Of a DNA stretch of 64,000 nucleotides, positions 1 to 64,000 are shown piece after piece. The notes under the pieces are model-generated. The model saw nothing but the letters and a program-made list of their open reading frames with translations. It was not told the origin of the DNA and made no database searches. Within the stretch, counting starts at the first letter, position 1. Each line of letters begins with the position of its first letter. Source of the stretch: an uncultured bacterium. Lineage in GTDB: Bacteria; Fidelibacterota; Marinisomatia; Marinisomatales; J089. The stretch covers positions 13,017 to 77,016 of the forward strand of contig CAZHTM010000005.1 in the NCBI GenBank assembly GCA_964535735.1, written 5' to 3'. A program made the translations under genes and the position numbers.

Positions 1-1529
1 TTTCGATGGGACAAAAATCTCCGGTATAAACTGTTGTCGGAGAGGGAGTAAAAAAATTCTTTCAGCAACGGTTCGTCGCTTATTTTTACCGGCCGGAGGA
101 ATATTTCCAGCCCGGTTTTGGTGGTCCGGAAGGTTTCCAACTCTGCGGGATATTCGCCGCCTTTCCCTGGGATGATGGCCTGATCCGAATAGATAAGATG
201 CCGCTCTTTAGCCTTCTGGATCAGTTCCGGACGAAATTTGGGATGGGCTATGGCTATCAATTCCATGGCTCGCTCCCGGATATTTTTTCCGTGAAGATAG
301 GCAATGCCATATTCCGTAACTACATACTGAATATCACCCCGATTCAGGGTCACACCGGCGCCCTCTTTCAAAAAGGGAACAATGCGTGAGACAGTACCAT
401 TCTCGGCAGTAGACGGTAAAGTTAGAATGGTTTTTCCCCGACGAGCCTGTACGGCTCCGCGCATGAAATCGGCCTGCCCCCCAATGCCACTATAAAAATA
501 TTCTCCCAGCGATTCCGCCGTGGATTGACCCGTGAGATCAATCTCCAGCGCGGAGTTGATGGCGGTCATGCGGTCGTGTTCGGCAATGACCCTGGGATCA
601 TTCGTGTAATCTACAGCTTTAAATTCAATCCCCGGATTGTCATGGAGATACGTGTAGGTCTCCCGTGACCCCATGCAGAAACTGGCAATCGTTTTACCCG
701 TATTGATGGTCTTTCGGGAATTGTCAATGACACCCCGTTTCATCAAATCCACGATTCCATCGCCTAGTAATTCGGTATGAACCCCCAGGTGGCGTTTATC
801 CCGCAAGTTTTTCAGAATGGCGTTGGGTAAACTGCCATATCCAACCTGGATGGTATCGCCGTCCTCAATCAGACTGGCGACATGATGGCCAATTTTTTGA
901 GCCAGGTCACTGTCAGGAAATTCCTGGTATTCCAACAGCGGTTCATCATGCGGAATGATGTAATCCACTTCCCGAATGTGAAGAAAACCGTCTCCATGAA
1001 TGCGAGGCATGTTGTGGTTTACCTGTGCTATGACGAGACGGGCATTTTCAGTCGCGGATTTAACAATATCCACGCTGATTCCCAAACTCATATATCCGTG
1101 GCGATCGGGACACGATGTTTGAATCAGGGCTACATCAATGGGAATCAGGTTGTCCCGAAAGAGGTCGGGAACCTTTGATAAAAATATCGGGGTGTAATCC
1201 GCCAGTCCACGATTTACTGCTTCCCGAGTGGTATTACCAATAAAAAAGGAATTATACCGGAAGTTTCGTTGGTATTTGGGATTGGTGTACGGGGCTACAC
1301 CCAGAGACCAGACATGGAAAACTTCGGAATCAAAAATGGACTTGGGATTGTGTTCCACATATTCCACCAGAGCGTTGACCAGAAATTGGGGCTCGCCACA
1401 CCCGGTATGAATGAAAATACGATCACCGCGATGAATCTTGGCGAATACATCTGCAACCGGAAGAAATTTGGGGGCCATCTGAGTCCGAAGATGGTCCAAT
1501 TGACATGGTGTTTCTTTGGGTCTATCCAT
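1..1529 (-). CDS. Acetyl-CoA hydrolase/transferase family protein (4-hydroxybutyrate CoA-transferase-like) with the start of a GNAT-like C-terminal extension; 3-prime end runs off the window
   Basis: Absent from the ORF track because it leaves the window. My reverse-strand translation from the ATG (complement of 1527-1529) reads MDRPKETPCQLDHLRTQMAPKFLPVADVFAKIHRGDRIFIHTGCGEPQFLVNALVEYVEH and stays open to base 1. It contains YSGIGGQADFMRGA, typical of this family. The last codons (LFRPVKISDEPLLKEFFYSLSDNSLYRRF) resemble the start of a GNAT domain. Confidence 0.8.
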   Translation of the reverse strand, partial: MDRPKETPCQLDHLRTQMAPKFLPVADVFAKIHRGDRIFIHTGCGEPQFLVNALVEYVEHNPKSIFDSEVFHVWSLGVAPYTNPKYQRNFRYNSFFIGNTTREAVNRGLADYTPIFLSKVPDLFRDNLIPIDVALIQTSCPDRHGYMSLGISVDIVKSATENARLVIAQVNHNMPRIHGDGFLHIREVDYIIPHDEPLLEYQEFPDSDLAQKIGHHVASLIEDGDTIQVGYGSLPNAILKNLRDKRHLGVHTELLGDGIVDLMKRGVIDNSRKTINTGKTIASFCMGSRETYTYLHDNPGIEFKAVDYTNDPRVIAEHDRMTAINSALEIDLTGQSTAESLGEYFYSGIGGQADFMRGAVQARRGKTILTLPSTAENGTVSRIVPFLKEGAGVTLNRGDIQYVVTEYGIAYLHGKNIRERAMELIAIAHPKFRPELIQKAKERHLIYSDQAIIPGKGGEYPAELETFRTTKTGLEIFLRPVKISDEPLLKEFFYSLSDNSLYRRFLSHR

Positions 1530-1632
1530 TGACCTTTGCATCCCCCGGAATTGAACTATATGGTACGATTAACAGACGTGAAATTAGGGACCTTTACCCC
1601 AAGACTACACGACAATAAATTTAAAAGTAAGG

Positions 1633-2982
1633 TTATTTTTCTTTGGGAGGAAGGGTCTTGAATTCCAGTGTGAACGTGGTTCCCACCCCTTTTTCACTGG
1701 TCACGCCGATGGTCCCGCCATTCAGATCCACATACCGCTTTGCCAAGGATAGCCCCAGACCAATGCCCTGGTACTTTTTGGTGTAGCCCTGACTTTCCTG
1801 GGAAAAAGTGTCAAAAACTTTCTCCAAATATTCCCGACTCATTCCGATACCTGTATCCTGGATAATAACCTGTGCTTTATGACGTCGAGAGAGCAGGGTT
1901 ATGTCCACTCGGCCCCGGTCCGTATATTTGATACCGTTTCCTACCAGATTGGAAACTGCCTGATAAACGGAGTACCGATCCGCACGGATGAATAACGGTT
2001 CCGATTGTTGATGTAATTGGTATACAAGGCCCTTGTCTTTCGCCTGAGGCCGATGTTCCCGATAAACTTCGTTAACCAGCTCCGTCAAATTCAAACGGAC
2101 AGGTTTAATCTGAAATGTTCCGGCTTCAATTTGCGAGATATCTAATATTTCATGAACGGTATTCATAAGCCGTTCACTGCTCATTTCAATAATGTTAAAA
2201 TGATCCTTTTGATCGGGTGTCAAAAATGAATCTACCTCCTGTTTCACAACCTGGATAAATCCAAGTATCGAATTCAGCGGTGTCCGAATTTCATGGGACA
2301 TGTTCGCCAAAAATAATGTTTTTACTTTTTCCGATTGTTCCGCTTTCTCTTTGGCAACGCGTAATGCTTTATTCAATCGTATTAAATCTTTAACATAAAG
2401 TGTTCCAACGAATTCCCTTCTGAAAAAAAATGCAGCTAAAATAGAGGCCAATTCACAGATAATAAGTAGAAGAACTTCATCACCAAGATTTTCATTAATA
2501 AACGGAATGAGTAATAAAATAATGGACGTAATCAGGTTCAGTACATATTGTTCTTTCCAAAACCGATTATAAAAAAACGTGATAAAAAATATAGCCATGA
2601 GATTGGCGATAAAAACGGTATTGTGAGCCGGACCTGTCGTGGTGGTCAACCAGTACAAATAAATACCAATGAAGACAATTCCCGGAAGGAGTAAAATTGG
2701 AAAGACGCCCTCGCTTAAGCGGTCAAGATCGCGGATTTTCCAGACGCTAAGACCGTAGAGATTAAGTGTGAGCAGAACAATGACAAAAATCCGGATTCGA
2801 GAAAAGGTGTAACCATCTTCAAACAATAAAAAGTCAAATGGGATTAATAACGCCATAAATACAATTGACAGGATGGAAAAATATTTTGCGTAGTTAAGTT
2901 TATTTTCACGTAACCATATACGATAAATGCCCACGAGATTTTCGCGGTCAGCGGCGGGTTGGAAATACTTTTGTTCGTTCAA
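1633..2982 (-). CDS. Membrane-bound sensor histidine kinase (polytopic N-terminal sensor, HisKA + HATPase_c)
   Basis: N-terminal ~190 aa are hydrophobic helices. H-box [20 protein letters not shown]/G boxes [20 protein letters not shown]. TTG start with no obvious SD, so the start is uncertain. Confidence 0.85.
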   Translation of the reverse strand: [449 protein letters not shown]

Positions 2983-3074
2983 GGAAATTGAAGAAAGAGA
3001 GAGGGTTCGCGTGTAACGAAAATTATATAGTAATTAAATCATAAACAAAAAATTTAGACAATAATTACCCAAAA

Positions 3075-3098
3075 AATTTGTGAACAAGATCACAAATT
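3075..3098. promoter_or_regulatory. Perfect palindrome AATTTGTGA-N6-TCACAAATT (CRP/FNR-type TGTGA-N6-TCACA core); alternatively a weak AT-rich terminator hairpin for the upstream minus-strand gene
   Basis: 9-bp perfect inverted arms at 3075-3083 and 3090-3098. It lies about 105 nt upstream of the kinase start (2982) and 29 nt past the stop of 3127-3687. On the minus strand it is followed by TTTT. Confidence 0.45.
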
Positions 3099-3126
3099 CA
3101 GGGAGATATTTATGAATTGTAAGGGT

Positions 3127-3687
3127 TTAAGAGTCCAGTCGAATTACCAGCGCTTGCCCATTCACCGTCACCCTATTTTCCACAGATGAATCGGCTGTGA
3201 TCATAAATTGTTTGGGCCGGAGTTCAATCACAGATTTGATTTTTAATAGATGTCGAATATGTTGGTGTTTGGTGATCAATTTAGGCATCGAAATATCCAG
3301 CTGTGTTGGCCAAACTTTCAGTAGTTCAGGTCCAAATGGATCATATTTTATCCCACAATAGTGGCACATATAGACATAGAGCATTTTTTGTAAGTGTACC
3401 AGAATTGTGAGGAAAATCAGGTGGTTGGGACTTTTTTCCATCGTGCTGAAATATTCACGATCGAATTCGGCTTCAATGGCATCATCCCAGACCCGATATT
3501 GCCGCATCTTTAATTTTTCCTGGACCGGCCTATTGGGCAACACATTGAAAGAAATGGTGTTTTCAACTGTATCCTCGATGATCAGCCCTTCCGATCCGGA
3601 TAAAAAAGCCCCGGGTTGCTGATAAGAATACAAGTTCTTATTTGGATATAATCCCGGCTGGGGTATAGATAGCTGTTGTGGTTCCAT
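3127..3687 (-). CDS. Hypothetical protein (186 aa), family not recognised
   Basis: Clean ORF co-directional with its neighbours. I see no diagnostic motif; a hotdog-like fold is only a guess. Confidence 0.5.
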   Translation of the reverse strand: MEPQQLSIPQPGLYPNKNLYSYQQPGAFLSGSEGLIIEDTVENTISFNVLPNRPVQEKLKMRQYRVWDDAIEAEFDREYFSTMEKSPNHLIFLTILVHLQKMLYVYMCHYCGIKYDPFGPELLKVWPTQLDISMPKLITKHQHIRHLLKIKSVIELRPKQFMITADSSVENRVTVNGQALVIRLDS

Positions 3688-3746
3688 AAATTGTCCTTCG
3701 AAAGAATGTAGACATCGGGTTCCCGAACCCGACGTCGTTTATCTAA

Positions 3747-4532
3747 TTAATGACTGACCTGTTTTTTATATTCGTTTCTAAACCAGATCCGATAACTGGG
3801 AAACAGCATATTTGTCCGAGCAACATATTCCCGATAGGCTGGGAACCGTTGTCGTAGTGCAGTTTCTTCTTCCTGGGCAGATCGAATATAATAGATCGTA
3901 AGCACAACCAGATTAAGGGCAATCCAGAGAGAACCTGTGGATATGAACATTCCGGTCAACAATAAAATATTTGACATATAGATTGGATGCCGAATATACC
4001 GATATAACCCCTCCTGGATTATATCTTTGGGCATGTAGGAGTCAAAGCACGGACTGTAATGTTCTCCTAAATTGAGCTTGGCTGTAACGAATAACGCAAT
4101 CGCAATTGCGGCCACCGCCAATCCCAGGTAAAACAACATTAAGCTCTGATGGACAAGCAGAAAAATGGAACCGTGAGTTAGGTACGTCCCTATGGATGCA
4201 ACGATAGTGGTAAGTTGGATGTAGCGATATACAAACCGGAAACTGGCCGGAGAGTGGATTCGCTCATGTTTCCCCTTGGCGTAGCGACCATCTTTATGAT
4301 TATAGAAATGAGCAGATATGAAAGCCATGGTCAATGCAAACAGCGTTCCAATCAAACCATCCACTCCTACGTAACTCACCAATGATTTTAAGGACGCAAA
4401 GGGTGTCACCTGGACCATGGCCTCTTCTGTTTCAGCCAAAGCGATGCCACTGGTAAATAATACCAGTAACACCCAAGCAAACAAGAATCGCATAAGGATT
4501 CGTTGGGTTTTAGAATACATAATGCCCTCCAT
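3747..4532 (-). CDS. Isoprenylcysteine carboxyl methyltransferase (ICMT)/phospholipid methyltransferase family membrane protein
   Basis: Multi-TM protein with a C-terminal YRYIRHPIYMSNILLLTGMFISTGSLW motif (RHPxY...) typical of the ICMT/PEMT superfamily. Confidence 0.7.
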   Translation of the reverse strand: MEGIMYSKTQRILMRFLFAWVLLVLFTSGIALAETEEAMVQVTPFASLKSLVSYVGVDGLIGTLFALTMAFISAHFYNHKDGRYAKGKHERIHSPASFRFVYRYIQLTTIVASIGTYLTHGSIFLLVHQSLMLFYLGLAVAAIAIALFVTAKLNLGEHYSPCFDSYMPKDIIQEGLYRYIRHPIYMSNILLLTGMFISTGSLWIALNLVVLTIYYIRSAQEEETALRQRFPAYREYVARTNMLFPSYRIWFRNEYKKQVSH

Positions 4533-4555
4533 GCTATTATGTATAAAATTGTGAA

Positions 4556-4756
4556 TCAGGAACTGGATCCGGTTTCTTCGAAGGTCGTCCGTTCCGAATC
4601 TTCCAGATACCCACGATCAACCATCCAGTCTTCGACAATTTTCAAGAATTGATTATTCAATGACCGATAATTCCGATTGGCCAACTTCCGCGTGATTGTC
4701 CATATCCTCGACGGTAATCGAATGGAATGAACCTTCATTTCATTGGTCTTTTTCAT
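4556..4756 (-). CDS. Arc/MetJ-type ribbon-helix-helix DNA-binding protein (66 aa)
   Basis: N-terminal beta-strand region (HSIRLPSRIW) followed by SLNNQFLKIVEDWM, resembling Arc-like RHH domains. Confidence 0.5.
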   Translation of the reverse strand: MKKTNEMKVHSIRLPSRIWTITRKLANRNYRSLNNQFLKIVEDWMVDRGYLEDSERTTFEETGSSS

Positions 4757-4975
4757 TACCGGTCGTCTAATATAACATAATTTAACATTATGAAACAGTA
4801 TTTATCATATTTGTTTTCATTATGACGTGAGATGAGCTTGAACTAATCCGAAAAACCACGCATTGGAGTTGTGATTTCTACGTGAGTATTTCTCTGATCA
4901 GTCGGGGAAGTTTAAAACGAAAGTATAACTGATTGGAACGAAATTAAACATTAGTTAACAGTTTTATTTGATCAA

Positions 4976-5743
4976 TCAGGGAATCTTATTTTTTCTTGCG
5001 GTTTTCTCCTTGTTCTTATTCTGCGCACTACTTTGATTAATCAAATTCTGTGCTTTCTGCAAATCGTAATCGTTTGGATCAATTTCTTCCAGCTGTTTTT
5101 TTAATACATCCATGGTGGGGTTTTCAGTTCCTCCCATGAATTGTTGAATCTGTTTCAAAGACTCTTCCTGGGCTTCGGTTCCACTTACTCCACTCATTTT
5201 GGTTAACGAACCCATGGAAGGAAAACTTTCTTTCAATTTTGCGGCAAATGATTTCGATCCAGGAAAGATACGCCCCAATACATTATACACTTGTGGTGCG
5301 AATCCATTTAAATAATGATACGCCAATGATTGACGACGAATTTCTTTCACGTGGGGCACCGAGTCCGGCATAATGGCCAGAAGTGGCATAAGAGAACTGA
5401 TAATTAAGGCTCCTTTGATTCCTCCCAAGAGGGTCCCTCCTGAGTGATCCAACCAGCCAAGCAGTACTAACTTCATTATTTTTTTAACAAAACTGGCGAT
5501 AATAAATGACAATAACATGACACCTATAAAAACCAGAATAAATCCCAACGCTTTCTCTCCATTGGCTCCGATGGGATAAATCTGATGAATTAATCCTGAA
5601 GAGGATGGAATAGTTTGCAACCCAAGAATCAATCCAGCTACCACGCCGATTATTTTAAATAACTCGGTAATAAGCCCCTTTCGCAGACCGTTGAATGCAA
5701 AAAAGCCAATCACAACAAGTGCAACGATATCAAAGGCAATCAA
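4976..5743 (-). CDS. cvpA: CvpA family membrane protein with low-complexity C-terminal tail
   Basis: MIAFDIVALVVIGFFAFNGLRKGLITELFKIIGVVAGLILG and four TM helices match the CvpA architecture. Confidence 0.75.
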   Translation of the reverse strand: MIAFDIVALVVIGFFAFNGLRKGLITELFKIIGVVAGLILGLQTIPSSSGLIHQIYPIGANGEKALGFILVFIGVMLLSFIIASFVKKIMKLVLLGWLDHSGGTLLGGIKGALIISSLMPLLAIMPDSVPHVKEIRRQSLAYHYLNGFAPQVYNVLGRIFPGSKSFAAKLKESFPSMGSLTKMSGVSGTEAQEESLKQIQQFMGGTENPTMDVLKKQLEEIDPNDYDLQKAQNLINQSSAQNKNKEKTARKNKIP

Positions 5744-5863
5744 TGGTTACTCCTTTCAGTCTCCAGGTCTCAGGTACCTGGTTGGTACAGCATCCAAAAT
5801 CAGGATAGAAATTGGATCAGGACGATCAATTTTGCCACACCAAATTCATTAGAAAATTTATAT

Positions 5864-5892
5864 TTGACTTAATACAGATATAATTGTATACT
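5864..5892 (+). promoter_or_regulatory. Sigma-70-type promoter candidate TTGACT-N17-TATACT for the pilus operon
   Basis: TTGACT at 5864-5869, a 17-nt spacer, and TATACT at 5887-5892, in the divergent cvpA / merR-like intergenic region. Confidence 0.5.
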
Positions 5893-5911
5893 ACTCAACC
5901 GAGGTAAGGTT

Positions 5912-6025
5912 ATGAATCTTAGTTATCTTCATTCAAACGTGGGAGTTGTGTACCCAAAACCACTCAATGGTTGTACACCTTACTCTATAACCATTGAGTT
6001 AACGACACTGTCTACCATCCTATGA
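5912..6025 (+). CDS. Candidate 37-aa leader ORF (MNLSYLHSNVGVVYPKPLNGCTPYSITIELTTLSTIL) whose stop overlaps the merR-like ATG
   Basis: GAGGTAAGG lies 2-11 nt upstream of ATG 5912. Its TGA (6023-6025) overlaps ATG 6022 (ctATGA). It is below the ORF-track size cutoff and I translated it by hand. Confidence 0.25.
   Translation: MNLSYLHSNVGVVYPKPLNGCTPYSITIELTTLSTIL
5962..5999. promoter_or_regulatory. 11-bp perfect inverted repeat ACTCAATGGTT-N16-AACCATTGAGT in the leader upstream of the merR-like gene
   Basis: Arms at 5962-5972 and 5989-5999. It could be an operator or an RNA hairpin in the 5-prime leader. Confidence 0.4.
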
Positions 6026-6252
6026 CTACGTATCTAATCGGCGATTTAGCCATGAAAACCGGATTATCACTCCATACCCTCAATTACTATCTCCGAATAG
6101 GACTGATTAAAGAAGTGGGGCGTAGCGAAAGCAGTAATTATCGATATTTTAATGACCAGACCGTTGAAGAATTAACGCGGATTATTGACCTGCGCCTCAA
6201 GCATGTCCCTCTCCGTGAAATCAAATGGAGAAAAGAAAATGGAATATTATGA
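6022..6252 (+). CDS. Short MerR-family HTH transcriptional regulator (76 aa, no effector domain)
   Basis: IGDLAMKTGLSLHTLNYYLRIGLI...YRYFNDQTVEELTRIIDLR matches the MerR N-terminal winged HTH. It is the first gene of the co-directional pilus cluster. Confidence 0.75.
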   Translation: MTTYLIGDLAMKTGLSLHTLNYYLRIGLIKEVGRSESSNYRYFNDQTVEELTRIIDLRLKHVPLREIKWRKENGIL

Positions 6253-7069
6253 ACATTTGGGGCTAACCAAAGAACCTTTCTCCAATACTCCCGACCCGGA
6301 GTTTTTCTACCATTCCCATGAACATCAAGAAGCATTATATCGGTTAGAGATTGCTATTCGCATGCGGCGGGGGTTGAGCGTAATTCTGGGCGCGGTTGGC
6401 ACTGGAAAAACCACCTTGTCACGCATTCTTCTACAGCAATTTGATGGAGATCGCGACAAATTTGTGTTTCGGTTGATCTTAGATCCTAACTTTCAGTCCG
6501 AATACGAATTTATCAAAGCGATCATGGAAGTTTTCGATATTCGGTCAATTCCCAATTCTACTATTGAATGTAAAAATGTGCTTCAGAATCATTTATATAA
6601 AATTTCATTGATCGAGGAACGAAATCCTGTACTAATCCTGGACGAAGGACAAATGTTAACGCCTACGTTTATGGAAGTATTACGCAATCTTTTGAATTAC
6701 GAAACCAATAAACAAAAATTGTTACAGGTGGTCATTTTTGCCCAACCGGAGTTTCTGCTCAAATTAAAAAAGAAACCCAATTTCAATGATCGCATCGCAT
6801 TGGGATATTCCATCAATCCTCTAAATCAAGAAGAGACGGACGAATTAATTCGATTTCGATTGCAACAGGCTGGTGCAAACGGGAAAACAATCTTTAATGA
6901 AGAGGCTATTGAACACATTTATTTTTATACCAAAGGATCACCACGTCAGATTATCAATGTATGCCATGAGGCGCTCATCACCATGATCCGCAACGATAAA
7001 TCCTTGGTGGACGGCCCAGTGATTCAAGGTATTATTAAGCAAAGAGAAAAGTGGGACGCCCTTGTCTGA
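6239..7069 (+). CDS. ExeA/GspA/MshM-like AAA ATPase (secretin-assembly-associated family)
   Basis: MEYYEHLGLTKEPFSNTPDPEFFYHSHEHQEALYRLEIAI...GAVGTGKTTL matches the ExeA N-terminal consensus. I moved the start from 6185 to ATG 6239, where the family homology begins. Confidence 0.8.
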   Translation: MEYYEHLGLTKEPFSNTPDPEFFYHSHEHQEALYRLEIAIRMRRGLSVILGAVGTGKTTLSRILLQQFDGDRDKFVFRLILDPNFQSEYEFIKAIMEVFDIRSIPNSTIECKNVLQNHLYKISLIEERNPVLILDEGQMLTPTFMEVLRNLLNYETNKQKLLQVVIFAQPEFLLKLKKKPNFNDRIALGYSINPLNQEETDELIRFRLQQAGANGKTIFNEEAIEHIYFYTKGSPRQIINVCHEALITMIRNDKSLVDGPVIQGIIKQREKWDALV

Positions 7070-10000
7070 CTTTCAGGAAAATGCTACCAATCGACTTCTG
7101 GAAATCCTGAGAAAACAAGGGACGAAGTCACGGAAAAAGCCGAAACCGGCAGAACCGGATCCGAGTCCCAAAACGAAATCGGAGAGTCCAGAATCACAGT
7201 CCACCTCAATATCTTCTGCACAGGTCCATAAAGATCATGTGATAGACTTCCTACTAAGTGATCTGGAATTGGAACCAGCGGTTGAGGACTCCATTCCTGA
7301 AAAGGAATCTGTCGATGTTCCCGAAATACCGATAGAACCAATTGAGGAGCCTCGAGACACTGCACCTGAGATAACCATCGACGAATCGCCTGAAGATGAC
7401 GCGGCCGAACTGGTATTTCAAGCTGAACAACCGGAGCAGATTGAACCGGATGTTGCCTCCAGTTCACCGGCCGATGAAGACGACCAAGAATTAACATTTA
7501 TCCCGGATGATGAAGAAGGCGTGGGACCTCCCAAATTTGATGAATCTTCACCGCCCTCTGAAACCGGCGAAAAAGATGATCAAGAGGACTTCTCACTCAC
7601 GTTCAGGGATGAACAGGGCGTCGAACCGGCTGTTACAGAGGGCGACAGCGAAACAGCGGAACTCCCCTCGACGGAAGACTCTGAATTAAATCTGGAATTA
7701 GAGCCCTCACCTGCACCCTCTTCCTTAAAGGAGGAAGCGCCAGCAACAGATTTATCTCCGGATAGTGAAGATTCTGTCCTTGAATCCGATGAATTATTTG
7801 ACGAGACACTCGATTCCGCAGACACTCCACCGGAGAAAGACACACCTGTAGAAGAAGTACAAACATCAACTGAGGCTGAAACCACCCCTGAAGCGTCGGA
7901 ACCGGCACCTGAATCAGATTCCCCCGAGGGAACTGACGATATTGAATTTGATTTTGAAGCGTTAACCGAATCCTTAAAAGCAAACAAAAAACAAGCCCCC
8001 CCAGAGGGTTCGACAGATTTTGATTTTAGTCCGCTGGAATCCACAGAACCGGCCGTCATCGAAGATACTTCTGATGCTGAGCCGGAGTCTTTACCGGACG
8101 AGGAGCCAAAAGCAGAGGTGCCCACCAGCACAAGTGAAGAATCGCCAGAAGCAGAAGAACCGGACCAAAAACAAACGGTGGAGCCAACTGACAGTGAAGA
8201 GGATCCGTTTGCCAATGTAGATTTTGGCGGTCGTGAGCCTATTTCAACGGAGGAGCAGGAATCGGATACAACGACGGAAATCCCCGTTGAAACCGAGGAA
8301 CCGGAAGAAGATGTTTTGGCGGAAAAAGAGGAACAGGAAGAACCGACTCCGGACGAAGAAGATAATTTTGATGACTTTGATGATGATCTGGAAGAATCGG
8401 ACACGGTCACGTTTTTCTATCAGAAAGAAAAGAAATTTTCCGTTAAATATCTCTTGTCGAAAATTCGTCCAAATCGTTCCCGAATCGGTCTGGACATTGG
8501 CAGCTATGCCATTAAATATGTTCTGGCCAATGATATTAGTGGAGAAATCTCAATTGAAGATTTCGGTTATGTAAAAATACCCAGCAATATTCGGGGGAAT
8601 AAAAAAGAAACAGCCACATTTATAAAAAATACCGTTCGGTCTATTCTAAGTGAAAACGAACTTAAAAAATCCAAGATCAACTTACTAATTAGCGGATCAG
8701 ACATTGGAATTAAGAATATTCAGATGCCCAAAGTTGGGAAAAAGGAGCTACAGGAAGCCGTAAGATGGTCAACAAAAAAGCACCTTTCCTTTTCCGCTGA
8801 CGAATCGGTTCTGGACTTTAAGGTTTTAAAAGAGACCGTTGTTGATGGCGTTCCCAAATTAGATATTTTAGTGGTAGCGGCTTTGGAATCACTGGTGGAA
8901 GATCAGATCAGTTTTCTTTCAGGTCTGAAAATACCCAGTAAAATTCTTCCCACCCCGCTGGCCATGTGGCGGTATTATGTGGGTCATTACCCTACCGAGA
9001 ATCTGCAGAATGTGATGGTGATAGACATTGGACATGAAACGACCATGATCAATGTGATTCATGATCAGGAATTGCGGTTTGCTCGGGAAATCGGCGTATC
9101 CGGAAAAGATTTAACGGAAGCCTTAATCGGATCTATGACCACTTCGCGGGGAGAACGCGTTAATGTAGAAGAAGACCAGGCCGAATTCTTCAAAATCAAA
9201 TACGGGTTTCCACTAAAAGAAACTGAAAATCGAGTTACGGATGAAGATATTCCTCTGGTGCAACTCTCGTCCCGGCTCCGATCTCCCTTAGAAAAACTCG
9301 CGAACGAAATCCAACGATCCATTCAATATTACGCGAAGGAATTCTCCTTCGGTCCTATTGATAAAATCTACCTTTGCGGTGGCACCGCTAGTATGATGAA
9401 TTTAGTGGATTTTCTGTCTGATTATTTAAATATGGACGTTCAGGTCAGTGATCCTTTGAGGATTTGGACCATTGAAAAATCGTTATCAAACCTGGAACTC
9501 CTGGAAGATAATTCAACCGCTTTAGCGACGCCGGCTGGCATCTCCATCGATATTTCGCCAGAACTCAACCTTCTTCCACAAAAATACGTTCAGGAAACTC
9601 AGACACGGACGTTAAAAACAGTATTTCGTCTCTTTCTGTTAGCAGCGGTTGTATCGGTAGTAAGTTTATCAACCACAGTCTCCATGAAAGGGAAAACCTA
9701 TACATCTGAACTGGAATCTTTAAAACAACGGGTCGGCCAGATGTCCTCCCTTGAGAAGCAAGTTGTCCAATTACAGGAAACAAAAAAAGACGCACAAAAG
9801 AAAGTGGGTGTGCTGAAAAAAATGTTTAATGAACCCACATTCAACGTTCAAGTTTTACGCATCATCAGCAATTTGCTACCAGAAAATGTATCGTTGGAGT
9901 CGCTGGAAAACATCGGTCATATCACATCATCTTCGCAGGCACAAATCCGCTTAGTCGGATATATTGAAACCACAAAATATGACGCCAATGTTCGGTTAGC

Positions 10001-10136
10001 AGAACTGGTTATGCGGTTGGAAAATTCAGGATACATGACAAATGTGGTCTTAAAAAATTCCCAACCCGTGGAGAATGATTATTTCACCGGATTGCAATTC
10101 GAAATTCAATGTCAGGTAAATGGTTATGAAGGTTAA
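7062..10136 (+). CDS. pilM: PilM-PilN fusion protein with ~450-aa acidic, Pro/Ser/Thr-rich N-terminal extension (1024 aa)
   Basis: aa ~470-830 have actin-like PilM features (IGLDIGSYAIKYV, VIDIGHETTMINV, LCGGTASM). An NLLP motif at 9567-9578 is followed by a TM helix (FRLFLLAAVVSVVSL) and a coiled coil, which equals PilN. The first ~445 aa are Asp/Glu-rich low complexity. TTG start. Confidence 0.8.
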   Translation: MSDFQENATNRLLEILRKQGTKSRKKPKPAEPDPSPKTKSESPESQSTSISSAQVHKDHVIDFLLSDLELEPAVEDSIPEKESVDVPEIPIEPIEEPRDTAPEITIDESPEDDAAELVFQAEQPEQIEPDVASSSPADEDDQELTFIPDDEEGVGPPKFDESSPPSETGEKDDQEDFSLTFRDEQGVEPAVTEGDSETAELPSTEDSELNLELEPSPAPSSLKEEAPATDLSPDSEDSVLESDELFDETLDSADTPPEKDTPVEEVQTSTEAETTPEASEPAPESDSPEGTDDIEFDFEALTESLKANKKQAPPEGSTDFDFSPLESTEPAVIEDTSDAEPESLPDEEPKAEVPTSTSEESPEAEEPDQKQTVEPTDSEEDPFANVDFGGREPISTEEQESDTTTEIPVETEEPEEDVLAEKEEQEEPTPDEEDNFDDFDDDLEESDTVTFFYQKEKKFSVKYLLSKIRPNRSRIGLDIGSYAIKYVLANDISGEISIEDFGYVKIPSNIRGNKKETATFIKNTVRSILSENELKKSKINLLISGSDIGIKNIQMPKVGKKELQEAVRWSTKKHLSFSADESVLDFKVLKETVVDGVPKLDILVVAALESLVEDQISFLSGLKIPSKILPTPLAMWRYYVGHYPTENLQNVMVIDIGHETTMINVIHDQELRFAREIGVSGKDLTEALIGSMTTSRGERVNVEEDQAEFFKIKYGFPLKETENRVTDEDIPLVQLSSRLRSPLEKLANEIQRSIQYYAKEFSFGPIDKIYLCGGTASMMNLVDFLSDYLNMDVQVSDPLRIWTIEKSLSNLELLEDNSTALATPAGISIDISPELNLLPQKYVQETQTRTLKTVFRLFLLAAVVSVVSLSTTVSMKGKTYTSELESLKQRVGQMSSLEKQVVQLQETKKDAQKKVGVLKKMFNEPTFNVQVLRIISNLLPENVSLESLENIGHITSSSQAQIRLVGYIETTKYDANVRLAELVMRLENSGYMTNVVLKNSQPVENDYFTGLQFEIQCQVNGYEG

Positions 10137-10680
10137 TCCACGCCAAATTATCCTCATTGGATTCGCTGCTATTATTTCAGGCCTCGTAGCTTGGTATTTT
10201 TTCATGTATCAGGGACAATTGGATAAAATCAAACAGGTCCAGGCGGAGATTAGTCGACTAAACGGACAGCTTAGCCGAGGAAAGATGTCTATAAACAATT
10301 TGCCAAAATTGAAATCTTCGGTTAATGAATTGGTAATGGAATTCGATTCCCTTTCAATGAAACTGCCCACAAAAGACCAGGTTTCCGCCATGACCAATGA
10401 TATTGTGGAGGCTGCGCTGGCTCAGGATTTAACGATTGATAAAATCCAGCCCTCGATTGACGCCATGCTTAAATCTCCTGATTATTTTGTGAAAGTACCT
10501 ATTGAAATTGTGCTTAGCGGAAGTTTTCTGAAATTTGGGGCTTTTCTGGAATCGCTGTATCAATTGCCTTTCAAAATATATGTCACTGATCTGTCTCTGA
10601 AACGTAAAGCTGACGCCATGTCCATTTCTGCTGAACTTAACGCTTATTTTTATGTTATCAATCCCGGAGGGAAAATTTAA
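10120..10680 (+). CDS. pilO: Type IV pilus assembly protein PilO
   Basis: N-terminal TM helix, a coiled coil, then KLPTKDQVSAMTNDIVEAA...YFVKVPIEIVLSGSFLKFGAFLESLYQLPF, typical of PilO. Confidence 0.75.
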   Translation: MVMKVNPRQIILIGFAAIISGLVAWYFFMYQGQLDKIKQVQAEISRLNGQLSRGKMSINNLPKLKSSVNELVMEFDSLSMKLPTKDQVSAMTNDIVEAALAQDLTIDKIQPSIDAMLKSPDYFVKVPIEIVLSGSFLKFGAFLESLYQLPFKIYVTDLSLKRKADAMSISAELNAYFYVINPGGKI

Positions 10681-10683
10681 GCA

Positions 10684-11214
10684 ATGGCCGAACGATCCAA
10701 ATCCCAGATAATTTTGCTGATCATACTGGTCGTCTCGTTATCCTATCTGGTTTATGACATGATGTTCAATAAAACGCCATCCACGAAAGAACTGATTCAA
10801 AAAATTAATTCGGAAGCTTCTCCTCCACCTCCGCAAACACAACCGGCAACGAATGCTTCGATACCTGCAATACGTCCCAAACAAATTCAACGGGCCAAAA
10901 CTGAAAAAATTCCCTCGTATGCTATGGTATGGGGACGAGATCCTTTTGTGGGATTAATCAGCGAGGTCCCGGCCGGGACAAACGAAGAAGAAAACGTGGT
11001 GGAAGAAGAACCAGTGTATATCGAAGACTATATTTTATCCGCTATCTCTTTCCGCGGGGACCGTCCGGCTGTTTTAATTAATGAATCCATTCTCAAAGTG
11101 GGAGATAAAATTGATGGACTGGTTTTAAAAGAAGTTCGTCCCGCCTCGGTGGTATTAGCATCTGCCAGCGGAAAGGAATATATTCTAAACCTACAAACCA
11201 CGTCGGAACAGTGA
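10684..11214 (+). CDS. PilP-like (GspC HR-domain-like) pilus assembly protein
   Basis: N-terminal TM helix, a Pro-rich linker and a C-terminal beta domain (YILSAISFRGDRPAVLINESILKVGDKIDGLVLKEVRPASVVL). It sits between pilO and the secretin gene. Confidence 0.55.
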   Translation: MAERSKSQIILLIILVVSLSYLVYDMMFNKTPSTKELIQKINSEASPPPPQTQPATNASIPAIRPKQIQRAKTEKIPSYAMVWGRDPFVGLISEVPAGTNEEENVVEEEPVYIEDYILSAISFRGDRPAVLINESILKVGDKIDGLVLKEVRPASVVLASASGKEYILNLQTTSEQ

Positions 11215-12578
11215 AATCATTTGCATCCATTGCCACGTCGATTCTGATGATCTTATGCCTCGGTTTCAGCCAGGACGGCTCATCGTCGCAATCCAAGCCG
11301 ACCACCGCTCGGTCAAAAGAACTGTTGACAATGGATTTTGTCAACGCAGATCTTCAGGGTGTACTACGGCTATTAGCGGAACAGAACAATATCAATTTGG
11401 TCGTCAATGAAAACATTAGCGGTACCGTGACGGTTCATTTCGTTAATGTCACTCTCAAAGGAGCTTTGGATGCCATTTTAAAATCCAATGGATTTGATTA
11501 CATCATTCAGGATAACATTTTAATTGTAAAACCGATTGATACTGAAATGGAAGGAGAAACGGACACCCGTGTTTTTCAGTTGGATTATATTTCAGCCAAT
11601 GATGCTATCGGCCCTCTAGAGGATATCCTGACCCCGAAGGGAGCGATTCAGGTTTTTCAGCGCTCATCTGAATTATCTCAAGGTGGCGATACCGAGTCCT
11701 CCACTCGGGCCGATGAACTGGTAATCACAGATATTCCCTCTAATTTTGATCGAATCGAGTCCTTAATCAAACAACTGGATGTACCGGTTCCTCAAGTGAT
11801 GATTAGCGTAAAGTTTATTGAAACAATTCTATCAGATAATGAAAACATGGGCATCGATTGGACAGCCAAGGCTACCGTGCAAGGTGGTCCGGTACAGGCT
11901 ACTTCAACCGGTTTGGTATCCGCCGGAGGTGCTACTGGAACGGCTGGCACGACGGGTGGAACCACTGGGGGTAGCGCGCTCTCGGGCCTGGGAATTGGTA
12001 AATTTAAGCAACTGAATTTGGCTATATTAACATTTCAGGAGTTTCAGGTTGTCTTGGACTATCTTAAATCTAAAGGAAATTCCAAGATTTTATCGGATCC
12101 CCGAATTACAACGCTGGACAACCATCGGGCTCAATTTACTACTGAGACAGAATTAACCGTAATCGTTCCCACGGTCGCCCAGGGCGCCACGGGAGCTTTG
12201 GCTACTGAGACCGCTGAAAAATACACTATCAAAATTGAATTGGTGGTCCTGCCTCACGTGCATAACAATGGCCAAATCACAATGGTTGTGGAACCGACTG
12301 TGGAAGGCATAACAGGATACTCGGGTCCAAATCTGGACCAACCGATAATTTCCCGACGGAATGCTCAGACGCAAGTCAGAGTTAATAATGGTGAGACAAT
12401 CGCTATGGGTGGTTTGATTAAGGAAGATGTGCGGGAGTTGGAACGCAAAGTACCGTTTTTAGGAAATATTCCGCTAATCGGGAAATTGTTTACATATCGT
12501 TCGAATGAAACCCAAAAAAGCGATTTGTTGATTTTCATTACTCCTCACCTGGTTTATTCAGATAGAAAAACGGAGTAA
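11211..12578 (+). CDS. pilQ: Secretin (PilQ/GspD family), short form with Gly/Thr-rich insert
   Basis: Signal peptide, an N0-like domain (MDFVNADLQGVLRLLAEQNNINLVV) and the C-terminal secretin signature VPFLGNIPLIGKLFTYRSNETQKSDLLIFITPHLV. The GTG start overlaps the upstream stop. Confidence 0.85.
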   Translation: MKSFASIATSILMILCLGFSQDGSSSQSKPTTARSKELLTMDFVNADLQGVLRLLAEQNNINLVVNENISGTVTVHFVNVTLKGALDAILKSNGFDYIIQDNILIVKPIDTEMEGETDTRVFQLDYISANDAIGPLEDILTPKGAIQVFQRSSELSQGGDTESSTRADELVITDIPSNFDRIESLIKQLDVPVPQVMISVKFIETILSDNENMGIDWTAKATVQGGPVQATSTGLVSAGGATGTAGTTGGTTGGSALSGLGIGKFKQLNLAILTFQEFQVVLDYLKSKGNSKILSDPRITTLDNHRAQFTTETELTVIVPTVAQGATGALATETAEKYTIKIELVVLPHVHNNGQITMVVEPTVEGITGYSGPNLDQPIISRRNAQTQVRVNNGETIAMGGLIKEDVRELERKVPFLGNIPLIGKLFTYRSNETQKSDLLIFITPHLVYSDRKTE

Positions 12579-12584
12579 AGACCT

Positions 12585-13691
12585 ATGGCATTGAATCTCA
12601 TTAAACTTCTTACAGCTGTATCCCGGAGCGGTGCTTCTGATTTCCACCTCAGTTCCGGTTATCCTCCGATCATCCGTAAAAATGGTGAAACACGTTGGTT
12701 GGATCAACCCGCCCTAACACCTCAAGAAGCCCACGATGCGATTTATGGGATTCTGACTGAGCGTCAAATCGCCATCTTTGAGGAATTTCATGAAGTCGAT
12801 TTAGGTTGGCATATTAAAGGTGTAGGCCGATTTCGTGTGAATGTATACAGTTTTGCCAATGGAATTGGGGCCGCCTTTCGGGTTATTCCGGATAAAATTT
12901 GGACCCTGGATGATATAAACGCGCCTCCCGCATTACAAAAACTCGCAAAAGCCCGTAAAGGTCTTATTTTGGTCACTGGCGCTACGGGTAGTGGGAAATC
13001 CACAACGCTAGCGGCGATTGTGGATTATATCAACAGTACTCGGCGGGGCCATATTTTAACCATTGAAGACCCAATTGAGTTTGTGCATAAAAGTAAAAAA
13101 TGTTTAATCACTCAGCGGGAAATCGGTACGCATAGCCATTCTTTCGCTAATGCCCTCCGGGCGGCTTTACGGGAAGACCCGGATGTCATTTTGGTTGGTG
13201 AAATGCGTGATCTCGACACCATCTCCCTGGCCTTAACGGCTGCCGAAACCGGGCACCTTGTTCTGGCAACATTGCATACTGGTAGTGCACCGGAAGCCGC
13301 TGACCGGGTCATTGATGTGTTTCCCTCCAGTCAACACAACCAGATTCGAGCGATTTTCTCCAGCACATTGGAAGGCGTAGTAGCCCAAAAACTGGTACGA
13401 ACCAAACACGGTGACGGACGGGTAGCCGCCATGGAAATCATGTTGGGAACCAATAGTATAAAAAACCTGATTCGGGAACGGAAATCACACCAGTTGCGGT
13501 CCGCCATTCAAACGTCCACCGAAGACGGGATGCAGACGAGCGATCAAGCCTTGATCCGATTACTGGACGAAGACGTCATTACTCTTGAAGAAGCCCAAAT
13601 GTATGCTGAAGAACTTCGGCCATTTGAAGAATGGGCCGGAAGTATCCGAAACGTCCTTCATTCCAAACGGAGAGCAAAGTCCACTATATGA
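12585..13691 (+). CDS. pilT: PilT-family retraction ATPase, copy 1
   Basis: GASDFHLSSGYPPIIRKNGE, Walker A GATGSGKST, and the AIRNLIRE-like motif SIKNLIRE. Confidence 0.85.
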   Translation: MALNLIKLLTAVSRSGASDFHLSSGYPPIIRKNGETRWLDQPALTPQEAHDAIYGILTERQIAIFEEFHEVDLGWHIKGVGRFRVNVYSFANGIGAAFRVIPDKIWTLDDINAPPALQKLAKARKGLILVTGATGSGKSTTLAAIVDYINSTRRGHILTIEDPIEFVHKSKKCLITQREIGTHSHSFANALRAALREDPDVILVGEMRDLDTISLALTAAETGHLVLATLHTGSAPEAADRVIDVFPSSQHNQIRAIFSSTLEGVVAQKLVRTKHGDGRVAAMEIMLGTNSIKNLIRERKSHQLRSAIQTSTEDGMQTSDQALIRLLDEDVITLEEAQMYAEELRPFEEWAGSIRNVLHSKRRAKSTI

Positions 13692-14923
13692 TTAAGCTCC
13701 TTCCCATCCTCGTCCTATCCGGGCTATTTGCTTCTAACAACGGCATGCCGGAGGATCGGAATGCCACCATCATTGGTCGCGTCTTTTATGAAACCAAAGG
13801 TAAGGCCTACGTGGTAAAACAATGCACGGTACGGGTTAATGGACCGGAAGAAGTTCTGCTAGATTACACGGATGATGAAGGCCGTTTTGCAATTCCCATT
13901 GAAATTACCAGTGACTTTCAGGCGTATAAGCTTCTATTCAATTTCGAATTCTCTCGCCGGATTACACCGACAAGTATTGCCCGCGCCACTCGCAATGTGA
14001 ATCCTCGGGCAGTGAAAGATTCGGTTTATAACCTGGGCAACATCTACCTAATCGCCAAGAAACCTCCACCCCGTCAATGGACAATATGGGATTTATTGGA
14101 AGATTCGTTGCAAGCCCTTTATTTCCAAAAACAGGCATTGGTCCAAGATTTAGATCAGATGCAGTTAAAACTAAGCGTCCTTCAACAGCGAAATCAAGAT
14201 TACATGAATAAATTGAAGGGACTGGAAGATAAAAATACGGATTACTATGCCCGGATTGAAGAATTGGAGCAACAAAACACCGATTTTGAAGCCGAATTGA
14301 TTCGCCTACGAAAGGATTTGAAGAAGCAAAAAATTTCCGGAAAGTTGTTCGATAATTTTTATCTCAATGAATATTTAAATTTGATCCAAATCCGCGACTC
14401 ACTCCTGGCCATCCTTGATGATAGTGTAGCGGTTATGCATAATCAGCTTCCCAATCTGGATATGATGCTGAAACAGCGTGATTTTTTCTTTTTCCGGTTG
14501 GACCTTTTTGCCAAGCATGTGGGACAGAAAGATACCAATGTTATATCCTATCAGGATTGGATTGATGACCGGGATTCCGTACTTCTAAAGCAATCTTTAC
14601 TACTATATACAACGCCGTTTGGCGAATTACAGCGGGATCTCTATCAGAAACTTACCCTCCAGCGTAATACCATTTTGGATACCCAGGACAGTCTTGTATT
14701 TTATGAATTAGCTGGATATAATGCTTTCCGTTATCATCTGGTAGTTCCCGGTGAACACCTCTGGAATATTGCTACCCAGGCTCCTGAATTGAAGAACCCG
14801 TACAGTTGGCGAATTCTATATTTGGCCAATAAAGACCAAATTGAAAATCCGGATTCCATTTATCCCGGACAAATAATAAAAATTCCGATCAGGAAAGAAT
14901 CTTCGGATATTGAAAAACCATGA
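13688..14923 (+). CDS. Secreted/anchored protein: CarboxypepD_reg-like domain + coiled coil + C-terminal LysM (TsaP/FimV-like role possible)
   Basis: I moved the start to ATG 13688 (ATGA overlap with the pilT stop). Signal/anchor MIKLLPILVLSGLFA; TIIGRVFYE...TDDEGRFAIPIE; a long heptad region; LysM YHLVVPGEHLWNIA...IYPGQIIKIP. Confidence 0.7.
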   Translation: MIKLLPILVLSGLFASNNGMPEDRNATIIGRVFYETKGKAYVVKQCTVRVNGPEEVLLDYTDDEGRFAIPIEITSDFQAYKLLFNFEFSRRITPTSIARATRNVNPRAVKDSVYNLGNIYLIAKKPPPRQWTIWDLLEDSLQALYFQKQALVQDLDQMQLKLSVLQQRNQDYMNKLKGLEDKNTDYYARIEELEQQNTDFEAELIRLRKDLKKQKISGKLFDNFYLNEYLNLIQIRDSLLAILDDSVAVMHNQLPNLDMMLKQRDFFFFRLDLFAKHVGQKDTNVISYQDWIDDRDSVLLKQSLLLYTTPFGELQRDLYQKLTLQRNTILDTQDSLVFYELAGYNAFRYHLVVPGEHLWNIATQAPELKNPYSWRILYLANKDQIENPDSIYPGQIIKIPIRKESSDIEKP

Positions 14924-15195
14924 CATTGACTAAAGAAATGATCTTCTGGGCTGCCGTCATGTTTGTCATGTTCCTGGCATTCTTCCTTAGCTGGCGGTTC
15001 TTTTTCTCTACCGAAGATGACACTTATCGGAGTAGGGTTCGGAAGTGTGCCAATTGTTCAAAATTCCAATCTACCCAATCGTTTTTTGATGGATATTGTC
15101 GGGTGTGGAAACGAAAGGTCATAAAAAAAAGCATTTGCAAACATTACTATCCTAATAATTTCTGGGTATCATTCCTTGAAAAAATGGGTTTCTAA
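14920..15195 (+). CDS. Small membrane protein with Cys-rich (CxxC...C...C) C-terminal region
   Basis: One TM helix, then KCANCSKF...YCRVW...SICKH. Start overlaps the upstream stop. Confidence 0.5.
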   Translation: MTLTKEMIFWAAVMFVMFLAFFLSWRFFFSTEDDTYRSRVRKCANCSKFQSTQSFFDGYCRVWKRKVIKKSICKHYYPNNFWVSFLEKMGF

Positions 15196-15210
15196 TAAAT
15201 TGAGGTTACG

Positions 15211-15576
15211 ATGTCAAAACGTGTCTTAGTCGTTGATGACGATCCCAATATTGTCAATCTTATCCGCGCATTTTTAACCAAAATTGGTTTTGAGGTTTTG
15301 GAAGCCAATGATGGCCTGGATGGTCTTCAAAAAGCCCGATCTGAAAATCCGGATCTGATTATTTTGGACGTGATGCTACCTAAATTGGATGGTTTTAAAT
15401 TCAGTCGCTTACTGAAATTCGATGAATCCCACCGCAATATTCCCATCCTTATGTTAACAGCTAAATCCGATGAAAAAGATGAAAAAATCGGACTAGCGAT
15501 GGGAGCCGATGCTTACCTAACGAAACCATTTAAAAACCAGGAATTAATAGACCAGGTGAAAGCCCTTGTTGCCTGA
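15211..15576 (+). CDS. Stand-alone CheY-like response regulator receiver
   Basis: VLVVDDDPNI, DLIILDVMLPKLDG, ILMLTAK and AYLTKP supply all canonical receiver residues. Confidence 0.85.
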   Translation: MSKRVLVVDDDPNIVNLIRAFLTKIGFEVLEANDGLDGLQKARSENPDLIILDVMLPKLDGFKFSRLLKFDESHRNIPILMLTAKSDEKDEKIGLAMGADAYLTKPFKNQELIDQVKALVA

Positions 15577-16354
15577 TTCACTTTGGATAGTTCTGGCGAT
15601 CATCCTGGGATTGATTGTTGGTTCTTTTCTCAATGTTGTCATTGCTCGTCTTCCTAAGGGCGAGTCCATTGTCTCTCCCCCGTCGCATTGCCCGGCATGT
15701 GAAACACCATTACGTTGGTGGCAAAACATTCCTGTCTTGAGTTTTTTTCTCCTGGGACGAAAGTGTTATTTCTGTCACGAACCCATTTCTTGGCGATACC
15801 CCTTAATTGAAAGTTTAACAGCTATCCTTTTTGGCTTGACGGCTGCACGTTATGGCTTTTCTGTGCAAACTCTTAGCACTTTTATTTTTATTGGCTACCT
15901 AATCCCGATTGCACTTATTGATTACGAACACTTTTTAATCTTCGACGCCATGTCTTATTCAGGAATGGGGTTGGGTCTCATTATAGCAGCGATTCCCCAC
16001 CAATATCCTCTTCTGTTCCCGGCGATTCTGGGAGGTGTAGTAGGGGCCGGCAGTTTATTCGTCATTCGAGGATTAGGAAATCTCCTGTTTCATAAGGAAT
16101 CCATGGGACTGGGAGATATTAAACTGGCAGGATTGATCGGTATTTTTTTAGGGTGGCAACTGACACTGATGAGCTTTTTTTCCGCCGCCGTCTTGATTGT
16201 TTTGGTCTATATAGTAAAAGCCGTGATCCGATCACAACCGCGCCCTGATGAGCGCTATCCTTTCGGATTTTATTTTTCGGTGGTTGCTGCCGGGATGCTA
16301 TTTTGGGGTAACAATCTCCTGGAAATCTATCTAAATTATCTACACATGCGATAA
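15566..16354 (+). CDS. pilD: Prepilin peptidase/N-methyltransferase (A24 family)
   Basis: CPACETPLRWWQNIPVLSFFLLGRKCYFC zinc motif, catalytic Asp contexts LIDYEH and GLGDIKLAG. TTG start. Confidence 0.85.
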   Translation: MLPDSLWIVLAIILGLIVGSFLNVVIARLPKGESIVSPPSHCPACETPLRWWQNIPVLSFFLLGRKCYFCHEPISWRYPLIESLTAILFGLTAARYGFSVQTLSTFIFIGYLIPIALIDYEHFLIFDAMSYSGMGLGLIIAAIPHQYPLLFPAILGGVVGAGSLFVIRGLGNLLFHKESMGLGDIKLAGLIGIFLGWQLTLMSFFSAAVLIVLVYIVKAVIRSQPRPDERYPFGFYFSVVAAGMLFWGNNLLEIYLNYLHMR

Positions 16355-16365
16355 CGTATCACATT

Positions 16366-18018
16366 ATGGCCAAGAAACGAATAGGTGAAATGCTGATTGA
16401 TGCTGGTGTGCTAACACCGGAGCAGTTGCATGAAGGTTTAAAAAAGCAAAAAGAAACTGGCGAACCTCTTGGTAAAGTCATCACCAAACTGGGATTTCTT
16501 ACCGAACATGATTTTATTATCGCCCTGAGTCAGCAACTTGATCTTCCTTATCTTTTTCTCAACAATTATAATTTTGATCCAGAAGTAAAATCGTTAATTC
16601 CGGAAGAATACGCCCGACATAATAAAATTATTCCACTCTTTAAAATTGGCTCAACTCTGATGATCGGTATTTCCGATCCCACCAATATTGACATTTTTGA
16701 TGAATTATCGCGCATGACCAAAATGGAAATTGAGCCCACCCTCTGCGCTGAAAGTGAAATTTTAGAATCTCTGGATGAAATATACGGGACGTCCCGTGAT
16801 ATGGACTCGGTCTTGCAGAAAATACGCACCATGGATCGGGATAAAAAACAACGGCCGGACGAAGAATCCCCCATGATCAAGCTGGTGGAATTGATGTTCG
16901 AACAAGCGGTAAAAATGAAAGCCAGTGACATCCATATTGAGCCGGAAGAATCCCTCCTGAGAGTTCGATACAGAATTGACGGTGTGATGCAAACCGTTTA
17001 TGAACATCCTGCAGATTTACAGGATGAAATCATTTCTCGCGTTAAGGTGATGTCAAATTTAAACATCACTGAAAAACGCACGCCTCAGGATGGTCGATTC
17101 AACATGGTTATTAGCGAAAAACCCTTTGATTTCCGGGTATCTACGCTCCCAACAGTCTATGGAGAAAATGTGGTGATCCGTATTTTGGATCAAAGTAGCA
17201 TTCAAATGAAACTGGCCGATTTGGGTATGGCACCGGAAATGTTAAAGGCGTTTAACCAGGCGCTCCATGAACCGAATGGCATTATTTTGGTCACCGGGCC
17301 TACCGGGTCTGGAAAATCCACAACACTATATGCTTCCCTGAATACTATTAATTCACCGGATAAAAATATCATTACGATTGAGGATCCGGTGGAATATCGG
17401 CTGCCTTTAATCCGGCAATCCAATGTCAATCCTAAGATCGGTCTCTCATTCGCCGCAGGATTGCGCTCCATTCTCCGGCAGGATCCAGATATTATAATGG
17501 TGGGTGAAATTCGTGACTCGGAAACCGCGACCGTTGCTGTGCAGGCGGCTATGACCGGTCACTTGGTTCTCAGTACCTTGCACACCAACGACACTGTCAG
17601 TTCGGCAACTCGGTTAATTGATATGGGTGTGGAACCATTTTTAGTGGCATCTTCTACAAAAGCCATACTGGCTCAACGACTGGTTCGAAAAATCTGTAAT
17701 CGGTGTAAAATGGCCTATGAGCCAGAAAAAGAAATTCTAGAAGAGTTGAATCTGGCCAACATTAAACAAAAAATAAAATTCTATAAAGGTAAGGGATGTA
17801 AAAACTGTCGGCACACCGGTTATAAAGGTCGAGTTGGACTTTATGAGATTTTGCTTATTACCGAAGGGGTACGACGATTAATTGTCGCGAAAGCCGGATA
17901 TGATAACCTTTTAGATAAAGCCTTGGAAGAAGGCCTGATTCAGTTAAAATATGATGGAATTCGAAAAGTTATCCAGGGAATAACCACTCTGGATGAAGTT
18001 TTGAGGGTATCGTCCTGA
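16366..18018 (+). CDS. pilB: Type IV pilus extension ATPase (PilB/MshE type) with N-terminal MshEN-like c-di-GMP-binding motifs
   Basis: Walker A GPTGSGKST and the tetracysteine CNRC...CKNC. The N-terminus has RIGEMLIDAGVLTPEQLHEGLKKQ, a 5-aa spacer, then LGKVITKLGFLTEHDFIIALSQQ. Confidence 0.9.
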   Translation: MAKKRIGEMLIDAGVLTPEQLHEGLKKQKETGEPLGKVITKLGFLTEHDFIIALSQQLDLPYLFLNNYNFDPEVKSLIPEEYARHNKIIPLFKIGSTLMIGISDPTNIDIFDELSRMTKMEIEPTLCAESEILESLDEIYGTSRDMDSVLQKIRTMDRDKKQRPDEESPMIKLVELMFEQAVKMKASDIHIEPEESLLRVRYRIDGVMQTVYEHPADLQDEIISRVKVMSNLNITEKRTPQDGRFNMVISEKPFDFRVSTLPTVYGENVVIRILDQSSIQMKLADLGMAPEMLKAFNQALHEPNGIILVTGPTGSGKSTTLYASLNTINSPDKNIITIEDPVEYRLPLIRQSNVNPKIGLSFAAGLRSILRQDPDIIMVGEIRDSETATVAVQAAMTGHLVLSTLHTNDTVSSATRLIDMGVEPFLVASSTKAILAQRLVRKICNRCKMAYEPEKEILEELNLANIKQKIKFYKGKGCKNCRHTGYKGRVGLYEILLITEGVRRLIVAKAGYDNLLDKALEEGLIQLKYDGIRKVIQGITTLDEVLRVSS

Positions 18019-18113
18019 GTTCCAGTAGGTCTTCAAAATCAGCCGATTCTTCCCCTAAAAATCTGCTGATTGTCGGAAAAGAAATAAAAGCCATTCAGAC
18101 TCTACTTCAGTCT

Positions 18114-19439
18114 TTGGATCATCCACCCGTTCGGATTCAAAAGGTTGATACGGGTTATGACGCCTTGAATTATTTACAATTGAATTCCGTGGATGGCGTA
18201 ATCGTGACCGATAAACTGGACCTGATTTCTCCTGTCGATACTATTAAGCGGCTTACAGCGCATCCTCATCGGTTTCCCATCTGGTTATGGATCACCCAAC
18301 CCACCATTCAAACTTTAAGTAATTATCTTAAGGCTGGTTGTGACCGCTGGTTATTGTCATCCTCATCAAAGGACATATTAATACAACTGATTAAAACCGG
18401 ATTAAACCAATTCGGGTCCTATTCAATTGTAGACCAGAAGCGCTTTCAAATACAAAAAATATACGGAATCAATAACCTGATCGGTTCGTCTGCCGTGATG
18501 ATGGACTTGTATTACGCTCTGGAACGAATCATCAATACCGAAATATCGGTTTTAATCCAGGGAGAAAGTGGCTCCGGGAAAGAACTTGTAGCCCGGTTAA
18601 TCCATTTAATAAGTCCCCGTGCCGACGAAAAAATGGTGAGTTTAAATTGCGCTGCTGTTCCTAGTAATCTCATGGAAAGTGAATTGTTCGGTTTCGAAAA
18701 AGGCGCTTTTACCGGCGCGAATACACAAAAAAAGGGGAAATTCGAATTTGCCCACAAAGGAACCCTGTTTTTAGATGAAATCGCCGACATGGACCTTTTG
18801 ATGCAAAGTAAAATCCTCCGTGTGCTGGAACTTCAAGAGTTCGAACGTATTGGAAGTAATGAGCCAAGGAAAGCCGATGTCCGCATCATTTCCGCCACCA
18901 ATAAAAACCTAGATAAAGCCATTCAAAAAAATCGATTCAGGTTAGATTTGTTTTACCGAATAAACAGCTTCACAATCTCCATACCACCTCTTCGTGAACG
19001 GTACGGGGATTTTTTACCCTTAATGGTATATTTTCTCCAGCAGTCCAACAAAAAAAACCATCGAAACATACAGACTTTCGACTCGGATGTACTATCCGTT
19101 CTCTATTCATATTCGTGGCCTGGTAATATTAGACAGTTTGAAAGTTTTTTGATCCGCGCGGCATTGTTTTCCGACGGACCCCATTTGAAAGCGGAGACCG
19201 TAGCCTCATTAATCAAGCCGCTTAAGAAAGCAAACTTTACAACCGGGCATATATCTTCAACAGAACGAAAGCCATCCGTATCGACCATAGAAGAGATGGA
19301 GCGGACAGCAATATTAAATGCCTTAAAAGAAGTGGGCGGAAATGTGACTGCTGCCGCTAAGAAATTAGGGTTGAGCCGTGTCACTGTTTGGCGTAAAATG
19401 GAACGCTATAAGATTAAAAACGAAGGACCACGAGCTTAG
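18114..19439 (+). CDS. pilR: Sigma-54-dependent transcriptional activator (PilR-like) with degenerate receiver domain
   Basis: AAA+ GESGSGKE, the GAFTGA motif (EKGAFTGA) and a C-terminal Fis-type HTH (AAKKLGLSRVTVWRKMERY). TTG start. Receiver-like sequence continues upstream in frame to 17997 with no canonical start. Confidence 0.8.
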   Translation: MDHPPVRIQKVDTGYDALNYLQLNSVDGVIVTDKLDLISPVDTIKRLTAHPHRFPIWLWITQPTIQTLSNYLKAGCDRWLLSSSSKDILIQLIKTGLNQFGSYSIVDQKRFQIQKIYGINNLIGSSAVMMDLYYALERIINTEISVLIQGESGSGKELVARLIHLISPRADEKMVSLNCAAVPSNLMESELFGFEKGAFTGANTQKKGKFEFAHKGTLFLDEIADMDLLMQSKILRVLELQEFERIGSNEPRKADVRIISATNKNLDKAIQKNRFRLDLFYRINSFTISIPPLRERYGDFLPLMVYFLQQSNKKNHRNIQTFDSDVLSVLYSYSWPGNIRQFESFLIRAALFSDGPHLKAETVASLIKPLKKANFTTGHISSTERKPSVSTIEEMERTAILNALKEVGGNVTAAAKKLGLSRVTVWRKMERYKIKNEGPRA

Positions 19440-19441
19440 CA

Positions 19442-20671
19442 ATGCCCACTTATACCTATAAAGCTATCGATGAATCCGGCCTTTTAGTTACTGGTGATTT
19501 TGAAGCTTCCAATTATGGCGAGGCTCTGGACTATTTGCAACATAGTCTGGAATACACCCCCATTAAGGTTAAGCAGAAAAAGGAATCGGCAATCCTTTCC
19601 TTCCTGCAACGGTTTCAAAAAGTTCCGGTTCAAGAAGTAATGAATTTCACGAAACAGCTTCATACATTGGAACATGCGGGTGTACCGGTGCTCACATCCA
19701 TCAGCGCATTGCGAGAACAAGCTGAGACAGCCGCCTTTAAAGCTGTTTTGGATTCAGTATACCACGATCTTGAGGGCGGATTGAGTTTTTCAGAGGCGCT
19801 ATCAAAACATCCAGATGTTTTTCCTGAATTTTATATTCATAGTGTCAGAGCCGGTGAAGAGGCTGGTGCCATGGAAGAAGTACTACTCAAGTTGAATGAT
19901 CAACTTGGCCGACAAGATGACATTCAACGCCGAATTAAAAAAGCGCTCCGCTATCCGATGATGGTTATGACGGCCATTGTCATCGCATTTGTGATTATCA
20001 TTACTTTTGTGCTTCCAAACTTCATTAAAATGTTTGCCATGGGTGGACAGGCAGCTTTACCACTGCCTACACGAATTCTTATCGGCATTAGTTATGTCTT
20101 TAAAAATTATTGGTATATGATATTCGGCGGGATTTTAGCAATTGGCTTTCTATTCAATTATTACATCCATACCGAACAAGGACGGTATAACTGGGACCGA
20201 TTTAAGCTGCACGTTGTTGTTTTTGGTAAACTATTTCATATGGTTTCTATCGCACGGTTTACATCCACCTTGCAAACATTGAATAAAAGTGGATTACCTA
20301 TTCTCCAATCACTTGAAATTGGTGCGAAGTCGACTGGGAATAGGGTTGTTGAAAAAGCAATCAATGAAATTGCTGTTGGTGTTAAGCAGGGACAGGGATT
20401 AACGATACCTTTCCGAAAAAGTAAAATGTTTCCACCATTAGTCATCCAAATGATTTCGGTAGGTGAAGAATCAGGTTCTTTGGATGAAATGCTTGTGAAT
20501 GTATCGGAACATTACGACAGTTTGGTTAATGATGCCGTTGACGGGTTGATGACAGCCTTAGAACCTATTATGACTGTGATAATCGGAAGTTTAGTGGCTC
20601 TCCTAGCAGCAGGAATGTTCTTGCCCATGTGGGGTATGATAGAAGCTTTCCAAGGGGCTCCCGGGGGTTAA
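19442..20671 (+). CDS. pilC: Type IV pilus platform protein PilC (GspF family)
   Basis: Two T2SSF repeats with three TM segments, 409 aa. Confidence 0.85.
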   Translation: MPTYTYKAIDESGLLVTGDFEASNYGEALDYLQHSLEYTPIKVKQKKESAILSFLQRFQKVPVQEVMNFTKQLHTLEHAGVPVLTSISALREQAETAAFKAVLDSVYHDLEGGLSFSEALSKHPDVFPEFYIHSVRAGEEAGAMEEVLLKLNDQLGRQDDIQRRIKKALRYPMMVMTAIVIAFVIIITFVLPNFIKMFAMGGQAALPLPTRILIGISYVFKNYWYMIFGGILAIGFLFNYYIHTEQGRYNWDRFKLHVVVFGKLFHMVSIARFTSTLQTLNKSGLPILQSLEIGAKSTGNRVVEKAINEIAVGVKQGQGLTIPFRKSKMFPPLVIQMISVGEESGSLDEMLVNVSEHYDSLVNDAVDGLMTALEPIMTVIIGSLVALLAAGMFLPMWGMIEAFQGAPGG

Positions 20672-20745
20672 CATTTGCCTGTAACACTGTTTCATTATGA
20701 AACGATGTTCGGTTTTTTCGCAAACTTATCCGACGGAGATAATAT

Positions 20746-20762
20746 TTGGCACAGTTATTGAG
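20746..20762 (+). promoter_or_regulatory. Sigma-54-type promoter candidate TGGCAC-N5-TTGA upstream of pilA
   Basis: TGGCAC at 20747-20752 and TTGA at 20758-20761, with correct GG-N10 spacing. The -12 element is GA rather than GC. It is about 50 nt upstream of the AGGAGA RBS/ATG 20823, next to a PilR-like activator gene. Confidence 0.55.
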
Positions 20763-20822
20763 ATAAGTTAAATTAGAATTAGATAAAATTTGCTAAACAA
20801 GACACAACCAGGAGAATACATA

Positions 20823-21233
20823 ATGAAACGCAACCAAGAAGGATTCACCCTGATTGAATTGGTCATGGTGATTGTGATTCTGGGTATCTTAGCCGCCGTG
20901 GCAATTCCGAAATTTGCTAATCTGACAACTCAGGCGAATGAAGCCGCTGAAGATGGTGTAATTGGAGGACTGAGATCCGGAGTATATACGTACAGTGTCA
21001 ATCAAATGGCTGCAGGATTTGGTCAATCATATCCTACGGATCCATTTGACGGTCTTGATCAAAAACCCACTGGATATACATCTACTTCCCCCACTCCCGC
21101 CGCTAACAATACCTGGGGCTTTAATTCAACAAGCAATTATATATACCACCAACGAAGTAATGGTGACAAATATTATTGGTCCTATTCTTCCGGCACGGGA
21201 ACTATTGGAACGCGGACAACTACTGCTCCATAA
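20823..21233 (+). CDS. pilA: Major type IVa pilin (136-aa precursor, 7-aa leader)
   Basis: MKRNQEG|[24 protein letters not shown] class III signal. AGGAGA RBS. I moved the start from 20790 to ATG 20823. Confidence 0.85.
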
Positions 21234-21250
21234 TTAGTATTTAAATCTAG

Positions 21251-21283
21251 AAAAAAGCCCACAGTGCTGTGGGCTTTTTTTTA
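21251..21283. terminator. Bidirectional rho-independent terminator between convergent pilA and LamG genes
   Basis: AAAAAA-GCCCACA-GTGC-TGTGGGC-TTTTTTTT: a 7-bp GC-rich stem flanked by an A-run and a T-run. Confidence 0.8.
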
Positions 21284-21322
21284 TAGTTCTTCGTCAGCGT
21301 TGACCGGGACAATCAATCAAGA

Positions 21323-22162
21323 TCACGTTTCGGGCAACTCTCCGTTGATCAAAGCCTTAATTTCGGCTCCATTTAAAGCTCGACTATAGATAAAAACGTC
21401 ATCAATTATTCCAATAAAACTTTCACCTCCAATTCCAATAGCTCTTCCAATAGCCGGCTGACTATATAATCGGAAATTTTTCGGTTTTTTCATATGGAAT
21501 TTTCCGGGAGCGGATTTAAGTCCAATTCGTTGACCGTTGAGGAATAAAGCCAGGTTTTGCCCGTCAAATGATAAAGCCACATGATACCATTGGTTTATTC
21601 TTAAACCCGTCGAACTTTCCAAATAGATGGATTGCCCATTATCTAAATAAACCTCACCAAGCAATAATCCCCGATAAATACCTAATACCCATTTGCCATC
21701 ATGGGACACAATCCCTCGTGGGCCACCATACGCCGATAAATTTATCCACGCCATAGCAGTAACGCCATCTTTAATCTGTTGAAAACTGGGACTATTCTTT
21801 ATCTCAATAAACGTATTGCGTGCGAACTGATAAGCATTGTCGGGATTTCCAAATCTATCTCTAGTTAATTTTACACCAATTAATCGACCATCATTTTTGT
21901 TCCGGGAGGCATCTTGGGGATTTTCCATAAAAGGGTAAAAAGCCACCAAGCCATTGGATAAATTTTTTGGTTCATTTACATAAGGCTGAATTATAGTTTT
22001 TTGAGTGGTCTTTTGTGTGTCGGCACTGGCTGATATTAATTGGGTTTCCGTCTTTTCTTTCCATTTCTCTATGTATTCTTCTCTTTGGAAATACAGGATC
22101 AAAATTGACATTGTGGTAAATAAAATAACCAGACGCGGAAGTAACCTATATTTTGTAGCCAT
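21323..22162 (-). CDS. Membrane-anchored LamG/concanavalin-A-like lectin domain protein
   Basis: N-terminal TM helix, then LVAFYPF...DASRNKNDG...GNPDNAYQF...WYHVALSFDG...LFLNG...IDDVFIYSRAL, typical of LamG-like jellyroll domains. Confidence 0.7.
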   Translation of the reverse strand: MATKYRLLPRLVILFTTMSILILYFQREEYIEKWKEKTETQLISASADTQKTTQKTIIQPYVNEPKNLSNGLVAFYPFMENPQDASRNKNDGRLIGVKLTRDRFGNPDNAYQFARNTFIEIKNSPSFQQIKDGVTAMAWINLSAYGGPRGIVSHDGKWVLGIYRGLLLGEVYLDNGQSIYLESSTGLRINQWYHVALSFDGQNLALFLNGQRIGLKSAPGKFHMKKPKNFRLYSQPAIGRAIGIGGESFIGIIDDVFIYSRALNGAEIKALINGELPET

Positions 22163-22330
22163 AGTTTTATTATTTCCTCATAGCCTTACAGTGATTTGTC
22201 CTATGTACTAATGAGCATTTTTCCGAGCCACCTATGAGTCGGTAACACTTTTACCGGTGGATTTTACCTTTTAAATACCATGGAAGAAACTCTAATATTT
22301 CATTAGCTTAAATTACCATCCGTAGCGACT

Positions 22331-24010
22331 ATGAATTCCAAACTCAACCATATCTCTGAAAAGATTCTCTTTCTGGCTCTTCTATTCTTTGGCTTTATCG
22401 TCAGCTACCATCGTATTCAAACCGGAGATATCTGGTGGAGTATGGCTGAAGGACGGTATATTTTTGAAAACGGGTATCTCCCGCAAGCAAATATCTTCTC
22501 TTATACAAATCCTGATGCCCCCTGGTCAACACCGCAATGGTTATTTTCACTATCTGCTTTTTTAATCTACCAATTGGGTGGAATTCCATTATTCATCATT
22601 TTGCGGATAATCCTTGTCGAAACAATTGTATTAACACTTTTCAAGACATTCCAAAATGAATTCAAAACTGTTTTATTGTCTGTTATAGGAATTGTTTGGG
22701 TTCTATTTGCTATCAATTTTAGACTTTTATTCAGAGCGCATTTATTTTCCGTGGTTTTTTTCACTTTGACAGTCTATTTTGTTTCTCGACCTGTTAAGAA
22801 AACCTCATACATAATATTATTTTTTATATTTCTCATCTGGAGCAATATTCATGCGGGTGTCTTATTCGGTTTATTCTTAATCCTATTTGTCTCGGTAGAA
22901 AACATAGCGAAAAATTTTCTTTTTAAACATATGACTTTTTATGAGTCCATTTTAAAGTCAAAATCTCTATTGATATTATTTTCAGTTTGTTTTCTTGGTG
23001 CTTTAGTCAACCCTCATCTTATTCAATTTATTACGTATCCCTATTCCCATCTCAATGTGAACGATCTCATATTGATCTCAGAATATATGCCCCCCAGTTA
23101 TTTTGGATTTGATAAGATGTTGTATTATTGGCTGACGATACCCATTTTTTTCTTATCCCTAGTGTTTTATGGAGTGAAAAAAAAGCAACTACCACCTTTT
23201 TTGTTATCAGCACTTTTTTTCCTTTTTCTCTCAATAAAATACAATCGGATAATCCCATATTTCGAAATCGTGGCAATAGGAATCATCCTGAAAACACCTA
23301 CTCAAGGGATTCTCCAGCGTTGGCACAATTTCCGATTTCAATGGATTTTGCATTTAGTTGCCATATATGCCCTGGTTATCGGTCCCTTAAACTTAATCAG
23401 TGGCGATAACAGAATCATGCCCACCTATAATTTTGGTATTGGTATTGACCCAACCGAGCTCCCTGTCCATGCAGTTCGCTTTTTAAATCAGCACCCGGCA
23501 CCTGATCCATATTTCAACGATTTTTTCTGGGGTGGATATTTAATCTGGAATAGTTATCCCGAAAAGAAAGTATTTATTGATGGTCGCATTCCCGCCTATC
23601 CTTCTGATTTTATCCATCTATACGAGGGCATGTCGTGGAATAAACAGATATTCGAAGCGGTTGATAGTTTATATAATTTTCAAACTCTTGTTATTATTAA
23701 CCCATATTCATTTCATTGGATGGACACCAGTCCCTTGGATAGAAACAATTGGGCATTAGTCTTTTGGAATAGTTACCAACACTCTGTCTATGTTAAACGC
23801 AATGAACAAAATCGGGCTTATATTAAAGAATTCGAATATAAACTTTACGATAAACCGTACACACCAGCAGGCTTGGCTCCCCTCATTCGTACAAAAGAAG
23901 ACACCTTACTTGCAATACAGGAAATCAAGCGACATAACTATTGGGCTCCTGATCCTATCGATAGATACTTGTTAAAATTATTGGACAATCCCCAGGCATC
24001 TGATGATTAG
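22331..24010 (+). CDS. Polytopic membrane protein (559 aa), GT-C-like glycosyltransferase architecture suspected
   Basis: At least 10 hydrophobic helices followed by a ~170-aa soluble C-terminal domain. I see no catalytic motif I can name, so the function is inferred from architecture and context only. Confidence 0.45.
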   Translation: MNSKLNHISEKILFLALLFFGFIVSYHRIQTGDIWWSMAEGRYIFENGYLPQANIFSYTNPDAPWSTPQWLFSLSAFLIYQLGGIPLFIILRIILVETIVLTLFKTFQNEFKTVLLSVIGIVWVLFAINFRLLFRAHLFSVVFFTLTVYFVSRPVKKTSYIILFFIFLIWSNIHAGVLFGLFLILFVSVENIAKNFLFKHMTFYESILKSKSLLILFSVCFLGALVNPHLIQFITYPYSHLNVNDLILISEYMPPSYFGFDKMLYYWLTIPIFFLSLVFYGVKKKQLPPFLLSALFFLFLSIKYNRIIPYFEIVAIGIILKTPTQGILQRWHNFRFQWILHLVAIYALVIGPLNLISGDNRIMPTYNFGIGIDPTELPVHAVRFLNQHPAPDPYFNDFFWGGYLIWNSYPEKKVFIDGRIPAYPSDFIHLYEGMSWNKQIFEAVDSLYNFQTLVIINPYSFHWMDTSPLDRNNWALVFWNSYQHSVYVKRNEQNRAYIKEFEYKLYDKPYTPAGLAPLIRTKEDTLLAIQEIKRHNYWAPDPIDRYLLKLLDNPQASDD

Positions 24011-26102
24011 AAATTTAGTGTCAATTCTTTGGGTGGGATTATTAATCATCCTACCCTTCGACCGGGGACCCGACACTCTGGGATTTAATACATTTTTAGT
24101 CTGTAGTGCGGCAGGTTTTTTATGGGTTTATTATATCGTAAGCATCAAGAAGACACACTACACAATCAGACAAGGATCAACCCTTTTAGCGTTTGGACTT
24201 TTTATTACTTGGATTTTGCTTTCCAACCTATGGACAATTGATGCATTTTCAACATATTACAAATCGCTGACCTACCTTTCAGCATTTATCATATTTTTTG
24301 TTACTATAAACTTACCAAAGTCGGACGTATCTGAATCATTCCTTATAAATACAGTTGTAGTCATCTTTGTAATAGAATTAGTCCACGGAGGAGTTCAATT
24401 TTTCTTCTCTGAAACAGGAGTCCCAATACAAGGTAGCGCCTTTCTTCGATCTCATGGAATTTTTGTCTGGCCCAACACTTTTGCCGGCTTCTTAGTCCTC
24501 ATCTGGCCACTGGTTTTTTGGATATTCCTGGAGTCAAAAAATAAAATAAAATCTGTCATCCTATATTTCGTTTTAATCACGGGAGTTTTCGTACTCGGTA
24601 CCACATATTCGCGTGGTGGTTGGTTAGCATTTTTTCTGTCATCCGGAGTCGTGAATCTTGTAATTATAATCTATTCCGGTCGATTCCGTTACTTTCTTAA
24701 CAAATTAAGGTGGGTAGGTTTCGGAATTGTCGTCGTTTTAATTTTGTTTAGTTTAATTCCAAACAGTCAGGTTGGCTCACGAATAACTTCATTCTCTGAT
24801 TTGGAATCTTTCGGTAGACTGGAAATATGGCAAAATACATTAACATTGGCGCTTGAAAAGATCTGGACCGGGTATGGTTTTCGCACCTTTCACATCACCA
24901 ATACACAATGGTTACCACCAGGAATACGCTTCGATTTTGCTCATAATGATTATCTCCAATTCCTTCTTGAATTGGGTGTCATTGGATTGGGACTATTCCT
25001 GGCTTTCCTGGCACTTCTGTCTTGGAAGGGGTGGACCTGGATCATATCACCAAACCAAAGCAATCTGAAATTCGCAACGATTACCGGCATGGGTGTAGGG
25101 GCATTAGGATTGTTGTTTCATACTTTTGTGGATTATCATCTATATATTCCAGGGAATCTGATGATCTTCCTCCTATTTATCGCCCTATTCCTTAAAAATC
25201 ATCCACAAACCACTACCCGGAAGTTTCCCATCACAGGAGAACATTTGTCCATCCCCTCTCAAAAATTTCTTGTAGCATTAACAATCATTATTCTTATCAT
25301 CCTAAGCTTGGTCCAACCGATCTCAAAATATTTTACTTCACTGGGTTTGCACGCGAAACAACTTCATCAATATGATCAGGCTTTGGAATATTACCGGTAC
25401 GCCTCCGCATTGGAACCACGTGTTGGCGACAATGCGGTTCATATTGGATCGGTTTACAGTACCCAAGCATTGTTAGAAGCTGATCACTTTACCAAGTGGA
25501 AATGGATGAATCTAGCGGAAAAGGAATTTCGCCACGCCACAACATTGGGTCCATTAACCTGGAATTACTGGCAGGCCCGGGGTGAGTTTTATAAACGCCA
25601 TTTATTGCAGTTTATCGCCAACGGTTTTCCATTGGAAAAACTTACGGTCCTTGATACCACTATGCCCGGCTGGGAGGACATGTGGCTCACTGTTCCAAAA
25701 ATGAATCGTTTTTTTCAGAAAGCGCTAAAATTATATCCCAATAATCCAGATTTGTGGATCGACCGCGCAGAAACGTGGCTCCAGTTTGAGCAACCGGAAT
25801 CATCACTCGTTTGGTTTGATAAATACATCGCACAAATGCCAAACGATTTATCGGCTAAGGTGGCCTACAGTGAAGCTCTATTGCAAATCGGGTGTTGGAA
25901 ACAATCTCTGAGTACGTTAAACAAGGTCATTGCAATCGATTCCTCTTACGGATATGCCTGGTATCTAAGAGGGCAAAATTTTTACCACCTTAATCAACTC
26001 GATTCTGCCCTGTTAAGTTTTAAATATGCAAAAAAAATTAATCCTGATGCACAACACATCACTTCATGGTTAGATTCTATTCTACTTAAAGGAATTTATT
26101 GA
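24003..26102 (+). CDS. O-antigen ligase (Wzy_C) family membrane protein with C-terminal TPR repeats; PglL/TfpO-like pilin O-oligosaccharyltransferase candidate
   Basis: SRGGWLAFFLS and FDFAHNDYLQFLLELGVIGLGLFLAF match the Wzy_C signature. The C-terminal ~250 aa are TPR-like (YDQALEYYRYASALEP...). Confidence 0.7.
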   Translation: MIRNLVSILWVGLLIILPFDRGPDTLGFNTFLVCSAAGFLWVYYIVSIKKTHYTIRQGSTLLAFGLFITWILLSNLWTIDAFSTYYKSLTYLSAFIIFFVTINLPKSDVSESFLINTVVVIFVIELVHGGVQFFFSETGVPIQGSAFLRSHGIFVWPNTFAGFLVLIWPLVFWIFLESKNKIKSVILYFVLITGVFVLGTTYSRGGWLAFFLSSGVVNLVIIIYSGRFRYFLNKLRWVGFGIVVVLILFSLIPNSQVGSRITSFSDLESFGRLEIWQNTLTLALEKIWTGYGFRTFHITNTQWLPPGIRFDFAHNDYLQFLLELGVIGLGLFLAFLALLSWKGWTWIISPNQSNLKFATITGMGVGALGLLFHTFVDYHLYIPGNLMIFLLFIALFLKNHPQTTTRKFPITGEHLSIPSQKFLVALTIIILIILSLVQPISKYFTSLGLHAKQLHQYDQALEYYRYASALEPRVGDNAVHIGSVYSTQALLEADHFTKWKWMNLAEKEFRHATTLGPLTWNYWQARGEFYKRHLLQFIANGFPLEKLTVLDTTMPGWEDMWLTVPKMNRFFQKALKLYPNNPDLWIDRAETWLQFEQPESSLVWFDKYIAQMPNDLSAKVAYSEALLQIGCWKQSLSTLNKVIAIDSSYGYAWYLRGQNFYHLNQLDSALLSFKYAKKINPDAQHITSWLDSILLKGIY

Positions 26103-26121
26103 ATCGCTTATTTAACTTAAT

Positions 26122-27123
26122 ATGCCACAAAAGCTAAATAGATTTGAACGATATTTAAGTTCCAATTTAGGGTATGGGTCATCTTCTTTTACTTATAAAG
26201 AACTATTATTATTTAATGAAAAACTATTAGCTCAAATCCGGGCAGGCCAAATTCTCTCGGATGCACTTGAAGCTGTATTTGATACCACGGGAAATCGCGT
26301 CCAGAGGATGGTGCTATTCAGTATTACAAACGCCGTAAAAGCCGGTGCCCCTCTCTCCCAGGCTATGCTTACATTTAAAGATATTTTCCCTAATTTTTAT
26401 ATTGCCATGATTATGGCGACGGAAAGAAGTGGAAAAATGATTCAGGGTCTGGAAGCCATGAGCTTACACCTGAAGAACGAAAATAAATTGTTCGATTATT
26501 ACAATGTCTCTATGTTTTACCTGAGACTTCTGATTTATCTATTTTTAGCGGGAATGGTCTATTTATTTGTACGCTTGGGGATTTTAACTCTCTCTCTTGA
26601 CAGCATTCTCTACTCCACCGGCACATTAGCCTTTCTTGCTTTAATAGGTAGTTGGGTTAGTCGTATTCTACAGAAAAATGAAGTACTGAAAGAAAATATA
26701 TTAAACATTATACCATTTGCCGGAAAGATTCATAACTTGGCCTTGATCAGCAGTTATTGTTTTCTTTTTAATGTTTTTCATAGATCAGGTGTCCCCATTT
26801 CCCAGATCAATGGTTTACTTGTCAATTATATTGGCGGAGCTCATTTAGCTCAGGATATCCAACGACTAGGAGAATTGAGCCAGTCCAATCCCGACCCCGA
26901 TCGTTTACCTAAATATTTCACAGTTCTTCCGGATACTCTGGCGCGTGAAATTATTCTCTTTGAACATGGTAAGACTAAGTTCAATACCATTCAAAATTAT
27001 TCTCAGTTTGTCAGCATTGAAATCGATGACATTGCTGCTCAGATTCTTAGCTTGGAAAAACGAATTTTAATGGGCTCTTTAAGTATTGGCGCTTTAGTTA
27101 TTTATTTGTCCTTGATCTATTAA
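26122..27123 (+). CDS. Divergent, short GspF/PilC-family platform-like protein (333 aa)
   Basis: One recognisable T2SSF repeat (LSDALEAVFD...VKAGAPLSQAMLTFKDIFPNFYIAMIMATERSGKMIQGLEAM) plus TM helices. The second repeat is weak. Confidence 0.6.
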   Translation: MPQKLNRFERYLSSNLGYGSSSFTYKELLLFNEKLLAQIRAGQILSDALEAVFDTTGNRVQRMVLFSITNAVKAGAPLSQAMLTFKDIFPNFYIAMIMATERSGKMIQGLEAMSLHLKNENKLFDYYNVSMFYLRLLIYLFLAGMVYLFVRLGILTLSLDSILYSTGTLAFLALIGSWVSRILQKNEVLKENILNIIPFAGKIHNLALISSYCFLFNVFHRSGVPISQINGLLVNYIGGAHLAQDIQRLGELSQSNPDPDRLPKYFTVLPDTLAREIILFEHGKTKFNTIQNYSQFVSIEIDDIAAQILSLEKRILMGSLSIGALVIYLSLIY

Positions 27124-27245
27124 CAATCAAAATGGGGAATAGAAATATTCCCGATTCCATTCTATATTTATTCTTATGAAACTTACTACGGACAGCCGAT
27201 TTCTACTCAAACTCAACCCACTATATTTAGACAAGAGGACTTAAC

Positions 27246-28286
27246 ATGGTCGATATTCTGGAATTGTTGAGATTTACTATTTCTTCCGGCGCTTCAGACC
27301 TCCATTTAAATGCGGGAGCCCCGCCCATGGTGAGAGTTGACGGAATGATGAAAAAAATTGATGTTCCTGATCTGCTACCAGAAGATATCCATCGTCTGAT
27401 TTATGATATCATGACTGACCAAGAACGAAAACGTTTTGAAGAAAATTGGGAATTGGATTTTTCTCGCGAAATCGGGTCCATAGGACGTTTTCGTGTAAAT
27501 GTTTATTACCAGAATGATGGAAAGGCTGCTGTCTTTCGTACCATTCCTACCAAAATTTTAACCATGGAAGAACTCAATTTACCCGATGTGATTAGAAAAT
27601 TATGCAATTTGGAGAAAGGGCTGGTCTTGGTTACCGGTCCAACCGGTAGTGGTAAATCCACAACCCTGGCAGCCATGGTAGACTATATCAATTCCGTTCA
27701 ACGATCCCATATCATTACTATTGAAGATCCGATTGAATTTGTTCATAAAAGTCGGTCTTGTCTAATTAGCCAACGGGAAGTGGGCCGCGATACTAAATCT
27801 TTTTCAAATGCTCTGCGGAGCGCATTGCGGGAAGATCCGGATGTAATCCTGGTAGGTGAAATGCGAGATCTGGAAACAATTGCATTGGCTATCAGCGCTG
27901 CGGAAACCGGACATCTTGTATTTGGAACGCTACACACCAATAGCGTGGCAAAAACCGTGGATCGAATCGTTGATGTATTTCCCACGAATCAGCAAGGACA
28001 AATCCGATCTATGTTTGCCGATTCTATTGAGGGTATCATTTCACAAATACTTTTACGTCGGAAAGAAGGGAAAGGTCGGGTGGCCGCTTTAGAAATATTA
28101 GTGGGAACAAATGCGATTCGAAGTTTGATCCGGGAAAATAAAACATACCAGATTGAATCAGCACTACAGACGGGATCATCCCTGGGTATGTGTACCATGG
28201 AACAAGCCCTTCGAAAGCTACTACAGGATGGAGCTATATCACGTGAAGCGGCCCAAGAAATTATTCCTAAAATGGACGTAACCTGA
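27246..28286 (+). CDS. pilT: PilT retraction ATPase, copy 2 (most canonical)
   Basis: GASDLHLNAGAPPMVRVDG, GPTGSGKST and AIRSLIRE, 346 aa. Confidence 0.9.
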   Translation: MVDILELLRFTISSGASDLHLNAGAPPMVRVDGMMKKIDVPDLLPEDIHRLIYDIMTDQERKRFEENWELDFSREIGSIGRFRVNVYYQNDGKAAVFRTIPTKILTMEELNLPDVIRKLCNLEKGLVLVTGPTGSGKSTTLAAMVDYINSVQRSHIITIEDPIEFVHKSRSCLISQREVGRDTKSFSNALRSALREDPDVILVGEMRDLETIALAISAAETGHLVFGTLHTNSVAKTVDRIVDVFPTNQQGQIRSMFADSIEGIISQILLRRKEGKGRVAALEILVGTNAIRSLIRENKTYQIESALQTGSSLGMCTMEQALRKLLQDGAISREAAQEIIPKMDVT

Positions 28287-28307
28287 TTTCACCCACGGGA
28301 GGTAACC

Positions 28308-29426
28308 ATGAATTTTAGCGATCTGATGAAATTAATGGTGGAAAAAGATGCCACCGACCTTTACATCTCAGTCGGAAATCCACCGATGTATCGAATTGGG
28401 CATGAAATCTATCCTGTAAGTTCTACCAAGCTTACTCCCGCTATGACCGAAAAAATTGCATATTCATTTTTAGATGAAAAACAGGCCAGGGAATTTCAAG
28501 AACATCATGAGATCGATATAGCCTATTCGGTACCGGGAGTTGGTCGGGTGCGGATAAATATTTTCCTGCAACGTGGATCAGTTGGATTAGTATTGAGACA
28601 TATCAAGTCGGAAATCCGCACTCTGGAAGACCTGGGCATGCCGGCTATTATCAGTAAAATTTGTGATACACCTCGTGGACTTGTTCTCATCACCGGTGCC
28701 ACCGGCAGTGGTAAATCCACAACGTTGGCAGCCATGATCGACCACATCAATTCAACCCGTACGGGGCACATCGTTACCATCGAAGACCCCATGGAATTTT
28801 TACATTACCATAAAAAATGTATTGTCACCCAACGTGAAGTGGGAATGGACACCGAATCCTATGCCGTCGCATTGAAAAGTGCCTTACGTCAGACACCGGA
28901 TGTTCTACTGATAGGAGAAATTCGAGATCGGGAGACCATGAAGGCGGCTTTAACTTTTGCAGAAACCGGTCATTTAGTTTTCAGTACCTTACATTCAGTC
29001 AATGCATCACAAACACTTGAACGGATCATGAATTTCTTTCCCGTTGATAATCACCCAATGATTCGTCAACACCTTTCATTAAACTTACGCGCGATCATCT
29101 CTCAGCGACTCGTCACTCGCAAGGATGGTTCCGGGATGGTAGCTGCCCTGGAGATTCTGGTGAATACATCACGAATTAGTGACTTGATGTATAAAGGTCT
29201 CATTGATGAAGTAAAAACAACCATTGGCGCATCCCGTGAGTCGGGAATGCAAACTTTTGATCAACATCTTTTTGACCTTTACAAGGAAGGGATAATTTCC
29301 ATGGATGATGCCCTCACAGCAGCAGACAGCGCCAATGATTTGAAACTACATATGAAAATGGAAGGTGCCGAAGTGGAAGCCGATCGTAATATGATGAATG
29401 AAACCATTACGTTTCGCGATGATTGA
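28308..29426 (+). CDS. pilU: PilU-like PilT-family ATPase
   Basis: DATDLYISVGNPPMYRIG and GATGSGKST. It lacks the AIRNLIRE motif (SRISDLMYKG) and has an extended C-terminus, as in PilU. Confidence 0.8.
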   Translation: MNFSDLMKLMVEKDATDLYISVGNPPMYRIGHEIYPVSSTKLTPAMTEKIAYSFLDEKQAREFQEHHEIDIAYSVPGVGRVRINIFLQRGSVGLVLRHIKSEIRTLEDLGMPAIISKICDTPRGLVLITGATGSGKSTTLAAMIDHINSTRTGHIVTIEDPMEFLHYHKKCIVTQREVGMDTESYAVALKSALRQTPDVLLIGEIRDRETMKAALTFAETGHLVFSTLHSVNASQTLERIMNFFPVDNHPMIRQHLSLNLRAIISQRLVTRKDGSGMVAALEILVNTSRISDLMYKGLIDEVKTTIGASRESGMQTFDQHLFDLYKEGIISMDDALTAADSANDLKLHMKMEGAEVEADRNMMNETITFRDD

Positions 29427-29638
29427 TCATGATTTCGATTATTATTATCGCCGTATTAGTGTTAGTCGTGGGTATGGCCTACTTACTTTTCCCCCAGTCG
29501 CTTTTCAAGTGGAACCAGTGGGCAAACCGGGTCATCTTCAAGGACGATATCTTCATCCGGAAAAACAGGGTTACAGGCGCCGGTCTGATCATAGCGGGTC
29601 TCTGGCTCCTGTGGATTTACTTCCACAGTCTCACCTAA
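29423..29638 (+). CDS. Small 2-TM membrane protein (71 aa), paralog of 36403-36609
   Basis: A hydrophobic hairpin with a conserved loop (FP...WN..ANRVI..DD......R.TGA). I chose it over the overlapping frame 29398-29685. ATG 29429 is an alternative start. Confidence 0.55.
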   Translation: MIMISIIIIAVLVLVVGMAYLLFPQSLFKWNQWANRVIFKDDIFIRKNRVTGAGLIIAGLWLLWIYFHSLT

Positions 29639-29689
29639 ATAACGCTGTGATTTTGGTCACAATACCCCAACCGCAGATAGTATAGGCTT

Positions 29690-30196
29690 ATGATGAAGAA
29701 AACAGGTAATCACGTGCAACAAAGATCATCAAAATCCGGATTCACCTTAATCGAACTAGTTATGGTCATTCTTTTATTAGGAATTTTATCCACTATTGCC
29801 ATTCCCAAAGTAACAGACATTATACAAACTGCCCGATTGAAAGCTACAAAAGGTGAGATGACGGAATTAAAAAAGGCCATTATGGGAGATCCATCTTCTG
29901 TGGCTGGTGGCGTCTTAATTGATAAGGGATTTAATGGCGATATTGGGCATCTTCCCGTAACTTTAGATGATCTTGTGAATCAGGGATCCTATCCCAATTG
30001 GAATCGATTTACCCAATCTGGATGGAACGGACCTTATATTTCTGAAGATTTTTCATCCGACAATGAATGGAAAATAGATGCCTGGGGAAACACATACGAA
30101 ATATTTAGTCCTGCCGCCGGAGATACCAGCCTGCTCAGCTATGGTCCGGATGGCACCAAAGGAACCAGTGATGATCTGAGCCTTCATCTTAAATAA
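29690..30196 (+). CDS. GspG-like major pseudopilin (168 aa)
   Basis: KSG|[22 protein letters not shown] class III signal and C-terminal DAWGNTYEI...SYGPDGTKGTSDD, typical of T2SS GspG. Confidence 0.8.
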   Translation: MMKKTGNHVQQRSSKSGFTLIELVMVILLLGILSTIAIPKVTDIIQTARLKATKGEMTELKKAIMGDPSSVAGGVLIDKGFNGDIGHLPVTLDDLVNQGSYPNWNRFTQSGWNGPYISEDFSSDNEWKIDAWGNTYEIFSPAAGDTSLLSYGPDGTKGTSDDLSLHLK

Positions 30197-30208
30197 AGGG
30201 GTCTCATC

Positions 30209-33046
30209 ATGGAAAAACATCACTTGATAAACACACCCAAAAAAGCATCTGGGTTTACCCTTTTTCAGCTCGTTGCACTGATTGTCGTGCTGGGAATCTT
30301 GGCAGCTACAGCTATCCAGGTAGTGGTGATACTGACCCCGTCAAGTTGGGAAGCCGAAGCATTAGCGGAAATGGAAAAAATACGTTGTGGGATTGTTGGA
30401 TGTACCGAAGGCGACTGCGGCTTTATTGGCGATAATGGAGCCATTCCATCTCAACTACAGGATTTACTGGAGGACCCGGGTTCTGGTCAATATTGTAACT
30501 GGCTAGGCCCCTATTTGGATGTAACCTTCGTTGACAACCCCTATGATTATCTCTATGATCCGTGGGGGAACCCTTATATCTGGGACACACAAAACTTAAC
30601 GCTAACTTCGACCTCTGGAGGAAATGGCGCCGAACCCCTAACCATTTCACTGGCCAATGAAGTTACCGATCTATTAAGTAATACCGTTCAATATCAATTC
30701 ACTGATGCCAATGGTTTGCCATTAGATTCATCATCCATTGATGTCTATGTGAATTACGGTTGTGGAGACATTAAACTTGACTATAGCGCTTCCCTTGGTT
30801 TTTATGGAGAAGGATTTCCAACGTGTGGACTGGAAGTCGTTGTCGTGTCTGGTGTCGATACGCTTCATCCACCTGCTTGTCCTGACCCGCCCTGTGATCC
30901 AGCGCCAATAACTTGTGATTACGGAACGATACAATATTCAGGATCAGCAGCCTTAAGCGGAACCATGAATGACGTCATCTCTTTTCAGGCCAGCGCCACA
31001 GGAGATTGTCAGTTCGATATTAAGAGTTTGTCCTTCGAATGGTCAGGTTCCAACTGGTGTAACCAAACACCTTATTTAGAAACATTTAAAGTAGGTGGTA
31101 GCACTTATTGGGATTATCAAGTCGATAACAACGGCGTTCGCGCTGTGTCTGGTCAAGAGATGGTCTTGAGAAGTACTCTTATTGCAAACCCCGGCACTAC
31201 ATTGAATATTACTGAAGTAAAATATGCCGATGCTCGCACCGGGTCAGCAAATCCCATTCAATTAGATGGGACCACATTCAATTTCTTTCTTTATTCTGAT
31301 TTAGCGCCCACTCAGTTGATTTCTTTCACCGCACCGGGGACTCCCCCGACGGCCGGTTCTTTGATCTATTCGAGTGGGACGCTTGAAACTTCCGGGAGTG
31401 ACCGCCAAAATATTTCCTTCGATATTACTAATCCAGGTGAATGTTGCGTCACAATCAGTGGAATGATCGTTTCTTGGGACACAACATCCACAATTTCCTA
31501 TCTGGAAGAAATTAAAATCGGAGGAACTACGTATTGGAAAGATAAGGAATGCAGAATTGCCTCCGGTCAATATTTAGCATTGGATGATATTGTCACTATT
31601 TGTGATGCCACCAAAACTATAGAATTAAAAAGTTTCACTACCGATCGTGGTTCAGATTGGGGGGACTATTATTCCGATCCCACAAGCACCTCTACAGTAA
31701 GCGGGTCAATTAACATCAATCCTAATAATAGCACATATAATCAATTCTATCTTGTGAAAACTGATGGTAGTCTGATTACCCGGGATGATTTAACCCAATC
31801 GGCTTCTGATTTCCAGGGAAGCGCTATCTGGGTTCATGTTAAACCCAAAGGAAATGGTAACCAGAACGGCCTCACGGTCAATGGATCATCCTATGCCGTG
31901 GATAACGGAAAACAATATGATATTTCTTCCAGCAATATGACCGTGAATCTCTACAACGATAATCGTTCCGGGGGACTGGCATTAGGTCAGTGGTGGATCG
32001 ATATAACCGCCACCGACGCCGTTATCGCTGAAAATGGCCATGGCTATTACTTGGATGATGAATCCAATTCATATTCAGAATACATCCATCGATATGCGTG
32101 TGAAAATCTGGAGGGCGGCGGCGGCGACCATGGGGATCATAATGACCATGGAGATCATGATGATCATGATGATCATGGGGATCATAACGACCATGGAGAT
32201 CACGACGACCACGGTGATCACAATGATCATGGGGATCATAGTGGTAGTTCCGGTTCATATTATTCACCTCCTGATTGTCCTGATGACGACGGAGATGGTA
32301 AAATTACCATAACGCATTATCCTTCCGGGGATACAGACCATCCTCAGGTTATCTGTATTTCAACCGATGCCTGGGACGCACATAAAGCCCATGGTGACGA
32401 GTGCGGAACACCGGCTCAAGAAGATAGCTATGAATGTTCAACAGAGAAAGATCATGTAAGCGGGAACGGAGATAAAGTGGATATGCGGGGACATCAAATT
32501 GAAGTCACCTTCATCGCTACAGATGGTACCCAGTATCCTTTTGTATTCAATACCGAATCCCGGAACGGACCTAATCTTGTTATTTACAATAACAATATCG
32601 ATGTCTCCGGGTCTGGACATTATACTGTGGAATTCGACGTGAAAAACACAGGAGATAGCCCCTTACAAATCAAACAAATAACGGCATCGTGGGATAAATC
32701 CAATGCCTATGCCTCCAAATTCAAAGTTGGTAGTACAACCTACTGGAATGCGGGTAAAGATGAACGGTTATCCAGTGGTGGCGTTTTGGATCTTGATAAT
32801 TATCTATATTTGGAAGCCAATAAACGCGTTACACTGAAGTACTATAAATTCAAAGACAGTCTAACCGGTGGAGACTATACAGACATGCGCGGTGTTGATT
32901 TCACGGTCATTTTTACAGGTGTTGGAGATGATAATGACTATACTCTTTCCTTCACAACACCCGGTACCAGTGGAGATGATCACAACGATCATGGGGACCA
33001 CGATGACCATGGAGACCATGGTGACCACGATGATGATGATCATTAA
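30209..33046 (+). CDS. Giant pseudopilin-like protein P1 (945 aa): prepilin signal with Gln at +5, GspG-like head, three copies of an unnamed beta domain, two Asp-His repeat tracts
   Basis: KKASG|FTLFQLVALIVVLGILAA; GFIGDNGAIPSQLQDL; DPWGNPYIWD; repeat units around aa 241-376, 385-478 and 795-918; DH tracts at aa 640-677 and 923-945. Confidence 0.8.
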   Translation: MEKHHLINTPKKASGFTLFQLVALIVVLGILAATAIQVVVILTPSSWEAEALAEMEKIRCGIVGCTEGDCGFIGDNGAIPSQLQDLLEDPGSGQYCNWLGPYLDVTFVDNPYDYLYDPWGNPYIWDTQNLTLTSTSGGNGAEPLTISLANEVTDLLSNTVQYQFTDANGLPLDSSSIDVYVNYGCGDIKLDYSASLGFYGEGFPTCGLEVVVVSGVDTLHPPACPDPPCDPAPITCDYGTIQYSGSAALSGTMNDVISFQASATGDCQFDIKSLSFEWSGSNWCNQTPYLETFKVGGSTYWDYQVDNNGVRAVSGQEMVLRSTLIANPGTTLNITEVKYADARTGSANPIQLDGTTFNFFLYSDLAPTQLISFTAPGTPPTAGSLIYSSGTLETSGSDRQNISFDITNPGECCVTISGMIVSWDTTSTISYLEEIKIGGTTYWKDKECRIASGQYLALDDIVTICDATKTIELKSFTTDRGSDWGDYYSDPTSTSTVSGSININPNNSTYNQFYLVKTDGSLITRDDLTQSASDFQGSAIWVHVKPKGNGNQNGLTVNGSSYAVDNGKQYDISSSNMTVNLYNDNRSGGLALGQWWIDITATDAVIAENGHGYYLDDESNSYSEYIHRYACENLEGGGGDHGDHNDHGDHDDHDDHGDHNDHGDHDDHGDHNDHGDHSGSSGSYYSPPDCPDDDGDGKITITHYPSGDTDHPQVICISTDAWDAHKAHGDECGTPAQEDSYECSTEKDHVSGNGDKVDMRGHQIEVTFIATDGTQYPFVFNTESRNGPNLVIYNNNIDVSGSGHYTVEFDVKNTGDSPLQIKQITASWDKSNAYASKFKVGSTTYWNAGKDERLSSGGVLDLDNYLYLEANKRVTLKYYKFKDSLTGGDYTDMRGVDFTVIFTGVGDDNDYTLSFTTPGTSGDDHNDHGDHDDHGDHGDHDDDDH
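32126..32239 (+). repeat. In-frame imperfect 9/18-nt tandem repeat encoding (DHx)n: DHGDHNDHGDHDDHDDHGDHNDHGDHDDHGDHNDHGDH
   Basis: 13 consecutive Asp-His dipeptides spaced by G/N/D. The DNA units gaccatggRgatcataaY recur with synonymous wobble differences. Confidence 0.9.
32975..33043 (+). repeat. C-terminal Asp-His tract DDHNDHGDHDDHGDHGDHDDDDH ending P1
   Basis: Read directly from the ORF. It immediately precedes the stop codon at 33044-33046. Confidence 0.9.
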
Positions 33047-33066
33047 ATCCTAATCTATGTATCTTG

Positions 33067-33098
33067 TCCTGGTCGGGGAACATCTTCCTTGACCAGGA
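33067..33098 (+). terminator. Extended hairpin between P1 and P2 (possible attenuator/partial terminator)
   Basis: TCCTGGTC-GG-GGAA-CATC-TTCC-TT-GACCAGGA followed by TTATTCTATTC. It lies in the 63-nt gap before ATG 33110. Confidence 0.35.
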
Positions 33099-33109
33099 TT
33101 ATTCTATTC

Positions 33110-34732
33110 ATGACATCCAAATCACATAGCATCGTGGCCTCCAACATCAAAAAATCCGGTTTTACTCTCATTGAACTTGTGATCGTAATCATTATCATGG
33201 GCATTCTAGCAGGCATTGCCGTGCGCACCACAACCCGGATTGCCCTGAATGCCAAATTCAATGAAACGTATGAAGAAATGCAATTGTTGGTAAAAGCCAT
33301 TATTGGGGATTCCAATATTATTCAGAATGACGTTCGTACCAGCTTCGGTTATGTAGGCGACACTGGCGTGATGCCACCGACACTGGACGACTTAATGTCT
33401 AATGTATCAGGCAAAACAGGTTGGGCCGGGCCGTATATGGACGCGGGTTATACTCAAGATCCTGACTTTTATAAACGGGATGCCTTCGGAAAACAATACC
33501 GATATGTTTTACCCACTGTAGGTACCGAGGCTCCTAAGATTTGGACACCTACGGATGGTGATACAATTACTGTAAAGATTGCCACTAGTTTAAACGCCAT
33601 TTTAAATAATACAATTAAATTGCGATTATACAGCGAAAATGGCGTCGAAATTAACGGGACAAATGGATCAGTGGCAGTTAGCTACAGTGGAGCCTGGCAT
33701 CCCCTGACGTATAGTTCATCAACAGGATTTAAAATTAACACTGTTCCTATCGGATTGCGTCAACTCCGTGCAATTTCCGCGGGAGATACTGTCTATAAGA
33801 CAATTTCAGTAGAAGAGGCAAACGGAACAACGGGAAATACTTTAACAATGACGGTATACCCTGATTATGGTAATTTGACATATGTTTCCGGATCGGCTTC
33901 TATCTCCGGCGCGGGAAATAACCAGGTTTCCTTTACGGTGACTAACACCGGAACGCCTACGTTTGATATTGATAGAATGACTATTACCTGGGAAGCATTA
34001 CCAAACGATTGCTGGAATTGTAAAAAGGCTTACTTGGCCGAAGTCCAGAAAACCTCGACATACTGGAAATGGAATACCAATGGTCGGTCAGCTTTGGTTC
34101 CCAGTGGCGCTCAGATCGTTTTAGATGGTACTATGTCCCTCTATACCGGACCTAATTCCATCGGTCCACTCATATTTTTGGATGGCACCGATGGTACCAC
34201 GGCCAATACTATCAATATGAACGCCACACGTTTTACGATCCGGTTTGAATCATCCACCGCTCCTTCACAGACAATCACCTTTGATAACGCAACAACGTGT
34301 GCTGCACCCAGTCTATCCCAAAATGGAGCCGCCACCCTGATCGACGGAGCGCGTTTATCGGTACCAGTACAAAATCCCGGTGTATTGCCCGTCACGATTA
34401 CATCCATGACCGTATCCACTGATATTACCACATCGACCGCCTATCTGGATCGTATTCGTTTCGATGGCGCAGATGTCTGGCTGGCCAACGTAACCGCCTG
34501 TAGCAATGTGGCTCGTCCCACGGTAGCAAACAACGCTACGGGAACAGCCGATTTTCTCATTTGCACCTATGCCCTCCCGACAATTAACGCCGGATCAACC
34601 GCTACTGTAGAAATACGGCTAAGGAAAGATCCTACTGGAACAACAAATGTTCCTGTTGCTGTCGGTCAAAGTTATATCCTGGTGTTTAATCTCCAGTGTG
34701 GTAGCTCCCAAACGATTGCCTTCACGTTGTAA
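33110..34732 (+). CDS. Giant pseudopilin-like protein P2 (540 aa)
   Basis: KKSG|FTLIELVIVIIIMGILAGIAV; GYVGDTGVMPPTLDDL; DAFGKQYRY; two C-terminal repeat domains with CWNC at 34010-34021. I moved the start from TTG 33089 to ATG 33110. Confidence 0.8.
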   Translation: MTSKSHSIVASNIKKSGFTLIELVIVIIIMGILAGIAVRTTTRIALNAKFNETYEEMQLLVKAIIGDSNIIQNDVRTSFGYVGDTGVMPPTLDDLMSNVSGKTGWAGPYMDAGYTQDPDFYKRDAFGKQYRYVLPTVGTEAPKIWTPTDGDTITVKIATSLNAILNNTIKLRLYSENGVEINGTNGSVAVSYSGAWHPLTYSSSTGFKINTVPIGLRQLRAISAGDTVYKTISVEEANGTTGNTLTMTVYPDYGNLTYVSGSASISGAGNNQVSFTVTNTGTPTFDIDRMTITWEALPNDCWNCKKAYLAEVQKTSTYWKWNTNGRSALVPSGAQIVLDGTMSLYTGPNSIGPLIFLDGTDGTTANTINMNATRFTIRFESSTAPSQTITFDNATTCAAPSLSQNGAATLIDGARLSVPVQNPGVLPVTITSMTVSTDITTSTAYLDRIRFDGADVWLANVTACSNVARPTVANNATGTADFLICTYALPTINAGSTATVEIRLRKDPTGTTNVPVAVGQSYILVFNLQCGSSQTIAFTL

Positions 34733-36345
34733 TGAACACCCGTCGATATTCCCCTGTCCCCGGATTTACTCTGATAGAGCTGGTAATGGTTATCGTAATT
34801 ATGGCCATTGTTAGTGCCGTGGGGATTCGTACGATTGCCCGAGTAAATGCAAACCGGAACTTCAATATTACCATGGAAAACATGCTTAATTTAAAGTATG
34901 CCATCGTAGGTAATCCCAAAATGGTAGAAAACGGTGTCAGGATTGATTACGGTTATGTAGGTGATACAGGCCAACTACCAACCAGTTTGAATGACCTTAT
35001 GACTGACCCCGGCGTTGCCGGTTGGGATGGACCTTATGGGGACTATACCGGAATTCAAGAAGATCCTACTGCCATATTTCGGGATGGTTGGGGAAAGACC
35101 ATCACGTATACTGTACCAAACAACAATACCGATCCCATTACACTGTCCAGTGCCGGAGGAGGATCACCTATTGAATTGATCGTCGCTAACAATAAAAATG
35201 AAATTTTAAACAACACTGTTGCCCTTCGGGTTAGAAATAAAGATGGATATCCGCTCAGAGGTGATGATGCTACTGTCCAAATCCAATACGGTGGCGGCAC
35301 CTGGCAAACCCTATCGTACGCAACAACTTTAGGCTATTATATTGATACCGTTCCGATTGGCATGGCCACCTTACGGTTTATTGTGGCGGGCGATACGACC
35401 CTTCGCCAGCTCAGCGTGGGTCCCAACAATTCCACGACTAGCCCTAACGAAGGATTGGAATACACCGTAAATCCCGTTTTTGGAACACTAAACTACGTGG
35501 CCGGTTCCGCAAGTCTAGGAGGCACCAATAACTCGGAATTAACCTTTACAGTGAATAATTCTGGTAGTACGATTATGGAAATCGACCAAATCAGTGTTGG
35601 TTGGTCGAATTCATCCTGTTGGGAATGCGATTACGCTTATCTGGCGAACATCACGGTTAATGGAACCGATTATTGGCGCTGGAATACAACGAATCGTAAT
35701 GCTTTGGCATCTACTGACGCTCGGTTGGTGTTGGACCAGAAACTCTCCCTTTCATCCGGAAATACAACCATTGGTCCCCTTGCTTTCCAGGATCTGGTAG
35801 ATGGTACCGGTTCGCCCCAACCTATGAATGCGGTCACGTTTCAGATTACGTTTTTATCGGATCTGACGCCGAATCAAATTGTTAGTTTTTCTACGGGAGG
35901 CACCTGTTCGCCGGCAGTCATTTCCTATTCGAATTTATCCAAACCACTGAATTATCGCGTACGGTGTCAGCTGGATAATACGGGGAATGCTAAAGCCACC
36001 ATCACCGGTATGAATATTAAGTGCGATGTGAGTCCTTCACCTTACCTAGATGTTATTTCTTTTGTAGACTTAACAAACATTTACTGGCAAGCCAATCAGT
36101 CCTGGTGTGGTAATCAATCCCGACAATTGGTTGATAATTTGAACGGAGCTGAGATCACATTCTGCAAAACACAACCGCCAGTAACGGTCCCAGGAGGGAG
36201 TTACATATTGTTAAATCGGATGGACTTTTATACGAGTGCTCAAGCGGATGATAACACTAAAGCAGATGTTACCGGTGGAAATTTCACGTTAACACTCCAT
36301 TTCAAATGCGGATCTGATCAAACGATCTCTTTCACCATGCCTTAA
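34732..36345 (+). CDS. Giant pseudopilin-like protein P3 (537 aa)
   Basis: MNTRRYSPVPG|[16 protein letters not shown]; GYVGDTGQLPTSLNDL; DGWGKTITY; CWEC at 35617-35628. The ATG overlaps the P2 stop by 1 nt (TAATG). Confidence 0.8.
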   Translation: MNTRRYSPVPGFTLIELVMVIVIMAIVSAVGIRTIARVNANRNFNITMENMLNLKYAIVGNPKMVENGVRIDYGYVGDTGQLPTSLNDLMTDPGVAGWDGPYGDYTGIQEDPTAIFRDGWGKTITYTVPNNNTDPITLSSAGGGSPIELIVANNKNEILNNTVALRVRNKDGYPLRGDDATVQIQYGGGTWQTLSYATTLGYYIDTVPIGMATLRFIVAGDTTLRQLSVGPNNSTTSPNEGLEYTVNPVFGTLNYVAGSASLGGTNNSELTFTVNNSGSTIMEIDQISVGWSNSSCWECDYAYLANITVNGTDYWRWNTTNRNALASTDARLVLDQKLSLSSGNTTIGPLAFQDLVDGTGSPQPMNAVTFQITFLSDLTPNQIVSFSTGGTCSPAVISYSNLSKPLNYRVRCQLDNTGNAKATITGMNIKCDVSPSPYLDVISFVDLTNIYWQANQSWCGNQSRQLVDNLNGAEITFCKTQPPVTVPGGSYILLNRMDFYTSAQADDNTKADVTGGNFTLTLHFKCGSDQTISFTMP

Positions 36346-36402
36346 TGTTTTCCGTTTTTCCTCTAGTTATTTGTAATATGTTACTTCAAGATACCACACA
36401 TA

Positions 36403-36609
36403 ATGAATCCAATTAATTTCATTTTAATAATCGCTATCCTCGCCCTGGTCTTCGGTCTCTTATTGATGTTTAATCCCGAGTTTGTAAAAGAATTAAATGA
36501 ACTGGGAAATAAGATTATTGCCACCGATGAACAAATGCTGGCACATCGCTACATTACTGGTGCTGTTTTAGTGATCTTGAGTCTGATTCTGATTGTTATT
36601 AGTTGGTGA
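36403..36609 (+). CDS. Small 2-TM membrane protein (68 aa), paralog of 29423-29638
   Basis: MNPINFILIIAILALVFGLLLMFNPEFVKELNELGNKIIATDEQMLAHRYITGAVLVILSLILIVISW aligns with the 71-aa protein at G, P, N, N-[RK]-[VI]-I, D-[DE] and TGA. Confidence 0.55.
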   Translation: MNPINFILIIAILALVFGLLLMFNPEFVKELNELGNKIIATDEQMLAHRYITGAVLVILSLILIVISW

Positions 36610-36638
36610 ACAACAGGAAACGGAAGACCCTGTAATTC

Positions 36639-39080
36639 ATGCCCAGGGGGAACCATCCATCTGCACTAGACTCCTCCCTCACCCAACGTGAAATATATCT
36701 TCCGGTTTTAACCGGATTTCATTTTGGTCTAATCCAAGTATCCAGTTATTTCCTGTTTCAATGTTATTACACAGCCACATTTATGGGGTATTTTTTCTTG
36801 GGCGTGGCTTGGATTGTAGGCGTCTGGTTAAATCTTCGGTTTGGAAAACCATTAACATTACGACATAGTCTCTATTTATCTGCCGTATTCTATCTGCTCC
36901 TAGCTTTGGCTTTGGTTCGGGGAACTCCGAACGGATTTTTCATTCCTATTTACGAATTTCTGATTCTCGGAATAGCCGCACCTGCTGGAGCTCTTTTTCG
37001 GACACGGGCATCCACACAACCCACAGCCCACCTGTTTTTCCATGAAAACAACGGGTTTGTCATGGGATTTGTGGTTAGTCTTCTAGGATTTGTCCATTGG
37101 GGTGTCCGTTCACCGTTTATTCTTCCTGTAATCTCTTTTATTCTAATTCTACTTATATACCGTTATGGTTCTTTAAAATATCCATTAATCGTTCTGGGAA
37201 CAGGAACAATCCTTTTACTTTCCCAAGGTCTCTTTGATATAGCATTTATGATAGGATTTTTTATCTTGATCCTGTTTTTCGCACGCAAATTCACAATCCC
37301 GGTTGTAAATCAGAATCAGGAAATTTCTGCTCCGGCTATTTCTGTTTCGGGAAAAAAAATGATTCTTTTTCTCTCCGGATTTAATTTAATCATACTTCAA
37401 TTTTTTATAACCCGGGAATTTTCAACATTGTTATCCGCTTCTGAATTGTCAATACTCATCGTGGCTACAGCCTATTTCACAGGTTATTCCATCGGCTATC
37501 TCGTGGCTCCTCGTATCCCCGAAAAGTTGATTCCATTTTTAGGGTGGTTCATCCTCTTCCTCCATCTGGATATCTTTCTCTTCCTGCGATATTTTGCCGC
37601 TCTTTTAGTATATCTCGGGGCCGGATGGTGGGTGCTCATGGGACTATTGTTTATAACATCCCTTTTTACCTCAGCATTTTATTCCCTGTTTCTTCCGCGG
37701 TTGACCGATAACCGTACATTACACTTGAAATTAACTTCTACCTATTCACTGGAATTGGCAGGAGCAGTTGTAGGTACAATTTTCTTGGTCATTCACACTC
37801 TTTCGGGAGCCCGGTGGATTCAACCTGTATATTTTTTCATCCTGCTAAGCATCCTTTATCTTCTTCAACCTCGGGGCCGATGGAAGTTCACACCTCTGAT
37901 TGGAGCGTTGGGTATACTCCCTTTTCTGATATTCTATGGCCCGAAATTAAACCAAACTGTCATCCGGGATTATTATGCCCTGCGGGGGTACAGTAATCCC
38001 ACAATTTGCTATCAAACAAATAGCCTATATCATACCATCGAAATTTTAGACACCCACCCGCAGCCGGGCTTCCCTGCCGATGGTCGTTGGTCATTTATTA
38101 ACGGTGTCCTGTACTTTGGGTACCAAACTGACACTTCCGGTGCTTTTATCCAGGAAACAGGATTATCTGAATTCACTTATTTTTTAGCAGAACTCCCTGC
38201 TCGTTACCAGGTCATAAGTACTGGTCGAAAACTCAACATTCTGATTTTAGGATGTGGATCGATGTATTCCATTGGTCGTGTGGGACCTTATGCCGATAAG
38301 ATCCAAATGGTGGAAATTGACCCTGAAATCGTCCGGTCTGCTAAAGCTTGTTGGAGCCAACTGAATCAATATGATCAATGGCCCAATGCTCAAATCATCA
38401 TTGATGACGCTAAGCACTTTATTCGTACCCAAGACACGGTTTACGATTTAATCATCATGGATATTTCAGCACCTTATACTCTGGGAACTTTACTTTTACA
38501 CAATCAGGATTTTTTCCGAATCCTGAAGGATCGACTGGCTCCCGGTGGTTTGTTCGCCGAATCCACGCAAGGACGAGCCGATCCTGACTATCCCGAAAGC
38601 CAGGGGATGAAAATCCTAGCAGGTGTTGTCAATGAATATTCTGAAACTCTGGTACTAAATACCTATGGAAGTGGTCATGGTAACCATGGATTTGTCTATT
38701 CCTCCCAAGATGATTCTATCGATTGGAAACGCATGGATTCACTTCTTATCGCAGATAATATGCGATCCGGTGTTCGACTTGAAACAGACTGGGATACAAA
38801 AGTGGACTGGACCACAATCCGACCGTTTACCTATTCGAACATGGAAACACTTTTATCAGGAAACATCTGGCGCTTGACTGACCGGTTAGAACTGGATCGA
38901 ACATTTCTGGACCTAGACTGGTTACGTCGACGTTGGTCGCGATTAGCTACCTTTCATTTACAATTACCCCAAGAACTCCGTCAGCTTTTCCGGTCCCCGT
39001 GGTTTTGGGTTTGGTTTGCTTCTTTTGGTGTGACGTTTATTTGGTCTTACGGACCTTTTACTTCTAAGCGCCAAAGCTGA
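36639..39080 (+). CDS. Polytopic membrane domain fused to spermidine-synthase-like (class I MTase fold) C-terminal domain (813 aa)
   Basis: About 12 TM helices in the first ~430 aa, then YHTIEILD, ILILGCGSMYSIGRV, VEIDPEIVRSAK, IIIDDAKHFI, YDLIIMDISAP and LKDRLAPGGLF, co-linear with SpeE-family motifs. The glycine-rich loop is GCGSM rather than GGGDG. Start uncertain. Confidence 0.65.
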   Translation: MPRGNHPSALDSSLTQREIYLPVLTGFHFGLIQVSSYFLFQCYYTATFMGYFFLGVAWIVGVWLNLRFGKPLTLRHSLYLSAVFYLLLALALVRGTPNGFFIPIYEFLILGIAAPAGALFRTRASTQPTAHLFFHENNGFVMGFVVSLLGFVHWGVRSPFILPVISFILILLIYRYGSLKYPLIVLGTGTILLLSQGLFDIAFMIGFFILILFFARKFTIPVVNQNQEISAPAISVSGKKMILFLSGFNLIILQFFITREFSTLLSASELSILIVATAYFTGYSIGYLVAPRIPEKLIPFLGWFILFLHLDIFLFLRYFAALLVYLGAGWWVLMGLLFITSLFTSAFYSLFLPRLTDNRTLHLKLTSTYSLELAGAVVGTIFLVIHTLSGARWIQPVYFFILLSILYLLQPRGRWKFTPLIGALGILPFLIFYGPKLNQTVIRDYYALRGYSNPTICYQTNSLYHTIEILDTHPQPGFPADGRWSFINGVLYFGYQTDTSGAFIQETGLSEFTYFLAELPARYQVISTGRKLNILILGCGSMYSIGRVGPYADKIQMVEIDPEIVRSAKACWSQLNQYDQWPNAQIIIDDAKHFIRTQDTVYDLIIMDISAPYTLGTLLLHNQDFFRILKDRLAPGGLFAESTQGRADPDYPESQGMKILAGVVNEYSETLVLNTYGSGHGNHGFVYSSQDDSIDWKRMDSLLIADNMRSGVRLETDWDTKVDWTTIRPFTYSNMETLLSGNIWRLTDRLELDRTFLDLDWLRRRWSRLATFHLQLPQELRQLFRSPWFWVWFASFGVTFIWSYGPFTSKRQS

Positions 39081-40681
39081 AACTTTTTGCATCGCGCGCC
39101 CAAAACTGGACTCGCTTTTACTTTCAAACGTTCAAGAATCGAGAATGGCGGGCCAGGATCATTTGTTAGAAAAAACATCGGAACGCCTCTATCAACCATC
39201 GTTTTTAGTTCCGCCGTAGTTAATGGTGGTTTATAAATGGCCATACTCAGTTGACTTAACAAATACTGATTTCGTAAAACATCATTACTCTTGTCCAGAT
39301 AAGTTATCACTATCGGAGTTGCCGTTGTATAAATCCTAAAATGATTCGCCAAGTGACGACGATCTACTAGTACAATGGCTTTATCAGGCAAAAACGAACG
39401 TAATCCCATGACTAAATTGGGATACGGTGTTCCCCGAAGATAATACCCGCTAAACCCCGTCATCTCTTTACTATGATAACGCCTGAAATTTGTATAAGGT
39501 ATCACTGATTTATAGGCCTGGATATATTGATACCCATTAACAAAAATTAAAAATGTAAATACGGCGCCTAAAGTCAGAATTTTCCGTCGGCTCCCGTCTG
39601 TAAACCAGCCCAAGCCTACCAATACCATCCCGGCGAATATGGTAGGAATCCATTGCTCTGGATCCCAGGGAAGCCAGAAGAAAAAATGAAAAGAAATCAA
39701 TCCTAAATACAGAGTAAAAAATGCGGTAATTCCCGGTCGTTTTTTCCAAGCCTTTTTAATAGTCATAATCATGAATACGGTTCCAAGGACCATTTCTCCC
39801 AACATCCAAGGTCCTTCACCGGTTTCACCGATCAACATACGCCGAAAGCCCGTCCATGCTTCTACAGCCTGGTCAAGAATATGTGGGGTCACTGAAAAAA
39901 ATTCGCCAGTCACATGGTACTCAAAAAGCCATTGGAGTGCCCCCGCAACAGTGGTAATGCCATTGATCCCTACAATCAGAAATCCGAACCAAACCAAACC
40001 CGTCATCAGTGCCGAGACACCGATCAGCAGGAATTGCTTCCATGATAGTTTCCTTTTCAATACATGACCGCCTAAAACAGACACAATGGTTAAGACCATA
40101 ATCCCGTTTTCGAGATGTGCCATAACGGAGAGGGCCAGGGTAAACCCCAATATTCCTTCTGGTCCATAGAATACATAGTGTCGGATATTGGGTAAGCCAT
40201 GTTTTATCCATCCCAGATAAGCAAAGGTGAGGTAAACACAGATCTGTTGGAAAAAGAGCAGAATTTCTTTTTCTTCACCCTGAGTGGCAAACATCCAGCG
40301 ACCATGAAAGATAATCGTTAGGGATGTTAACAGAAATGCTATGCGCTTAAGCTTCAGAATACGGTATAACCCCCAATACATGAGAGCTGAATTCAAAGCG
40401 GCAAAAATAATTTCCCGAATACTCACCACCACATGTGGATCCGTACCCGGAAGCATTAGACTAACCAATCGGGTTAATGGAAGCACCAGTGTATGGGCAA
40501 AAAAGAATATGACAGTAGAGGGCATCGTGGACCAGTCCTGCACAATGGTTGCCGACATAAGGCTGTCCCAACGACGAAATCCCGGCATTGGGAAAATCAA
40601 ATATAGAATCGCTGTACAAAGCGCTAATACGAGAGCCGGGAATCCGGGACTAATATGAATATTCCTTGGTTTCATTTCCAT
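39047..40681 (-). CDS. Polytopic membrane protein (544 aa), GT-C-like glycosyltransferase architecture suspected
   Basis: About 12 hydrophobic helices plus a ~150-aa soluble C-terminus. It is the only minus-strand gene inside the pseudopilin block, and its 3-prime end overlaps 36639-39080 by 34 bp. Confidence 0.45.
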   Translation of the reverse strand: MEMKPRNIHISPGFPALVLALCTAILYLIFPMPGFRRWDSLMSATIVQDWSTMPSTVIFFFAHTLVLPLTRLVSLMLPGTDPHVVVSIREIIFAALNSALMYWGLYRILKLKRIAFLLTSLTIIFHGRWMFATQGEEKEILLFFQQICVYLTFAYLGWIKHGLPNIRHYVFYGPEGILGFTLALSVMAHLENGIMVLTIVSVLGGHVLKRKLSWKQFLLIGVSALMTGLVWFGFLIVGINGITTVAGALQWLFEYHVTGEFFSVTPHILDQAVEAWTGFRRMLIGETGEGPWMLGEMVLGTVFMIMTIKKAWKKRPGITAFFTLYLGLISFHFFFWLPWDPEQWIPTIFAGMVLVGLGWFTDGSRRKILTLGAVFTFLIFVNGYQYIQAYKSVIPYTNFRRYHSKEMTGFSGYYLRGTPYPNLVMGLRSFLPDKAIVLVDRRHLANHFRIYTTATPIVITYLDKSNDVLRNQYLLSQLSMAIYKPPLTTAELKTMVDRGVPMFFLTNDPGPPFSILERLKVKASPVLGARCKKFQLWRLEVKGP

Positions 40682-40799
40682 TTCTCAACTCAAATTAAGT
40701 CATCTATGAACATGTTTAAGCCGAAAAAATATCCTTTGTTTAGCATGACTTGCAGGGTTGCGAAATAATACCGGGTGGTTTAGTTTCTGCAACATTCCC

Positions 40800-42413
40800 A
40801 TGGTTACAATAACAAAATCCCATCGCCATCAATATTCGGGTTTTTCACTCATGGAACTCGTAATGGTCATGATCATTATCGCGATCCTTAGCGGCATTGG
40901 TGCTCGGTCGCTAATGCGTGTTTTTGACAATGCCAATGTGAACGGAACAATTGCTGAAATGCGTATTTTGGCCGAAGGGATCGTTGGAAATCCCGATATT
41001 ATGGAAAATAATATTCGAACCAATTATGGATACGTTGGCGATACGGGTCAACTCCCCCCTACTCTTAGGGATTTGGTATCCAATGAATCCGGTGTCACAG
41101 GATGGGATGGTCCGTATATCGATGTCGGTTTTTCTGATGATCCTGATTATTACCTGACCGATGCCTGGGGTAATAATTATGTGTATGTTGTACCCTCTGA
41201 CCCCACGCAACCTCCAATTATCTACACCCCTGCCGACGGGGATACCATCACTAAAAAAATCGGGAATAGTGTAAATGAACTGCTGAACAACACGATAAAA
41301 ATCAGACTATTAACTTCGAAGGATGTGGAAATAGACGACTCATCGGGTAAGGTGGAAGTGAAATATGCAGGTTCTTACCATACATTGAGTTTTAATTCGA
41401 CCGAAGGCAATTTCACGGGTTCGGTACCGATAGGAATTCATTTAATCCGGGCGATATCTGCCGGCGATACGGTGTATAAATCAGTATCCGTCTCACCGGG
41501 AAATCGAACCACCAACAACAGTATTGAAATCACAGTCTATGCCAGTTATGGTCATGTCACGTATGTTGATGGATCAGCTTCGGTGGAAACAACTACTCAA
41601 AACGAAGTGTACTTTGATGTGCATAATTCAGGAAGCACCACGATGCCCATCAATAAAATGACCCTCACCTGGGAAGCAGCCACCCAAAATTGCTGGAATT
41701 GTGCCACACCCTATTTGGAAGAAGTCAAAGTGGCAGGCACTTCTCACTGGAAATGGGATGTGAATAGTACCGCTTTATCCCCCAGCGATGCGCAAATAGT
41801 TCTGGGTGCCAAAATCCAAATCTATTCCGGCGATATGACCTTGGGTCCCTTTATTTTTAAAGATGCCGCCGATGGGACGGGCGCAGCCGTTGATATGCGG
41901 GGCACGACGTTTACCATTAAACTTCAGTCCCAGATCGCTCCAACTCAAACCATCATATTTACAACTGAAGGAGTGTGTTCTGACCCTAATCTTTCACTCT
42001 CTGGAACCGTCACTAGTGATACACGCAACGTGTATTTTCCTTTAAAAAACACGGGTTTTGTGACCACCGAATTGACCAGTATCCAAGTTAGTACAAATAT
42101 TTCCGCCTCCACCGCCTACCTGGAAACCGTGTTTCTAGCGGGAAACACGGTGTGGCAAGCTGATAATGCCAATTGTGGTTCGGTCCCCCGCCAACGGATA
42201 GATAGCAATATACAGGCGACTATTCCGTTTTCTAGTTGTAGTTATACTAATCCCAGTTGGACTGCGGGCCAGTCACAAACTCTGCGTATGCGGATTTATG
42301 ACGGCACTACTGGAACGGCCGCGGTGACCGGCGGCTTCTCAGGAATTGTCTTTGATATCACCTATAATTATGCCTGTGGTGCCTCACAGACAACATCCAT
42401 TCCGATCCCATAA
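40800..42413 (+). CDS. Giant pseudopilin-like protein P4 (537 aa)
   Basis: MVTITKSHRHQYSG|FSLMELVMVMIIIAIL; GYVGDTGQLPPTLRDL; DAWGNNYVY; CWNC at 41691-41702. It is co-linear with P2 along its full length. I moved the start from 40758 to ATG 40800. Confidence 0.8.
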   Translation: MVTITKSHRHQYSGFSLMELVMVMIIIAILSGIGARSLMRVFDNANVNGTIAEMRILAEGIVGNPDIMENNIRTNYGYVGDTGQLPPTLRDLVSNESGVTGWDGPYIDVGFSDDPDYYLTDAWGNNYVYVVPSDPTQPPIIYTPADGDTITKKIGNSVNELLNNTIKIRLLTSKDVEIDDSSGKVEVKYAGSYHTLSFNSTEGNFTGSVPIGIHLIRAISAGDTVYKSVSVSPGNRTTNNSIEITVYASYGHVTYVDGSASVETTTQNEVYFDVHNSGSTTMPINKMTLTWEAATQNCWNCATPYLEEVKVAGTSHWKWDVNSTALSPSDAQIVLGAKIQIYSGDMTLGPFIFKDAADGTGAAVDMRGTTFTIKLQSQIAPTQTIIFTTEGVCSDPNLSLSGTVTSDTRNVYFPLKNTGFVTTELTSIQVSTNISASTAYLETVFLAGNTVWQADNANCGSVPRQRIDSNIQATIPFSSCSYTNPSWTAGQSQTLRMRIYDGTTGTAAVTGGFSGIVFDITYNYACGASQTTSIPIP

Positions 42414-42452
42414 CATCCCATTTATAGTGATCTTGACATCTCTTTATCAGAT

Positions 42453-42581
42453 TTACATATTATTTATCACGATATAGAAAACAACAGCGTAGATTACGGT
42501 AATAAGAAGTAAAACCCAGAGCGGATATTTACGTTTAAATAATATTTCTTTCCAGAGTGGTTGAATGCTTTCCTGTCCCAA
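42453..42581 (-). CDS. Candidate 42-aa single-TM miniprotein (MGQESIQPLWKEILFKRKYPLWVLLLITVIYAVVFYIVINNM)
   Basis: TTG start 6 nt downstream of a perfect AGGAGG (complement of 42588-42593). It is below the ORF-track cutoff and I translated it by hand. Confidence 0.3.
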   Translation of the reverse strand: MGQESIQPLWKEILFKRKYPLWVLLLITVIYAVVFYIVINNM

Positions 42582-42666
42582 ATTTTTCCTCCTAATTCTG
42601 TTTTTACCTTAAAGTGTACCTAGTAACAGGATCATTTGCAAGCATTGACTCGTGACATAGGATTCG

Positions 42667-42696
42667 TTGAAAGTCATCTATTTTTTACAGTAATAT
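42667..42696 (+). promoter_or_regulatory. Sigma-70-type promoter candidate TTGAAA-N18-TAATAT upstream of the Hpt gene
   Basis: TTGAAA at 42667-42672 and TAATAT at 42691-42696, about 60 nt upstream of GTG 42757 (RBS AGAGG). Confidence 0.35.
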
Positions 42697-42756
42697 CAAC
42701 AGGTATTAATATTACCTCAATAAAAAGTACAACACGTCATATCTCAGAGGTGCATC

Positions 42757-43056
42757 GTGGAAAATGATTATCTAAAAGATCCGGAATTCCAAGAACTTAT
42801 AAGACAATATCTTGAATTTTTAAATAATGCCTTACCCGATGTCAAATCCAATCTCAGCAACAAAAACTTTTTAGAAGTCCAAAAATTTGGTCACAATATG
42901 AAAGGCAGCGGTGGTGGATACGGCCTGGATGAATTCTCAGAGTTTGGCGCTCAAATAGAAAAAGCCGCTATGGTTCAGGATCAACTCACCCTGGACAGCT
43001 TGTTGACTTCTTTTGAGAAAAAACTCAAAGAAACATTTGAGCGTTTCGCCGACTGA
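42757..43056 (+). CDS. Histidine phosphotransfer (Hpt) protein
   Basis: HNMKGSGGGYGL matches the HxxKG Hpt phosphorylation motif, in a 99-aa helical protein. GTG start with an AGAGG RBS. Confidence 0.8.
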   Translation: MENDYLKDPEFQELIRQYLEFLNNALPDVKSNLSNKNFLEVQKFGHNMKGSGGGYGLDEFSEFGAQIEKAAMVQDQLTLDSLLTSFEKKLKETFERFAD

Positions 43057-43100
43057 TAAACTGTTTCGCTAAAACCGACAAAAACAGGAACGGGAATTCC

Positions 43101-44003
43101 ATGCAAAAAACGGTCAAGGTTCTTATTCTCGAAGACGACCATTTTTTTATCGCCCCCATTCGCTACCACTTAGAAAAGGCGGGTTATAAGGTCTTTGTCC
43201 TGGATGTATTGGAAAATGCTGAATCTGCACAAGAACTGGTTTTTCAGCATTCACCCAACATCATTCTATGTGATATCCAAATGCGGCCCAATGGGTTTGA
43301 GATACTTAAGACGATTAAAAGTCATTCCCAATTACGACTGATTCCCTTCATTTTCATGACCGGGATTGAATCCCTGCCGGAACGAATCCGTGCCTATCTT
43401 GGTGGGGTGGATGATTTTATAATCAAACCCATTAACCGGGATGAAATGCTGGCAAAAATCAGTTCTATTTTGAAACGACAGGACGATTTAGAGCATGCGA
43501 TTTATTTAGACCCGCTTACTCAAATTTACAACCGTCGGTTTTTCCAAAAAGAATTGGTGCGCCAGATCAAATTGCACCGCCGCCACGGAGATGGCTTTAC
43601 CCTGGTGTTAATGGATTTGGACCATTTTAAATCCATTAACGACACTTACGGTCATTCCTGCGGAGACCAGGTACTCATTGCCTTTACCCGCTTTATCCAA
43701 AATAATATTCGGACAACGGATATTTTATCCCGGTGGGGCGGTGAAGAATTCTTCCTGATTATGGAGCGATCGGAAATTGATGGCGCTGTGAAAACAGTGG
43801 AACTTCTTCTTAAGAACCTCCAGGAACAAGTTAAAGTCCGCTGGAATGATCAGGTAATCAGTTTCACCTTTAGCGCCGGTGTCGCCCAATTTCCCACTCA
43901 TGGTGAAGATCCCCAAGTGCTGATTGACACTGCTGACCGAGGGCTATACAAAGCCAAAGAATCTGGCCGTTGCCGTGTGGAAATCGGAACGCCGGAGCCT
44001 TAA
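43101..44003 (+). CDS. Response regulator with GGDEF diguanylate cyclase output (PleD/WspR-like)
   Basis: Receiver (ILEDD, ILCDIQM, FMTG, IIKP). The GGDEF domain has an intact GGEEF and an RxxD I-site (RTTD) 5 residues upstream. Confidence 0.9.
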   Translation: MQKTVKVLILEDDHFFIAPIRYHLEKAGYKVFVLDVLENAESAQELVFQHSPNIILCDIQMRPNGFEILKTIKSHSQLRLIPFIFMTGIESLPERIRAYLGGVDDFIIKPINRDEMLAKISSILKRQDDLEHAIYLDPLTQIYNRRFFQKELVRQIKLHRRHGDGFTLVLMDLDHFKSINDTYGHSCGDQVLIAFTRFIQNNIRTTDILSRWGGEEFFLIMERSEIDGAVKTVELLLKNLQEQVKVRWNDQVISFTFSAGVAQFPTHGEDPQVLIDTADRGLYKAKESGRCRVEIGTPEP

Positions 44004-46105
44004 GAGGCCCGACGTTCCGCCGCGTCTTTCAGATCTGGTTTAACGATAATCCGCCCTTCTTCCAGCGCGATCACCGCTCGATGCGCTTCCGGATACTCCA
44101 GCATTACCCGCGATAATTCCGCCAGAATCTCCCGTTTAATAAGTCGTTTCACTGGCCGGGCACCATATTCCGGATCATACCCATGTTCTGTCAGGTAATC
44201 CCGCACTTCATCGTTTATTACGATCTCCATGTTCGATTCTTTCACCTGTTTCAGCATACGGTTTAACTGAATATCCACAATTCCACGAATCACGGATTGA
44301 TCCAAATCGTTGAACTGGATCAGTTCATCAATTCGATTCAGGAATTCCGGACGTAGAACCGATTTCAGGTTTTCCTGTGCCAGGTTGGATGTCATAATGA
44401 TAATGGTATTCTTGAAATTCACGGTGCGACCCTTGGCATCCGTCAATCGACCGTCATCCAGAATCTGGAGCAGAATATTGAGCACATTGGGATGGGCTTT
44501 TTCAATTTCATCAAACAGGATTACGGCATAGGGCCGGCGCCGAATTTTTTCCGTGAGTTGGCCTCCTTCATCATAGCCCACATATCCCGGTGGTGCCCCA
44601 ATTAATTTGGCCACGGAATGGAGTTCCATATATTCACTCATATCGACACGGATCAGGGCCCGCTCATCATCAAATAGGGCTTCCGCCAGGGCTTTAGCGC
44701 ATTCTGTTTTTCCTACTCCCGTATTCCCAGTAAAGAGGAAGGAACCCAGCGGCCGATTCTGGTCCAACACACCCATCTTCGACATGCGAATCACATCGGC
44801 AACCTTGGTCAAGGCCAAATCATGTCCCACCACGCGGTTCCGGAGTTGATCCTCTAAATGGAGTAATTTTTCTTTCTCACCACTAAGCATTTTCGTGGTG
44901 GGGATTCCGGTCCATTTGGATACTATTTCGGCGATATCTTCTTCATCCACTTCCATTTTCAAGAAGTGGTGTTCCCGGGTGATCCGTTCGGTAGCCGCTT
45001 CAATCTCCCGTTCCAGTTTGGGTATTTCATCATAGAGAATGCGAGCTGACGTCTGGTAATCCCCGTTGCGTTGCGCCTGGTCACTTTGATTCTGGAGCTC
45101 TTCTACACGGGACTTCAACGATTGTATTTGATTGACCGTCTCTTTTTCCCGTTCCCAGATTTTAGTCAAACTTTCCAACTCAGCTTTCAAGGCTTTAATC
45201 TCTGATTTGACCTGTTCCAACCGTTCCCGGGATTTGGCATCCTTTTCTTTTTTCAGCGCTTCCCGCTCCACTTCTAATTGTAGAAGTTTCCGCCGTTTAT
45301 CGTCAATTTCCGCCGGCGCCGAATTCATTTCAATTTTCAGTTTAGCAGCGGCTTCATCCACCAAATCCACGGCTTTATCCGGTAGAAACCGATCCGATAT
45401 GTATCGGTCAGAAAGACTTGCTGCTGCAATTAGGGCCGAATCTTTAATATGGAGTCCGTGATGGATTTCGTATTTATCCTTGATTCCACGTAAAATAGTA
45501 ATCGTGTCTTCAACGCCTGGTTCTGCTATGTATACCTGTTGGAACCGGCGTTCAAGCGCAGCATCTTTTTCGATATATTTTTGATACTCATTGAGAGTGG
45601 TGGCCCCAATCACCTTCATCCGGCCTCGGGCTAGCTCCGGCTTAATCATGTTGGATACATCCATTTGACCTTCACCACCTCCGGCACCTACAATCATATG
45701 TAATTCATCAATGAATAAAATGATTTCGCCATCACTTTCGACAATTTTTTTAACAAAATTTTTCAACCGTTCTTCAAACTGTCCACGATACATGGCCCCA
45801 GCAACCATAGCGCTGAGGTCCAATGCAATCAAGCGTTTACGTTTCAGGTTTTCCGGGACATCCCCTTCGATAATGCGACGGGCCAATCCTTCCACCACGG
45901 TAGTTTTTCCGGTTCCTGGTTCTCCAATCAGGACAGGATTATTTTTTGTCCGCCGCGTTAAAATTTGTATGATACGACGAATTTCATTTTCACGACCAAT
46001 TACGGGATCCACCTTGCCTTGACGAGCCAATTCCGTAAGGTCAACGCCATATTTTTCCAGAGGGTTTACCCCTTCTTCAGGATTCATAGTTTGTTGCATA
46101 TTCAT
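44000..46105 (-). CDS. clpB: ClpB-type AAA+ disaggregase lacking the N-terminal domain
   Basis: Two NBDs ([16 protein letters not shown]) and a long coiled-coil middle domain. The protein begins just before NBD1 ([29 protein letters not shown]). I prefer ATG 46105, which follows GGAGAGG, over GTG 46132. Confidence 0.85.
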
Positions 46106-46213
46106 ATTGCCTCTCCTTTTTCGTCCTTCCACCTTGCCAAGGATATACCAAACCCGAATCTGCGACAGTCCGGTTCCGGTACTGGTCAGAGTGGCATCGT
46201 TCTAATGTAGGGG

Positions 46214-46230
46214 TGGCACATGTATCGCCA
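46214..46230. promoter_or_regulatory. Palindromic sigma-54-like element TGGCACATGTATCGCCA between divergent clpB and pepF
   Basis: The plus strand reads TGGCAC-N5-TCGC and the minus strand reads TGGCGA-N5-GTGC. Both have GG-N10-GC spacing. Confidence 0.35.
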
Positions 46231-46364
46231 ATCTGTCAGGGGATATTTAAATCAAAAACGAATAAAAAAAACTATGATCAAAAGAAACCTTTCACTTGTT
46301 CAATGCACCCAATATTGAGCATTTTCACCCGGTTTTTATTCATCTGAAACGTAAGAGAGACATC

Positions 46365-48248
46365 ATGAAAAATTCCTATCGATTAACTTGTGTTTTAACA
46401 GTCCTGTGCATCACCAGTTTATTGGTGGGCAAACCAAAAACACTCAAACGTTCTGAAATTCCCGATAAGTATAAGTGGAATCTTACCGATATTTATTCTG
46501 ATTGGACCGCCTGGGAGGCCGATTATCAACGTCTTCAGGATATTATGGACCAATATTCAGCTTTGAAAGGAACGTTGAATCAAGGCCCCGACGCTATTTT
46601 AAACGCTTATAAACTCTCCGATGAATTGGGCATCCTGGCTGAAAAAGTGTATAGCTACGCATCCTTAAATCGTGACGTGGACAGCCGGAATAATGACAAC
46701 GCCGCAAAACTTCAACAGGTACAAATTCTCTTTTCCAAGTTTGGAACCGCAACGGCCTGGTTCGATCCTGAACTCCTGAGCATTCCCTGGGAAACCATGT
46801 CGACCTGGTTGGATCAAACGCCTGATCTGGCGCCCTATCGGTTCTCCATCGAAAACCTGTATCGTCAACAAAAACACGTTTTGGATGAAGAAGGTGAACG
46901 ACTGCTCTCCTACTTTTCCCGTTTTAACAGCACGCCGCGGTCCATACATTCTGAATTATCCACATCTGACATCAAATTCCCGGATGTTGTATTGTCCACC
47001 GGAGATTCCGTTACCATCACCCCGGGTCAATATCGGTTGATCTTAAGCACCAACCGTAATCAGGATGACCGGCGTTTGGCCTTTGAAACCCGTAACGGAC
47101 TCTATAATGCCAACATTAATACTTACGCGGCCATTTATAATGGGATTTGTCAGCGAGATTGGGCTGTGGCTCAGGCCCGTAATTACTCCTCCACACTGGA
47201 GGCCGCTTTAGACAATAACAATATTCCCATGGACGTCTATCTTAATCTGATTCAGGAAGTCAAGAAAGGAACCGAATCGCTGAGAAAATATCACCGGCTG
47301 CGAAAGCAGGCTCTGGGACTTGATGAATATCACCTTTATGACAGCAGCATTCCAGTAGTGGATTTCAACAAGACCTATGAATATGATGAAGTGGCAGACA
47401 TCATTCAACACGGTGTTAAGATTCTGGGAAAAGATTATGGAAAGAAGCTAAAAGCAGCCTTTGAAGGCGGTTGGGTCGATGTCTATGAAAATGAGGGTAA
47501 ACGAGGCGGCGCCTACTCATCCGGTGTCTATGGCGTTCATCCGTATATGCTTCTAAACTACAGCGACACCATGGATGATATGTTTACGGTCGCCCACGAA
47601 ATGGGGCATTCCATGCACACCATGTATGCCAATGAAAATCAACCCTACGCCACAGCCGATTACACGATCTTCGTTGCGGAAGTGGCATCCACTCTTAACG
47701 AAGCGTTGCTTCTGGATTATCTTTTGGAAAAATCCAAAGACCCCAAAGAACGTATTGCACTTTTATCCTTAGCGATAGATAATATTGCAGGAACCTTTTT
47801 TACACAGGTCATGTTTGCTGATTTTGAATTACAAGCCCATAAACTGGCAGAAGAGGGAAAGCCTATTACAGCAGATGTTCTGAATGGCATTTATCGACAG
47901 CTTCTTCAAGAATATTATGGTGACGACGTGGCGCATGACGACCTCTATGACATCACCTGGGCCCGGATACCTCATTTCTATTTCGCACCCTACTATGTGT
48001 TCCAATACGCCACCTGTTTTGCATCCTCAGCAAAAATTGTCTCGGATATCAAGGCAGCAAAAGGTCGGAAGCGGAAAAAAGTCGTGGAACGCTACCTAAA
48101 TCTTTTGAAATCCGGCGGCAACGACTATCCTATGGAACAGTTGAAAGCTGCGGGTGTCGATCTCAGCAAGCCAGAGACCATCCAAGCTGTGCTGAAGCAA
48201 ATGGAGTCACTAGTAGATCAGTTTGAAAAAGAAGTCAGCCAACTCTGA
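46365..48248 (+). CDS. pepF: Oligoendopeptidase F (M3B family), secreted/lipoprotein-like
   Basis: HEMGHSMH zinc motif and M3B-like length. I moved the start to ATG 46365, which gives the signal peptide MKNSYRLTCVLTVLCITSLLVG. Confidence 0.85.
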   Translation: MKNSYRLTCVLTVLCITSLLVGKPKTLKRSEIPDKYKWNLTDIYSDWTAWEADYQRLQDIMDQYSALKGTLNQGPDAILNAYKLSDELGILAEKVYSYASLNRDVDSRNNDNAAKLQQVQILFSKFGTATAWFDPELLSIPWETMSTWLDQTPDLAPYRFSIENLYRQQKHVLDEEGERLLSYFSRFNSTPRSIHSELSTSDIKFPDVVLSTGDSVTITPGQYRLILSTNRNQDDRRLAFETRNGLYNANINTYAAIYNGICQRDWAVAQARNYSSTLEAALDNNNIPMDVYLNLIQEVKKGTESLRKYHRLRKQALGLDEYHLYDSSIPVVDFNKTYEYDEVADIIQHGVKILGKDYGKKLKAAFEGGWVDVYENEGKRGGAYSSGVYGVHPYMLLNYSDTMDDMFTVAHEMGHSMHTMYANENQPYATADYTIFVAEVASTLNEALLLDYLLEKSKDPKERIALLSLAIDNIAGTFFTQVMFADFELQAHKLAEEGKPITADVLNGIYRQLLQEYYGDDVAHDDLYDITWARIPHFYFAPYYVFQYATCFASSAKIVSDIKAAKGRKRKKVVERYLNLLKSGGNDYPMEQLKAAGVDLSKPETIQAVLKQMESLVDQFEKEVSQL

Positions 48249-48282
48249 TACTTCGGACATTTCGTCCTATAGAAATAAGTAG

Positions 48283-49125
48283 TTAATACAGCGCTTTTTC
48301 GATCGATATGGCTGTATCGAGGAATTGGCGACAGAGCTTATCCTGGTTTTCTTCCTCTTTCCAGATTTGAGAGCCTAGCAGTACCGCACCGAACCAACCC
48401 TCTTTGTGCCAATGGCCGCCGGATGGTAATTCATCCTCAGGAGGAGTTTCAGGACGAGGATAAGGATTTACGTACCAGTAGGGCTCCGGGTACACCTCAT
48501 CCCCCGGAGAAAGTCCTAGCCCAATCGATTGGGAAAAATCATAGGACTTTCCCATGGAAATCAACGCGCCGATATCAAAATGATGCGGCCAACACCTGGG
48601 ATGGGTAGCGTCTTCTTCCCAATCTACGACTGATTCTAAGAGGGCAAATCCGTTGTGAAACCAGTGAGCCAATTCCTGTAGTGCTTCAGGATCAGAACGA
48701 TCAAACGAAGCTCCATTACCCACTGGATGAGCTGGCATTTCATAATCCCGCAAAATGGGTTCACGCTCCATGGGTCGGCCTGTTAAGCGTTCTATAGCCC
48801 CCGCGACCCATTGAAGCGCTTCTTCGATCGATTTTCCAGCCAAAGGCAATGAGGCAAACTCTTTTCCGAAGGCATCCAAAAAACTAATGGTTAAATAGGG
48901 TATTTTTAGCGCCAGGTGAAAGCCATCCGGTGTCTCCTGACCCACTAAGGCTTCCAGATCGGCTCGCCATGACAAATTGGTATGACTGTCGTCTGGTTTA
49001 GGGGATATACATACATCCGCCACAGCTGATAAAATTTGGGTAGCCCAATGGCATTGCAAACGGGCATTGACCAATCGTTCCACCTCTATTTCGTCGACTG
49101 TTTTCCAGCTTACAGAGTCACTCAT
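48283..49125 (-). CDS. Hypothetical protein (280 aa)
   Basis: Clean ORF whose start overlaps the upstream gene's stop. Family not recognised. Confidence 0.5.
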   Translation of the reverse strand: MSDSVSWKTVDEIEVERLVNARLQCHWATQILSAVADVCISPKPDDSHTNLSWRADLEALVGQETPDGFHLALKIPYLTISFLDAFGKEFASLPLAGKSIEEALQWVAGAIERLTGRPMEREPILRDYEMPAHPVGNGASFDRSDPEALQELAHWFHNGFALLESVVDWEEDATHPRCWPHHFDIGALISMGKSYDFSQSIGLGLSPGDEVYPEPYWYVNPYPRPETPPEDELPSGGHWHKEGWFGAVLLGSQIWKEEENQDKLCRQFLDTAISIEKALY

Positions 49126-50755
49126 ACGAGATTCCTTCCTGGTTTAGAACAACACCACCATAAGATACACCTGTTAAATACATCATTTCCCGTTTAAAGG
49201 TGGTCAAATCGTTGATGTTAAATTTTTTCAAAGCCTCATGACCACAGGCCCGGGCCAGAATTTTCATGAGCTCCACAGAGGAGCGAAAAAACCGATTCAG
49301 TCGTTCCGCCGCCTCCTGGACCGGAAGTCGAGCCCTCAAATCCTCTTTTTGAGTGGCGATTCCCACGGGGCAATTATTGGTATGACAGGCCCGCATCCCA
49401 ATACATCCTATCGCCTGAAGGGCCGCGTTGGAAACGGCTATGCCATCAGCTCCCAGCGCCAAGGCTTTAGCAAAATCTGCCGGTGTTCGTAATCCACCGG
49501 TAATAATCAGCGTAACATCTTGACGTTGGCGTCGATCCAGATGTCGCCGGGCTCGTGCTAATGCCGGTATTGTTGGTACGGAGATATGATCCCTGAAAAT
49601 CAGGGGCGCAGCACCGGTACCACCTCCCCGGCCGTCTAAAATGATATAGTCTACGCCGACTTCCAAAGCCGCATCCACGTCCTCTTCAATATGCTGGGCC
49701 GATAATTTGAATCCAATGGGTATACCTCCAGTCCGTTCCCGGACCTCGTCCGCAAAATCGCGGTAATCAGAAAGGTTTTCCCAGTCGGGAAACCGAGCGG
49801 GAGAAATAGCGGGCTCACCTTCCGGAAGTCCTCGTACCTGGGCAATTTTTCCCTGAACTTTCTCTCCTGGAAGATGTCCTCCGGTTCCGGTTTTTGCTCC
49901 CTGTCCACCTTTGAAATGAAAAGCCTGGACACGGGTCACTTTATCCCAACTCCATCCAAACCGACCTGATGCCAATTCATAGAAATATCGGGAATTGGCG
50001 GCCTGTTCTTCTGGAAGCATCCCTCCTTCCCCGGAACAAATCCCTGTACCCGCCAGTTCGGCGCCCGTTGCCAGGGCGATCTTGGCTTCTTCCGACAATG
50101 CGCCATAACTCATATCTGAGACAAACAAAGGAATCTCCAGACGGAGAGGTTTCCTAGCATTGGGACCAATCACCAACTCCGTAGCCACCGGTTCATCGTC
50201 TAGTCGGGGAAGGGTATGCAATTGCGCCACAACAAACTGCAAATCATCCCAGGAAGGTAATTCCTGGCGAGGAACACCCATAGCTTCCGTAGGGCCATGG
50301 TGACCGGTTCGGGAAAGCCCGTAGCCCGCTAACTCCCGGATCATTCCTACATGGGGTTCTACCTCCGTACCGTGAGGATCCTGAAACGCGCCTTGATACT
50401 CTTTCCGATTCCAGGATTGAGGATGACGAGATTGCCAGTCCACTATTTCTGTTTCATCCACCCACAAGGCGCCCTCTTCTACCCAGGAAGTAAACTTCTT
50501 TAATTGTTCCTGGTTGTTGTATTCACTGATCCCGGAATCGATGCGGTAATCCCAGCGATGGAGGCCGCAAATAAGGTTTCGGCCTTCGATAGTTCCATCG
50601 GATAATAGAGCGCCCCGATGTAAACACCGGCCATACAGAACATGAAATTGGTCGCCATCCCGAATAATGACCAAATCGACCTCGCCCACAATCGCATGTT
50701 GCGGCATCTGATTAGGTACATCCTGAACGTAACTTAACTTTATTGGTTTTTTCAA
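49118..50755 (-). CDS. Rieske [2Fe-2S] domain fused to glutamate-synthase-related FMN-binding (GltB domain 2-like) protein
   Basis: CLHRG...CGLHRWDY Rieske ligands at the N-terminus. The rest has GltS-like motifs (GEGGMLPEE, GGQGAKTGTGGHLPG, GRGGGTGAAP). Confidence 0.8.
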   Translation of the reverse strand: MKKPIKLSYVQDVPNQMPQHAIVGEVDLVIIRDGDQFHVLYGRCLHRGALLSDGTIEGRNLICGLHRWDYRIDSGISEYNNQEQLKKFTSWVEEGALWVDETEIVDWQSRHPQSWNRKEYQGAFQDPHGTEVEPHVGMIRELAGYGLSRTGHHGPTEAMGVPRQELPSWDDLQFVVAQLHTLPRLDDEPVATELVIGPNARKPLRLEIPLFVSDMSYGALSEEAKIALATGAELAGTGICSGEGGMLPEEQAANSRYFYELASGRFGWSWDKVTRVQAFHFKGGQGAKTGTGGHLPGEKVQGKIAQVRGLPEGEPAISPARFPDWENLSDYRDFADEVRERTGGIPIGFKLSAQHIEEDVDAALEVGVDYIILDGRGGGTGAAPLIFRDHISVPTIPALARARRHLDRRQRQDVTLIITGGLRTPADFAKALALGADGIAVSNAALQAIGCIGMRACHTNNCPVGIATQKEDLRARLPVQEAAERLNRFFRSSVELMKILARACGHEALKKFNINDLTTFKREMMYLTGVSYGGVVLNQEGISYE

Positions 50756-50816
50756 AACATCCTCTTCCTGGAGAGATACATAACCGGAAACCAGGATATG
50801 TTAATTATTTAATCGG

Positions 50817-51695
50817 TCACATGACTGTCATTTTTTCTGATGATACGATCAGGGAATCGAGAAAAGCTTCCAATTTCCAGACCATCGATGGGCTATGAGT
50901 ATTGGAATTCGTGCCCATATCCAGATATTGGCCATTGGGGAGGAGGGTTTCCATGATCTCCAGGTTATTGGGCTCATGCAAAATATCTTGAGACCCACCC
51001 ATGATAAGCACTGGACACGTGATGTCCGGAAGCCGATCCCATACTGTGTAATGTGCCAACTCTCGGGCAGCTTGTTTTAATCGTACTGGATCGGCTTCAT
51101 CCAATGCAGCACAATATTTTTCATATTGAGTCCGGTCATGATCCACATCTAACCGGAATGTTCGGAGGTACCATTTCACAAAAGGTTTCATAATGAAATA
51201 TAGAATCGGAGGAAAACAGGCAATCAAGGCTTGTCCCCAAAGAGGTATCCTAAATTCGGCATTCGGTCCTACCAATGCTAATGCTCGTGGCAACGAATCC
51301 AGATACTGCATGGCTTCCAGAATGGCCGTGGCTCCTAATGAGCTGCCAAACCAGACGGTTGTTTCCGGATTAAGATCCAAATGTCGGGCAACATTTATAA
51401 GGTCAGCAGCAATGGCTTCCACACCAAAAGAAACGTCGGATTTTACTACTGCCGATTGTTTCTCCCGTGTTTCCAGATAGATTACCGGCCAGATTGCGGT
51501 CATTTCCTGAAGGACAGTTTTCCAACCTTCTATCCTCGATATCCATCCAGGGATGAAGAAAATGGTAACAGGATTGGGCTGGGAAGGTGTAAAGCGATAG
51601 GCTCTCAATGTTATACCTTGGTCCACTGAAATGGATAATGTTTCCACAGTGGTACCCGGGGCACAATACGACTTCAGGTTCAGGGAATCTGTCAT
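50817..51695 (-). CDS. Alpha/beta hydrolase
   Basis: Nucleophile elbow GSSLGA and typical length. Confidence 0.7.
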   Translation of the reverse strand: MTDSLNLKSYCAPGTTVETLSISVDQGITLRAYRFTPSQPNPVTIFFIPGWISRIEGWKTVLQEMTAIWPVIYLETREKQSAVVKSDVSFGVEAIAADLINVARHLDLNPETTVWFGSSLGATAILEAMQYLDSLPRALALVGPNAEFRIPLWGQALIACFPPILYFIMKPFVKWYLRTFRLDVDHDRTQYEKYCAALDEADPVRLKQAARELAHYTVWDRLPDITCPVLIMGGSQDILHEPNNLEIMETLLPNGQYLDMGTNSNTHSPSMVWKLEAFLDSLIVSSEKMTVM

Positions 51696-52633
51696 ACAAT
51701 CACCTTGAGCATTTTAGGAAGGATGGAATACCGGGCGGGCGTGGTTCCCGCGATTTGACCGTCGGCTTCGATTACCATGGGAACCTCGGTTTCAACCTTT
51801 ACATTTTTAGTTTCACGGTAATACGCTTCCGGATAGTCCAACACCGTTCCAGTATACAGCGTGGGAATCAGTCGCATAAGCCGTCGGCGGGTTGCCGCTT
51901 CCAGCCAGGCCACCCCCAACTTTCCGTCATCTTGTTCCGGAGCGCGACCATATCTCATCCCACCACCAAAATAAGGCGTTTTATACACCGTGAGATTGGA
52001 AAAGGCCGCTACAGGATAAGATTGACCATCTAAGGTTAGCGTAACTTCCGTGGGAATATAGTTCCGAATTGCCTGAAGACCGGCTAAAATTGCGGCTCCA
52101 TCTACAGTCAGACGTTTGAGCGTTAACTCCCAACCGGACATGGCATTGAATTTATCGTTGGCCAGGCTGATGACACCAATGCTGGAATTATTGGCAAAGT
52201 AGAATTCTTTCTGGTTTCCATTAGCATCATCCAGAATAATCCGCCCCACATCAATACGTCGCTCGTCTGTTCCCAGAACTTTATCAATAGACGATCGACC
52301 CGTAGTGAATTTTTTCTCGAAATCGCAACTGCTTCCAGCGGCTAAATAAAGCCATTGGCAATCGGGATTTGTTAAGGTTCCATCTGAGAAAGCGCCATTT
52401 AACGCTTCATTAAACGTGCCATCGCCTCCAACGATGCCTAAACGATCAATTCCGTGGGTCATCCACTCCCGGACAATATCGGTGGCATGTCCAGGGTATT
52501 CAGTTTTTCGAACTTCATAAGGAATTCCTCTGGCATCCAGGTGGTTTTTCAGATCTAACCACCGTTGTTCTCCCCGATATCCACCTGCAGCAGGATTCCA
52601 AAGGATCTTCAATGATCTAAATGGCAGATTCAC
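51692..52633 (-). CDS. Diacylglycerol/lipid kinase family protein (YegS-like)
   Basis: GGDGTFNEALNG catalytic-domain motif, 313 aa. Confidence 0.8.
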   Translation of the reverse strand: MNLPFRSLKILWNPAAGGYRGEQRWLDLKNHLDARGIPYEVRKTEYPGHATDIVREWMTHGIDRLGIVGGDGTFNEALNGAFSDGTLTNPDCQWLYLAAGSSCDFEKKFTTGRSSIDKVLGTDERRIDVGRIILDDANGNQKEFYFANNSSIGVISLANDKFNAMSGWELTLKRLTVDGAAILAGLQAIRNYIPTEVTLTLDGQSYPVAAFSNLTVYKTPYFGGGMRYGRAPEQDDGKLGVAWLEAATRRRLMRLIPTLYTGTVLDYPEAYYRETKNVKVETEVPMVIEADGQIAGTTPARYSILPKMLKVIV

Positions 52634-52699
52634 GATTCAGGCAACCCTATTCACCCTAAATAGGATCATTTCCTGAGGTTATAAATGTGGTATTGAAGA

Positions 52700-55600
52700 T
52701 CAGTCCTCCTGTGAACTTACTTGGCGGATTCGTTTCAGCAATGCGGCTTGTTTCACGGGTTTGGATAGATAATCAGTACAACCGGCCTTAATGCACTGTT
52801 CACGATCGGATACAAACGCATGGGCCGTAAGAGCAATCACGGGAATTGATTTCCATTCCTTGGATTTACGCATATCCCGAACCAAGTTTAGTCCATCTTC
52901 CTGTCCGGCTAAGGAAAGATCCAGTAGGACGACTTTGGGTTTAATTTTTTTCAAAACGTCTTTGGCTTCCTGGACACTGACTGCATAATACAAATTATAC
53001 CGCGATTTCAGGAAATATTCCATGAGTAATTGAGATGAGGGATCGTCTTCAACCACCAGAATATCGTCTAAAATTTCCTCAGAGATCAATTCTTCCATCT
53101 GAACGCTATCCGAGGATGAAGGACGGGATGCGGTACTGTGAGTTACCGGAATAAATTCCAAACGAAACGTGGTTCCCACATCCTTTTCACTTTCCACAGA
53201 AATCTCTACAGAGTTCATATCCAGACATCGCTTTGTGATGGATAAGCCTAGACCCAACCCCTGATATTTTTTTGTAAAACCGGTGCTTTCTTGAGAAAAA
53301 ACGTCGTACATATGTTTCATATATTCCCGGGAAATACCGATACCGGTATCCTTAATATATAGCGCGTAGCGATCCTTCTCGGATTTTAAATAAACTTGAA
53401 TCGTCCCTGACGGTGTGTATTTAATCGCATTATCCACCAAATTGGAAATTGCTTTCAGGATACTTTCCTTATCCCCGTGTATGATGGGCTTGCGGACCTC
53501 TGAAAGATTTACCAATTCCAGATCGCGCATTTTGATGGTGGCGCTGTGCTCTTTAACCACCTGATTGATTATTTCGTTCAAATCCAGGTCTTCCGGATTA
53601 AGAGTAAACGTGCCGGCTTCAATTTGAGAAATATCTAATACTTCATGTACGGTGCGCATAAGACGCTCACCACTAGCCTGGATAATATCAATCACCTCAT
53701 TACGTTCTTCGGGGGATTTAATGGCATCATCTTTCCGAAGTAAATCCACAAATCCCAGAACCGAATTCAGAGGAGTACGAATTTCATGGGACATATTAGC
53801 CAAGAACAGCGTTTTTACCCGTTCCCCCTCCTGGGCTTTTTCCAAGGCTTCTTCCAGGCGTTGTCGATCTTTTTCCCGTTCCGTGATGTCATGAATCAAT
53901 CCTGAAAACACCGGGCTTTCCTGATCTTCCGTCTGAACCACCTTGGCCGTCATGAGACACGTCATGGCGCTTCCATCTTTTTTCTTTAATACCACTTTAA
54001 AATCCCGTACAAATCCCTCCTTTTCGATTTGCTCCATAAAGGCCTTCGTGGCTTCAGGATTTACGTAGAAATCGTGGATATTAAGCCTTAGTAATTCTTC
54101 CCGACTATATCCGAACAAAGCTTCACCGGCGGGATTAATATCCAGAATTTGTCCGTCGGGTGCACTGAGATAGATCGTATCAAGGGATTCTTCAAAAAGA
54201 GATCGGAATTTTGCTTCACTTTCTTCCAACTTGGCCAAGGTTTCCTTTTTCTCGGTAATATCTTCTTTGACGGCTAAAAAGTGCTGCGTTTTTCCTTGAT
54301 CATCCACCACCGGCGATATAATGACACTTTCCCAGTATAAGCTGCCATCCTTCCGTTTATTACGAAATTCTCCTTGCCATATTTTCCCTGCTGAAATCGT
54401 GGTCCATAATTCCTGGTACTCTTCCTGAGTGGTATGTCCCGATTTCAATATATTGGCTTTTTTCCCAATCACTTCCTCACTTTTCCAACCAGTGACTTCC
54501 GTGAATTTGGGATTTACATATTCAATGTTGCCGTCCAAACCCGTTATCATTACAATCGAGGGGCTTTGTTGGACCGCTTTATTCAGAATTTGAATTTCGC
54601 TTTCTGCTTCTTTTAGCGCCGTAATATCTACGGCAATGACTTGATACGCCGTATCCCCTTTATATTGAATAGGGGTGGATGTCACCAGTGCATAGACCGT
54701 GTTCCCATCCCGTCGAAGGAGTTTTTCTTCCGCCAATACCAATGGTTTTCCGGTTTTTATCATGGATTCAATTCGCTTCAGTACAAAATCCCGGCTATCG
54801 GGATGCACCACATCCAATACCGACTGACCTACTAGTTCCTCGTAGGAGTCGTACCCCATCAATCGCACCGCCTCCTTATTGATAAAACGCCAAACACCCT
54901 TCGAATGAATACCGATTGCCACCGGCGCAAGATCTACTAATTTCCGGTAACGTGTTTCGCTTTCCATTAATCGGATTTCATCCTGTTTACGATCTTCGAT
55001 ATCCCGGGTAATGGATAAAATATGAGGCTCACCATTCATATTGATTATCCTGGCCGACATGAGCCCGGTATGAACCCTCCCATCTTTGAACCTGAATTTT
55101 GCTTCCAAATTGTTGCAGACTCTATTTTTCATTAGACCGGCCACCAATCGGTTCCGATCTTCAGGATTATACCACATATTTAATTCATCAGAGGTTTTAC
55201 CTTCTACATCTTCCCATGTATAACCCGTTATAGCCGTAAATCCTTCATTAATTTCTACATACAGTCCGTCGGAAAGTCGGTTGATATTGACCGCATCCGG
55301 ACTGGTTCTAAAAGCTATGCGGAACTTTTCTTCCGATTCTCGAATTTTCTCATAGGCTATCCGTCGCTCCAGTTCCGACCCTGCCCGGACCGCAAATACC
55401 TTTAACAACGATTCCACCAGCCATTCATTCTTCATGGCCTGACGGGACATAACCACGACAATTCCCAGGGGCTCATTTTGAGTGGAAAAAAGGGGCATGC
55501 CGTAGTAGCAAGCGATACCCATCTCGCGTAACAAGTGATCATCCGGAAACTGATCCTGCACATGATTCGAATAATGTTGATAGCATTGCCCCACCACATT

Positions 55601-58333
55601 CTCACATGGCGTATTCTTTAAATCATACACGAAATTAGGAGATAGTTTTCTGTCCTGCGCAAAAGCCACAGTCTGAATTTGTTCCGGTTCCTGATTGATG
55701 AGTTCCCCCACAAAGGCAAAGTCACAATTCAGAACAAGACTTAGCTCCAGTACTAAAGATTCGAAAAATGATTCTTCCGGTGTAACCGAGACACTTTCCG
55801 CTAGGTGTTTAAGCGCCGCATCGGATATATCTCGTTGAATGGAACTTCCCAGAAGATTAGCAGCGATTGTTAGGGATTCCACTTCGACTTCAGACCAGTG
55901 TCGGTCGGATCGCCCGTCGTCAAAACGTAATAACCCCCACCATTCAGAGCCCGTATAGATCGGAATAGCTAATAAGCTCTTTGATTTATTTTTCTTGAAA
56001 TAGATTTGATCCTTGGGCGACATATCAGAGATTCGGGCAACTATTTTTTCTCCCTTTTCCAGCAGCCTTTCCCAACGATCAAGTCCTATATTTCGGAACG
56101 ACTGGGCCTTCTTACGATCTTTGAATCCAAACCCCTTGGCAGCCCATTCCCCTCGTATCGTGGTCAACCGTTCACCAGATTCAGATATTTGATTTTCAAA
56201 TAACGTAACTCGAGTGACCCCCACGGCTTCACCCAATTTGGCCAGCACCGGATCAACACAATCGGACCAGGATTCTGCCCGGAGTACTTGTTCGGCAGCC
56301 TCGGTGATGACCGAAAGAATCCGGTCACGTTGCCTTAATTCGGCTTCCACTCGTTTACGTTCAGTAATATCTCGATGAATCACTAAAATGCCATCTTCAC
56401 CATTAGGCAAGGGGACTTTTACCTCGTGAAGTTCCAGAAAAACAGTGGATCCATCCCGTCGTTTATTCTCTACATCGTGGCGTAGGTATCCGGTTTTAAG
56501 AATAGCCTTGATATTAGCTCTGACTTTGGATCTGTTTTCAGGGGAGGTTAACTCCTGAACATTCATCCCCACCAATTCATCGGGATCAAACCCCAAAATC
56601 CGACAACTAGCAGGATTACAATCGATAATCGTTCCGTCTTTATTTTCGAGAATAAAACCATCCGGCGAAGCTTGAAATAATGTAGCATATCGTTTCTGTG
56701 TCTCTTCCAGATTTCGGGCTGTTTGAACTACTTCCGTTTCATCCCGGAAAAATCCTACTAATCCATATCTGGTCTCTGTTCGGAAAGTCGTTATTATTTG
56801 TTGGACGATCTTTTCTTCACCCTGCGCCGTCTTAATGGGAACTCTGATTGATTGTTCAACTGAAGTCAAATCTCCCGTTTCCAAAATAGATTGAATCCGG
56901 TTGGCAATCTGTTCCATTTTTGCCGAAGATTTTTTATTAGTGGTCATGAAATCCATTTGTACGTCCCAAATGGGTCGCCCAATGACATCGTCCGCGGGTA
57001 CACCGGTAATCTCTTCCATGCCTTGGCTCCATTCCACCAGTTTCCCTGATTCATCCGTAACGATAATACCTTCCAGAGCCTGCTTTAGAACATTTCGGAT
57101 CAGGCGGTCTTTTCGCACTAAATCCTGACTCAGGGTGACCATCTCGGTAATTTCGGTAATATATCCCACAAAAGATTTGATCTGGTCATGACGGTCCCGA
57201 ACAATCATCGTCAAATCATGGACCCAATGTTCTTTACCACGAGCGTCTAAAATGCGGTACCGTTGACTGAAGTGGGTGGAGCCAGCTTTGATATAATCTT
57301 CAACTTCCTGAATCACCCGTTTGAAATCTTCCGGATGAATCAAGTCCGAATATGTGATTTCGCCCTCTATGAGTTGTTGTACCGAATATCCATAGAGCTG
57401 CGTCACATTGGGAGATACATATTTCACGGGTATGCGGTCCTCACCCGCCGCCCATTTAAATATTACTGTGGGTCCTGCCCGAAATAGTTGGCGTTCTTCC
57501 TGAAGCGCTTGACGGATTTTCCGCTCTCGGGTGATATCCTCTACCGTGCCTTCGAAGTAAAGAACTTCACCGGCGTGGTCCCGGACTAACGAGACACTTT
57601 CCCGAACATAAATCTCTTCACCATCTTTTCGCTTCCAAATAGCTTCCAACCCCTGAATATGACCTTCTTTTTTAAGCTTTTCAATAAACTCTGTTCGGTC
57701 ATATTGAGGTTCATATTTCTCATCATTCAGATTCCGCCCAGCGATTTCCTCAAAAGAATCATAACCCAACAAGCGAATCAAGGCCTCATTGGCTATTAAA
57801 ACTTCCCCTTCTGGTGTAGTACGATAAAGTCCTACGGTCAGATTGTTGAATAAAAATCTGAATTGGGATTCATTCTCCAAAAGATGAATTGCTTGTTCCC
57901 GTACTTTAGTTTCTAAGTCTTTCCGCTGATATAGGACTTGGTCTTCTAAAGCTTTTATCCGCAACATGGCTCGTACCTGAGCGACCAATTCACCCTGATC
58001 AATGGGTTTGGCTAAATACACATCACCGCCAGCATTTAAACCTTTGATCTTGTCTTGCGATTCAAGGTGGACACCAGTAAGAATAACAATGGGAATATAG
58101 GATGTGGTTTGAGACAATCGTATTTGGCGGCAAACTTCAAGACCGTCTATTCCGGGTAAAGCCAGATCAACAATTACCACATCCGGAGGTGTTTTAGAAA
58201 GAATGTTTAGCCCTTCCTCACCGCTAGTAGCTGTGAGTAGTTTTAACCGGGGAAATTCTCTCTGCAGTACACGTTTAATCGTCGTTAACGTGTCAGAATG
58301 ATCATCTATAATTAATAGGGTAGACATGGGCAT
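52700..58333 (-). CDS. Giant hybrid sensor kinase (1877 aa): REC - multiple PAS/PAC - GAF - PAS - HisKA - HATPase_c - REC
   Basis: N-terminal receiver (LIIDDHSD...VIVDLALPG), many PAS-like repeats, H-box FLANMSHEIRTPLNSVLGF, G-box GLGLGLS, and a C-terminal receiver (ILVVEDD...VLLDLSL...YLSKP). Confidence 0.9.
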   Translation of the reverse strand: MPMSTLLIIDDHSDTLTTIKRVLQREFPRLKLLTATSGEEGLNILSKTPPDVVIVDLALPGIDGLEVCRQIRLSQTTSYIPIVILTGVHLESQDKIKGLNAGGDVYLAKPIDQGELVAQVRAMLRIKALEDQVLYQRKDLETKVREQAIHLLENESQFRFLFNNLTVGLYRTTPEGEVLIANEALIRLLGYDSFEEIAGRNLNDEKYEPQYDRTEFIEKLKKEGHIQGLEAIWKRKDGEEIYVRESVSLVRDHAGEVLYFEGTVEDITRERKIRQALQEERQLFRAGPTVIFKWAAGEDRIPVKYVSPNVTQLYGYSVQQLIEGEITYSDLIHPEDFKRVIQEVEDYIKAGSTHFSQRYRILDARGKEHWVHDLTMIVRDRHDQIKSFVGYITEITEMVTLSQDLVRKDRLIRNVLKQALEGIIVTDESGKLVEWSQGMEEITGVPADDVIGRPIWDVQMDFMTTNKKSSAKMEQIANRIQSILETGDLTSVEQSIRVPIKTAQGEEKIVQQIITTFRTETRYGLVGFFRDETEVVQTARNLEETQKRYATLFQASPDGFILENKDGTIIDCNPASCRILGFDPDELVGMNVQELTSPENRSKVRANIKAILKTGYLRHDVENKRRDGSTVFLELHEVKVPLPNGEDGILVIHRDITERKRVEAELRQRDRILSVITEAAEQVLRAESWSDCVDPVLAKLGEAVGVTRVTLFENQISESGERLTTIRGEWAAKGFGFKDRKKAQSFRNIGLDRWERLLEKGEKIVARISDMSPKDQIYFKKNKSKSLLAIPIYTGSEWWGLLRFDDGRSDRHWSEVEVESLTIAANLLGSSIQRDISDAALKHLAESVSVTPEESFFESLVLELSLVLNCDFAFVGELINQEPEQIQTVAFAQDRKLSPNFVYDLKNTPCENVVGQCYQHYSNHVQDQFPDDHLLREMGIACYYGMPLFSTQNEPLGIVVVMSRQAMKNEWLVESLLKVFAVRAGSELERRIAYEKIRESEEKFRIAFRTSPDAVNINRLSDGLYVEINEGFTAITGYTWEDVEGKTSDELNMWYNPEDRNRLVAGLMKNRVCNNLEAKFRFKDGRVHTGLMSARIINMNGEPHILSITRDIEDRKQDEIRLMESETRYRKLVDLAPVAIGIHSKGVWRFINKEAVRLMGYDSYEELVGQSVLDVVHPDSRDFVLKRIESMIKTGKPLVLAEEKLLRRDGNTVYALVTSTPIQYKGDTAYQVIAVDITALKEAESEIQILNKAVQQSPSIVMITGLDGNIEYVNPKFTEVTGWKSEEVIGKKANILKSGHTTQEEYQELWTTISAGKIWQGEFRNKRKDGSLYWESVIISPVVDDQGKTQHFLAVKEDITEKKETLAKLEESEAKFRSLFEESLDTIYLSAPDGQILDINPAGEALFGYSREELLRLNIHDFYVNPEATKAFMEQIEKEGFVRDFKVVLKKKDGSAMTCLMTAKVVQTEDQESPVFSGLIHDITEREKDRQRLEEALEKAQEGERVKTLFLANMSHEIRTPLNSVLGFVDLLRKDDAIKSPEERNEVIDIIQASGERLMRTVHEVLDISQIEAGTFTLNPEDLDLNEIINQVVKEHSATIKMRDLELVNLSEVRKPIIHGDKESILKAISNLVDNAIKYTPSGTIQVYLKSEKDRYALYIKDTGIGISREYMKHMYDVFSQESTGFTKKYQGLGLGLSITKRCLDMNSVEISVESEKDVGTTFRLEFIPVTHSTASRPSSSDSVQMEELISEEILDDILVVEDDPSSQLLMEYFLKSRYNLYYAVSVQEAKDVLKKIKPKVVLLDLSLAGQEDGLNLVRDMRKSKEWKSIPVIALTAHAFVSDREQCIKAGCTDYLSKPVKQAALLKRIRQVSSQED

Positions 58334-58673
58334 GCCCTGGTTTTATAGCGTTTACAACTACTCACAGCTCCTAAGAACTTACCTCCTCCTAATTCTACTT
58401 TTCTGCTACGGTTATATTATATAGAAATACCGAAACTTTGGCAGGAAAATTCCAGGAAATAGCTGCCATAAAATGGTAGGGCAAGCCCATGAAGTAACTT
58501 GGGAAAGCTTTATCACAATAGTGACTGCTTTCTCCTTTAGGTCACCAGATATTGGTCCTGATTACAATTTCTTTAGCTAGGATCTGAAAAGATCGTAGGC
58601 AATCATTGGTCTTTATTACCTGATGAAAGAAGGATACCTCGCACTTATGTTATAGAATTATTTCACTTCATAC

Positions 58674-59285
58674 TTATTTGACATGACAGGTCAAACAAAG
58701 AGTGCTTCCATTGGGTGTAATTTTTAATAACTCAGGGTTACTACTATAGCCATTATGGACATCATGACAAGAGGAGCATTCCAAGGTCAATCCAGCGCTA
58801 AGTAAATCTTCCTGAATCGTACCTCCCAAAGGTGTAACTGCTGTAGTGGGATCCTTCAATTCACCATCTTGATTGGCCAGAGTTTGATCATAAACAAAGG
58901 AAATGGGATGGTCATTCGTTAAATCCGTACCCATGTGTTCCCGACCAGTTATCAACCAAGTACCATTGGTAGTACCACCATAATTGTCCACGGCGGTCAA
59001 ACCATCATGGCAAGATAAACAAAGCTTGGACACACCGGACGGTTGTCCTACCGTAGCATCCAGAGTCGTCGTGGAATAGGGCGTAAACGTCTGACTTGTT
59101 ACCTGGTGATTCCAGAGCGGGGAGTTGGGAACGGTGGTATTGGCATTATGGGGAGTATGGCAGGGAACGCAGAGTTCCCCAGTAGCTGTATAATTTCGGA
59201 AATCATGACTCGTACCCTGAATGGTTTGAGCCCAGGAAAAGGAGAGCCACAGCAGGCCAATTAAAAGAGCGTAGAATCGTTTCAT
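58674..59285 (-). CDS. Periplasmic tetraheme c-type cytochrome, copy 1 (203 aa)
   Basis: Signal peptide ending AQT. Four CXXCH motifs: CVPCH, CLSCH, CSSCH, CLTCH. Confidence 0.85.
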   Translation of the reverse strand: MKRFYALLIGLLWLSFSWAQTIQGTSHDFRNYTATGELCVPCHTPHNANTTVPNSPLWNHQVTSQTFTPYSTTTLDATVGQPSGVSKLCLSCHDGLTAVDNYGGTTNGTWLITGREHMGTDLTNDHPISFVYDQTLANQDGELKDPTTAVTPLGGTIQEDLLSAGLTLECSSCHDVHNGYSSNPELLKITPNGSTLCLTCHVK

Positions 59286-59333
59286 GGTTTAGTCCTGTAC
59301 TTTATTCTCAAAGATTCAAATGAATGTAAAAGG

Positions 59334-59367
59334 AAGGCCCCCGCTCTCAGATGAAAACGGGGGCCTT
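59334..59367 (-). terminator. GC-rich hairpin between the two cytochrome genes (partial terminator/processing site candidate)
   Basis: AAGGCCCCCG-N14-CGGGGGCCTT, a 10-bp perfect stem, followed on the minus strand by CCTTTTAC. Confidence 0.5.
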
Positions 59368-59390
59368 CTACATAAAGCTATACCAATTGG

Positions 59391-60005
59391 TTATTTAGAA
59401 TGGCAGGTCAGGCAAAGAGCACTTCCAGAATTGCTTTTAACTAACAATTTTGTTCCATTGACAGCCACGGTATTGTGGACATCATGGCAGGAGGCACATT
59501 CCATTTTGCCGCCGATCAATAAATCTTCTGCAATGGTACCACCCAATCCACTCGTGCTGGATGGATCCTTCAGTTCACCATCGGCAGTTGCTAAAGTAGC
59601 ATCATAGGTAAATGAAATAGGATGATCATTGCTTAGATCGGTACCAAAATTCTTATTACCACCAACAAAATTGGTCCCATTAGTTTTTCCACCAAAGTTA
59701 TCCATAGCAACGGTTCCATCATGACAAGATAGACAAAGCTTAGAGGCTCCATCCGGTTGACCGGACGCGGCATCAAACGTGGAGCTGGTGTACACCGTAA
59801 ACGTTGCTGTTGTCACCTCGTGATTCCACAAAGGGGCACCATTCACACCAGTATCAGCATTATGTGGTGTATGACAAACTACACAGATCTCACCGGTTGT
59901 ATTCCAGTTTTTACCACTGAAATCATGATCAGATCCAACAATGGTCTGTGCGGAAACTATTCCAATGAGCGTCAGGCTTGTTATAATTGCGGTTAACGTA
60001 CGCAT
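59391..60005 (-). CDS. Periplasmic tetraheme c-type cytochrome, copy 2 (204 aa)
   Basis: CVVCH, CLSCH, CASCH, CLTCH. I moved the start to ATG 60005 (MRTLTAIITSLTLIGIVSAQT), which follows GAGAGG. It is co-linear with copy 1. Confidence 0.85.
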   Translation of the reverse strand: MRTLTAIITSLTLIGIVSAQTIVGSDHDFSGKNWNTTGEICVVCHTPHNADTGVNGAPLWNHEVTTATFTVYTSSTFDAASGQPDGASKLCLSCHDGTVAMDNFGGKTNGTNFVGGNKNFGTDLSNDHPISFTYDATLATADGELKDPSSTSGLGGTIAEDLLIGGKMECASCHDVHNTVAVNGTKLLVKSNSGSALCLTCHSK

Positions 60006-60067
60006 CGTATTACCTCTCTTTTTTCTTTTAAGTTTATTAGGTTCAAAAAACATTCACTTTCAAATAC

Positions 60068-60082
60068 ACAAATACCATGCCA
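60068..60082 (-). promoter_or_regulatory. Sigma-54-type promoter candidate TGGCAT-N5-TTGT upstream of the cytochrome genes
   Basis: The minus strand reads CTGGCATGGTATTTGTG with correct GG-N10 spacing and one mismatch at -12. It is about 50 nt upstream of ATG 60005 and downstream of a sigma-54 activator gene. Confidence 0.5.
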
Positions 60083-60257
60083 GTAAACGATAATAGGATG
60101 ATTTCATCCGATTTTACCAACTTAGGAGTGATATCAGTCACATACTGCTCTGGTTTCCCGACGATCAATGGCCTAAAGAGTCGCATGCGTTTTCTTGACT
60201 TACTGTAGATACGGTATCAAATATTTTCAAGGGTTATGGGCGTACAGAATACGTAAC

Positions 60258-60295
60258 TGTGTAAAATCACACATCAAATTGTGGAATATTCCACA
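60258..60295. promoter_or_regulatory. Two TGTG-N8-CACA palindromes 22 bp apart (TGTGTAAAATCACACA and perfect TGTGGAATATTCCACA): candidate enhancer/activator sites
   Basis: Sites at 60258-60273 and 60280-60295. Centre-to-centre spacing is 22 bp, and they lie about 200-230 bp upstream of the sigma-54-like promoter. Confidence 0.45.
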
Positions 60296-60311
60296 GATTC
60301 AGACATCTAAC

Positions 60312-61697
60312 TTAGAGGAGACCGTGTTTTTTCATTTTATATCTAATTTGGTCACGGGATAGTTTCAGGCGTTTAGCCGCATGAACCTGGTTACCATTTT
60401 CCTGGGTCAAGGCCCATTGGATGATCATATTCTCCAGTTCATCCCAACTTTTTCCAGCAAAAACGGAACCTGGCTCAACAGCGTTTACAACATTTTTATC
60501 ATTTGAGATGGGTTTGGATTCCGATTGGATGTGAACAGGTAAATGCCATGGTTCAATAACGGAGGTCCGCTCTAACAAGAATATCCGTTCCAACGTATTT
60601 TTTAACTCCCGAACATTTCCCGGCCATGGATATCCAATAATCAAATCCAAGGCGCTTTTTGAAATACCTTTCACCGATCGTCCAAATTCGGCATTAAATA
60701 AATCAATGAAGCGATTTACCAGCAAAGGAATATCTTCTTTTCGTTCACGGAGGGGTGGTAGCACCAGCGTAATCACATTGAGCCTATAATATAAATCTTC
60801 CCGGAAATTCCCGTCCTGCATTTCCTGTTTCAAGTCCCGATTGGTAGAGGCAATGATCCGGACATTAACTTTTATCTCCCGAGTTCCTCCGACCCGATAA
60901 AAGGATTGGGTCTCGATAAACCGCAACAATTTAGCCTGAAACCCGATGGGGATTTCCCCAATTTCATCCAGGAGGATGGTGCCCATATTGGCCATTTCCA
61001 CCTGACCGGGTTTCCTGGATTTCGCATCCGTAAAGGCTCCTTTTTCATAGCCGAATAATTCACTTTCCAGCAGGTTTTCTGATAATGAAGCACAGTTAAC
61101 AATAATAAAGGGTTTGTCTTTGCGAGGTCCCTGTTCGTGGATAACCCGGGCCAGGGTGTCTTTCCCAGTGCCTGTTTCACCCAGAAGTAGAATTGTGCCT
61201 GTATCAGTTTGAACCAGTTTTTGCGCGGTTTCCATCACTTCCCGCATTTTTTTAGATTGGCTGATATAGGTTCCCAATTGGAAGCGCTGTTCTTCCTGTT
61301 GTTTCAAAATCGAAATTTCGCGGGATTTCTCTTTTTCTTCAAGAGCCCGCCTGACCATAACGGTCACTTCATCAAAGTTGACCGGTTTATTCAAATATTC
61401 CCGGGCGCCCAATTTCAGCGCTTCCACTGATACTTCTTCGGTTCCATAAGCGGTCATGAAAAAGAATACGGTTTCCTCCCGAATTGGCTGTAGTTGGCGC
61501 AAAATTTCAATTCCATTCGTGTCAGGCAAACGATAATCCATAAAAATCACATCTGGTGGGTCATGCAGCGCCTGCTCGATACCGGGTTTCCCAAATTCAG
61601 AAATCGACGTGGCAAACCCCATCTTTTTCAAGTGCTCCGATAAGGACCAAGCTACCAGTTTTTCATCTTCGATAATTAGGGCGTGTGGAGTAGTCAT
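60312..61697 (-). CDS. NtrC-family sigma-54-dependent response regulator
   Basis: Receiver (LIIEDEK...IFMDYRLPD), AAA+ GETGTGKD, GAFTDA variant of the GAFTGA loop, and a C-terminal HTH (AAKRLKLSRDQIRYKMKKHGL). Confidence 0.9.
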   Translation of the reverse strand: MTTPHALIIEDEKLVAWSLSEHLKKMGFATSISEFGKPGIEQALHDPPDVIFMDYRLPDTNGIEILRQLQPIREETVFFFMTAYGTEEVSVEALKLGAREYLNKPVNFDEVTVMVRRALEEKEKSREISILKQQEEQRFQLGTYISQSKKMREVMETAQKLVQTDTGTILLLGETGTGKDTLARVIHEQGPRKDKPFIIVNCASLSENLLESELFGYEKGAFTDAKSRKPGQVEMANMGTILLDEIGEIPIGFQAKLLRFIETQSFYRVGGTREIKVNVRIIASTNRDLKQEMQDGNFREDLYYRLNVITLVLPPLRERKEDIPLLVNRFIDLFNAEFGRSVKGISKSALDLIIGYPWPGNVRELKNTLERIFLLERTSVIEPWHLPVHIQSESKPISNDKNVVNAVEPGSVFAGKSWDELENMIIQWALTQENGNQVHAAKRLKLSRDQIRYKMKKHGLL

Positions 61698-63193
61698 AAA
61701 GTCCCCCCTTCTGAATACATTAAAGCAGGCAATTCCACCTTGAATTCAGTCCATCCTTCGGGAGCGCTTCGCACCGAAATCGTCCCCCCGTGTTTTTCGA
61801 CAATGGACTTGGTCAGCGATAAACCTAAACCTGTGCCCTTATGTTTGGTGGTATAAAATGGTTTAAAGATCGTATCCTGCATGTCTTCGGGCACCCAACT
61901 CCCCGTATTTTTAACCGTGATCTCCAAAATGTCTTTCTCCGTATTGCAACGGGTACGGATTTCGATTGACCCACCGTCGGTTCCCACAGTGGCTTGATAG
62001 GCATTGAGAATCAAATTGGCAAAAACCTGCTTCAATAAATCACTATCCCCTTGTATAACTGAACAATCAGAAGCCAAATCTACTTCCAGTTTGATCTGAT
62101 CACTGTTAATCTTTGGGCGTTGCAAAGCGATGGATTGTTCCAGAACGTCATGGATATCAACCGGGGCGAATTTGGGATCACGTGGTTTAGCATAATCCAT
62201 CAAATCCCGAATGGTCTTGGTGACGCGATTAATTTGAGAGAACATTTCATCAAATATAGGTTTTTCCTTTAAATCGCTGTGCTCGTTCAAAATGATTTCC
62301 AGAGCGTTACGAATTCCGGAGATAGGGTTTTTAATTTCATGAGCAACGCTGGCCGCCAGTTCACCTACACTGGCTAATTGACTGGCTCGTTCGATCTGGT
62401 CCTGGTGCAAGATGTCCACTTCTTTTTGTGTGCGTTCCAACTGTTCCGTCATTTTTGTAATATATTCAGCCAGTCCACTTAATTCTCCGGGAGTATCCAA
62501 ATAAACTCGTGTAGAAAGATCTCCGGCCTTAATGCGTTCGATTCCTGCTTTCAGTTCCGTCAATGGTTTTTGGAAAATTCGATGGTGAACAACACCTAAA
62601 ATGAGAGAAAGAACGGCGATGAAAAAGAAAAAGGATAGAAAATCATACTTGAGCATCATGGCTTCCACTTTAATCTCGGCCGAATCATTAACACCAATTT
62701 CAATATAACCATTAACCTCATTTTCCGATCCATGGCATTTATGACAAAATTCATCGTTCGGAACACCAGAAATAATTCGTATAACGGGTAGTGAATCTCC
62801 CGATGTATACGCCGCCATATCTTCTATATTTAGTTCACTTACATCCTTTCCATTTAAGTTCGATATCTCGCCGATATATTTTTTATCATTGGCGAATACA
62901 ACCTTAAAGTTTGTATCTAAAACTTTTACCCATCGAATTTTTTCATTTGTCGATAATCCTTCCAGCAACAACTGAAAATGGTCAGGAGCATGGTATTTCA
63001 TGTTATGAATGATATTGTTCTCCAATAGGGCTTCGATAGGGCTCATTAGTTCAAACATATAGTCGTGAAAATGTTGCTCCCGATGTTTGTTTATAATGAG
63101 CGTAATGCCGCTTCCAAATACGAACAAAAAAATCAAGGACAGAATGATCATCTGACTGCGCCAAGTAATCCGTTTCGATAACGGGTTTTTCAT
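61694..63193 (-). CDS. Sensor histidine kinase with periplasmic domain carrying a CXXCH heme-c motif, HAMP, HisKA, HATPase_c
   Basis: Two TM helices flank a ~150-aa periplasmic domain with CHKCH (62732-62746). HAMP; H-box ASVAHEIKNP; G-boxes. A 4-nt overlap with the regulator gene. Confidence 0.85.
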   Translation of the reverse strand: MKNPLSKRITWRSQMIILSLIFLFVFGSGITLIINKHREQHFHDYMFELMSPIEALLENNIIHNMKYHAPDHFQLLLEGLSTNEKIRWVKVLDTNFKVVFANDKKYIGEISNLNGKDVSELNIEDMAAYTSGDSLPVIRIISGVPNDEFCHKCHGSENEVNGYIEIGVNDSAEIKVEAMMLKYDFLSFFFFIAVLSLILGVVHHRIFQKPLTELKAGIERIKAGDLSTRVYLDTPGELSGLAEYITKMTEQLERTQKEVDILHQDQIERASQLASVGELAASVAHEIKNPISGIRNALEIILNEHSDLKEKPIFDEMFSQINRVTKTIRDLMDYAKPRDPKFAPVDIHDVLEQSIALQRPKINSDQIKLEVDLASDCSVIQGDSDLLKQVFANLILNAYQATVGTDGGSIEIRTRCNTEKDILEITVKNTGSWVPEDMQDTIFKPFYTTKHKGTGLGLSLTKSIVEKHGGTISVRSAPEGWTEFKVELPALMYSEGGTL

Positions 63194-63208
63194 AACGCGA
63201 TCCTTTCG

Positions 63209-64000
63209 CTAAGGTAAAAAAGTTGAATGAATTTTTTTTGCTGATTGCACAGCGCTTTTGCGATATTCATCGCAGGCCCGGTCCGGCTGTCCCAATACCG
63301 TCAATACTTCTCCTTTCCAGAAATGTACACGATACATTTCCGGGATCGTTTTAATGGCCGATAAATACGCCAACGCCTGTTCCGGGTGGCCTTGATAATA
63401 ACTCAACAGCCCCAAACCAAAATTTCGATACCCCGAATAGGGGCGTTGATCCGGTAGTAACCGAAACATGGAATCCGCTTTTGTCCAATCCTCGAGATGT
63501 AAATACGTCATGGCCAACAATACTTGACCGCTCACTGACAGGGTGTCAATAGCCAAAAGTTGGTTTAAAGCTATCTGATAATGTTTTTTATCCACCAGTT
63601 TTCGCGCCAAATCTTCCTTACGCACTTTTCGCTTCGCGCTCCGGTCGTAGGATACAGTACTCGGTAGTGGAATATCATCCGGAAAATATGGATTTAGAGC
63701 CTTCGTAAGATGGGATTTTAACGTCGGAGTAAATCCCGGCATATAATTGAGGATTTCCCCTTTTGGTGACAGAATGAAGAGTGTTGGGAACACCCGAACA
63801 CCAAATTGAGCATATAATCCATGAAGGGTGTCGTCTATCCAGGGCCAGGGATGGGAACGCGTGGTATCCAACACCGTCCCTGGGAGCGGCGCCAGTATTT
63901 CCACTACCGGCATTTGTTGGCGAATTCCTTCTGGAATAAATTCATTTAGTTGATTTACAAACCGATCGGAATAGCGATGGTCCTCACGGGTGAAAACCAG
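63209..64000 (-). CDS. Thioredoxin-fold + TPR protein; 5-prime end runs off the window
   Basis: The reading frame stays open upstream of the tracked ATG (63913) to base 64000 (LVFTREDHRYSDRFVNQLNEFIPEGIRQQ...). FPTLFILSPKGEIL is thioredoxin-like, and the C-terminal half is TPR-like. Confidence 0.6.
   Translation of the reverse strand: MVFTREDHRYSDRFVNQLNEFIPEGIRQQMPVVEILAPLPGTVLDTTRSHPWPWIDDTLHGLYAQFGVRVFPTLFILSPKGEILNYMPGFTPTLKSHLTKALNPYFPDDIPLPSTVSYDRSAKRKVRKEDLARKLVDKKHYQIALNQLLAIDTLSVSGQVLLAMTYLHLEDWTKADSMFRLLPDQRPYSGYRNFGLGLLSYYQGHPEQALAYLSAIKTIPEMYRVHFWKGEVLTVLGQPDRACDEYRKSAVQSAKKIHSTFLP

Follow-up and report, generated by a model that had tools for sequence, protein, structure and literature searches.

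At one end of a 64,000-nucleotide stretch of DNA from an uncultured bacterium of the order Marinisomatales (hereafter the window), a sensor histidine kinase and an NtrC-type regulator lie next to two genes for small multiheme cytochromes. The locus raises the question of what these cytochromes are, and whether the two-component system controls them and by which signal. Based on profile searches, structure models and comparison with related loci (L004, L006, L010, L011, L012 and L016), we lean towards a reading of this segment as the regulatory tail of an extracellular-electron-transfer cluster of the omcE type, in which a heme-Cache kinase would act through an NtrC/sigma-54 step on the gene of an OmcE-like subunit. 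This uncultured, marine-type bacterium may be able to switch nanowire production on and off by a periplasmic redox or gas signal. The genes and motifs are all on the minus strand. A first-pass annotation had located the gene set, the CHKCH motif, the 4-nt overlap of kinase and regulator genes, the palindromes, the -24/-12 element and the hairpin, and all of these were found again at the same coordinates.

Table 1 Features of the regulatory tail, with positions in the window.
Feature	Position	Strand	Description
Thioredoxin-like/TPR protein, 3' part	63209..64000	-	Secreted; 5' end ~200 nt past the window end
Sensor histidine kinase	61694..63193	-	499 aa; TM, predicted heme-c sCache, TM, HAMP, HisKA, HATPase_c (Pfam; AF2 topology)
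Periplasmic sensor domain, residues 35-183	62645..63091	-	GSU0935/GSU0582-type single-Cache fold, predicted
Met65 codon, candidate distal axial heme ligand	62999..63001	-	From conservation and alignment with Met60
CHKCH (C150, C153, H154), predicted heme-c attachment motif and proximal His	62732..62746	-	From conservation, alignment and model
NtrC-type sigma-54 enhancer-binding regulator	60312..61697	-	461 aa; REC, AAA+, HTH_8; 4-nt overlap with the kinase gene
Candidate upstream activating site 1, perfect palindrome TGTGGAATATTCCACA	60280..60295	-	~205 bp upstream of the -24 element
Candidate upstream activating site 2, degenerate palindrome TGTGTGATTTTACACA	60258..60273	-	22 bp (two helical turns) from site 1
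Sigma-54-type -24/-12 element TGGCAT-GGTAT-TTGT	60067..60082	-	77 nt upstream of ATG 60005
OmcE-family tetraheme cytochrome 1, conserved orthologue	59391..60005	-	204 aa including signal peptide
Intrinsic-terminator-like hairpin, followed by CUUUUACAUU	59333..59368	-	16-bp stem
OmcE-family tetraheme cytochrome 2, divergent extra paralog beyond the terminator	58674..59285	-	203 aa

Two tetraheme cytochromes and the hairpin between them

The two cytochrome genes had been described as paralogs with four CXXCH motifs each. This is correct: each has four CXXCH motifs, the two proteins are 57% identical to each other, and both are small and carry Sec signal peptides. The open reading frame of the first had been drawn as 59391-60053; the gene is present, but ATG 60053 is not its start. 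The true start is ATG 60005, which has a ribosome-binding site and yields an exact match to a 204-aa database entry. The cytochrome profile matched, over their full length, the OmcE filaments of Geobacter sulfurreducens (PDB-id 7TFS, E=2.5e-37) and Desulfuromonas soudanensis (PDB-id 9YUQ, E=6.4e-35), which are likewise tetraheme proteins of ~200 aa. Full-length identity to OmcE is 34% for paralog 1 and 36% for paralog 2. All eight His ligands of OmcE, from the four CXXCH motifs and the four distal His, are kept in alignment, and the N-terminal one lies within a (K/D)HD(L/F)S arm. The family is very widespread, with >7,800 hits in many phyla, and alignment A4, with 41 homologues sampled from these hits, gives identities of 64-82% to paralog 1. 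Paralog 2 has diverged: on average it shares 57% identity with the family, where paralog 1 shares 70%, and it departs from the family at four invariant positions.

The hairpin between the two genes folds at -35.5 kcal/mol (z = -7.0 against shuffled sequences). It had been taken as a possible device for setting different levels of the two paralogs, an idea that the related loci do not bear out. In L006, L010 and L012, which lack paralog 2, hairpins of homologous or analogous form stand ~20 nt past the single-copy orthologue, and that of L006 is clearly homologous in sequence. The hairpin is older than the second gene, since the same kind of structure ends the single-copy gene in these three loci; on this comparison, it is the ancestral omcE terminator, a conserved element after single-copy orthologues, and it may now balance the two paralogs as a side effect. 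A designed attenuator, fixing the ratio of two co-transcribed paralogs that both belong to the sigma-54 unit, is possible but doubtful. The second ATG follows the hairpin after only 47 nt, in which no promoter-like element was found, the U-tract CUUUUACAUU is short and interrupted, which makes some read-through plausible, and no terminator-like hairpin follows paralog 2. However, a structure that predates the second gene would not have arisen to tune it, and paralog 2, at 53-62% identity, is equally distant from all family members, which suits a relaxed copy, or one inserted later, better than a tuned pair.

Tail of an omcE-type cluster

The first-pass annotation had also treated the segment as a self-contained module of TPR protein, kinase, NtrC-type regulator and cytochromes. 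Instead, it is the tail of a ~11-kb cluster that runs past position 64000. The thioredoxin-fold/TPR reading frame is present as described, but it is cut by the window end, and its thioredoxin-like part has no CXXC. The fragment in the window matches TPR_2 (Pfam, 3.3e-7), and the full-length protein, of 330 aa in L004 (5805-6797), matches Thioredoxin_8 (1.2e-3) and Thioredoxin_2 (7e-3). A TPR protein is found at the equivalent position in L006, L010, L011 and L012, and the synteny of the cluster is kept in these four loci and in L004. Most of the omcE-type cluster lies past the window end and comprises a barrel-like protein, an NHL propeller, a 12-heme protein and an MtrA-like 13-heme protein. 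The 13-heme protein matches MtrA (PDB-id 6R2Q_A, 1.8e-17), the 12-heme protein has an OmcE-like head (N-terminus against OmcE, 1e-27), and the NHL β-propeller is confirmed. The remaining protein, of ~650 aa, lacks transmembrane helices and carries RNF/RKF at its C-terminus; judged by its composition, it is probably a barrel-like outer-membrane protein, and a search for homology to MtrB or MtrC detected none. This content agrees with the published definition of omcE clusters (bioRxiv 10.1101/2025.10.22.684050).

The tetraheme proteins had been regarded as generic small periplasmic cytochromes. The matches to 7TFS and 9YUQ, inside an omcE-type nanowire/porin-cytochrome cluster, place them in the OmcE family instead. 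That they are nevertheless ordinary soluble periplasmic carriers of the c3/c7 or NrfB type, induced to fit the carrier pool to the redox state, seems unlikely to us. Small size and Sec signal peptides would suit such carriers, Pfam gives only the generic matches Paired_CXXCH_1 and Cytochrome_C7, the AF2 model of the cytochrome is poor (pLDDT 43.5), and some members of so huge a multi-phylum family may not polymerise. Against this stand the full-length homology to two solved OmcE filaments, with every heme ligand kept, and a cluster that combines the barrel-like protein, the β-propeller and multiheme cytochromes of MtrA-like and OmcE-module type. Such a context is used by Petersen et al. to separate nanowire OmcE from look-alikes (bioRxiv 10.1101/2025.10.22.684050). 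By analogy with OmcE, the cytochromes may polymerise into filaments, and not every OmcE-like tetraheme protein need do so.

A single-Cache sensor domain with a heme-c motif

The CHKCH motif of the kinase is located between two predicted transmembrane segments. The sensor domain belongs to a rare family (16 cluster representatives among 1.84e9), and orthologues of the kinase are present in L006, L010, L011 and L012. All 17 representatives of the family have C150, C153 and Met65, and 16 of the 17 keep H154; there is no invariant Cys outside the CXXCH motif. The family profile matches the structures of GSU0935 (PDB-id 3B42, E=7e-7) and GSU0582 (PDB-id 3B47, 8.4e-4), two G. sulfurreducens chemoreceptors. 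The CHKCH motif aligns on C140/C143/H144 of GSU0935 and Met65 on its Met60, the documented distal heme ligand (PMC8396549). The Pfam model PF21563 matches 9 of the 17 family members, and the sensor domain of the window itself matches no Pfam model at E<=1, so that its tie to GSU0935 runs through the family profile. The AF2 model of the sensor (pLDDT 83) places the CXXCH motif in a short helix, 148-154, between β-strands, with two flanking transmembrane helices. The best Foldseek matches of this model are the Cache domains of WalK, GSU0935, KinD and CitA, and 3B42 and 3B47 were also returned. The earlier proposal of a periplasmic heme-c sensor is upheld by the conserved CXXCH, the Cache fold and these profile matches. 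To judge from conservation and the model, the periplasmic domain very probably carries a c-type heme; its binding we infer from the conserved CXXCH and Met.

A resemblance to the DUF3365/Tll0287 type had been noted as well. It holds at the level of the superfamily, since a 2026 preprint unites the GSU0582/0935 and Tll0287 groups in one 'sCache_heme' family (PMC12889525). At the level of individual models the HMM and profile matches are weak: against DUF3365 (PF11845) the window protein gave no match and 3 of 17 relatives matched at E>=0.013. The family profile gave an insignificant match to Tll0287 (PDB-id 5B82, E=2.1); PF21563/GSU0935 fits better, with the invariant Met at the Met60 position, whereas Tll0287 has His/Cys ligation (PMC12889525).

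Like GSU0935 and GSU0582, the sensor would have a periplasmic single-Cache/PAS-like fold between two transmembrane helices, a single CXXCH in a short helix inserted between β-strands, and an N-terminal helix whose Met occupies the distal-ligand position. Its output sets it apart from those chemoreceptors: a HAMP-HisKA kinase, with a sigma-54 activator as partner. The present subfamily is also rare, its members being linked to omcE-type clusters in FCB bacteria, and the one in the window is too divergent for any Pfam model.

The heme-Cache domain might sense a gas ligand (NO, CO, or O2 as oxidant) rather than redox potential, so that a nitrosative or oxygen signal would reach the nanowire subunit; we regard this with some scepticism, and the two readings are not mutually exclusive. 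NO sensing was proposed for related sCache_heme domains of Pseudomonas, which bind this gas (PMC12889525), and NO and CO bind to GSU0582 and GSU0935, displacing Met60 (PMC8396549), the same Met that is invariant here. However, no genes for NO detoxification or denitrification were found in the neighbourhood, whose context is wholly that of extracellular electron transfer, and the characterised domains from Geobacter also change spin state and heme ligand with redox, at -156 and -251 mV (PMC8396549).

Regulator, palindromes and sigma-54 promoter

Pfam finds Response_reg, Sigma54_activat (E=2.8e-67) and HTH_8 domains in the regulator, all of them complete; NCBIfam models match it too, and its Walker A motif is GETGTGK. 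The loop that contacts sigma-54 reads GAFTDA, not GAFTGA, and GAFTDA is kept in all orthologues. In the window and in L006, L010 and L012, a pair of palindromes of the GGAAT-ATTCC type (GGAATATTCC-type) comes after the ntrC stop codon; in the orthologous loci the second is spaced 19-22 bp from the first. An element TGG[CT]A[CT]-N5-TTG stands 61-77 nt before the ATG in the same four loci. L016 has the variant cGGCAC-N5-TTG, and the orthologous elements (L006, L010, L012, L016) lie 61-75 nt upstream of the ATG. The -12 element of the window reads TTGT, not TTGC. Taken by themselves, the counts in the window are statistically unremarkable both for the promoter pattern (4 matches, with 2.05 expected) and for the palindrome pattern (1, with 0.43 expected); the significance of the two patterns comes from the conservation of their positions in orthologous loci. 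The order of kinase, NtrC, palindromes, -24/-12 element and omcE is kept in four loci in which sensor identity falls from 58% to 29%, and because these parts recur in spite of such divergence, the regulatory link is well supported by comparison. The earlier claim that the regulator acts on the tetraheme gene through a sigma-54 promoter and upstream palindromes thus gains from same-place conservation in L006, L010 and L012: judged by this comparison, transcription of the tetraheme gene downstream starts from the sigma-54 promoter and is very probably under the control of the neighbouring NtrC-type regulator, which would bind to the palindromes to activate it.

In related clusters, a cytoplasmic PAS kinase and a NarL-type regulator occupy the position of the kinase and regulator, so that a heme sensor is not obligatory for control of omcE. 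An incidental adjacency, with the two-component system controlling its own operon or distant genes and the cytochrome promoter unrelated to it, could draw on this other pair and on the weak statistics within the window, but is very improbable given the conserved order, its recurrence in L016, where the HTH sequence of the regulator and the palindromes have both changed, and the absence of sigma-70-like promoters from the intergenic region of L006 (0, where 2.4 would be expected).

No rpoN gene is visible within the window. A second enhancer-binding protein is encoded at 18114-19439 of the window, and a further -24/-12 element is located 63 nt before the ATG of a pilin gene. Both back the use of sigma-54 in this host.

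Proposed mechanism and comparison with known systems

The cluster could be described as an upstream operon that would encode the barrel-like protein, the NHL propeller, the 12-heme and MtrA-like 13-heme proteins and the thioredoxin-like/TPR protein, and then the kinase and regulator. The GSU0935-type single-Cache domain would hold one covalent c-type heme in the periplasm, with His154 as proximal and Met65 as distal ligand. A change of heme state, either redox-linked Met on/off coordination as in GSU0582 and GSU0935 or a diatomic gas taking the place of Met, would alter the conformation of the N-terminal helix that bears Met65, and the signal would pass through TM2 and HAMP to kinase activity. 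The phosphorylated regulator would occupy the two palindromes directly after its own stop codon and, from ~200 bp upstream, activate the sigma-54 promoter of the OmcE-like subunit gene. Transcription would mostly end at the strong hairpin, and the divergent downstream paralog would be expressed only by read-through or from another promoter. Either a redox or a gas signal may be sensed, and it may activate or repress.

In G. sulfurreducens, BccR is a sigma-54-dependent regulator that induces the cbcBA operon at low redox potential, and the expression linked to it follows the redox potential of the electron acceptor, according to the portion of the preprint on which this comparison draws (bioRxiv 10.1101/2021.04.15.440034). 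The present regulator is, like BccR, a REC-AAA+-HTH activator adjoining a cytochrome gene with a -24/-12 promoter. No cognate sensor is mentioned in that portion, whereas here the kinase is adjacent and apparently a hemoprotein. The target of BccR is described there as an inner-membrane bc-type quinol oxidoreductase, while the target here is a homologue of a nanowire subunit. With MtrCAB and other porin-cytochrome conduits, the cluster shares an MtrA-like 13-heme protein and a nearby ~650-aa barrel-like protein; it differs from MtrCAB in its NHL propeller and OmcE-like modules, and in a barrel-like protein without detected MtrB/MtrC homology.

Known OmcE clusters have similar neighbours, namely a large barrel-like protein, a β-propeller and two multiheme cytochromes. 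Unlike them, the present clusters are found on Marinimicrobia/FCB-type contigs, outside the five phyla of Petersen et al. (bioRxiv 10.1101/2025.10.22.684050), and directly upstream of omcE they have a two-component system with a probable heme sensor, as well as a sigma-54 promoter. The locus in the window also has two tandem paralogs, for which the filament state is a prediction from the genes. The proteins themselves differ too, with an extra invariant His (H62, in WNH) where the OmcE of Geobacter and Desulfuromonas has Arg.

Gene content of the module

The locus, from an uncultured FCB bacterium, is best described as a heme-Cache histidine kinase and NtrC-type regulator switch, located inside an omcE-type nanowire/porin-cytochrome cluster. 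Five open reading frames lie on the minus strand of segment 58674-64000, in the order given by the first-pass annotation. Its observation is confirmed as a whole, while its interpretation, in which a DUF3365-like heme sensor kinase and a sigma-54 regulator control two tetraheme cytochromes, is partly supported. Both small cytochromes, which share 57% identity, match the Pfam families Paired_CXXCH_1, a family that the first pass had named for a search, and Cytochrome_C7. Cytochrome 1 in fact begins at the ATG at 60005; the resulting 204-aa protein is identical to database entry P0001. The ATG at 60053 was rejected as the start; it has no ribosome-binding site, it lies approximately at the predicted transcription start, and the homologues begin at the MRTL position. 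The TPR reading frame is cut by the window end. The full protein has 330 aa, and its N-terminal half is thioredoxin-like and has no cysteine. In L013, whose kinase/regulator pair is the most distant of those examined, the regulator is followed by a gene (9062-9661) for a TPR protein with a CcmH/CycH-type TPR match (PF23914), a hint that TPR proteins in these clusters could act as apocytochrome chaperones.

Features of the module and its surroundings in the window, and gene order (in the direction of transcription) on L004, a JGI contig that is identical to the window and runs past position 64000.
Feature	Sequence	Coordinates	Strand	Remarks
~650-aa protein	L004, order 1			cut at contig end
NHL beta-propeller	L004, order 2			NHL 8.4e-21
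551-aa cytochrome, 12 CXXCH	L004, order 3	2828-4483		first ~200 residues OmcE-like, 7TFS 1e-27
433-aa cytochrome, 13 CXXCH	L004, order 4	4493-5794		matches MtrA of MtrCAB, 6R2Q_A 1.8e-17
Trx-like/TPR protein, kinase, regulator, omcE-like genes 1 and 2	L004, order 5 onward
TPR protein, 3' part	window	63209-window end	minus
Histidine kinase	window	61694-63193	minus	499 aa; HAMP, HisKA, HATPase_c (Pfam)
NtrC-type regulator	window	60312-61697	minus	461 aa; 4-nt overlap with kinase
Tetraheme cytochrome genes	window	59391-60053 and 58674-59285	minus	as first described
Hairpin	window	59333-59368		16-bp stem (10 GC), -35.5 kcal/mol, z=-7.0
Hybrid kinase	window	52700-58333	minus	1877 aa; REC, ~10 PAS, 2 GAF, HisKA, HATPase, REC
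Type IV pilus/T2SS-like cluster	window	6185-36345	plus	PilM/N/O, secretin, several PilB/T-type ATPases, prepilin peptidase, PilC, pilins
Receiver-less sigma-54 activator	window	18114-19439	plus	second EBP
Pilin -24/-12-type element	window	20747-20760	plus	TGGCAC-AGTTA-TTGA; 63 nt before type IV pilin ATG (20823)

The sensor domain of the kinase

The CHKCH motif of the kinase is encoded at exactly 62732-62746, as first read. The N-terminal 205 residues of the kinase match no Pfam or NCBIfam model, and the sensor domain itself has no Pfam match at E<=1. In a word-indexed protein search the sensor domain gave no match and the family profile gave only two. Since the word index misses this family, an exhaustive HMMER scan was needed, which returned only 16 relatives of the sensor domain among 1.84 billion cluster representatives. 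A GTDB genome scan with the kinase found only generic kinase-core matches in unrelated bacteria (L001-L003), and a metagenome scan with the sensor pattern YHxPDHFQ gave 180 pattern matches, none of which was confirmed. In the family alignment of 17 sequences (A2), M65 (of the motif HNM), Q74, C150, C153 and G162 do not vary, and H154 is present in 16 of the 17. One representative, P0131, has CKDCY in place of CXXCH and so lacks the proximal His, but it retains both Cys and the Met.

A phmmer search of the PDB with the single sensor domain gave nothing meaningful. Only the A2 profile revealed 3B42 (GSU0935, E=7e-7) and 3B47 (GSU0582, E=8.4e-4), over about 115 residues. Furthermore, nine of the 17 family members match PF21563 (Mcp40H-20_sensor; best 5.6e-10). 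The A2 alignment places CXXCH on C140/C143/H144 of GSU0935, and it sets the invariant Met65 against chain residue 26, numbered Met60 in GSU0935 (the offset of 34 was checked via C140/C143/H144). The AF2 model (pLDDT 83) can be described as a transmembrane helix, a long periplasmic helix, a five-stranded sheet and a second transmembrane helix. The long helices 11-66 and 171-204, whose hydrophobic segments are visible in the sequence too, flank the β-sheet domain, and CHKCH (150-154) forms part of a short helix (148-154), with strand 137-145 before it and strand 160-169 after it. Foldseek matched the model to single-Cache domains (WalK, KinD, CitA, DctB) and to 3B42 and 3B47. The sensor agrees with the GSU0935/GSU0582 type in its bounding by two transmembrane segments, in the placement of CXXCH and in the position of the distal Met, although an HMM match of its own is absent.

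Membership of DUF3365, a family of which the domain had reminded the first-pass annotation, was rejected. The window protein does not match PF11845, three of the 17 relatives match it weakly (best 0.013), and Tll0287 (5B82) scores E=2.1 with the family profile, over the motif region only. Whereas Tll0287 has His/Cys axial ligation, this family has conserved Cys only within CXXCH and an invariant Met65. In a 2026 preprint, the name sCache_heme is given to such architecture, and DUF3365 and GSU0582/0935 are grouped together (PMC12889525). Judged from the profile comparison and the model, the sensor domain is a putative divergent, Met-ligated, GSU0935-like heme-Cache sensor, and the kinase very probably binds heme c. 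The locus would add to this recently defined sensor family a Met-ligated branch of histidine kinases, which escapes current Pfam models. In L016, a more distant cluster, an in-frame TAA (…NSQRE*ILIRIEDDGKG…) interrupts the heme-Cache kinase (4939-6389) after its HisKA part and before its HATPase part, which may reflect a pseudogene, a sequencing error or recoding.

Tetraheme cytochromes of the OmcE family

[quoted passage not shown] The two window cytochromes belong to a tetraheme family of very large size (more than 7,800 matches) and strong conservation, whose source names include Candidatus Neomarinimicrobiota, the FCB group, Calditrichaeota, Chlorobi, Gemmatimonadota, Oligoflexia, Lutibacter and Saprospiraceae. 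The profile of a 43-sequence alignment (A4) has exactly two matches in the PDB, both full-length: 7TFS (2.5e-37), the OmcE filament of G. sulfurreducens, and 9YUQ (6.4e-35), a 218-aa, 16-chain "putative multiheme cytochrome c", presumably the OmcE bundle that Petersen et al. describe from Desulfuromonas soudanensis. In BLASTP against OmcE, paralog 1 has an identity of 34% (E=1e-31) and paralog 2 of 36% (E=2e-33). Four CXXCH motifs and five further His are invariant in A4. Of the latter, the four that OmcE shares, in the HD-L/F arm, TPHN, NDHP and VH, are all kept in the window tetrahemes; H27, H48, H128 and H177, the predicted distal heme ligands, align with His of OmcE. The fifth, H62 (PLWNH), is invariant in the 43 FCB-type members, whereas an Arg is found in both solved OmcE proteins; H62 could be an alternative ligand or could tune proton/redox properties. 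Poor AF2 models are common for heme-free predictions of coil-rich multihemes, and the model of the tetraheme cytochrome (pLDDT 43.5) was unusable; the sequence profile against the PDB was used in place of a fold search. We lean towards the view that the tetraheme targets form OmcE-type extracellular filaments.

The wider cluster

On L004, the genes from that of the ~650-aa protein up to the regulator stop codon are separated by gaps of <=15 nt or overlap, so the two-component system is probably co-transcribed with the conduit genes. The gene order recurs in the orthologous loci L006, L010, L011 and L012, with sensors that are about 58%, 43%, 36% and 29% identical, respectively; L012 is named Candidatus Neomarinimicrobiota by NCBI. 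The ~650-aa protein (also L012 686-2641) has no match in Pfam, NCBIfam or the PDB. It has no transmembrane helix, its aromatic content is 13-16%, and in three of five orthologues it ends in RNF/RKF. It is consistent with an outer-membrane barrel, from composition and C-terminal F only. Together with the 13-heme MtrA-like cytochrome it would make a probable porin-cytochrome conduit, in which the barrel is assigned to no family in the databases searched. The N-terminal part of the 12-heme protein is a complete OmcE-like module with a TKHNLS arm. This protein, which is kept in L006, L010, L012, L015 and L016, is a candidate base or adaptor that could enter the polymer along with the OmcE-like subunits.

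In Desulfuromonadia, the minimal omcE cluster encodes, besides OmcE itself, two multiheme cytochromes, beta-propeller lipoproteins and a large beta-barrel (bioRxiv 10.1101/2025.10.22.684050). The set that defines this cluster for Petersen et al. is found in L004, L006, L010 and L012, with the barrel read from composition and C-terminal F, and with one beta-propeller where the Desulfuromonadia clusters have two. The OmcE phylum list of Petersen et al. has five phyla, and neither FCB nor Marinimicrobia is among them (bioRxiv 10.1101/2025.10.22.684050). By placing complete omcE-type clusters in Marinimicrobia/FCB-type contigs, the locus would give long-range extracellular electron transfer a wider ecological range.

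In three other loci, L007 (5396-8000), L008 and L015 (5388-8000), a cytoplasmic multi-PAS HisKA_3 kinase and a NarL/GerE regulator are located directly upstream of the omcE-like gene, and the intergenic region has repeated ACCCC(N2-4)GGGGT palindromes (ACCCC-N-GGGGT type). Judged from gene content and position, the two regulator pairs, PAS kinase/NarL and heme-Cache kinase/NtrC, seem to replace each other at one fixed place. A two-component system before omcE is thus a recurring design, in which the sensor type is exchangeable.

The regulator and its probable target promoter

The regulator matches the Pfam families Response_reg (7.7e-21), Sigma54_activat (2.8e-67), AAA_lid_14 and HTH_8 (4.4e-10), and it has the motifs EDE, FMDYRLPD and Walker A GETGTGK. 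At residues ~225-230, the window protein and all five orthologues (5/5) have GAFTDA instead of GAFTGA, with F and T kept, and this is a conserved lineage-specific variant of the sigma-54 contact motif. Sigma-54 promoters have GG at -24, GC at -12 and a fixed distance between the two (consensus TGGCAC-N5-TTGCW). The window element at 60067-60082, TGGCAT-N5-TTGT, keeps the GG and the spacing and has GT, not GC, at -12. The element of L010 is canonical, TGGTAC-N5-TTGCA, while L006 has TTGA, and L012 and L016 have TTGT. In the window, L006, L010 and L012, the DNA between the regulator gene and the omcE-like gene has TGG[CT]A[CT]-N5-TTG[CTA] at 61-77 nt upstream of the ATG. With L016, where cGGCAC-N5-TTGTA lies 75 nt before the ATG, a -24/-12-type element is found within this distance range in five loci. 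Two palindromes of the type TGnGGAAT-ATTCCnCA, 19-22 bp apart, immediately follow the regulator stop in the window, L006, L010 and L012; in these four of the five loci the paired palindromes lie 150-270 bp upstream. The kinase of L016 also has a periplasmic CXXCH (CFSCH). Its palindromes differ, as does the recognition-helix sequence of its regulator, a pattern that fits co-variation of protein and site.

The promoter and palindrome patterns are not significant in the window by itself, and the argument is one of phylogenetic footprinting across loci. A search elsewhere in the window for further regulator sites of the form GGAWWWWTCC found 7, with 3.6 expected, the pattern being too short to inform. 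A sigma-70-type promoter for the omcE-like gene was also considered; nothing convincing was found, and none was seen in L006. The first-pass proposal that the regulator acts on a sigma-54 promoter is supported by the conserved position of the element with its upstream palindromes, and it has to accommodate the GT at -12 in the window and the GAFTDA contact loop. The regulator probably activates the sigma-54 omcE promoter via the palindromes.

The use of sigma-54 by the organism is supported independently by the second EBP and by the -24/-12-type element before the pilin gene in the same window. In Geobacter, pilA is sigma-54 dependent, and here the pilin and the OmcE-like subunit may both be so. 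BccR and cbcBA of Geobacter provide the closest functional precedent, with sigma-54 control of respiratory cytochromes by redox (bioRxiv 10.1101/2021.04.15.440034).

Proposed mechanism

In the Geobacter chemoreceptor domains, Met60 is the distal heme ligand, which is bound when the heme is reduced and is released on oxidation or replaced by NO/CO; the potentials reported for these domains are -156 and -251 mV (PMC8396549). We tentatively propose that the signal is the periplasmic redox state, perceived through the binding and release of Met65. The main alternative is the sensing of NO or CO, the ligands that replace Met60. In a bolder and rather doubtful reading, the periplasmic His/Met c-heme of the kinase would equilibrate with the periplasmic cytochrome pool, and the sigma-54-driven subunit gene would be switched by whether respiratory electrons back up. 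In the same reading, the 12-heme protein would connect the filament, as its base or adaptor, to the MtrA-like/barrel conduit.

It is a rather doubtful possibility, taken as a whole, that FCB bacteria, including Marinimicrobia, build OmcE-type nanowires whose subunit synthesis is gated by heme-kinase feedback and which a 12-heme adaptor joins to the conduit. If true, a cytochrome nanowire would for the first time have a dedicated regulator on record, and nanowire-based electron transfer would extend to a major uncultured marine lineage. The text of a recent nanowire review does not address the control of production ('regulat' is absent from it by keyword search). Each component of the locus is of a known kind; their combination, and its presence in FCB/Marinimicrobia lineages, was not found in the literature searched. 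The circuit is compact and open to test: its sensor would itself be a hemoprotein, and its output a filament subunit gene. The sensor domain, the regulator, the binding sites and the promoter are all small enough to reconstitute.

The second paralog and the downstream kinase

The hairpin between the paralogs begins 22 nt after the stop codon and is followed by the tail CUUUUACAUU, in which the U-tract is short. In L006, L010 and L012 the orthologue is single-copy, and a terminator-like hairpin is found within ~20-50 nt after each; the stem in L006 is recognisably homologous to that of the window. The hairpin is thus the ancestral terminator of a monocistronic omcE unit. The first-pass annotation had suggested that it sets different levels of the two paralogs; the strong hairpin stands as described, and its origin is to be sought in this terminator. 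Paralog 2 has a mean identity to the family of 57%, compared with 70% for paralog 1, and it is changed at four otherwise invariant positions. It is a lineage-specific addition and the divergent copy of the two. No promoter was recognised in the 47 nt before paralog 2, and no terminator after it; it may be expressed by read-through.

The hybrid kinase is located directly downstream of paralog 2. It is kept at the same place in L006 (1873 aa), but it is absent there in L010 and L012. In the region upstream of its gene (58334-58673), no -24/-12 element was seen, and one GGAAAATTCC site, at 58444-58453, resembles the palindromes of the regulator.
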